DNA of 30,705 nucleotides from a virus (taxonomy: Duplodnaviria > Caudoviricetes). The notes below the pieces were generated by a model. The model was not told where the DNA came from. It saw only the letters and a program-made list of their open reading frames with translations, and searched no databases. The position numbers and the translations under genes were made by a program. Each line of letters opens with the position of its first letter. The stretch's first letter is position 1. Of the stretch, positions 1 through 30,705 are shown in pieces. The stretch is taken from IMG/VR virus record IMGVR_UViG_3300037246_000955, positions 1 through 30,705 of that record. One strand, 5' to 3'.

Positions 1-1917
1 CCACACCACCGTCTGACAGTATAAGGCTTGCGATGCCGGGGAACCTCCTTCCCAAAGATTGAGCACTTTCAATTCATCAAATTTGTTATTCGCATTCGTC
101 GCAGTCGGGATCGATTCATTCGCCGTGAATGGTACCAGCACCCCTGCCCCAGCTGTTTCCAAATGCTGTGCAGCGTCATCGACCAGCTCCCACAGCAAAA
201 TATCGTCAATCCATAATCTCTGAATTGCATCCGCGCCAAGGTCTTTATTGTTCGAGTAGAACTGAATGAAGTGCCACGTATCCGCCGAAATCAATCCCGA
301 ACTGTGAGCCGTAAAATCGTGCCGGGTATCTGTAACCGTTTCATCCGGCCATGTCAGCTCATACCCGGTGTGCGTCGTACCCCCACCATGCTTGAGCCGA
401 AGCTCAACGTAATTTATCGTTTGGTCATTGCCTAATCGAAATAACAGCAAGCCATCCGACGTTGTCGTGAAATCAAATCCAGTTGGAAAATAGAACCAGC
501 CCCCAAACCAAACCTGCCCGTTAAACAGAATTTGCGTTGAAGTCGTCGGAACAATATCTCCACCAAACGTACCGTCAGTCGGATTATCCGGTGTACCCGT
601 GGCCCCTGACTGTATTCCGATCTCGGCAGAACTACGTTTATCAATTTTCTTGATAACGACATTTGTATCGCAGCCTCCGGGGTCCGCAGACCCCGGCTCC
701 CAATCAACCTGCTCAGCAATAATGTTGTTGACAGGAAACTTCGGCAAAACATGAATATCAAAATCCAAATCAATATCCGGCGTCCACTGATTCGAACCCT
801 GCCCTGACCCTTGCCCTTCGCTTGCTGGAAACAAATCATCCGGTATATTCGCAGTCACCGTAATCGTTTCTGCTCCACCCGTTGACAGCCCATCGTAATT
901 CGCTTCAGCCCAACCATGCTCGTCCGTAATTATGATCTGAGGAGCGACATCCCCCACACCCTCATCCGAAAACGTTATCTCTACGCCAGCCACGCCCTCA
1001 CCAGACGTCCCAATAGCTCGGGTGAATATGCGGACCACCGATCCTGTTCTCGGCTCTCTAACGGCCACTGGTTGCTGTAGCGTATTAACAATCGGTACCG
1101 GGTTAAACCCGTTTATAAACGAGACCTCAGCGCCACCCGCCTGTGGCAAAAAATCCATAATCAAATAACGATGAAAATGCCGGTCATACCCATACAATCT
1201 TGATTCGTGAGTTGACCCTACTCGCTGCGGACGATGCTTCGTTACATGAACAGCCTGCCCATTTAGATAATTGAAAAGTAACTGCACACCAGTGTTCGAA
1301 ACTATGATGCCGTAGGGGTGCTCCATAGCAACAACGTGATGCACAAGTCCGACACCATGTATCCTCGTTACTTCGTCCCACGGATCGTCAAAGTCCCAAG
1401 TAGGCACCGTTCCTTGCGGCGCTCCCGTTACAGCTGCCAGCGTGGTGGTTCTACCTATTGGATCAAAAGCCTGCTGTCTTTGAAACCCAGCAAGCCCACC
1501 GTATTTCAGTAGTGGCTGAGTTGGGGTCATCTGAAAGCCCCGTTTCTGACCGCTACGAATACCCCACGGTCGTAATGATCCGACGTTAATATCACCAACA
1601 TACGTTTGCCCATCGCGACCCTCACGCATGACATCCAATGACAAATTTATACCAAGCCCGTCCTGCGATTCCAACCTGCCCAACGCCTCTCCACTAAGGC
1701 CATCCCATCGAAAAACAGACCATCGAATATCACAGGGATCACCAGTGTTCAGATGCCGTGACCACAGGCAATACGCTACCCCACTTGGGGCCGTATCCGT
1801 TTGGTACGAAAAAATACTGTAGTGGTTGTCCGCCAACTCACCATTGGCAATGTTCGCAAGGAAAATCGGGGCGCTCAAAGCAACCGGCTCACTTTGATAT
1901 GTCAGTCGATAGCCCAT
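1..1917 (-). CDS. Distal tail/receptor-binding protein with Big-1-like Ig domain and C-terminal concanavalin A/LamG-like domain (3' partial, >=639 aa)
   Basis: Absent from the ORF track. I translated from ATG at 1917 (ATGA overlap with upstream stop) to base 1 with no stop: MGYRLTYQSEP...GEGVAGVEITFS...ITDEHGWAEANY (Ig-like)...WFGGWFYFPTGF...ISADTWHFIQFY...RLWIDDILL (LamG-like). Confidence 0.85.
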   Translation of the reverse strand, partial: MGYRLTYQSEPVALSAPIFLANIANGELADNHYSIFSYQTDTAPSGVAYCLWSRHLNTGDPCDIRWSVFRWDGLSGEALGRLESQDGLGINLSLDVMREGRDGQTYVGDINVGSLRPWGIRSGQKRGFQMTPTQPLLKYGGLAGFQRQQAFDPIGRTTTLAAVTGAPQGTVPTWDFDDPWDEVTRIHGVGLVHHVVAMEHPYGIIVSNTGVQLLFNYLNGQAVHVTKHRPQRVGSTHESRLYGYDRHFHRYLIMDFLPQAGGAEVSFINGFNPVPIVNTLQQPVAVREPRTGSVVRIFTRAIGTSGEGVAGVEITFSDEGVGDVAPQIIITDEHGWAEANYDGLSTGGAETITVTANIPDDLFPASEGQGSGQGSNQWTPDIDLDFDIHVLPKFPVNNIIAEQVDWEPGSADPGGCDTNVVIKKIDKRSSAEIGIQSGATGTPDNPTDGTFGGDIVPTTSTQILFNGQVWFGGWFYFPTGFDFTTTSDGLLLFRLGNDQTINYVELRLKHGGGTTHTGYELTWPDETVTDTRHDFTAHSSGLISADTWHFIQFYSNNKDLGADAIQRLWIDDILLWELVDDAAQHLETAGAGVLVPFTANESIPTATNANNKFDELKVLNLWEGGSPASQALYCQTVVW

Positions 1918-2930
1918 CAGAAAGTCACGCTCGCTTGAATCGTCGGGTCAACTCCACCTGTCAACAGCGCCCGATATTTAATTTCTGCCACACCGTTTTC
2001 ATCGGTCGTACTCTGAGGAGCAGTTGGCCCAATCAGATCACCGTTGCCCACCGTAATACTCCAATCGATAAATCGATCTGACACACCATCACCCGCATCA
2101 TCCGTCAACGTAACTTGAATCGTACTCACTCGCCCCTCTGTAATCGGAGTCAGCGCAATCGGCGCACTCAGCGCATCAACCTCAAGTTCATTTGCCCAAA
2201 TCCGCATTTCCTGATTGCCAGTGTTCTCATGCAACGAAATGAAAATGTCGAATCTCGGCGAATAAACTAACGTCTCACATGATATCCCCAGCTCCCTGCG
2301 GGGCAATACCTCCACCCTTCTCTGCCAATCGTAAGTCATGAGCGTTGAGATAGAATCATTGTTGTACATATACAGCAGAGAGTCTCGCCCCGGCAACGAT
2401 CTTTTGTGGATACCCGGTGTCGGCGGGGTTGGGCTAAAGGTATGCTCAATCGTCATATCAGCTTGAAATTCATCAAGGGCAGCGGAAGCCAACTGAGCGT
2501 TATTCCCCGGCGCAACTCCCCACTGCAAAAACCGATCAGGCAATCGAATCAAATTATCAGCGGTCCAGCCAGAATCAGTTACTGTTTGCTCCGGCTGATA
2601 CGAGCCAGTCCACGGCTCAAATGTGTACTGAATCCCTGTGCCAAACGAAACTATGCCGCTCTGAGTTATATAATCATACCCAGCGCCACTAGGAGCAACT
2701 CCCCCCACTGTCTTTGATCTGACGTAAAAAATTCCATCCAGATTGATGACAATAGTCGATCCCGGTCCCGCTCTCGTGCCGTACCCAAGAATCTCGCAAT
2801 ACCCAACAAGAGCATGATCGTCCAGCCAGAAAACCGTTTCCTCACGCATCAAGACATCGAAGCCAGCGGTTAACTCATCATCAGGATCAGCCGTGCAGAC
2901 AATTGGCCCTTGCAATAATTTAAGTACCAT
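1917..2930 (-). CDS. Tail protein, beta-rich N-terminal region plus C-terminal Big-1 (invasin/intimin-type) Ig-like domain
   Basis: ORF 1917..3014 in the track; more likely start is ATG 2930 (MVLKLLQGP), overlapping the upstream stop. C-terminus VTLTDDAGDGVSDRFIDWS...STTDENGVAEIKY matches the Big-1 pattern. Confidence 0.75.
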   Translation of the reverse strand: MVLKLLQGPIVCTADPDDELTAGFDVLMREETVFWLDDHALVGYCEILGYGTRAGPGSTIVINLDGIFYVRSKTVGGVAPSGAGYDYITQSGIVSFGTGIQYTFEPWTGSYQPEQTVTDSGWTADNLIRLPDRFLQWGVAPGNNAQLASAALDEFQADMTIEHTFSPTPPTPGIHKRSLPGRDSLLYMYNNDSISTLMTYDWQRRVEVLPRRELGISCETLVYSPRFDIFISLHENTGNQEMRIWANELEVDALSAPIALTPITEGRVSTIQVTLTDDAGDGVSDRFIDWSITVGNGDLIGPTAPQSTTDENGVAEIKYRALLTGGVDPTIQASVTF

Positions 2931-3822
2931 ATTCCACCTGAATCGTAACCAACGTATCCACCGTCCCCGGACTATACGTTGCAATTGCTTGGCCCTGATC
3001 ATCCGTCTCTTCACCGATCACATTCAACGACCCATCCCCTGAAATAATCGACCAATCAACCGTTTTATTCGGCTCCCCAGTAAAAACTAAAAGTGACGTA
3101 CCCCCCACTTCCACGCGCAACGGTGTTGCCGATATCCCCGCCTCCTGAACAATTATCGTCCTCGGCATCTGAGCAGAATCGCCGTCCGTTGCTACATGAA
3201 AAAAATCAATCTCTGTGTCGTCGCCATGACTCGATCCAAAGCCCACCCAGCCAGCCGCCGTATGCGTGCCATCGGTAACTTCAGCCATCCAATTGCTCGG
3301 ACTCTGAGTCCCATACTCCCAGATGCGAGCTTTGAGCTGATCACCGATGCACTGAAATTGTAGCCAGTACCACGTGAGACTCACAATCGTCGGCACAGTG
3401 AGCGTCGCAAGAATAGACTCCACTCCGGCGCTTACCTCGGTAACCTCCATTTCACCAACAACCGAGGTGTCCCGAAATACGTATGAGTCCTCTGTCCCTT
3501 GTGGCCCACTGGCACGACACACCACCACAAAGCTGTCGTCAGCAATCGGCCCAGTCAGATATTGAAACAGCATAAGAATATCGGTATCAGCAGACTGGTG
3601 CTCGGGCAGATCGAATCGATCCCATGTTAAAAGCGATGAATACCCACCAAAGTCGTTGCCATTTTCCGTGTACAGAACGTTCGGCCCGACGTTATTTCCG
3701 CCAGTTGGCAAATCAAAATAAACGGCATCACCAACCCCATTCCAGCGGCGCGTCCAATCAGGCGGAGCTTCATTTGCCGCCGCTCGAATCGGGTCATAAA
3801 ATGTCTGCGCTAAGAACCCCAT
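2920..3822 (-). CDS. Tail protein with concanavalin A-like beta-sandwich and C-terminal Ig-like domain
   Basis: Directly after tape measure; TWYWLQFQCIGDQLKARIW...TDGTHTAAGWVGF is lectin-fold-like; ETDDQGQAIATY is Big-1-like. Confidence 0.7.
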   Translation of the reverse strand: MGFLAQTFYDPIRAAANEAPPDWTRRWNGVGDAVYFDLPTGGNNVGPNVLYTENGNDFGGYSSLLTWDRFDLPEHQSADTDILMLFQYLTGPIADDSFVVVCRASGPQGTEDSYVFRDTSVVGEMEVTEVSAGVESILATLTVPTIVSLTWYWLQFQCIGDQLKARIWEYGTQSPSNWMAEVTDGTHTAAGWVGFGSSHGDDTEIDFFHVATDGDSAQMPRTIIVQEAGISATPLRVEVGGTSLLVFTGEPNKTVDWSIISGDGSLNVIGEETDDQGQAIATYSPGTVDTLVTIQVEYGT

Positions 3823-6800
3823 TATCGCGTCGCCAATATGCGGCCAAACTCACGCTCAAGAACATCGCGCATCATTGAGTTCAGAGCGTCATCGCTGATA
3901 TTCAAGACAAGCTCTGTCGGTTGCTCTGACCGCTGTTGGCCCGATGCGCTCGCGCCCGCCCTAAGCTGAGCTGCCGATGGTGGAGAACCCACCTGACCGC
4001 CTTCCTGAAAGCGTCTCCTCGGCGGTTTCGTGATCGATAATCTTCGTTCCACATCAATTCTCGGCGCGACGCCACGGTTAATTGCCTCCATCATTTGCAA
4101 ACCATACTGCTTCACCGACTTGGCTTTCATGATGTACTCACCATCCGAAAGCAACGCCGGAATCGAATCGCTAGTGCTCGTACCCGGACCCCGTACACGT
4201 CCCCCCGGCCCTGATCCTTTCGCCAGTTTTAGAACGCCTCCACCAGCTGCTTTTGTAAATTTTACTGGTTTAACAAAGCCCCCATCAGCTGCTTCTACAA
4301 GACCACCCTGTGCTCCCCCCGGCACTGATCCACCGACACTTCCCACAAGCGACCCAAACAACGACTGGATCAATTGGTTAGCCAGCCGCTCAGCGATCAA
4401 CCGAAGCACCGCTGCCCTCAAGCCCTGTATAAATTTATCAGCCGACTCAGCCAGATTATCGAAACCGTCCAACAAGTCCTCGAAAAAGTTGGCCAGCTCG
4501 CTTTCCAGAATTACCACAAGTCCCTGTTCGAATTCGCTCAACGACGTCTGGGTTTTATCCAGCTCTTCCCGTAGGTTCGCCAGCAACTGTAGCAATGCAG
4601 GGTCTTCCGGGGCTGTTTCCAACAACTTCTCAACTGCCGGTATCAAGAAGTCTTCGATTACAGCAGCTGTCTCCTCTGCTTCATCACGCAACCTACTTTG
4701 GGCTTCCGCCTGCGTAAGAACACCCGCAGCAAGCTGAGCGTTTATCGCAACCTGCTTTAGAGCTAATTGAGTTATCAATCGATCAAATGCTTTCTCGATC
4801 CCCTCGATACTGCCTTCCGCAAGGTCTCTTGCAATCGCTTCAATCTGAGCTTTAGTGCGTATGCCGATTGCCGCAAGCCTTCCCTGAATCGTGGTTTCAG
4901 TCGCATCGAAGGCCAATTCGAGCACTTCAATTTGAGCATCGACTAAAGCCAACGTCGCCGCTGAAGACCTCGCAGTCTCACTCTGTGACTGGGCGTCTGC
5001 TAAAAGTTTCTCTTCATCAATACCTGCCTTAATAACCGCAATTTTCGCATCAGTAAGATTCCGGGCATTAAGCAACTGCAACTTCGCAAGGTCTGCATCA
5101 GATTTGAGCTGAGAGTTAAGAATACGCTCTCGCTCTGACGCGAATTCCTTTTCATCGATGATTCGTTTTTCGAGCTGCTCTTCCAAATCAGCCGTAAGCT
5201 GTTCGTTCTCTGCCCGTAGGATGTCAGCGCTTGCCCGTGCCTGAGCTTCATCTAATCGACCCTGTGCCGACGTAATCTGTACACCAGATCGAGCCGCAGC
5301 TACCTGTTCTGCTCGGGACAATTTAGCGTCTGCATCAGCTGCTTCCTGCGCTGCCAGCAACGCTTCCGCGTCCTTCACTTCCTTTACTAAAGCCAACTGC
5401 GCTGCAATGTTCTCTAGGGCTTGCTCTTGCGTTGCGAGCCTAGCTTGAGCAATCAATAAACGTAACGAATCCTGTGCTTGCAGCTGCGCATTTGTTATTA
5501 CTTGCCCTTCAGCTCCAGCGTGTGCAGCTCCCGCCGCTGATTCATCAAAACTAAATTGTCCAGTCTCAGGATCGAACGCATCCAATGATCTCTCAAGCCG
5601 ACCAATCTCAGCCCGAAGTTCAGCCGCAGCCAAGCCCGCAGTAAGGAATTGACCGTCTAGGTTTGCCAACCCCTCTTCGGAAATATCGATGTTGGCAATG
5701 CTGATCTCGGACTTCTCACCCAAAATCTCAAAATTTCTTTGAGCCAGTTCCAGTTGCTCATTAAGGTCCGCAACCTTACCTACCTGCTCCGAGATATCGC
5801 CTTCGGTCGTAAGCACTTGTGCTACAACACCCGCACCACCAGCCTGCTCATCTCGTAATCTTTTCAGGTCAGCAATGGCCAACTTGACCTGAATCCGCAG
5901 CTGCGAAACTTGAGTTTTCGCCAGCTCTAGTGCTTTGATTCGGTCAATCTCAGACAGGCTATTAAAAGCTCTAATCGCCTCGTCAACCGTTTGCGTGGCT
6001 TCCGCTAACGACTCTTCCATTTCATCGGCGCTGTCACGGAAAAACAGGAACGCAGTAATGACCAGCCCGATTGGACCCAGCAACCCGCGCATTGCCACGC
6101 CAAGAGCTTTCACACTGAACGTTGTCGCTGTCAACGCTACTCGCGTGGCTCCCAGTGCTTTGCCAATAGCAAGTATTCGAGTCTTCGATGCAAGGAAAAG
6201 TTTGCCCAATAGCCCGAAAGCAAGCGTAGCAGTGCCGATTATAGTGACAAACGCTCCAAACTTGAGCGTCAACTGAGCGATAAATATAGCGAGATCATCG
6301 TTAGCCAATAACTGCTGGAAGGCAATTGCCAACGCGCTAACTTGCGCAACGAGTGGCTCCAGAACCGGGATCACCGCCTCACCGAGTTGAGTAAACGCAT
6401 TGCTTACCCGAACAATAGCCTGCTCAAGCTGAACCCCAAAAGATTGCTCTATAAGGGCCGCTGCCCGAGCAGCTGCGCCAGAAGCCTCTTCCTGTGCCGT
6501 CAATGCTTGGGTGAATCTACCTGAAGCCTTACCGGTCAACTGCAAGATTGCTTGCACGCCTTCAATCGAGCCGATCAGTTTGATCAACTGGGCCTCGCTG
6601 CCCTTCGATGCTTTCCTGATCCGGTCGAATGTCGCTTGAAGGCCAATCTTCGCAATAGCCTCTGAGACGCTCGCAAACTCGCCCAGCGCTTCGTTGACTT
6701 CAGGGGTATCACGAGCAAGGCCCTGCAATGCAGCTCGAATCTGCGTCGTTGCTTGCGCTGTCGGAGTACCTGACAGGGTGATCGTCTGGATCGCAGCGTT

Positions 6801-7517
6801 CAGTTCAGTGAATTCAACACTCAGGGCAGATGCCAACGGTGCAGCTTGAAACAGGAAACTGGACAGTTGATCGATGGTCGTCGCACCACCCTTGACTGTC
6901 GTGAATAGGGAATCGGCTACCCGAGCCGCGTCAGTCCCTTCCAGATTGAAAGCATTCAAGACTGTCGCCAGTCCAAACGTGGCTGTCTCTACATCCGCAA
7001 CGCCCGCACGGGCCAACGTAAGGGCCACAGCGAGACGTTCATTTGCGTCAGCACCAACCTCCGCACCAGTAGAGATCGTCTGGTAGAGAGCAGCAGCGAC
7101 CTTGCTACGGTCAACTCCGAACTCGTTCGACAGACTAATAACCGAGTCACGTAACTCTTCGTTCGCTGTCGTAGTCGCCGGGACCAATGTCTCGATCTCA
7201 GCTATCTGGGTTTGGAATTCTCCTGCGGCCTTTGCAGCCAACAAGAATGGGGTCGCAATCGCCACACCAATAGCGGTAATCTTTTTGCCCGCATCGGCAA
7301 TGTTGTCAAAGCCTTCCGCCGCCTCGTCGGCTTTTTTCTTGGTTTCTTCTAGCTCTTCGTTAAGGTCTTCGACGTCATCAGTGAGTTCATCGATGTCAGC
7401 ATCGCCCAACTCTTCCGCTGCCAACGCAGATTCTTTGAGGTTTTTCTTGAGCTTAGTGATTCCCGCCTGCGCTTGATTGCGCAGCTTGATCAGGATATTC
7501 AGTGTCGAGTCAGCCAT
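3822..7517 (-). CDS. Tape measure protein (TP901-family core)
   Basis: 1231 aa, Ala-rich and helical; core AAALYQTISTG...VADSLFTTVKGGATTIDQL; hydrophobic middle segment; C-terminal GPGTSTSDSIPALLSDGEYIMKA motif; follows tail chaperone. Confidence 0.95.
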   Translation of the reverse strand: MADSTLNILIKLRNQAQAGITKLKKNLKESALAAEELGDADIDELTDDVEDLNEELEETKKKADEAAEGFDNIADAGKKITAIGVAIATPFLLAAKAAGEFQTQIAEIETLVPATTTANEELRDSVISLSNEFGVDRSKVAAALYQTISTGAEVGADANERLAVALTLARAGVADVETATFGLATVLNAFNLEGTDAARVADSLFTTVKGGATTIDQLSSFLFQAAPLASALSVEFTELNAAIQTITLSGTPTAQATTQIRAALQGLARDTPEVNEALGEFASVSEAIAKIGLQATFDRIRKASKGSEAQLIKLIGSIEGVQAILQLTGKASGRFTQALTAQEEASGAAARAAALIEQSFGVQLEQAIVRVSNAFTQLGEAVIPVLEPLVAQVSALAIAFQQLLANDDLAIFIAQLTLKFGAFVTIIGTATLAFGLLGKLFLASKTRILAIGKALGATRVALTATTFSVKALGVAMRGLLGPIGLVITAFLFFRDSADEMEESLAEATQTVDEAIRAFNSLSEIDRIKALELAKTQVSQLRIQVKLAIADLKRLRDEQAGGAGVVAQVLTTEGDISEQVGKVADLNEQLELAQRNFEILGEKSEISIANIDISEEGLANLDGQFLTAGLAAAELRAEIGRLERSLDAFDPETGQFSFDESAAGAAHAGAEGQVITNAQLQAQDSLRLLIAQARLATQEQALENIAAQLALVKEVKDAEALLAAQEAADADAKLSRAEQVAAARSGVQITSAQGRLDEAQARASADILRAENEQLTADLEEQLEKRIIDEKEFASERERILNSQLKSDADLAKLQLLNARNLTDAKIAVIKAGIDEEKLLADAQSQSETARSSAATLALVDAQIEVLELAFDATETTIQGRLAAIGIRTKAQIEAIARDLAEGSIEGIEKAFDRLITQLALKQVAINAQLAAGVLTQAEAQSRLRDEAEETAAVIEDFLIPAVEKLLETAPEDPALLQLLANLREELDKTQTSLSEFEQGLVVILESELANFFEDLLDGFDNLAESADKFIQGLRAAVLRLIAERLANQLIQSLFGSLVGSVGGSVPGGAQGGLVEAADGGFVKPVKFTKAAGGGVLKLAKGSGPGGRVRGPGTSTSDSIPALLSDGEYIMKAKSVKQYGLQMMEAINRGVAPRIDVERRLSITKPPRRRFQEGGQVGSPPSAAQLRAGASASGQQRSEQPTELVLNISDDALNSMMRDVLEREFGRILATR

Positions 7518-8138
7518 CCGTCAGTTCCTTAATGTAAGCCTTGAACCCCTTTTTGTCAGCCCATGCAGCAGCCCTGACATTGACAGCGAACGCGGCTCGT
7601 TCAGTATCTACACGTTTCCTAGCCAACTCGACTAAACTGATTAACCTCCTGATCGGATAGCGAAGCACCTTTTCGTAGTCATGCCCATTTGCGATTAGGA
7701 ATTCTGCGCCTTCGGCAAGTCCGTTGGCCCACCTTTCAAGGCTGTTGTCATCTTGCCGATGTCCATCTTGTTCAGTCTCCCGACGCTTTGTAGGAGACTT
7801 CCGGCCAGTTTTCCCAATGTCTCAACGTCCAGCGAAGACAAATCCCATACCTCCTGAATGGCACGGAGCTGTACGCCCACCGGTAGTTTCCGAACCTTCT
7901 CTTCCAGTTCGTGCTCATCAGCAGCGTACGCTATTGCTGCCGCCACAAATGCAGGGAACTCCTTCAGTATGATCTCAAAGTCCGTCCCTTCCGGTGACGC
8001 AAACATCGACTTCAACGCATCTGTGTGATTCTCCAACAACAGAACAACATCCTCTAACGAAAGCCCGCGCACCTGAAAATTATGGTCGCCCGGACATTCG
8101 ATCTCTACCTTACGATCTACAAGGTCTCTCAAGCTCAT
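7510..8138 (-). CDS. Tail assembly chaperone, -1 frameshift-extended product (gpGT-like, ~209 aa)
   Basis: The -1 frame is open from the slippery site at 7809-7815 to TGA at 7510-7512 (...RWANGLAEGAEFLIANGHDYEKVLRYPIRRLISLVELARKR...YIKELTDG*), filling the gap before tape measure. Confidence 0.8.
7695..8138 (-). CDS. Tail assembly chaperone (gpG-like, pre-tape-measure protein)
   Basis: 147 aa between major tail and tape measure genes; VRGLSLEDV...LPVGVQLRAIQEVW. Confidence 0.85.
   Translation of the reverse strand: MSLRDLVDRKVEIECPGDHNFQVRGLSLEDVVLLLENHTDALKSMFASPEGTDFEIILKEFPAFVAAAIAYAADEHELEEKVRKLPVGVQLRAIQEVWDLSSLDVETLGKLAGSLLQSVGRLNKMDIGKMTTALKGGPTDLPKAQNS
7809..7815 (-). promoter_or_regulatory. 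Programmed -1 ribosomal frameshift site G GGA AAA
   Basis: X XXY YYZ heptamer in the correct phase (TTG GGA AAA CTG); the -1 frame has a TGA two codons upstream and is open downstream. Confidence 0.8.
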
Positions 8139-8166
8139 TTCTCAACTCCCATCTCTGTTAAAGCAA

Positions 8167-8198
8167 GGGGGCTGTCCAATTGATTGGACGCACCCCCC
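8167..8198. promoter_or_regulatory. G/C-tract hairpin enclosing palindrome copy 1 (GTCCAATTGATTGGAC, 8174-8189); possible terminator/operator
   Basis: GGGGGCTGTCCAAT-TG-ATTGGACGCACCCCCC between major tail gene and chaperone; followed on minus strand by TTGCTTT. Confidence 0.65.
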
Positions 8199-8212
8199 GT
8201 TCACTTACCCGC

Positions 8213-8989
8213 TTACGTTACCGTAGGCGTTGCTGTGATCTTGAAAAACTTCGATCCAGCTGCCCGCGTCGCATCCGAGAGCGCGTTGCCCTCGATTGCC
8301 ATCTGCGCAATCTCGTCATTGATCAAAGCCAACTCGGCAAGCGGCGTAATTTCCATCTTGAAAATGTCAACCGTAACCGGGTTATCCTGATCCGCCGTAT
8401 TCAGACCGTGGAACCGTGCCCAGCGAACCGGGTTAGCACCAACTGTCAAAGCATCAACCGTTTCCTGATTCGGGAACGTGTAGTCAGCCTCAAGCGACTG
8501 CGTGTCCGTGATCGTACCACTCGACAGAGTTCTGAACGCGCCTGCCGCAGCATCGAGTTCATAGTCAGTGTCAAGCGTGTAAGTCACAATGCCGCCCGTG
8601 TTCGTCAAGACAAACAGCGTGATATTGATCCGATCCAACGGCGTCCACAGGTCGAAATAGCCAATCGCAACTTCAGCAGTCACCGTCGCACCGACAACAT
8701 CAGCGCCAGTACCCTTCAAGGCAATGGCCAAGTTCTCAGACTCGATGGATTCCATCGTCATATTGACGGCAACACTGATCTCCGTGATCAACGTCAAGTC
8801 AACAGCACGCTGGCCGGACTGAGATTCCTTGTGCTCGAATTCCGTTACTTCGTTACCAATGGTCAACGCGCTAACGTTACCCACGGCTCTGAATCCCGAA
8901 TTAGGCTCACCGGTCGTACCGTCTTTTGTTGCCAGCAACAGCACACCCTGACCGGAGAGGTAATTACTGGTTTTGTCAGCAGTAGTCAT
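8213..8989 (-). CDS. Major tail (tube) protein
   Basis: 258 aa; YLSGQGVLLLA...GFRAVGNVSAL...EHKES...LALINDEIAQMAIEG pattern typical of siphovirus tube proteins; position before chaperone and tape measure. Confidence 0.85.
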   Translation of the reverse strand: MTTADKTSNYLSGQGVLLLATKDGTTGEPNSGFRAVGNVSALTIGNEVTEFEHKESQSGQRAVDLTLITEISVAVNMTMESIESENLAIALKGTGADVVGATVTAEVAIGYFDLWTPLDRINITLFVLTNTGGIVTYTLDTDYELDAAAGAFRTLSSGTITDTQSLEADYTFPNQETVDALTVGANPVRWARFHGLNTADQDNPVTVDIFKMEITPLAELALINDEIAQMAIEGNALSDATRAAGSKFFKITATPTVT

Positions 8990-9043
8990 TTGCTTCTCCT
9001 AAAAGTATTTGACTCCAAGTCAGGCCACATGGCCGACCGGGTG

Positions 9044-9301
9044 TTAATCCTCGTCATCTTCAGACGAGTCATCCCCTGCTTCATCTTCTGAAGCCTCTTC
9101 AGATTCAGTCTCTTCGACTGGCTCCAACTCCACCGGCTCTTCAGCCTGCTCTGATTCAACAACGCCAACTTTCTTGACCTTGCCTCGATTAACCAATTTC
9201 AGCGCTCTATCAGGCGACATCGCATACACGTCTCCGACTTCCTTCAGTACGCCTGCGTACCAATGTTCCTCAACAGTCTCAACTTCAACGTCTAACGACA
9301 T
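9044..9301 (-). CDS. Small hypothetical protein with acidic C-terminal tail
   Basis: Track ORF 9044..9337; ATG 9301 preceded by GGAGAAAGG is the likelier start; GDVYAMSPDRALKLVNRG core and D/E-rich tail. Confidence 0.7.
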   Translation of the reverse strand: MSLDVEVETVEEHWYAGVLKEVGDVYAMSPDRALKLVNRGKVKKVGVVESEQAEEPVELEPVEETESEEASEDEAGDDSSEDDED

Positions 9302-9344
9302 AGCCTTTCTCCGCTTTGGTCGGTATCTTACCGCCACCGTGGCA

Positions 9345-9830
9345 TCACGTCAGCAACACGGTGGTCTGCCACCGCTGCACATACGCAATAACACCTTCAT
9401 CCAGACTCGCCGGGGCTTCCATCACAAACGTCCATATCCTGCCAGCCTGCGATACCGGAACCTGACTGGCCCCCGTACCCGTCATAGGCTTCGTCAGTTT
9501 GATCGTATCCCGAATCTGCTCCAAAAATTCAGTCGTGTTCATCTTCACGCCTGTCGCTTTGCTAATTTTCTCTACACACTGCTGACCGCCAATAATGTAA
9601 ATGTCTATCGTCACTACCGCAGCCAAACCCGTCTTACCCTGATTTCGATCATCGCTTATGGCACTCATGTTGTTGTACACAACGCCAATCGCGGGGAATG
9701 AGAGCTTCACCTGCTCGGTCAACAAATCATCGCCATCGTACATATAGATGATTTTGTCCTTGATCGCAGTGACCGTTGCCATCTTCGTCGTGATGTCAGT
9801 GATCAGCTCGCTTATGATGTCGTGTGCCAT
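9345..9830 (-). CDS. Putative tail terminator/completion protein
   Basis: 161 aa, FPAIGVVY motif, position between morphogenesis protein and tail tube; function inferred from synteny. Confidence 0.6.
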   Translation of the reverse strand: MAHDIISELITDITTKMATVTAIKDKIIYMYDGDDLLTEQVKLSFPAIGVVYNNMSAISDDRNQGKTGLAAVVTIDIYIIGGQQCVEKISKATGVKMNTTEFLEQIRDTIKLTKPMTGTGASQVPVSQAGRIWTFVMEAPASLDEGVIAYVQRWQTTVLLT

Positions 9831-10282
9831 TACTTGATCTTATCCAGTAAGCGATTCAGCGTTGCCGCCGCAATAATCGAAGCAGCCTCTGCGTCACTTT
9901 TGTTCACACCCATGAACGCTCGCACAGGTTGCCCCATTTCACCAAACTGATGCGTTCGAGCATACGGCACATCCGTCGAAATCTCACCCACCGTGTTTTT
10001 CTTTCTCGCGAACTGGATCGAATGAAACAACCGCCCAGTATCAAACAGCGTACCACCGCCCCGCCCTTCTTTCTCACGTCGGATAGCAGCAAACGAAGGT
10101 TTCCACGGCTTGCCGTCAGGATCGACCTGTTGCAGAAAGCGTTTGCGAATTCGGTCCAGCGTGGTCGCGCCAACCGCATCAGTGACCTCTTGCTGTGCAC
10201 GGCTTGGCTTGCCTGCAACATCCAGCTTTTTGAATAGCGAGGACAGGCCAGCAATAGTGACTTCAAATTCAACACCAGCCAT
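9830..10282 (-). CDS. Virion morphogenesis protein (Mu gpG / P2 gpS family)
   Basis: RFLQQVDPDGKPWKP...TLFDTGRLFHSI...VPYARTHQFG...PVRAFMG are the family signature motifs. Confidence 0.9.
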   Translation of the reverse strand: MAGVEFEVTIAGLSSLFKKLDVAGKPSRAQQEVTDAVGATTLDRIRKRFLQQVDPDGKPWKPSFAAIRREKEGRGGGTLFDTGRLFHSIQFARKKNTVGEISTDVPYARTHQFGEMGQPVRAFMGVNKSDAEAASIIAAATLNRLLDKIK

Positions 10283-10947
10283 TACGTCATCGGCTTCAGT
10301 GCGGAAGGCATGTACCGGATGTACCGACCAACCAATCCTTCAATCGAAATACAGCACCCCGTCGCATTCTTGTCTTTATCGTCGCAGGGCACCCCGGTAT
10401 CAAAAATCGCTTTGGCTAAAAGCTGCGCAGCTTCAGTCAGCCATTCAGGAGCATTAACATAGATAGAACCAAACGCATCAGCTGCTTCTGCAAACCCGGC
10501 GTCATAAGTAACTGAGAGGAAATATCGATTGCCCGACACGATCTGGAGCGTGCCACTGAGCGCCTGATCAGTGCCAGTAATCAACACCGTGCCCTTGTTC
10601 GAATCGAGCACAAGAAACGCCGTGTTGATTGCTGCCGCTGCCGCCAGATCACCCAGTTGGTCCGCATTCTTGACCACCAGAGCGGTGACCGCAGTCGTCA
10701 CAAAACCCTGACTCAAATAGAAACGCGGAAACTCTCCGACAAACGGGAACTCACCGATATCCACGTAAAACGTATCGATGATCGACGTATTCTCATCGAA
10801 CTCAGTCCGAATAAACGAAATCAGGTGAATGGTCGCCGCTTCGATTGATGCCTGACATTTCGCTGTAACAGCTTCGTCAAGACCGTCAACGTCACCTAAG
10901 CCTGCGCGAATCGCGAAGTCTTCAACTGATACAAACTTTGCGACCAT
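10282..10947 (-). CDS. Head-tail adaptor/connector protein
   Basis: IEAATIHLISFIRTEF...VTYDAGF...PEWLTEAA pattern of gp6/gp15-like adaptors; position after head genes. Confidence 0.7.
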   Translation of the reverse strand: MVAKFVSVEDFAIRAGLGDVDGLDEAVTAKCQASIEAATIHLISFIRTEFDENTSIIDTFYVDIGEFPFVGEFPRFYLSQGFVTTAVTALVVKNADQLGDLAAAAAINTAFLVLDSNKGTVLITGTDQALSGTLQIVSGNRYFLSVTYDAGFAEAADAFGSIYVNAPEWLTEAAQLLAKAIFDTGVPCDDKDKNATGCCISIEGLVGRYIRYMPSALKPMT

Positions 10948-10954
10948 GCTGCCC

Positions 10955-11350
10955 TCATACGGTTATGCTTTCTTCGTCGTCTCCGGCGTCATCTTCGCCG
11001 TCCCCAGAATCATCGTCGTCATCGACTGGCTCGCCGTCCGCATCCAACTTCGGAGCGTCGTCATCGTCTTCTGACGCTTCATCCTCTGCCGGGTCCGGTT
11101 TGGCGTCAGCATCTTCGACAGGGATAGGGATGCCACCCTTATCGACAGATTTCTTCGGCGCTAAATGAGCAGCAGCATCATCAGCAGCTTTGCGAAAATA
11201 GGGAACATTGCGTTCGTTGCTTTGCCTTAACAAGTGCCTCCCTGTCTTAGCGTCCACTTCGTAAACGACTTTATTGCCAGCCACATCAGTGTTGTTATAC
11301 ACCTTGCCTTGGCAAATATAAGTTCTCGATAAAACTAATTCAACTTTCAC
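10955..11350 (-). CDS. Hypothetical protein with long acidic tail
   Basis: 131 aa, GTG start with GAGGAG RBS; C-terminal third is D/E-rich. Confidence 0.75.
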   Translation of the reverse strand: MKVELVLSRTYICQGKVYNNTDVAGNKVVYEVDAKTGRHLLRQSNERNVPYFRKAADDAAAHLAPKKSVDKGGIPIPVEDADAKPDPAEDEASEDDDDAPKLDADGEPVDDDDDSGDGEDDAGDDEESITV

Positions 11351-11373
11351 AGCTATCTCCTCGATTAGCGCAA

Positions 11374-11391
11374 GGGGGGACTATGCCCCCC
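11374..11391 (-). terminator. G6/C6 hairpin, possible weak intrinsic terminator
   Basis: GGGGGG-ACTATG-CCCCCC just after the stop of 11406..12458; poor U-tract (TTGCGC). Confidence 0.4.
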
Positions 11392-11405
11392 ACTCACGCT
11401 GGATA

Positions 11406-12458
11406 CTAGCCGATGACAGCGACGTCCGCCACCTCTACCCGACCCTGAATACTAATCACGGCGGTGTCAACTTCGGCGAAAGGAACTAACCCAGAGTCAA
11501 CGATGGACACTACATTCAGAGTGCGATCAATCACAATCGTACCGTCGAATGCAACCTCCACATCGGTCGATCTGACGTAGCCAAACACCGACGCCGACTC
11601 CGGTTTGAAGTTACAGGGGACAAACAGTATGCCCGCTGCAACTTCTTCCGCTGTCGGAATGCGCACATCAACCATATTGACGTTGGCACTCGCCGACACA
11701 CCACCGTAGGTCAGCGCCGCTTCCCAATCGTTATTGCCCGCCGTAATTGCAACCGTCACAGCTCGGTCGCCACCAACCTTCGAGACCAGCATTCCGGTTA
11801 CGTCGTCAAGGTTAATGAACCGCCACTGACCCTGCTTCAACTGGGTCAGGTCATTTACGACACCGTTGTAATCAGCAGGGCCGCGCTCACTTGCGCCTTC
11901 GCCGTCTGCGCCTGCGCCGATTATCGCTGCCAAAGCAGCAAGGCCAATCGCCTGAGTTACCCCAATCATCGGCAGTGGGATCGTACCCGCCGTCAATGCA
12001 GTACCTTCCTGCACTTCGATAGCGTCGGTGCCAGTGACATGCGCAACAATGGTCGTGCCAGCAACACCGCGATAGAAACTTACGTCCCAATCGGTCGCGC
12101 TGTTCACCTTGATGTGCGTGACGATTGCGATCTCCAACGTGGTCGCCACGTACTCACCGACTACAAACGCATAGTCAGCCGGGTCAATTGCCAACTGGGT
12201 AATCTCTCGATCCACGTTATTCCAGAACGTCAGAATATCGACCGTCGAGTCGGTACTCAGATCAATGATTTCATAAATGTCATCATCGCCATCGGCAGCT
12301 AAGCCAACGGTAACAACCTCCCGGTCAACGAACACGCCGGTCGTCAGTAGCGTCGCCTGAGCAGGGGTGCCCAAACCAACAGCCTGACCGGCAACCATGT
12401 GTGCGGCACCTTTGTTCGTGTGCACATCGAGAAACTTGAAAGGATTTTTCGTAGGCAT
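11406..12458 (-). CDS. Putative virion structural/head decoration protein
   Basis: 350 aa, A/V/T/G/D-rich beta-type composition, immediately after major capsid, strong RBS TAGGAG. Confidence 0.55.
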   Translation of the reverse strand: MPTKNPFKFLDVHTNKGAAHMVAGQAVGLGTPAQATLLTTGVFVDREVVTVGLAADGDDDIYEIIDLSTDSTVDILTFWNNVDREITQLAIDPADYAFVVGEYVATTLEIAIVTHIKVNSATDWDVSFYRGVAGTTIVAHVTGTDAIEVQEGTALTAGTIPLPMIGVTQAIGLAALAAIIGAGADGEGASERGPADYNGVVNDLTQLKQGQWRFINLDDVTGMLVSKVGGDRAVTVAITAGNNDWEAALTYGGVSASANVNMVDVRIPTAEEVAAGILFVPCNFKPESASVFGYVRSTDVEVAFDGTIVIDRTLNVVSIVDSGLVPFAEVDTAVISIQGRVEVADVAVIG

Positions 12459-12514
12459 ATCGGTCTCCTATTACGCCCTAATCACTTGCCGAGCACCATG
12501 CTCAGCACATTTTT

Positions 12515-12532
12515 TGTCCAATTGATTGGACA
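12515..12532. promoter_or_regulatory. Palindrome copy 2, TGTCCAATTGATTGGACA
   Basis: 8-bp perfect arms with TG spacer, intergenic after the major capsid gene. Confidence 0.7.
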
Positions 12533-12594
12533 GGACTGAACCCTAAGCGCCCCGGACGACACTGCTGTCGCCCGAAGCATACTCAGGTTACTTC

Positions 12595-13539
12595 TTAGCC
12601 GAGGTTGATGTACTTGACTACGGCCTCTTCCTCTTCGAACTTGAAGTCCATCCGCATCGTCAAGACGATGATATACACCCGAGCACTGATGTCTTTGTCA
12701 GTCTCGATATGGATGTCCCTCTGGATGCCAAAGATCATGTTCAGCGGATTGAGCGTTAGCCCATTCGTAGCTGGCATGAGAGCTGCGGCATCAACCTGCA
12801 CGCCGAATCCGAACACGGGGGATGTGCCCTGAATCTGCGCGTCGCCCAGAGCCGTCTCGCGATTCGCCAGAGAATCCCGATAACCGATTTCGTTATCGAC
12901 ACTGACAAAGTGACGCATGGCCGGACGATTCCGCAGGTACTGATCAGGCATCGCCTGAAGGCCCTGCTTCCACGTGTCTTTGCTGATTTCGGCTCCCACC
13001 AAATCAACAACGTTCGAGGTGGACTGAATCAGCCAACCATCGAGCAGAGCGAGATACGGGTCGCCTGCGCCAGTGTCACCAAGCAGAGCAAGCTCTTCAA
13101 GGTCAAGCGCAGCACGCTCGGCAATGAGAGTCATGATCGTATCTCGGATTCCACCAGATGTCGGCGTACCACCGGTATCAGTAGCCTGACCGATATTACC
13201 GCGCTCGATCTGGTCTTCGATTACGTCGTAAGGCAGTCGCACTTCTGCGATTACTTCCTTCGTAATCAAAAGCACCTGCTCAGTTGTCGGCGAGGACCGA
13301 TCACCAACTGACAGCGCTGTATTGCTGACGGCGGGCTTCAAGATTCGACTTGCAAATTGAATCTTGTTGATCTGCCTCTGCGGACTCGACATCGTCACAA
13401 CGCGGGTCTGATTGAGGATCGTGGGCTGTACCAACAGCTTACGGATGAACTGGTTTGACTGTTCGTCGTTCAGTAGGCCACCTGTTGAAAGGTCGCCAAC
13501 CGCCCAGTCCGCTTTCTGCATTAAGTCTTTGTTGTCCAT
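12595..13539 (-). CDS. Major capsid protein (XkdG/P2-like, HK97 fold)
   Basis: GGLLNDEQSNQFIR...DVIEDQIE...ERAALDLEELALLGDT...AMPDQY...NMIFGIQRDIHIE...RMDFKFEEEEAVV. Confidence 0.92.
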   Translation of the reverse strand: MDNKDLMQKADWAVGDLSTGGLLNDEQSNQFIRKLLVQPTILNQTRVVTMSSPQRQINKIQFASRILKPAVSNTALSVGDRSSPTTEQVLLITKEVIAEVRLPYDVIEDQIERGNIGQATDTGGTPTSGGIRDTIMTLIAERAALDLEELALLGDTGAGDPYLALLDGWLIQSTSNVVDLVGAEISKDTWKQGLQAMPDQYLRNRPAMRHFVSVDNEIGYRDSLANRETALGDAQIQGTSPVFGFGVQVDAAALMPATNGLTLNPLNMIFGIQRDIHIETDKDISARVYIIVLTMRMDFKFEEEEAVVKYINLG

Positions 13540-13590
13540 TTCAACTCCAAATTTTCTGAAAGTGTTACTCGTTTGCGGACGGATCGAACG

Positions 13591-14910
13591 CTAAGCGGCG
13601 CTCTCTAAATCACCTGCAATCCGATCCAACGAAGTTCCGCCCCAGAGCTTTTCGTCTGAGGCTTCACCCTTAGAACGATGTGTGCCAAGGCTTTGGTCGA
13701 TGACCGTGTCACCACCATCGCTATTTGACGGAACAGTACCCTTAACAGCTTTCCGTGCTTTCTCTGCCACCTCAGCAGTCGCCTCGACCTTCTCAGCCAA
13801 TTTGTCCTGCTTCGTTTTCAGATCATCCACGGTCTTCCGTACTCCGCTTACAGCCTCCAGAACCGGAGCTAAAGCTGCTTTAACAACCGCAGCAATATCT
13901 GGTTCACTCTCCTCACTCTGCTCAGATGACGAATCGTCACCCGATGATTGATCGTCTTTACTTACCGTTTCCTGCGACGCCGCTTCTTCTTGGCCCGCGT
14001 CTTCTTGTCCAGATGCCGACTCTTCTCCACCGTCTCCGGCGTCGTCTCCAGCGCCTGCTTCAGAGTCGCCTGCGTCCCCGGCGTCTCCGGTGTCAGCGTC
14101 TCCGGCACCGTCGTCGGATTCAGAATCCGCATTATCCCCGGCATCTCCAGCGTCATCTTTACCAGCTTCGTCGTCCCCGGCATCACCTTCTCCAGAAGTA
14201 TCTTGCGAATCAGCAGCAGAATCGCCGTCCGGCGCAGGCGTCTCGTCGTAATCAGTCAACCCGAGCACGTCGATCTTGAATGCCACTTCTGGCAAATCGT
14301 CCACGAAATCGAGGATGTGCGACGTGTATGCCGTCAACAGCATCTCGATGCCGGAACGGGCAGAAGTCTGGTCGTCTGCGGTGCGCAGTACATTGCGCAT
14401 TGTCTCCATCATGACTTCAGTCGCGATGGACACACCGGGCAAGAATGCCCCTTGATTAAAATTCTCAGCGAAATCAGTCCCCTCGGGGAACGGATCGAAC
14501 TGTTTCTGAACCGCCTCGGAAGCGTTCAGGAATAGTCCACCCATCTCGTTGAGCTGAATGATGGTCACGTCGTCTTCGTCGTACTCGCATTGCCGCAGAA
14601 TCACGACACCGTCTTTTTCAACCCGGTCATCGATCTTCAAGCCCAATTCTTTGAGCTGAGGAGCAAAATGCGCTTCGTGCTTCTGTTGAACAACGACGCC
14701 CGCTAATACGCAGCCAGTGGGTTTGGATGCCTCACCGTCCTGCTTAAACAGAGTTTGCAAATTGAACATTACCCTACCCTCCTCGGGGTCGTCTGACTTC
14801 AATACTCGAAATGGAATTCGACTGGCAGGCCGGGTGACCAGACTGATGTAATTGACATCCGCGTCTTCCATTGCGTTTGCCTTCACCTTAATTCGTCTGG
14901 TTTTGCTCAT
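13591..14910 (-). CDS. Putative scaffolding protein carrying an N-terminal prohead-protease motif
   Basis: 439 aa; N-terminal DVNYISLVTRPASRIPFRVLKS; long D/G/A/S low-complexity linker with DAGD repeats; C-terminal coiled coil; directly upstream of capsid gene. Confidence 0.7.
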   Translation of the reverse strand: MSKTRRIKVKANAMEDADVNYISLVTRPASRIPFRVLKSDDPEEGRVMFNLQTLFKQDGEASKPTGCVLAGVVVQQKHEAHFAPQLKELGLKIDDRVEKDGVVILRQCEYDEDDVTIIQLNEMGGLFLNASEAVQKQFDPFPEGTDFAENFNQGAFLPGVSIATEVMMETMRNVLRTADDQTSARSGIEMLLTAYTSHILDFVDDLPEVAFKIDVLGLTDYDETPAPDGDSAADSQDTSGEGDAGDDEAGKDDAGDAGDNADSESDDGAGDADTGDAGDAGDSEAGAGDDAGDGGEESASGQEDAGQEEAASQETVSKDDQSSGDDSSSEQSEESEPDIAAVVKAALAPVLEAVSGVRKTVDDLKTKQDKLAEKVEATAEVAEKARKAVKGTVPSNSDGGDTVIDQSLGTHRSKGEASDEKLWGGTSLDRIAGDLESAA

Positions 14911-15503
14911 GCTGCCCTTTCGCTAATCACATTCACCTCTTCAGCAATGCTGTAGCGATGCGTGTGCCCGTTTGGTCCCGGCTCTGTAACTGTGCCCCTT
15001 ACGATCTTGTGACTGTGCCCAGCATTCGTCGCCGTACTCCCACCCAAAAAATTTCCTTCATCGTCAAACCGCACTGTAAAGCGGTGCGAGTGACCATCGG
15101 CTTCGACTGTAACACCGCCGAGAACTTCTGGCACCTCAATCTCGATGACTTTTTCTTTCATCTGTACAAGGGCTTCCATCGAGAAGCCGTTAATCTCGCC
15201 AGACTTGATTGCTTCCCACATAACTGGGTCCGGCACGTGCATGCCGATTACCCACGCTTCAGGGATGTAGATCGTATCGTCTTCCCGCGCAATAAACGAC
15301 TCCACAACATGCGAACCGTTGAGTTCGTGGCTGTGATTTGTGTCGCATTGATCGAGAACCTGCTTGGTCATAAACAGATGCGCCATCTTGCGAACTTCGA
15401 CCGGGGTCATAAATTCGCCGTGGACATCAGGGACGTTTGGCGCGTACACCTCGCCATAAACGATTTGCAGCTCGTCGTCCGTTTTGCGGATCAAGCACTC
15501 CAT
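14907..15503 (-). CDS. Prohead serine protease, XkdF-like, with C-terminal GHxH repeats
   Basis: LQIVYGEVYAPNVPDVHGEFM...CDTNH...VVESFIA...WEAIKSGEINGFSME; start likelier ATG 15503 than the track's 15590; C-terminal DGHSH/AGHSH/NGHTH. Confidence 0.88.
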   Translation of the reverse strand: MECLIRKTDDELQIVYGEVYAPNVPDVHGEFMTPVEVRKMAHLFMTKQVLDQCDTNHSHELNGSHVVESFIAREDDTIYIPEAWVIGMHVPDPVMWEAIKSGEINGFSMEALVQMKEKVIEIEVPEVLGGVTVEADGHSHRFTVRFDDEGNFLGGSTATNAGHSHKIVRGTVTEPGPNGHTHRYSIAEEVNVISERAA

Positions 15504-15547
15504 GACGGGATCGTAAGACCTCCGCCTGTGCTTTGCAAATAATTGGA

Positions 15548-15724
15548 CTAGGTTTCTTGGCTCAGCGTCTTGTCGAGGGCCTTGCGCCACTCAGTTGGAA
15601 TCGCCAAACCTTTCTCGATCATGCGTAGCACCGGCTCTGTATTCGCCAGAGTACCGTTCGGCAAAATCAGTACAACTTCGTTCTCTCGATGCGTATATCG
15701 ATCAAATCGTTTTAAGTCAGGCAT
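15548..15724 (-). CDS. 58-aa hypothetical protein, candidate immunity/regulator of the upstream ADP-ribosyltransferase
   Basis: Below the track cut-off. ATG abuts the TAG of the MuF-ART gene (TAGATG): MPDLKRFDRYTHRENEVVLILPNGTLANTEPVLRMIEKGLAIPTEWRKALDKTLSQET*. Confidence 0.65.
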   Translation of the reverse strand: MPDLKRFDRYTHRENEVVLILPNGTLANTEPVLRMIEKGLAIPTEWRKALDKTLSQET

Positions 15725-17443
15725 CTACACAACCTCCACTGTCAACAGTTTAACATCGCCAGCTCTGGGCACTTTTATTATTTCAACATTCATGACCCTA
15801 AACTTGGTATTCGGGGGCAGCAAGACTTCAAACTCTTGGGTATTATTCAACATCGGCAACACCCTGTCTCCTTTCTTAGCCGTGATCTTATACAGCACCC
15901 GGTCATCAGCAGCCGTGCCACGCAACCACTCTTTAGTGAATCGTTCGCTTAATGACGTTGACGTAAATGCTGAGTCAGACATCGTTGATCCAATAAGACT
16001 GTCTGCACTGGGCAACTTCAAATTACCCCCTCGCCATAGGATTGTATCGTGCTCCAGAACTGGCCACTTCGATACCGATCTCTTCAGAGTACGGATCGTT
16101 GCTGCCGTAGCTTCTGAGACATCAGCCGCCAAACCTCGCAACGCGCTATTGATCTTCCGATAATTTATCCCGACATACTGCCCCATAGCATCAATCGTAG
16201 TGGTACTGAATTTCCGCCAAGCTAAACGACCTTCCCCGAGCAAATCTAAGTGCATCAATTGCAAATTAGCGGTCTCGAATTCCAGACCATAGATACCCGG
16301 TTCACGTATCACGTTGCCAAATACTCTGCTGCCATTTTTGTTCAATTTAAGCGAACTGGCTATGTCTTCCAACATGCCACGAGTATTGGTCCCTGCACTT
16401 CTAGCAGCTGTGTATTCTTTCAGCTTTCCTCTTGCAGACAGTACAGTCTTACGAAAATCTCCCTGCTCAGTATGCTTCACAAGTAATTTAACGTGAGCAT
16501 TAAGCTGTGCCTGCAAATCTTTCTCAGACATTAGAGGCCCAAGCATATCTACACTGTCTCTCGGAACTGTAATCGACTGCACCGGCTCAACCTGTGTAAT
16601 CGACCCAGACCTTACCAGCACTCCCCGACAAAGCGGATGATACGGTGGCGTATCCCAGCCTTTGTCTTGAATCTGCGAACTCGACATCTGGCTAAGCTGC
16701 GACACGTTTTTCTTATTCTGGCTTGGCCACGGAGCCACTGACTTCATATCATCAGGGTTTGTTGTGGACATCCACGTTTCCAATTTCGTCCGAGCCTGAG
16801 CCACATTGAATTTGCGCCCGTGCATCGTGCGGCACACTGGGCATGTCCTACCATCAAGCTGTTCATTTATCTGAAAGCTGTCAATGCCACGCGCTGTCGC
16901 CTCAATCGTAAAACCCCAGCTGGCCAGCCGAGACGTATGCAGGCTTGAGCCGATATCGATGAAGCCCTTACCGTTCTTGCCAATGCTGCTAACAAACTGA
17001 CGGGGAAACGGTACTGGATCAGCTTTCTGAATCGCCGCCTCCTGCTGATCGACCTGTTCTTGCCCGAGCATCTCGATAGCCAAACGACACACCGACTGAG
17101 TGGCGTTCTCTTCCATCATAATAATCAGATTATTCGCTGCCAGCTTTATTTCTTCTGGCCTGCCCGAATCCATGAAGACGGATTTACGCGGGTCTCCGCT
17201 AAGCCTGCTCGCTCCAAAGAGAGCTGCCTGCATTCCGATAAATTCGACAAAGCGCCTATTCTCCTCAGCTGCCGCAGCCAAACTGAGTCCCTCACAGACA
17301 TCCACTGCTGCTGCAAAGTCACCTGAGTTGACCAGCTCAAGTATTTCTCGTGTCGTCGTCGCAGCGTCGCGTCTCCAGCTATTCAGTAAACGGTTGCTGA
17401 GCGACTTTTCAAGGACTAAGAAACTCTCAATGCTGACGGTCAT
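15725..17443 (-). CDS. MuF (SPP1 gp7-like) minor head protein fused to a VIP2-like mono-ADP-ribosyltransferase
   Basis: MuF motifs DGRTCPVCRTMHG and PPYHPLCR; ART motifs YRKINSALRG, LWRG (R), FTSTS (S-T-S), QEFEVLLPP (E-x-E). Start likelier ATG 17443 (MTVSIESFL). Confidence 0.9.
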   Translation of the reverse strand: MTVSIESFLVLEKSLSNRLLNSWRRDAATTTREILELVNSGDFAAAVDVCEGLSLAAAAEENRRFVEFIGMQAALFGASRLSGDPRKSVFMDSGRPEEIKLAANNLIIMMEENATQSVCRLAIEMLGQEQVDQQEAAIQKADPVPFPRQFVSSIGKNGKGFIDIGSSLHTSRLASWGFTIEATARGIDSFQINEQLDGRTCPVCRTMHGRKFNVAQARTKLETWMSTTNPDDMKSVAPWPSQNKKNVSQLSQMSSSQIQDKGWDTPPYHPLCRGVLVRSGSITQVEPVQSITVPRDSVDMLGPLMSEKDLQAQLNAHVKLLVKHTEQGDFRKTVLSARGKLKEYTAARSAGTNTRGMLEDIASSLKLNKNGSRVFGNVIREPGIYGLEFETANLQLMHLDLLGEGRLAWRKFSTTTIDAMGQYVGINYRKINSALRGLAADVSEATAATIRTLKRSVSKWPVLEHDTILWRGGNLKLPSADSLIGSTMSDSAFTSTSLSERFTKEWLRGTAADDRVLYKITAKKGDRVLPMLNNTQEFEVLLPPNTKFRVMNVEIIKVPRAGDVKLLTVEVV

Positions 17444-19295
17444 CGGCGTGCTCTGGAATAGAACTGGCCGCACCGAGAAGCTCAACAGCCCCCATCAGAT
17501 CGTGGTCAATCGCACTCATCATTCGCATCGTGCAATAGCCATCGAACTTCTGCCGTTCGTCGTCACTCAATCGAATGATTTGCTGGCGCATGATCTCGAC
17601 ATCGGCCTCAGACAATTCGTTGGTCATTTGACCACGGCACCATTGCGCTACCAGCTCCATCATGTCGAACGTATCCATAGCCTGCACCCTGCTTGGCGGC
17701 ACTACTGGTTGCGGTGCTGGCGCTCCGGGGGCTGGCGTACCGGGAGCTGGCGTACCGGGCGGAGCCAGATTAGCGATTATCGGCGGAATCTCTGGCTCTT
17801 CATTCGGGTCTTTCTCTTCGAACTCATTCGGCTTCAGACTCATGCCGGTGATTTCGTTGACCGCTTCGATACGGCCTTCCTTACTCAAATCTTCCTTCAC
17901 GAAGCCGAGCGCTTCAAGCTGGTTATTGATGTCCTGCACAGTCAACGGCAACGACCGGTAAACGTACACGCCTTCCGGGTCAAGCTCGCGCATGATCGTA
18001 TTATTGATGATCTCATCGAACTCATCCCGTTCAGGCCGGAATACTTGCGCCTCAGTTACCGTGTAGCTGGCAAACGCCGTAGCAAAACTGTAGTCATCAG
18101 CCTTGCCCACGAATATCGGAGGAAGACGGAATGAAGACCGAACCCGCATCTCGCAACGCTCGTCGTATTTCTCGAACATCGAATCGCTCATACGCTCAGA
18201 GCCGAATCGTTCAACCGTCACACGGACATTACCCGGCGAATCAATTGAACCACCTGTCGCCGCTACTTCGACAATGCCTGCACGATGAAAGCTCGATCCT
18301 CGGCCAGACATATATTGCTGCAATTGCTTGCGCACTTCGGTTGTCAGCTCACCACCCTGAATCAGAACCAGTGCAGGTGGCAGACCGCCGCTATTGAAAA
18401 AGTCAAGGTTCAGCTCTTCCGCTTTACGGCTACCCAGCACTGACGGAATCTGATTGATCCAGCGGGGCACGCCATAAGCCGAGTTCACGTCCTCGTAAAT
18501 CTTAAACTCCAGAATCTCGGTGGCCCGTTTCTCTGCTGGCAACGTACCTTCAGCCCACTCACCACTATCCCGATCCAATTCGCGACTGCCCGCATACTCT
18601 TTGAAGTACACCATCTTAGTGCCTTGCTTCTGCACATAACGGCGCTCACGGACGTTCATCAGGATTTTCATATCCTCGCCATCGCGCTTCAATGTCTGCT
18701 CAACCTGTACCGCTTCATCTAGCTTGACAAGGCGTATCTGATTTGCAGGAATGCGTTTCAGAAACATCAACGTGCCATCCAGCGCACGCAGCACTTCCAT
18801 GTAGGCATACCCGTAAATCTCAAGATCGCGTCGGGTCTCTCGCCGCAGTGTCATAAACGAAGTGCGTGGAAACGGCTCTTTGAACCACTGCTCAATACGC
18901 TCCTTCTCAGGGTCTTCCGAAAGCGGATCGTCTTCCTCGTCTGGCGCAGCCTTTTCGATTACTGAACCGGTGCCATCGATATTAACTTCCATCGCAGCAA
19001 CCATTTGGCCCAGCGAATTGTTTTTCTGCGACAGCGACGATAGCTGTTTCGGGTCATACGGGGGACGCAGCAATTGCGCGTTCGGATCATTGGCTTTCTT
19101 CGGGTTAAAAAAGAACGCCTCAAACGCATCGTCCTTTTCGATGTCGCTGCCGGACAGCACCTGCTTATCCTGCTTGCTGACTTTGCCACTACGGACAATC
19201 GTCATGTGCGAGCCGCCCTGAACGCCTAGCACAGTATCTAGCGGTACAACATTCGTACCCGGCTCATCGCCACCACTTGAGAACTTGACTGCCAT
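17427..19295 (-). CDS. Portal protein, PBSX family
   Basis: LLRPPYDPKQL...DLEIYGYAYMEVLR...YGVPRW...NLDFFNSGGLP...FRLPPIFVG...YSFATA...QVFRPER. Confidence 0.92.
   Translation of the reverse strand: MAVKFSSGGDEPGTNVVPLDTVLGVQGGSHMTIVRSGKVSKQDKQVLSGSDIEKDDAFEAFFFNPKKANDPNAQLLRPPYDPKQLSSLSQKNNSLGQMVAAMEVNIDGTGSVIEKAAPDEEDDPLSEDPEKERIEQWFKEPFPRTSFMTLRRETRRDLEIYGYAYMEVLRALDGTLMFLKRIPANQIRLVKLDEAVQVEQTLKRDGEDMKILMNVRERRYVQKQGTKMVYFKEYAGSRELDRDSGEWAEGTLPAEKRATEILEFKIYEDVNSAYGVPRWINQIPSVLGSRKAEELNLDFFNSGGLPPALVLIQGGELTTEVRKQLQQYMSGRGSSFHRAGIVEVAATGGSIDSPGNVRVTVERFGSERMSDSMFEKYDERCEMRVRSSFRLPPIFVGKADDYSFATAFASYTVTEAQVFRPERDEFDEIINNTIMRELDPEGVYVYRSLPLTVQDINNQLEALGFVKEDLSKEGRIEAVNEITGMSLKPNEFEEKDPNEEPEIPPIIANLAPPGTPAPGTPAPGAPAPQPVVPPSRVQAMDTFDMMELVAQWCRGQMTNELSEADVEIMRQQIIRLSDDERQKFDGYCTMRMMSAIDHDLMGAVELLGAASSIPEHADDRQH
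17716..17760. repeat. 3 x 15-bp tandem repeat encoding PG(T/A)PA in the portal C-terminal linker
   Basis: gctggcgctccgggg / gctggcgtaccggga / gctggcgtaccgggc. Confidence 0.85.
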
Positions 19296-19302
19296 GCGAT
19301 CT

Positions 19303-19318
19303 GTCCAATTGATTGGAT
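19303..19318. promoter_or_regulatory. Palindrome copy 3, GTCCAATTGATTGGAT
   Basis: 15/16 match, 7 bp upstream of the portal ATG (19295). Confidence 0.7.
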
Positions 19319-19356
19319 GCTCGCATCATACAGCTTCTATTCGGAAAACGGGCGCT

Positions 19357-19887
19357 TTATATCTTTTTCTCATCGTTTTGCAACGATTCTGCGATCTTTT
19401 GGGTCACTTGCAGATTTTCTACAATCTTGCCGACTGTCGAATTCAGTGCCTCAACCTTATTCCACAGCGTACCAAAGTCAGTATTCAACTTATCAAACGG
19501 CGATTGCTCAATAGACCCTACTGGTATCTCCATCATCTGCGGCAACGAATTCATATCCATAAAATGATCGACCGTCTTCTGAAGCGAATCAAGATGCTTG
19601 TGCAGTGCATCCACATGAGCCTGCCCGGTCTGAACTCCCTTTGGACGAATACCGGCATTCCACATTTCCTGCATCAGCGTATCAGCCTGATCGTAATCAA
19701 GCGCCAACGTCGGCACATCAGGACTCATAATCGCACCCGGCTCGATACAGCTTTCCTCGACAGTCGTAAATGCCCGGTGATATGACTCCCCATTCGTGCC
19801 CTCGCCCATCCAGTACAGATCGACTTTCTGCGTCATGATGTTGCGATTCGCGTACCAACGCCAAACTTTGTTGTGCTGAAACTTCAT
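19357..19887 (-). CDS. Hypothetical protein with C-terminal coiled coil
   Basis: 176 aa ORF; LMQEMWNAGIRP motif followed by a heptad-rich segment. Confidence 0.75.
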   Translation of the reverse strand: MKFQHNKVWRWYANRNIMTQKVDLYWMGEGTNGESYHRAFTTVEESCIEPGAIMSPDVPTLALDYDQADTLMQEMWNAGIRPKGVQTGQAHVDALHKHLDSLQKTVDHFMDMNSLPQMMEIPVGSIEQSPFDKLNTDFGTLWNKVEALNSTVGKIVENLQVTQKIAESLQNDEKKI

Positions 19888-19926
19888 GTCAATTCGCCCA
19901 AATTAGGGGATGGTAAGGGTAGGGGG

Positions 19927-20217
19927 TCATCGTCTTAACGCGGGAGACGGACACTGAGCGCCCCGGTTTAAGCGTAACCCTGTGTATTCAGACGGATTCT
20001 TTTGATATCGCTCACAAGCCTCCTTGAACGCTTCGAAGTGAACGGGTATCTCTTTCACCGAATCCACCAGTATGCTGGCGCAGAACCACGGCCAATCGTG
20101 TCTCGAATAGAACGTCACTTTTCTTTTACCGTCCAAACGCCTTTGCATGTTCCTGCCGACGAAATACATCGACTGCTGCTTCTTGGGTTTTTTGCGCTTC
20201 CCGCGTTTTCTAGCCAT
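19927..20217 (-). CDS. Basic hypothetical protein
   Basis: 96 aa, start overlaps the upstream stop, K/R-rich N-terminus. Confidence 0.6.
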   Translation of the reverse strand: MARKRGKRKKPKKQQSMYFVGRNMQRRLDGKRKVTFYSRHDWPWFCASILVDSVKEIPVHFEAFKEACERYQKNPSEYTGLRLNRGAQCPSPALRR

Positions 20218-20521
20218 CGGGATTTAAGACATCATACGCTTTTCTCAGATCATGCAAAGTAATTGACTCAAACGGGCTGGCAGCAACATGCGCTTTGGCG
20301 AATGGGTACAGTACGACCTTCACCACTCGTACCTCATCGATCAATTTGGCCATCTTTGTAATTGCTACTTCTGCCTGATCCTCGATAGCAGTATTCAGAC
20401 GATCTACTTCGAACTCCAGCCCCTGCACTTCAGCAGACATGATTGCCAGTTCCCCGGCTATCTCGTCATCTGTCTTGTAAAATTTGTCACTCAGCTTTCT
20501 CAAACGTTCTGCCGTCTTCAT
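20210..20521 (-). CDS. Hypothetical coiled-coil protein
   Basis: 103 aa, ATGA overlap with upstream gene. Confidence 0.7.
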   Translation of the reverse strand: MKTAERLRKLSDKFYKTDDEIAGELAIMSAEVQGLEFEVDRLNTAIEDQAEVAITKMAKLIDEVRVVKVVLYPFAKAHVAASPFESITLHDLRKAYDVLNPDG

Positions 20522-20706
20522 TCAAGCATCCCCTTTTCTATGGCGAAACTATCGCTCAGCTCAATTTTAGCACTGCACCCAATCTCTATATCGTCTTCCT
20601 GATCGAGTATCGCCCCAAGTGGTATCCAGATACGCTCGGCCTCGTAGTCCACCAAAACGGCTTTCTCAGTACGATGTACCACGTCAACGTCAAACCAATG
20701 TGTCAC
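20518..20706 (-). CDS. Small conserved-type phage hypothetical protein
   Basis: 62 aa with TEKAVLV...WIP pattern common in small phage beta proteins; packed between neighbours. Confidence 0.7.
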   Translation of the reverse strand: MTHWFDVDVVHRTEKAVLVDYEAERIWIPLGAILDQEDDIEIGCSAKIELSDSFAIEKGMLE

Positions 20707-20710
20707 GGTG

Positions 20711-23050
20711 TCATCCTATTGTCGGTACTGGAATCTCAACTGTTTCACCCAAGTTATTCAATCCCAGCTGCACGTCAACCGGGAAATCCAGTTGCGGCTT
20801 CCATCCAAATGTCCCCAGCGGCAAGTTCTCCATTACCGCCTTAATTCGTTTTGCCCACTCCATGTATTCGTCTTCCGGCACATAGAAACTGAGACTGTCG
20901 TGCGTGAAACCGAACAGCCACAGATCAGGGAATAGCTTATCGAGTTCGGCCATCGCCAGCAGACCCATATCGGTCAACGTGGCCTGTACTCCGGTGTTAA
21001 TTGCTTGCCTCTCCTGCTTGGCTCGAATGTCCTGCATCCACGTTGTGATCAACGGCAAATGTCGGATTCTTCCCAGCGGTGACTCGATGTACTTATGCTC
21101 CCTCGCGAATTCCCTTACCTCGTCGTGCCACGGATGCAGTCGATCATACAGATTGAAAAACGCATCAATAAATTTGTACGCTTCTTGCAGCGTTATCTCC
21201 ACTCCATAGCTCTTCCAAGCATAATCGACAAAGCCCTCGGCTCCCATCGTATAGATCAGTCCGAAGTTGCCAGCTTTGCCCCCTTGCCGTATCGCTGCAA
21301 TCAGTGGATCGTTATTTGCCCACATCTCCAGCGCTTCATCGTATTCATAACCGTTCAATTGTGCCCCGGTCTTCAGATGCAAATCGACACCATCCTTATA
21401 CGACTGGATCATCGTCGGCTCTTCCGCGATACAAGCTGTAATCCGCAGCTCTCCCTGCTGAAAATCTAAGTCCAGAATCACATAGCCTTCAGGCGGCACA
21501 TAGACGCTTCTCAGCGGCTTTGCCCAATCTGTACGCTTCGGTAGCGTCTGGTACGCAGGTTCCTTACAGGACGTCCTGCCCGTTCTCCCGCCACTATCAT
21601 CGTCCTTCGCATCATCCCCATGAAATTTCCCGCGAAACAGAATATAGCTCGGATGAAACCGGCCATCGGCTCGCAGGTGGGTCATGAACCCATCGATGTA
21701 CGTGCTCTTCGTTTTGCTCGCTTTGTTGAACTCCAGCAAGCATTCAATAAATGGTCCCGCCACATCGTGCTGACTGAACAACTGGAAGTGATCCGCGCTG
21801 GTGCTCGGTACTTTCGTCTTTGCAGTCATCATCTTCGGCTTGAGATTCAATCCCTGTTTCGTGAACAGGAAATCCGACACAATCTTTGGGCGGCTCGGAC
21901 GCAAATCACGATAGTGCTTATGCCTGAGTCGATACGGCAGCATGTCGATCATGCGCTCCTGATTCGTCTCAAGCACTTGGGTCACTTCCTCGTCCAATTG
22001 CTTGTACTTATCCATATCCACGACCATGCCCCGAAATTCCATTTTCCTCACAGCGTGCTGTGCCGGGTGCAGCAGTTTCGTATAGAACCGCGCCAACCTC
22101 TTTTGCTTCAACAAATCAGATCGCATTCTCACCGCAACCCGATAACAGGCATCGGTATCGCCCCCGGCATACTGGATCACGTCCGTCCTTGGCACCAAAT
22201 CCATGCGGCTCTTATCGTACTTTCGATTGAACTCGTCGTCATACCCGCCAATCGTCGTGTAAATCTTCGCGTGCAGATTCAGACTATTGCTACGGTTCTC
22301 CTGCAACAGCGAACCGACTAGCGTCGTGTCCAGCTTGAACCCACTGAAATCTTGAATGTGCCATTTCCATTCCAGCCACAGGGCATCGAATTTGAAGTTC
22401 GATCCGTACACCTTGACCCACCCGTCCATGCCCCGACAGATCGCAGCCAAAATATCCCAATCCAAACTCTCTAGCTCGTCACCCATTTCGAAATACATAA
22501 CGAACGATGACCCCTGCGCTACCGTAATGCTCAGCGCCACAATGTGCGCGTCAGGGTTCACGTAATCGAAACCAACTGTTTCCAGATCGACTCCCACTGG
22601 AATCGCTTGCTTGCCGCCCTTCTCATACAGTTCGGTAATCAGCGCAAGCACCGGCACAAGGCTTTGGACTTCGCTGTACGCGCCAGTCTCGGGCATCAAT
22701 AGTCCGGTATCCATTAGCCGCTTGGCCAGCTTAATGTCCCATAGAATCTCTGGGCGTCGCCCCCAATCAATGAATGCGAGTCCCGCATCCCACGTAACCA
22801 GATAGTTGCCAATGCCATGCCCGAGCAACTGACCGCGCATACTGGTGATCGCTCGGTTCTTTGGCGTATGGCCCAGCACCCCAAGCTCTTTCAGATTGTC
22901 TTTGCCGAAGGTCAGACACACATCGCCAGAATGAATCGCCCCCGGAAATTGCTGCAAACACTGATACTGGCAATCCAGCTTCATCAGCTGGGGCCTCACA
23001 AAGTCTTTGAACGATTTGGTGTCGTAATCAGCCCACGCTATTAGCGCCAT
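20711..23050 (-). CDS. polA: Family A DNA polymerase with 3'-5' exonuclease and degenerate N-terminal UDG-like segment
   Basis: ExoI VDLET, ExoII NFKFD, ExoIII YAGGD; motif A LDFQQGELR, motif B RQGGKAGNFGLIY, motif C THDS; SPLGRIR, ERQAINTGVQ. Confidence 0.96.
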   Translation of the reverse strand: MALIAWADYDTKSFKDFVRPQLMKLDCQYQCLQQFPGAIHSGDVCLTFGKDNLKELGVLGHTPKNRAITSMRGQLLGHGIGNYLVTWDAGLAFIDWGRRPEILWDIKLAKRLMDTGLLMPETGAYSEVQSLVPVLALITELYEKGGKQAIPVGVDLETVGFDYVNPDAHIVALSITVAQGSSFVMYFEMGDELESLDWDILAAICRGMDGWVKVYGSNFKFDALWLEWKWHIQDFSGFKLDTTLVGSLLQENRSNSLNLHAKIYTTIGGYDDEFNRKYDKSRMDLVPRTDVIQYAGGDTDACYRVAVRMRSDLLKQKRLARFYTKLLHPAQHAVRKMEFRGMVVDMDKYKQLDEEVTQVLETNQERMIDMLPYRLRHKHYRDLRPSRPKIVSDFLFTKQGLNLKPKMMTAKTKVPSTSADHFQLFSQHDVAGPFIECLLEFNKASKTKSTYIDGFMTHLRADGRFHPSYILFRGKFHGDDAKDDDSGGRTGRTSCKEPAYQTLPKRTDWAKPLRSVYVPPEGYVILDLDFQQGELRITACIAEEPTMIQSYKDGVDLHLKTGAQLNGYEYDEALEMWANNDPLIAAIRQGGKAGNFGLIYTMGAEGFVDYAWKSYGVEITLQEAYKFIDAFFNLYDRLHPWHDEVREFAREHKYIESPLGRIRHLPLITTWMQDIRAKQERQAINTGVQATLTDMGLLAMAELDKLFPDLWLFGFTHDSLSFYVPEDEYMEWAKRIKAVMENLPLGTFGWKPQLDFPVDVQLGLNNLGETVEIPVPTIG

Positions 23051-23456
23051 TCAGTTTTCTCCATTTCCCCTCGGCCTCGCAAGCCCATGTTCTTTTTCTT
23101 CCCGGCTCGCATCTCTTCAATGCTTCTCTGAACGACCGGACTCCACTGAAAACAGTCTGCATCTTAAAATCCACTTCCTTCGCATCAACCACCGTGCAGA
23201 ATGACGTCGAACTCAGGCCATTGAAGCACAACAGCACATACAAATCGTACCGAATATGGACGCACACCGCACTCTGATTCATCTTGCTTCGGTGCATCGA
23301 AGACACAATCCGCATCGGGCAGACCAACCGCATAGTTGGAACCATCGGAATCGCCAATCGTCCACTACCGCTTAATCGCTTCGCCCCCACTTCAAGGTGC
23401 ATCCCCAGCGCATCCGCTATCCAGTAATAATGCTCTTGCGGGATATACGTTTTCAT
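23028..23456 (-). CDS. Hypothetical protein
   Basis: Track ORF 23028..23471; ATG 23456 gives an ATGA overlap and has GGAGG upstream. Confidence 0.65.
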   Translation of the reverse strand: MKTYIPQEHYYWIADALGMHLEVGAKRLSGSGRLAIPMVPTMRLVCPMRIVSSMHRSKMNQSAVCVHIRYDLYVLLCFNGLSSTSFCTVVDAKEVDFKMQTVFSGVRSFREALKRCEPGRKRTWACEAEGKWRKLNGANSVG

Positions 23457-23725
23457 TTCAGCGACCTCCAATTGACTTTGCCATCTGACTGGCCAGCCGC
23501 TTCAATCTCCCCGACCTGAATACCGAAATACGTCAGATCGAATCTCACCAGACTAAACTCTTCGGTTCTACCCGGCTCATTCTTACTCGGGGAAATCACT
23601 CGTTTTCCATTATGCACCGCTGTATTGACGGTCCACACAATCTCTTCATCGTCCAACCCCGGCATCAGGCAACCAGTCGTAACCTGATCACCTATCGAAA
23701 ATTCTTTGAGTAGCTCTGCCTCCAT
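23453..23725 (-). CDS. Hypothetical protein
   Basis: 90 aa, RBS TAGGAG; FDLTYFGI motif. Confidence 0.7.
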   Translation of the reverse strand: MEAELLKEFSIGDQVTTGCLMPGLDDEEIVWTVNTAVHNGKRVISPSKNEPGRTEEFSLVRFDLTYFGIQVGEIEAAGQSDGKVNWRSLK

Positions 23726-23735
23726 GACCGCGCTC

Positions 23736-24635
23736 CTATGTCCCTACCTGCCCAATCACGTCGATATTTGGCATCGGCGTCACAAACTTGAATCCAGTTC
23801 CAGACAGGACTGCACCAATGCAGCGTCTAGCCGTTAGCTCGTCAATCCCGTTAAAGTGAACCGACGTATAACCATTCTCGATATACGACTCATTGAATCC
23901 CGCCGCAATCAAGGCAGTCGAATGAACCGCTACCGGCCCCTCAACCCGAATGCTTAAATTATTACCAGTCCAGCGAGCACCAAACTTCAACTTATGCCCG
24001 TCAACCAGCCCTATGCAGTGATACACGCTCGATTCGCTCGTGCCATTCACCGGCTGATACATCGTATTGGCGTTGGCCAGCTTCACCTTGTGCATTTTCA
24101 GCGCCTGTTCAACTGAGAACTCCGTCAACGGCGGGGGCGCTTCTTCAATCGGCTCCCCATGAACTTTCTTGTCAAATGCTGTCCCCTCCATCGCCTCTTC
24201 TGCTGCGATATCGTCAGGCTCGTCTATCATTGATGACGCAAACGACTCTTCAAAATCATCAGCTTTATTCGGCTCAGCTATCGAACCAGCTTCCGCTTTC
24301 AAGCTCTCGTTCATCGCATTCGTATCGGCATCGGACCACTTCGGGGTTTTGCCCAACTGCGTCAAACAGATTGACAGAGCGCCCTTCAACTGTGGGCCAA
24401 TAGAACTCAGAATTGCTGCTGGCAGCATGCCCTCTTGGGCCATCTTGAGCGTACCGGATTTGATCGGCATATCTTTCACAATAGGATGACCGGCATCGCC
24501 AAATGCCAGCTTGCTGCCCGAATTATTCGTGTGAGCGTAGATGCCAAGATCGTCCATCTCATTGACCTGAGTGGGCGTCAGCCCGAGTGCGAACCACTCG
24601 TTAATCTGCGCTACTGTAATTTTATGCTGAATCAC
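23736..24635 (-). CDS. Hypothetical protein (299 aa, acidic central linker), likely early gene
   Basis: GTG start with GGAGG RBS, directly behind the promoter cassette; C-terminal domain MYQPVNGTS...RVEG...YTSVH. Confidence 0.8.
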   Translation of the reverse strand: MIQHKITVAQINEWFALGLTPTQVNEMDDLGIYAHTNNSGSKLAFGDAGHPIVKDMPIKSGTLKMAQEGMLPAAILSSIGPQLKGALSICLTQLGKTPKWSDADTNAMNESLKAEAGSIAEPNKADDFEESFASSMIDEPDDIAAEEAMEGTAFDKKVHGEPIEEAPPPLTEFSVEQALKMHKVKLANANTMYQPVNGTSESSVYHCIGLVDGHKLKFGARWTGNNLSIRVEGPVAVHSTALIAAGFNESYIENGYTSVHFNGIDELTARRCIGAVLSGTGFKFVTPMPNIDVIGQVGT

Positions 24636-24638
24636 TTT

Positions 24639-24696
24639 TTGCCTCCATGACTATCATTCTACTCTGCCAGAATGACGCCCGTTTGTCAAATTTATT
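24639..24696 (-). promoter_or_regulatory. Sigma70-type promoter plus RBS cassette, copy A
   Basis: Minus strand AATAAATTTGACAAACG-N11-GGCAGAGT-N5-GATAGTCATGGAGGCAA: TTGACA (24684-24689), 17 bp, CAGAGT (24661-24666). Confidence 0.75.
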
Positions 24697-25369
24697 CAAC
24701 TTTCAGCGCACCGAACAAACAGTGCTCGGTCTTCACTGGATTCACTGTCGTGACGTTCGGCGCGGCCTGTGCTTTGCTCGTTCCCTTACCCTTGTGGCTG
24801 TGCGCCTTCGAACCCTTGACCTCTTTGCAGTGGTAGTGCTTCATCAGGAAATCTACCTGCGATTTCGACTCCACTGCCTTCTTGCAATAATTCTTTCGGA
24901 CATAGCTGATCTGATCTTCTTCATCAGTCAACACTGAAACCAGTGCACTGAGCACCAGCCCGGTTCTGCCGTGGCCACCAATGCAACCAATGTGCACTTT
25001 CTTCCCGGCTCGAATCTCGTCAGCCAGCCAATCGACCAACTCTCTGAACTCGTCAGCATTTGTGGGCGGATGGTTATCTTTAATCTCGTAATGAATCGCC
25101 GCACCCGCTATCCACGGAAACCTCTGCTTGTGACTTTTCATGCCCCAATCGAGGCCCACATAAACATCGGCATCTTCATGAATCGGGCTGCTACACGATC
25201 CGCCATAAACGAATTTCGTGCCTCCCTCTGAAATCTTCAACTCCAGCGGCGGGTGACTGTGATAGCAGCGCTTAAACGAAGACTCGCCCCATTTCGACTT
25301 GGATTTCGTATCTTTCCAGTCGATCACGTTGCTATCTTTTGACCACCCTTCTGCTTTCCCTGTTGTCAT
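24692..25369 (-). CDS. CX5R protein-tyrosine/dual-specificity family phosphatase 1
   Basis: P-loop HIGCIGGHGRTG (Cys129), acid loop IKDNHPP, Q-loop AVESKSQ. Confidence 0.9.
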   Translation of the reverse strand: MTTGKAEGWSKDSNVIDWKDTKSKSKWGESSFKRCYHSHPPLELKISEGGTKFVYGGSCSSPIHEDADVYVGLDWGMKSHKQRFPWIAGAAIHYEIKDNHPPTNADEFRELVDWLADEIRAGKKVHIGCIGGHGRTGLVLSALVSVLTDEEDQISYVRKNYCKKAVESKSQVDFLMKHYHCKEVKGSKAHSHKGKGTSKAQAAPNVTTVNPVKTEHCLFGALKVE

Positions 25370-26409
25370 CGTATCGCCTTTGATTTCTTGACCTTGACTC
25401 CCGGCATAATCTGCAAGTACATTTTCTCTTCCATCGCCTTTTTCTGGGCGGCTTGCTGCTGTGCCAGTTTCACTTTCTCCAATACGGCCTTGTTCTCGGC
25501 GATGAACACCGGATCATGACCATACTGCTGCATATTCTTAGCCTTCTGGCTGCTGTAACTCTGGACTGCCCCGAGCTTCTCGACCACATCCCACGCTACC
25601 CACGGATTGACCGTCACCCCGAGCAAATTCTCCATTTCCTCAACAAAAAGATGGTGCTCAGTCTTCGTATGCGGACAATTGCCCGACTTAATCAAATTCG
25701 GTATCTGGCCACCCCGCTGGCAATCCAGCACGGTGTACAGCGACGTCGAATCGTAATGCTTAAACTGAAAGCCCTTGTTGAAAATCGGCCCGTTATTGTG
25801 CGCCAGCGTGTAACCGATATCGAGCATCATCTCGATGCTAATCTGGCCATTCACACAATCTCTGATCGCCTCAGTAACTTTGCCCCAAGCCGGACCACCG
25901 TAGCTCGATGACCACTGCAACTCATTGAACACGTCGCACAAATAGTCCAGATACGGCCCCAACTTCAAGTCGCCAGTGTAATTGTACAGCGCGTTCTGGC
26001 TATGCTTCTTCACCGACTTCGTGAATTTCACACACTCCAGACCATGCTTCGTCTGCAAATTATCTTCTTGCGAATTCGTCAGATGCCGCGACTCTCTCGT
26101 CGTCGTAATCAACACGTAATGAAATAGCCGTGCACCGGCCACATTCAACGTTTTGTGATATTTTTCGATCAGCACCAACTTCTGACCAAGCGGCTCGTCA
26201 GGGGAAACCTGCGCCCCCATCTCGTGCATCATGTGCTGGCCTAAATAGAAGCTGAGTGCCTCTACCTCTGGATGCTCTTCTTGACAGGAATTGACATGCG
26301 CCTTCGCATACTTCCCAGCGTCCCGCAACAGCACCTGCGACAAATTTCTCGCCATTGTGCCGGGGCGTTCACTGCGATGGTATGCAAGCGTGTCGTAATC
26401 GTGGATCAT
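25366..26409 (-). CDS. Hypothetical protein (347 aa) with enzyme-like motifs
   Basis: TTRESRH, WSSSYGGPAWG, DIGYTLAHNNGPIFNKG; behind promoter cassette B and coupled by ATGA overlap to phosphatase 1. Confidence 0.85.
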   Translation of the reverse strand: MIHDYDTLAYHRSERPGTMARNLSQVLLRDAGKYAKAHVNSCQEEHPEVEALSFYLGQHMMHEMGAQVSPDEPLGQKLVLIEKYHKTLNVAGARLFHYVLITTTRESRHLTNSQEDNLQTKHGLECVKFTKSVKKHSQNALYNYTGDLKLGPYLDYLCDVFNELQWSSSYGGPAWGKVTEAIRDCVNGQISIEMMLDIGYTLAHNNGPIFNKGFQFKHYDSTSLYTVLDCQRGGQIPNLIKSGNCPHTKTEHHLFVEEMENLLGVTVNPWVAWDVVEKLGAVQSYSSQKAKNMQQYGHDPVFIAENKAVLEKVKLAQQQAAQKKAMEEKMYLQIMPGVKVKKSKAIR

Positions 26410-26413
26410 TCAA

Positions 26414-26471
26414 TTGCCTCCATGTCTATCCACCAACTCTACCGAAGTGGACAACGTTTGTCAAATTTATT
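26414..26471 (-). promoter_or_regulatory. Sigma70-type promoter plus RBS cassette, copy B
   Basis: Minus strand AATAAATTTGACAAACG-N11-GGTAGAGT-N5-GATAGACATGGAGGCAA: TTGACA (26459-26464), 17 bp, TAGAGT (26436-26441). Confidence 0.8.
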
Positions 26472-27036
26472 TGAACGCTTTCGTCGCCTTGACCAACCAC
26501 GAAACATCGAAATCTCTGACGAATTTTTCCTGCTCCTTCGTCTCTACAGCGTGATGGCTGTACAAGTTTCTGATCCCGGCAACATAATCACTCGGATGCC
26601 GCTGCCACCATCGAGTCGTCGCTCGGTGCGCTACCTTTATCAGTAGTGCCAGAAACATTCCGGTGCGGCCCTTGCCACCCCAGCAACCAACATACGGAAC
26701 AATCCCGCCCTTCATCAACACGATAGTGCTAATTAGGGCACTCTCGATCAGCTTAGGATTCGGGACACTGAAATCTTTAATCGGACAATCCACCATAAAC
26801 GGCAGATCAAGCTCTGCGGCCAACTTAATGCCCGGTTGCGTCGGCGGCTTCTCTTTGTACGGACCTGCCGATATTGGACACGTTCCCCACGGAAACAGTA
26901 TCGCAAACGTCTTCGGCTTCTGCTCAAAATACTGTCCAATTGATTGGACGGTGTTCTGCTCAGGCAAATCGAAATACTCGTCGTACTGACGATTCACTCT
27001 GTTATGCCGATCATTCAAATACTTGGAGCGGCTCAT
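26467..27036 (-). CDS. CX5R protein-tyrosine/dual-specificity family phosphatase 2
   Basis: P-loop YVGCWGGKGRTG, acid loop IKDFSVP, Q-loop AVETKEQ; start likelier ATG 27036 than the track's 27099. Confidence 0.9.
   Translation of the reverse strand: MSRSKYLNDRHNRVNRQYDEYFDLPEQNTVQSIGQYFEQKPKTFAILFPWGTCPISAGPYKEKPPTQPGIKLAAELDLPFMVDCPIKDFSVPNPKLIESALISTIVLMKGGIVPYVGCWGGKGRTGMFLALLIKVAHRATTRWWQRHPSDYVAGIRNLYSHHAVETKEQEKFVRDFDVSWLVKATKAFK
26934..26949. promoter_or_regulatory. Palindrome copy 4, GTCCAATTGATTGGAC
   Basis: Exact 16-bp copy inside the 5' part of phosphatase 2. Confidence 0.65.
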
Positions 27037-27108
27037 TTTATTCGTGCCCCCCAAACCAATCGATAGTTCGATAATTCCAATACGCATCGATTTTCGCAAA
27101 ATAGATTG

Positions 27109-27161
27109 AGCGACCGTGCGTGATTTCCCACAGAAAAGCGTGGGTCACGTAATAGGTCGCT
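27109..27161. other. Intergenic three-segment stem-loop (candidate structured RNA or processing site)
   Basis: AGCGACC/GGTCGCT, CGTGA/TCACG and CCCAC/GTGGG nested pairings. Confidence 0.55.
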
Positions 27162-27192
27162 TGCAGATTTTCCCAAAATGAATGTTTCACGT

Positions 27193-27627
27193 TTACCTCC
27201 GTGATTTACGTTTATTCATTCCACCATTCTGCCTGAATGGTTCACGTTTGTCAATGGCCGCACAATGCTGACAGGGCCATTCCTGCCGCTTGGCTTTCCG
27301 GCAAAATGCAATCTCGCATTTCCCATCGCAACCAAAACATCCCTCGTACACTATGAACTTTCGCGTGTCTCCACACTCAGCGCACAACGGTTCGTAATAA
27401 GATAATTGCTCCAGTCGATTGCTCTCCACAGTCAACAAGAGGTCACCGTAACGACGATTGCCCTCGGGGTGAGTAATGGGTGCCGACAGATAGATCGCTT
27501 CCCTGAGCCAATCTAGGGCGCTTGAGCCTTCTGCATAGCCCATCTTTTGAACCCACTTCAACCAGCTGAGCGGGATTCTAACTCCCTGCGGACTGCTGGT
27601 CTTTCTTTTTCCGATATACAATGCCAC
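27193..27627 (-). CDS. Cys-rich zinc-finger hypothetical protein
   Basis: SAPITHPEGNRRY, then CAEC, CFGC, C-x4-C, CQHC; true start may be downstream of 27627. Confidence 0.7.
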   Translation of the reverse strand: MALYIGKRKTSSPQGVRIPLSWLKWVQKMGYAEGSSALDWLREAIYLSAPITHPEGNRRYGDLLLTVESNRLEQLSYYEPLCAECGDTRKFIVYEGCFGCDGKCEIAFCRKAKRQEWPCQHCAAIDKREPFRQNGGMNKRKSRR

Positions 27628-27895
27628 GGTCGATATTGATCCTTCTCGGTGCTTCGATCACAACCTTCACGCCATGCCGCTTAATGTCAGCGCCAGTCCC
27701 GGCGCTCACCCTCACTGACTGCATAATTTCTACAGCTTGCTGATCGGTTACCTCCACGATCTTGTGCAGTGCTGGCTGATAGACTTTCAGCTTAAAGCAA
27801 AACTCGTGTCGAATCTCATGCAATTCCACCCGTACATCATCGACATAAAAATCGTTGTACGGCTCGTCTGGATAAAGCTCTAATACCAGTCCCAT
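27578..27895 (-). CDS. CsrA-like putative translational regulator
   Basis: N-terminal MGLVL and C-terminal VKVVIEAPRRINIDRGIVY resemble CsrA MLILTR and VRIGVNAPKEVSVHREEIY, with a long internal insertion. Confidence 0.55.
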   Translation of the reverse strand: MGLVLELYPDEPYNDFYVDDVRVELHEIRHEFCFKLKVYQPALHKIVEVTDQQAVEIMQSVRVSAGTGADIKRHGVKVVIEAPRRINIDRGIVYRKKKDQQSAGS

Positions 27896-27896
27896 G

Positions 27897-28343
27897 CTAA
27901 ACCTCCATGCTCAATGCCTCTAGCGCCCTGCGGGTCACTTTCCAAATTGATCCCCCCTTCGTTCCGGGTCGAGCTTCCACTCGTTCGATCAAACCTTTGT
28001 GCATCAACACGATCAACTGGCTCGATACGTCTGACGTATTCTGCCCGCTCACCCCACACAAATCTCTGGTCGTTACAGTCTCCGGGTACATCGAGGCGAC
28101 GTGCCCCAGACACTTCTTCAATTTCGTGCCCTGCTCGGGCATCTTGAACTCGCGCTTCGGTTGCGTGTGGATTCGATAACCCCCGTCTGGCAATTTCGCC
28201 CAAACGTATCGATACAGGCCGCACATACAACGCTGCACAATATCCATATCTGTCACTTCGTACCAAGCCCTGCTGTGGCATTTCGGGCACTCGTCCCGTT
28301 CGTTCATGACACGTGGCTGCTTCCGCACAATAGTGACTGCCAT
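27897..28343 (-). CDS. Zn-ribbon plus winged-helix putative transcription regulator
   Basis: CPKC...CMCG, then TTRDLCGVSGQNTSDVSSQLIVLMHKGLIERV...GGSIWKVT; RBS GAGGGG. Confidence 0.75.
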   Translation of the reverse strand: MAVTIVRKQPRVMNERDECPKCHSRAWYEVTDMDIVQRCMCGLYRYVWAKLPDGGYRIHTQPKREFKMPEQGTKLKKCLGHVASMYPETVTTRDLCGVSGQNTSDVSSQLIVLMHKGLIERVEARPGTKGGSIWKVTRRALEALSMEV

Positions 28344-28349
28344 ATCCCC

Positions 28350-30479
28350 TCACTTGAGCACGTCGAACACTAAGCGACTCTGCGAGACAGCTTTCGGCTT
28401 TTCCCGAACCGGATTACCTGAATCCGCCATCATCTTAAACAGCTTCGCGGCGACGTGCTCGCCTCCGATTTCCTTAGCAAAACCCTCGTCAATGACAACA
28501 ATGCCATCGCTATCCAGCAACTCTTGCAAATTCGTCACTCTGGAAACCACTTTCCAACCATTCTTTCGAAGTTGGTCAATCTCCTGAGTCACGCAGTGCT
28601 GTGAAGGCACTAAAACTGCTATCTTCTTCAATTGGCTCAACCCTTTCGTGTAAATCAATGTGGCCAAGCGTTCTTTCAGAGCAGTCGTGTCGAGGACATT
28701 ACCTGACTCTCCAACCAGTTTCCAGAGCATCTCGTCCGACGACAACTTCTCTTCCCCTGAAATCGTCAGATCGATGTAGCACTCTGTGATCGAATCGTCC
28801 TCGTTCGCCTTGATCAAAAAGTCTTTGAATTGCTTGCTGTCACTACCTTCTGTCGTAATATAGCGGTTCTCGAACACCGAGTCATCAATGTGCGATCTAA
28901 TCAAAACATTGTTGGCATCTTTCAATGCCCACTCCAGAATTTTGGATGCAACTGGATCAACTTTGCCCTTCGTTAGCGGCAACTCTTCAAGCCAAACGCG
29001 CCCGGTGCTGCCATCTATCGTGATCTTCTGAGGAAATCCAGACAGATCAGGTAAATCTGTGCACCCGACTACGCAGTGCTTCTCAAGCGACCGTCCAACA
29101 ACTGCCGCGTGGCTGGTAGCTCCACCGGTTCGGGTCAGAATGCCAACACTTGCGGCCATTCCACCGAAATCTTCTGGCGTCGTCTCGTCAGTAACCAAAA
29201 TCACCGGCTTATCTTTGCCGACGAGCTTAGCTTGCTCTGCGGTCGTAACCACATGGCCTACAACGAATCCCCCACCAGCTGCAATACCCTTGTATTGATG
29301 CGGCGGCGTCTCGCCCTTGACCCTAATCTTCTTCATCGCCATGTACTGCTTGGCGGAAACCCGGCTAACAGCGTCAGCCTGACTAATCAAACCCTCGAAT
29401 GCCATGTCATGAGCAATTTTGAAAGCTGCTTTCGCGCTTCTCTTGCCAATCCGGCACTGGAGCATCCAGAGCTTCCCATCTTCGACGGTAAACTCCAAAT
29501 CCATCATATCGCGGTAGTGCTCTTCTAATTTCTCGGCGTACATCAGCAACTCAGCTGCTGTATCCGCACCGAACGCTTCCAACTCACTGATTGGATTCGG
29601 CGTCACTACCCCGGCAACCACGTCCTCTCCCTGTGCATTCACAAGGAATTCGCCCATCAATTCGGCCTCGCCGGTCGCTGGGTCTCTGGTGAAACAAACA
29701 CCGGAGCAGGACTCTTCATTCTTGTTGCCAAAAACCATCATCTGAATGTTCACGGCAGTGCCCATGCTATTCGGAATATCGTGCATCTCACGGTATTCGA
29801 TAGCTCTCGGGCTGTCCCATGAATCAAATACTGCCCGTATTGACCCCAGCAACTGCTGCTTCAACGTCTCGGGAAATCCCTTGTTGTTGAACGTCATATA
29901 CAGGGTTTCGAAATTCTCTTTCGCCTTTTTCATGTGCTTGAGACTCAAAATCATCTCAGCTTCGTTCGCTGGCGGCGCTGGCAGGTTGTACTTGTACGTC
30001 AACAACCAGCCCCACTCTTTCGAAAATTCCTTGGATTCCATCGACGCAACGGTAGTGCCATACATCTGCACCTGTCGGCGGCGGCAATCAAGAGTGGCCA
30101 ATAAGCCCAGCTTATCTGCCCACTCGTCAAAATTATGATTCGTCAGCCCGATGTTCAACAGGGTGTCCATCATCCCCGGCATCGAGTGCTTAGCACCTGA
30201 CCTGACTGACCAGAGGGGCATGTAGCCCAACTCTTCTTCAATCTCCAGCAACGCTGGCATCACGTGGTCATCAATCAAGTCGCACAAAAATCCGGTCGTC
30301 TCAGCGACCTCTTTCATTGCGCGGTATTCGTTGCAGACGGTCGTCGGAATCGTGATCCCAAAAGGAACCGGCATTCCGAGATTCGCCATCTCAGCTAAAT
30401 TCGCTCCCTTACCACCGAGCAAATCAGACATGGTGGCATCGCCATCAGTCTTAAATCCAAATTTTGCAATATCGGTCAT
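28350..30479 (-). CDS. PPDK-like dikinase: ATP-grasp and phospho-His domains, no pyruvate-binding barrel
   Basis: LGGKGANLAEM, SVRSGA..SMPGMMDT, MVFGN, GEFLVNAQGEDVVAG, DLEFTVE..LWMLQCR, TTPEDFGGM, GGATSHAAVV (His457), IDGSTG. The last ~200 aa lack GIGLxRTEHM and FGTNDLTQ. Confidence 0.93.
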   Translation of the reverse strand: MTDIAKFGFKTDGDATMSDLLGGKGANLAEMANLGMPVPFGITIPTTVCNEYRAMKEVAETTGFLCDLIDDHVMPALLEIEEELGYMPLWSVRSGAKHSMPGMMDTLLNIGLTNHNFDEWADKLGLLATLDCRRRQVQMYGTTVASMESKEFSKEWGWLLTYKYNLPAPPANEAEMILSLKHMKKAKENFETLYMTFNNKGFPETLKQQLLGSIRAVFDSWDSPRAIEYREMHDIPNSMGTAVNIQMMVFGNKNEESCSGVCFTRDPATGEAELMGEFLVNAQGEDVVAGVVTPNPISELEAFGADTAAELLMYAEKLEEHYRDMMDLEFTVEDGKLWMLQCRIGKRSAKAAFKIAHDMAFEGLISQADAVSRVSAKQYMAMKKIRVKGETPPHQYKGIAAGGGFVVGHVVTTAEQAKLVGKDKPVILVTDETTPEDFGGMAASVGILTRTGGATSHAAVVGRSLEKHCVVGCTDLPDLSGFPQKITIDGSTGRVWLEELPLTKGKVDPVASKILEWALKDANNVLIRSHIDDSVFENRYITTEGSDSKQFKDFLIKANEDDSITECYIDLTISGEEKLSSDEMLWKLVGESGNVLDTTALKERLATLIYTKGLSQLKKIAVLVPSQHCVTQEIDQLRKNGWKVVSRVTNLQELLDSDGIVVIDEGFAKEIGGEHVAAKLFKMMADSGNPVREKPKAVSQSRLVFDVLK

Positions 30480-30488
30480 TTTTACCTC

Positions 30489-30698
30489 TTAACGCGGCAG
30501 ACGGGTGATGCAAAATGATTTGCGGCTTACAGCATACGGCGGCTGAGATTCAATGGTCACTCGATAGCGCCCTAAAATGCTGCAACGTCGAATTCGAATA
30601 TCTTGGACTTCAACTTTTACGATTTTGCCACGGAAAGTCGAATTTCCTTTTTTGACAGCAAAATCAGCACCAACAGCATTTTTAGCAGATCGGCTCAT
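30489..30698 (-). CDS. Small basic hypothetical protein
   Basis: 69 aa ending just before the TAAGAGGT RBS of the dikinase; start is at the window edge and may extend further. Confidence 0.5.
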   Translation of the reverse strand: MSRSAKNAVGADFAVKKGNSTFRGKIVKVEVQDIRIRRCSILGRYRVTIESQPPYAVSRKSFCITRLPR

Positions 30699-30705
30699 GC
30701 GATCT

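Follow-up and report, generated by a model that had tools for sequence, protein, structure and literature searches.

PPDK (EC 2.7.9.1) carries a PEP/pyruvate-binding barrel of about 340 amino acids with conserved catalytic residues. Glucan water dikinase is a His-swivel dikinase that is paired with the CX5R phosphatases SEX4 and LSF2. VadK (Rv1127c), a mycobacterial PPDK that lacks the barrel, autophosphorylates on histidine and has an operon partner that aids its solubility, according to the available part of the account (PMC13400623). HpeHI, CreHI, PpsAB and rifampin phosphotransferase act as dikinases on small molecules, and HpeHI and PpsAB provide precedents for a dikinase split over two proteins (accessible text of PMC12167813). 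In Vibrio phages, PPDK has been presented as an auxiliary metabolic gene (accessible text of PMC12038007 and PMC9229204), with the role of stimulating glycolysis in the host; dozens of genomes of cultured phages, among them candidates for therapy or aquaculture, carry the PPDK annotation for this gene. We found no paper that describes the module reported here, in which such a dikinase is joined by a 347-residue protein (U347) and CX5R phosphatases; the literature labels the dikinase a metabolic gene.

A syntenic dikinase block upstream of polA

The window, the whole 30,705-nucleotide stretch analysed, comes from a siphophage contig and contains the module genes (Table 1). As the initial annotation had described, the dikinase, two CX5R phosphatases and U347 cluster in one orientation upstream of polA, with every block gene on the minus strand. 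The same core block (dikinase, CX5R phosphatase, U347 and second phosphatase) is shared by a large phage family, RcZahn-, DLP3- and Vibrio SIO-2-like, and its gene order is identical in about 80 loci from uncultured phages and 5 from cultured ones. U347 adjoins the dikinase in 67/67 testable loci, co-occurrence counts for the block are 67/67, 67/67, 66/67 and 71/71, 77/78, 77/77, and the core block is found in 9/9 whole genomes. This clustering is far beyond chance. The co-occurrence check proposed in the initial annotation thus gave a near-exceptionless association, and independent distribution of the genes is not what is seen.

Because the block is as conserved as capsid and polymerase are, across hundreds of phages, it suggests a core step of infection that has yet to be described. 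Synteny is the same for polA, portal, the 299-residue gene g299 and the whole block, so finding the genes together is not enough to show phosphatase action on a product of the dikinase. Nucleotide-metabolism neighbours are inconstant (dNMP kinase in 11, MazG in 9 and dCTP deaminase in 6 of about 95 loci), and none of 11 proteins matched the PADLOC 2.0.0 defence-protein models at E<=0.01. In Bacillus phage G, which also has a truncated PPDK, neither U347 nor a phosphatase lies within 8 kb of that gene. A close relative encodes an RtcB RNA ligase.

Table 1. Features of the dikinase block and its surroundings in the window.
Feature	Position	Strand	Basis or remark
Family A DNA polymerase (polA)	20711..23050	-	Downstream neighbour of the block
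299-aa core protein (g299), conserved C-terminal domain	23736..24635	-	81/87 loci, 9/9 whole genomes
Third TTGACAAAC site, promoter-like, 5' of the 299-aa gene	24660..24689	-	
CX5R phosphatase 2, 225 aa, CIGGHGR, D98/C129/R135	24692..25369	-	CX5R loop
U347, 347 aa, predicted acceptor-site subunit	25366..26409	-	All-helical, no matching solved fold
Sigma70-type promoter-like TTGACA-17-TAGAGT, directly upstream of U347	26436..26464	-	Sequence
CX5R phosphatase 1, 189 aa from likely start, CWGGKGR	26467..27036	-	CX5R loop
50-aa ORF, GGAGGT RBS	27038..27190	-	Stop lies 1 nt ahead of the phosphatase-1 ATG
144-aa protein, conserved gNrR motif and Cys-rich tail	27193..27627	-	70/87 loci
Sigma70-type promoter-like TTGACA-17-CAGAAT, upstream of 50-aa ORF and phosphatase 1	27226..27254	-	
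105-aa CsrA-like protein	27578..27895	-	Weak Pfam match below cut-off; 80/87 loci
148-aa Zn-ribbon and winged-helix-like protein, regulator-like	27897..28343	-	Only 29/87 loci
PPDK-derived dikinase subunit, 709 aa	28350..30479	-	PPDK_N and PEP-utilizers mobile domain matches

The dikinase keeps its ATP site and most likely a decayed barrel

The dikinase comprises an ATP-grasp part (residues 1-385), a swivel with His457 in a TSHAA motif (386-505) and an eroded barrel (506-709). It matches PPDK_N (E=7e-49) and the PEP-utilizers mobile domain (PF00391, E=6e-21), and the profile search returned no match to the PEP-utilizers C-terminal domain; it aligns with C. symbiosum PPDK 2-541, stopping at the first barrel strand, and the alignment of ATP-grasp and His swivel covers residues 5-532 (E=3e-110). 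Among 65 family sequences, K24, R93, E329, Q341, R343 and H457 are kept in all and D327 and T455 in 64, consistent with the intact ATP-grasp and phospho-His domains first noted for this protein. Like PPDK (C. symbiosum 1KBL/1DIK), the phage enzyme combines an ATP-grasp with a His swivel and keeps all their catalytic residues; unlike PPDK, it has in place of the barrel about 190 variable residues, predicted to form a clamp for a separate protein.

Columns conserved at 90% or more number 95 in the ATP-grasp, 30 in the His domain and 0 of 204 in the C-terminus, where family members have 172-289 residues beyond the His motif. A barrel motif is absent from 65/65 sequences, and the structure model gives weak matches to TIM-barrel aldolases. 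For these three reasons the C-terminal ~190 residues are most likely a remnant of the pyruvate barrel rather than a swapped-in acceptor domain. The dikinase thus lacks a pyruvate-binding domain and is very probably not a pyruvate enzyme, as proposed at the outset; the accompanying idea of an acceptor domain exchanged within the chain gives way to an acceptor site likely provided in trans by U347.

The dikinase scores 488 bits against TIGR01828 (PPDK; cut-off 843), 100 bits against the PEP synthase model and 393 bits against PRK05878 (VadK-type; cut-off 456). It shows the truncation typical of VadK, an ATP-grasp and His domain without a functional barrel. RPH matches are confined to its ATP-grasp and swivel parts, and the swivel lies centrally (residues 424-493) in the same chain as the ATP-grasp, not C-terminally or on a substrate subunit as in the RPH-type order. 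As far as the available text on VadK goes (PMC13400623), both proteins derive from PPDK and have an ATP-grasp and His domain with no pyruvate site; unlike VadK, whose barrel is reportedly gone altogether, the phage protein retains an eroded one, and in this comparison U347 as partner and the pair of CX5R phosphatases are specific to the phage.

Two intact phosphatases and sigma70-type promoter-like sites

Both phosphatases initially assigned near the dikinase proved intact across the family: the loop Cys is kept in 75/75 and 77/77 sequences, the Arg in 74/75 and 76/77, and the general-acid Asp of phosphatase 2 (D98) in 76/77. Profile matches are to PTP-SAK, Tc-R-P and DSPc, and the closest solved relatives of phosphatase 2 are small archaeal-type PTPs, 5z59 (E=2e-5) and 2i6i. 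Its start overlaps the U347 stop by 4 nt, and it has a promoter-like site of its own in 2/77 cases only. Phosphatase 1 probably starts at the ATG at 27036, behind a 50-aa ORF with its own promoter and RBS. A His-swivel dikinase accompanied by CX5R phosphatases recalls glucan water dikinase with SEX4/LSF2; unlike that system, no glucan target is seen in the phage block, no block protein matches a CBM at E<=0.01, and glycosyltransferase genes are not linked to it family-wide.

The promoter-like site 5' of U347 occurs at the same position in 41/81 family loci versus 8/404 coding control windows. In eight genomes, such sites precede U347 in 5, the dikinase in 5 and g299 in 7, and none precedes the capsid, terminase, tape-measure or tail-tube genes. 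Host-sigma70-type promoter-like sites are common to the module and the replication genes.

U347 shares invariant residues with giant-phage proteins

The residues Y55, R94, Y98, R105, E106, R108, G171, G172, W175, D197, H204, N205, F210, K212, D229 and Q231 are invariant in U347. Its structure model matches no solved fold (best Z 4.5), and no RPH structure is in the fold list, although it may have an RPH-type domain all the same. At E<=1e-30 there are 644 U347 clusters. The invariant residues recur in giant-phage proteins without any dikinase, so that about 15 polar, Gly and aromatic positions are common to two distant families; Tyr55, for instance, is found in 100% of 119 U347 sequences and 91% of 94 giant-phage domains. 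In the dikinase-less relatives (no dikinase in 32 records) R15 is gone and the docking arm mostly gone (occupancy 0.26). The persistence of the pocket there suggests that it may be active in its own right.

A CX5R phosphatase directly adjoins the U347-like domain in 6/51 giant-phage loci, in three independent, unrelated arrangements. In 12/39 cases, versus 6/260 controls, the giant-phage domain comes after a short leader that is reminiscent of capsid-targeting propeptides and similar to the T4 leader sequence; the domain is also part of 3,900-aa proteins that have ART and GNAT domains. With its leader and multi-domain setting it is like T4-type internal head proteins and polyvalent phage proteins, whose accounts, in their accessible parts, do not describe a U347-like domain (PMC9026906, PMC5512222). 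Unlike those proteins, U347 itself has no such leader (0/120), and its DLP3 counterpart is not among the virion proteins: the available text of PMC7326821 places none of gp135 and gp139-142 among 21 virion proteins, determined on ghost particles, from which internal proteins may be missing.

The eroded barrel and His domain are predicted to bind U347

Complex prediction, another check proposed in the initial annotation, paired the dikinase (eroded barrel plus His domain) with U347 at a score of 0.81, compared with 0.00 for the best of three controls. Separate runs gave 0.81, 0.86 and 0.48 with at least 62% of contacts in agreement, and partner pLDDT was at least 82; the mark for this score was attained by 116/157 solved and 2/215 mismatched pairs, counts that hold roughly and come from pairs with their own alignments. 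Since structure searches found no similar solved complex, recall of a template by the folding model is unlikely.

The predicted interface comprises His457 and U347 residues Y55, H59, D197, T201, L202, N205, Q231, R232 and G234, placing His457 against the invariant face, while most invariant residues do not contact the His domain directly. A dikinase helix, D582-x2-L585-x3-[FV]589-G590, is predicted to dock on U347 and carries a faint family motif, D..L...FG; the 25 lowest-error contacts all come from this clamp helix and none from His457. Conservation is slightly higher at the 30 interface positions than at 160 others (0.31 versus 0.24, p=0.04). Over 78 pairs, the 25 predicted contacts covary weakly above random (mean Z 0.55, p=0.004, uncorrected for kinship and from alignments similar to those supplied to the folding model), and the top covarying pair overall, 705-15, lies within the interface. 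HpeHI, CreHI and PpsAB likewise transfer phosphate by a His swivel between two proteins to a non-pyruvate acceptor, which for the phage pair is a prediction. Their split, in the accessible text of PMC12167813, separates the ATP-grasp from a swivel plus RPH-type substrate domain without a stable complex; the predicted phage split places ATP-grasp, swivel and clamp opposite an acceptor subunit that has no RPH structure match.

A candidate two-subunit dikinase and its alternatives

The explanation we prefer, at a little under an even chance, is that the dikinase and U347 form a two-subunit enzyme in which U347 provides the acceptor site. It would work early in infection, its target would probably be nucleotide-like, and the phosphatases would reverse or finish the reaction. 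Because the ATP site is fully conserved and truncated VadK offers a precedent, ATP, in all likelihood together with Pi as PPDK uses it, would very probably phosphorylate His457 with release of AMP. The barrel remnant is likely to serve as a docking clamp, placing helix 582-590 onto the N-terminal arm and helix 85-96 of U347. The swivel would then carry His457~P to the invariant face (Y55, D197, T201, N205, Q231, R232), behind which lie E106/R108/H109, a GG-x2-W loop, H204 and K212. If so, the acceptor is slightly more likely than not to be a small molecule that carries phosphate, for instance a nucleotide or a signal derived from one, because the invariant set is Gly, aromatic, basic and acidic, the same residues occur in stand-alone giant-phage proteins, and the module shares its host-sigma70-type promoters with replication genes; its nucleotide nature is judged probable from residue types. 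Promoterless phosphatase 2, overlapping U347, and phosphatase 1 would reverse or finish the reaction, although they may be passengers, the block being syntenic with polA and portal. The module would be a core function of the family and would not act within the virion.

A protein phospho-switch is rather unlikely, though it accounts for several features. His457~P would pass to Tyr55, Asp197, Thr201 or His204 of U347, or to a host protein presented by U347, the CX5R enzymes would erase the mark, and the switch would time the early-to-late or lytic decision. Near-invariant Tyr55 within the predicted interface, PTP-like phosphatases, regulator-like genes in the block and the lack of any sigma factor or RNA polymerase among 73 proteins scanned (a close relative and core clusters) all fit, as does VadK, which autophosphorylates and binds metabolic enzymes; the available VadK account, however, includes no transfer to a protein (PMC13400623). 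About 15 residues invariant across two families exceed what a phospho-site needs and suggest a ligand or catalytic pocket, and most of them do not touch the His domain.

Two further readings are improbable. The first reverses the flow: U347 would hold a high-energy phosphate donor, and the dikinase would regenerate ATP or dATP from AMP and polymerase-released pyrophosphate. The ATP-grasp is indeed closest to reversible PPDK, the position is fixed and the promoter type is shared with replication genes, but two conserved phosphatases are left without a role, no donor is indicated, and the dikinase-less U347 relatives are unexplained.

The second, to which we give equally little credence, is a family-wide DNA base or sugar modification against restriction. 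The module adjoins polA, 15 restriction enzymes failed on DLP3 DNA (accessible text of PMC7326821), and RcZahn, RHph_Y1_11 and V-YDF132 have sugar-nucleotide and glycosyltransferase genes 7-10 kb upstream. However, that glycosyltransferase is present in 9/29 module genomes (7/24 at >=90% complete) and could by itself explain DLP3-like resistance; GATC stands at 0.01 of expectation in one genome (G034) and several genomes avoid CTAG, GGCC or CGCG, as expected of unprotected DNA. DNA glycosylation across the family is unsupported. The original proposal of a non-pyruvate target thus survives as regards pyruvate, given the eroded barrel, and its glycan and DNA-glycosylation variants are disfavoured.

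It is slightly less likely again that the genes are neighbours by descent alone, the dikinase and U347 perhaps cooperating and the phosphatases serving unrelated ends such as nucleic-acid end healing or host signalling. The equal synteny of polA, portal and g299, the loss of one phosphatase in SIO-2-like Vibrio phages (SIO-2 and Virtus have a single one) and the RtcB ligase of the close relative speak for this; the giant-phage phosphatase neighbours, the overlap of phosphatase 2 with U347 and the rarity of a promoter-like site before phosphatase 2 speak against it. A working PPDK, claimed from homology, a model and docking (accessible text of PMC12038007 and PMC9229204), is highly improbable and the host-glycolysis reading very likely wrong, given a C-terminus without conserved column or barrel motif, the TIGR01828 score, and a published structural overlap given for residues 1-527 only in the available text of PMC12038007.

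If the complex predicted for the two-subunit dikinase is true, it is a novel split of a His-swivel dikinase, in which a dead barrel clamps an acceptor subunit whose fold is unmatched; the exact residues to mutate are named above. A wider scheme, which we consider fairly unlikely as a whole, is that U347 is a new enzyme fold used by many phages on or against a nucleotide signal or phosphate carrier of the host. Giant phages would deliver it by injection from the head, both as tandem copies and within polyvalent proteins, and the siphophage family would have joined it to a domesticated PPDK, whose dead barrel became the clamp, for an ATP-driven write/erase cycle on that molecule in an essential early step. 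The same pocket in giant-phage proteins suggests that these make up another family of effectors, likely injected and so far unstudied.

The dikinase module is a core block of a siphophage family

Every long ORF of the window, a single viral contig, lies on the minus strand. The dikinase is followed by three small genes, a phosphatase, the 347-aa protein (U347), a second phosphatase, the 299-aa gene g299, two small genes and polA, and beyond polA come the portal gene, a gene for a head protein of the MuF type that carries an ADP-ribosyltransferase domain, and the protease, capsid and tail genes. The window's phage is one of a family of siphoviruses of 80-130 kb. Other members are RcZahn (infecting Rhodobacter), DLP3 and DLP5 (Stenotrophomonas), RHph_Y1_11 (Rhizobium), and V-YDF132 and SIO-2 (Vibrio), in which the same gene order carries the labels 'pyruvate phosphate dikinase', 'tyrosine phosphatase' and hypothetical protein. 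We rejected the PHROG label 'thymidylate synthase' for both phosphatases because they contain CX5R motifs. None of the block proteins matched a PADLOC anti-phage defence model.

The initial annotation had proposed that the dikinase, U347 and the phosphatases belong together, and we found that they do co-occur. U347 as a single sequence gave no match in viral contigs; an alignment of U347 gave 116 matches in IMG/VR. Among the best 80 of these, loci with enough flank carried the dikinase upstream in 71/71 cases, a phosphatase upstream in 77/78 and a phosphatase downstream in 77/77. From the dikinase search we kept the best 80 of 199 matches and set aside 13 short loci; the remaining 67, which extend 4.5 kb or more downstream, encoded U347 (67/67), the upstream phosphatase (67/67) and the downstream phosphatase (66/67), counts to be read with the limits that the two sets overlap, hold near-duplicates and were selected by family profiles, and that polA and portal share the same synteny. 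SIO-2 and Virtus have one phosphatase each. Ten more loci in bacterial genome contigs all carry dikinase, phosphatase and U347, and across nine whole genomes the dikinase, U347, phosphatase and g299 are among 18 clusters found in all nine, together with capsid, portal, terminase, polA and helicase.

Several neighbouring genes are listed in the table. PolA carries an additional N-terminal domain (residues 1-140) that matches nothing in Pfam and may resemble the uracil-DNA-glycosylase-like domain of SPO1-type polymerases. g299 has no family match, its C-terminal domain has no Atlas match, and Vibrio phage records and papers mislabel it by position as 'transporter' or 'pyruvate decarboxylase'. 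The 50-aa ORF was overlooked in the initial annotation.

Coordinates of features in the window and in compared viral loci (L numbers)
Feature	Position	Strand	Remarks
Dikinase (709 aa)	28350-30479	-	PPDK-like
50-aa ORF	27038-27190	-	own promoter-like site, strong RBS, coupled to phosphatase 1
Phosphatase 1	26467-27036	-	CX5R
U347	25366-26409	-	
Phosphatase 2	24692-25369	-	CX5R
g299 (299-aa core protein)	23736-24635	-	most consistent sigma70-like promoter, 7/8 genomes
polA	20711-23050	-	family A DNA polymerase, downstream of block
MuF-type head protein	15725-17485	-	C-terminal ADP-ribosyltransferase domain (domain match); ParB or zeta-toxin-type kinase domains in this slot in relatives
Three TTGACAAAC sites	27254, 26464, 24689		upstream of phosphatase 1, U347 and g299
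U347-like domains (W..YGG..W, IDH.YDLQHN...FNK)	L097-L147; e.g. L116:7860-16693, L129:6366-14231, L128:4166-14036, L118:3822-15632		giant phages, ~60-kb phages
Accessory cluster	L149:33281-39512; L003:2280-8725; L004:1194-7189		before terminase, subset of family
RtcB-type RNA ligase	L150:16707-17897		in the closest complete relative (G033)
Core clusters, examples	L150:6222-7046, L150:13765-14307, L151:4776-5333		among proteins scanned for sigma factors and RNA polymerase
Bacillus phage G gp139	L006:8001-9098		365-aa truncated PPDK

The dikinase retains its ATP and histidine sites

Residues 5-532 of the dikinase align with residues 2-541 of C. symbiosum PPDK, and the alignment stops at the first barrel strand. 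Among 65 non-identical family sequences, each at least 590 aa, columns conserved at 90% or more number 95 in the ATP-grasp domain, 30 in the His domain and 0 of 204 in the C-terminus. K24, R93, E329, Q341, R343 and H457 are kept in 65/65, and D327 and T455 in 64/65. None of four barrel motifs is kept in any of the 65. In a model of residues 386-709 (pLDDT 90), helices alternate with about seven short strands, and TIM-barrel aldolases are weak matches. Because the tail has no conserved columns, has lost the barrel motifs and is modelled with this strand-helix pattern, it most likely represents a barrel that has eroded, rather than a pyruvate site or a novel catalytic domain. The earlier description of intact ATP-grasp and phospho-His domains without a pyruvate-binding domain stood, and an acceptor domain swapped in within the dikinase is not supported.

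The dikinase scores below the cut-offs for PPDK (488/843) and for the truncated actinobacterial PRK05878 (393/456). A search of 736-2100-aa proteins for a fused dikinase-U347 form returned one match, a giant-phage protein without a dikinase domain. Bacillus phage G encodes a separate truncated PPDK, gp139, beside a tubulin/FtsZ-like gene, with neither U347 nor a CX5R phosphatase within 8 kb; gp141 of the same phage was excluded as U347-like (probability 0.5%). An 881-aa ORF in MT835511 is a full-length PPDK by size.

U347 is predicted to dock onto the dikinase

A word search gave 199 relatives of U347, and a profile search gave 2,324 clusters at E<=0.001 and 644 at 1e-30. U347 falls outside all Pfam, NCBIfam and PADLOC families; its one assignment is the unnamed PHROG 20946. 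Across 119 sequences of 29% mean identity, 20 columns do not vary. The confident model (pLDDT 94.5) is all-helical. We detected no PDB sequence match at E<=10, no Foldseek match to solved structures at E<=0.001, no VIA-align Z of 5 or above in 48,161 chains (best 4.5) and no usable ESM Atlas match; viral Foldseek matched only homologues. U347 therefore lacks a matching solved fold in these searches, which does not by itself prove a new fold. We considered the HEPN, Fic, HD, ferritin-like and lipocone folds and dropped them for want of a matching motif order or fold.

We modelled dikinase residues 386-709 with U347. The pair is predicted to bind, scoring 0.81 (0.81, 0.86, 0.48), and the best of three controls scored 0.00; by rough counts from our own alignments, 116/157 solved and 2/215 mismatched pairs reach the score mark. 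Runs share at least 62% of contacts, with partner pLDDT of at least 82. The tightest predicted contacts join the eroded-barrel helix D582-L585-L588-V589, where a faint D..L...FG motif lies, to U347 residues 15-17, 23, 85-96 and 192. The predicted interface also includes the His domain and His457; on the U347 side it comprises Y55, H59, D197, T201, L202, N205, Q231, R232 and G234. Interface positions are slightly more conserved (p=0.04), and 25 predicted contacts covary above random across 78 gene pairs (p=0.004, by a statistic that ignores kinship). The model and this modest conservation and covariation lend support to the predicted binding of U347 by the dikinase.

A second family shares the U347 pocket

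Among longer proteins, one of 1,926 aa contains two U347-like domains; it led to 43 proteins and 51 viral loci. This second family is homologous to U347 over 218 columns (probability 97.9%). Both families (119 and 94 sequences) have F54, Y55, E106, R108, H109, G171, G172 and W175 in common, and also keep D197, T/D201, L202, H204, N205, F210, K212, L228 and D229. In the second family R15 and the greater part of the N-terminal docking arm are absent. No PEP-utilizer or PPDK_N domain was found in the 32 of its records searched (0/10 of those at least 90% complete), and in 6/51 loci, in three independent arrangements, the adjacent gene encodes a CX5R phosphatase. The shared residues, missing dikinase, lost arm and neighbouring phosphatases indicate that the pocket predates the dikinase link, that the arm goes with the dikinase, and that the phosphatase link recurs.

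The second-family domains form tandem arrays of five or six or sit inside 1,000-3,900-aa proteins, 2/25 of which, when scanned, had ART or GNAT domains; proteins with these domains measure 3,000-3,900 aa. A short leader precedes the domain in 12/39 cases versus 6/260 other ORFs, by a pattern written after seeing the sequences, and presumably resembles T4 capsid-targeting propeptides. These proteins are likely injected effectors. The T4 propeptides are described in PMC9026906.

Promoter positions suggest early expression

In 41/81 loci, versus 8/404 coding windows, a sigma70-like site lies no more than 150 nt ahead of U347; within 250 nt, one precedes the dikinase in 32/64, phosphatase 1 in 22/74 and phosphatase 2 in 2/77. 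U347 and phosphatase 2 may thus form one unit. Positions 19000-30705 hold 10 promoter-like sites versus 11.1 expected, not above chance, so only positional conservation counts. In eight genomes, sites precede g299 (7), U347 (5), the dikinase (5) and replication-region genes, and none stands ahead of the genes for capsid, terminase, tape measure or tail tube. A site precedes the portal gene once and the protease gene once, and one of the eight genomes has none. The block proteins are not among the 21 virion proteins of DLP3 ghost-particle proteomics (PMC7326821). These positions and this absence suggest early, non-structural expression, presumably driven by the host polymerase.

We scanned 73 proteins (a close relative plus core clusters) and found no sigma factor or RNA polymerase. 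Most structural genes lack a sigma70-like site. The palindrome TGCAATTAATTGCA lies just upstream of the U347 promoter -35 box in loci L004, L016, L017, L018, L019, L028, L033, L034, L052 and L081, and within two mismatches near the U347 start in 50/163 loci of a redundant set; the window has none there. It is possibly an operator.

A putative two-subunit dikinase and its alternatives

Alongside the observed domain anatomy, catalytic residues, gene order, core status, promoter-like sites and second-family homology, we tentatively favour a two-subunit dikinase. The dikinase would phosphorylate its histidine from ATP, clamp onto U347 and bring His457 to the invariant face of U347; phosphate would pass to an acceptor resembling a nucleotide, bound in the pocket of U347, and be removed by the phosphatases, in an early core role. 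A protein phospho-switch seems to us a rather doubtful reading, and reverse ATP recycling an unlikely one.

DNA modification is equally unlikely as the module's function. DLP3 DNA resists 15 restriction enzymes (PMC7326821). Nucleotide-metabolism genes near the module are patchy. The family glycosyltransferase, identified through homology to the RHph_Y1_11 annotation, is present in only 9/29 module genomes, and G034, a complete 90-kb genome of the family (L155-L159), strongly avoids restriction sites, with GATC at 0.01 of expectation; together these speak against universal DNA glycosylation. In a subset of the family, genes for an ATPase, a deacetylase, an epimerase, an aminotransferase, a methyltransferase and a glycosyltransferase form an accessory cluster with a ParB-like gene; the cluster is a candidate for amino-sugar modification of DNA and could account for the DLP3 resistance. 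Phosphatases that are mere passengers would fit the synteny shared with polA and portal and the single phosphatases of SIO-2 and Virtus, and we consider this slightly less probable still. A true PPDK is highly improbable given the sub-cut-off score and absent barrel motifs.

The module is real, widespread and mis-annotated, its dikinase a His-swivel variant with a predicted two-subunit form that is open to direct test. Papers on these phages label it a PPDK metabolic gene (PMC12038007, PMC9229204). A literature search confined to openly available main texts found no dikinase-partner-phosphatase system, and the searched passages of PMC7824862, PMC5512222, PMC9503650, PMC13729227 and PMC12419801 do not describe the module. 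The phage dikinase would share its first half-reaction with VadK (PMC13400623) and its split form with HpeHI/PpsAB (PMC12167813), but it belongs to neither kind.
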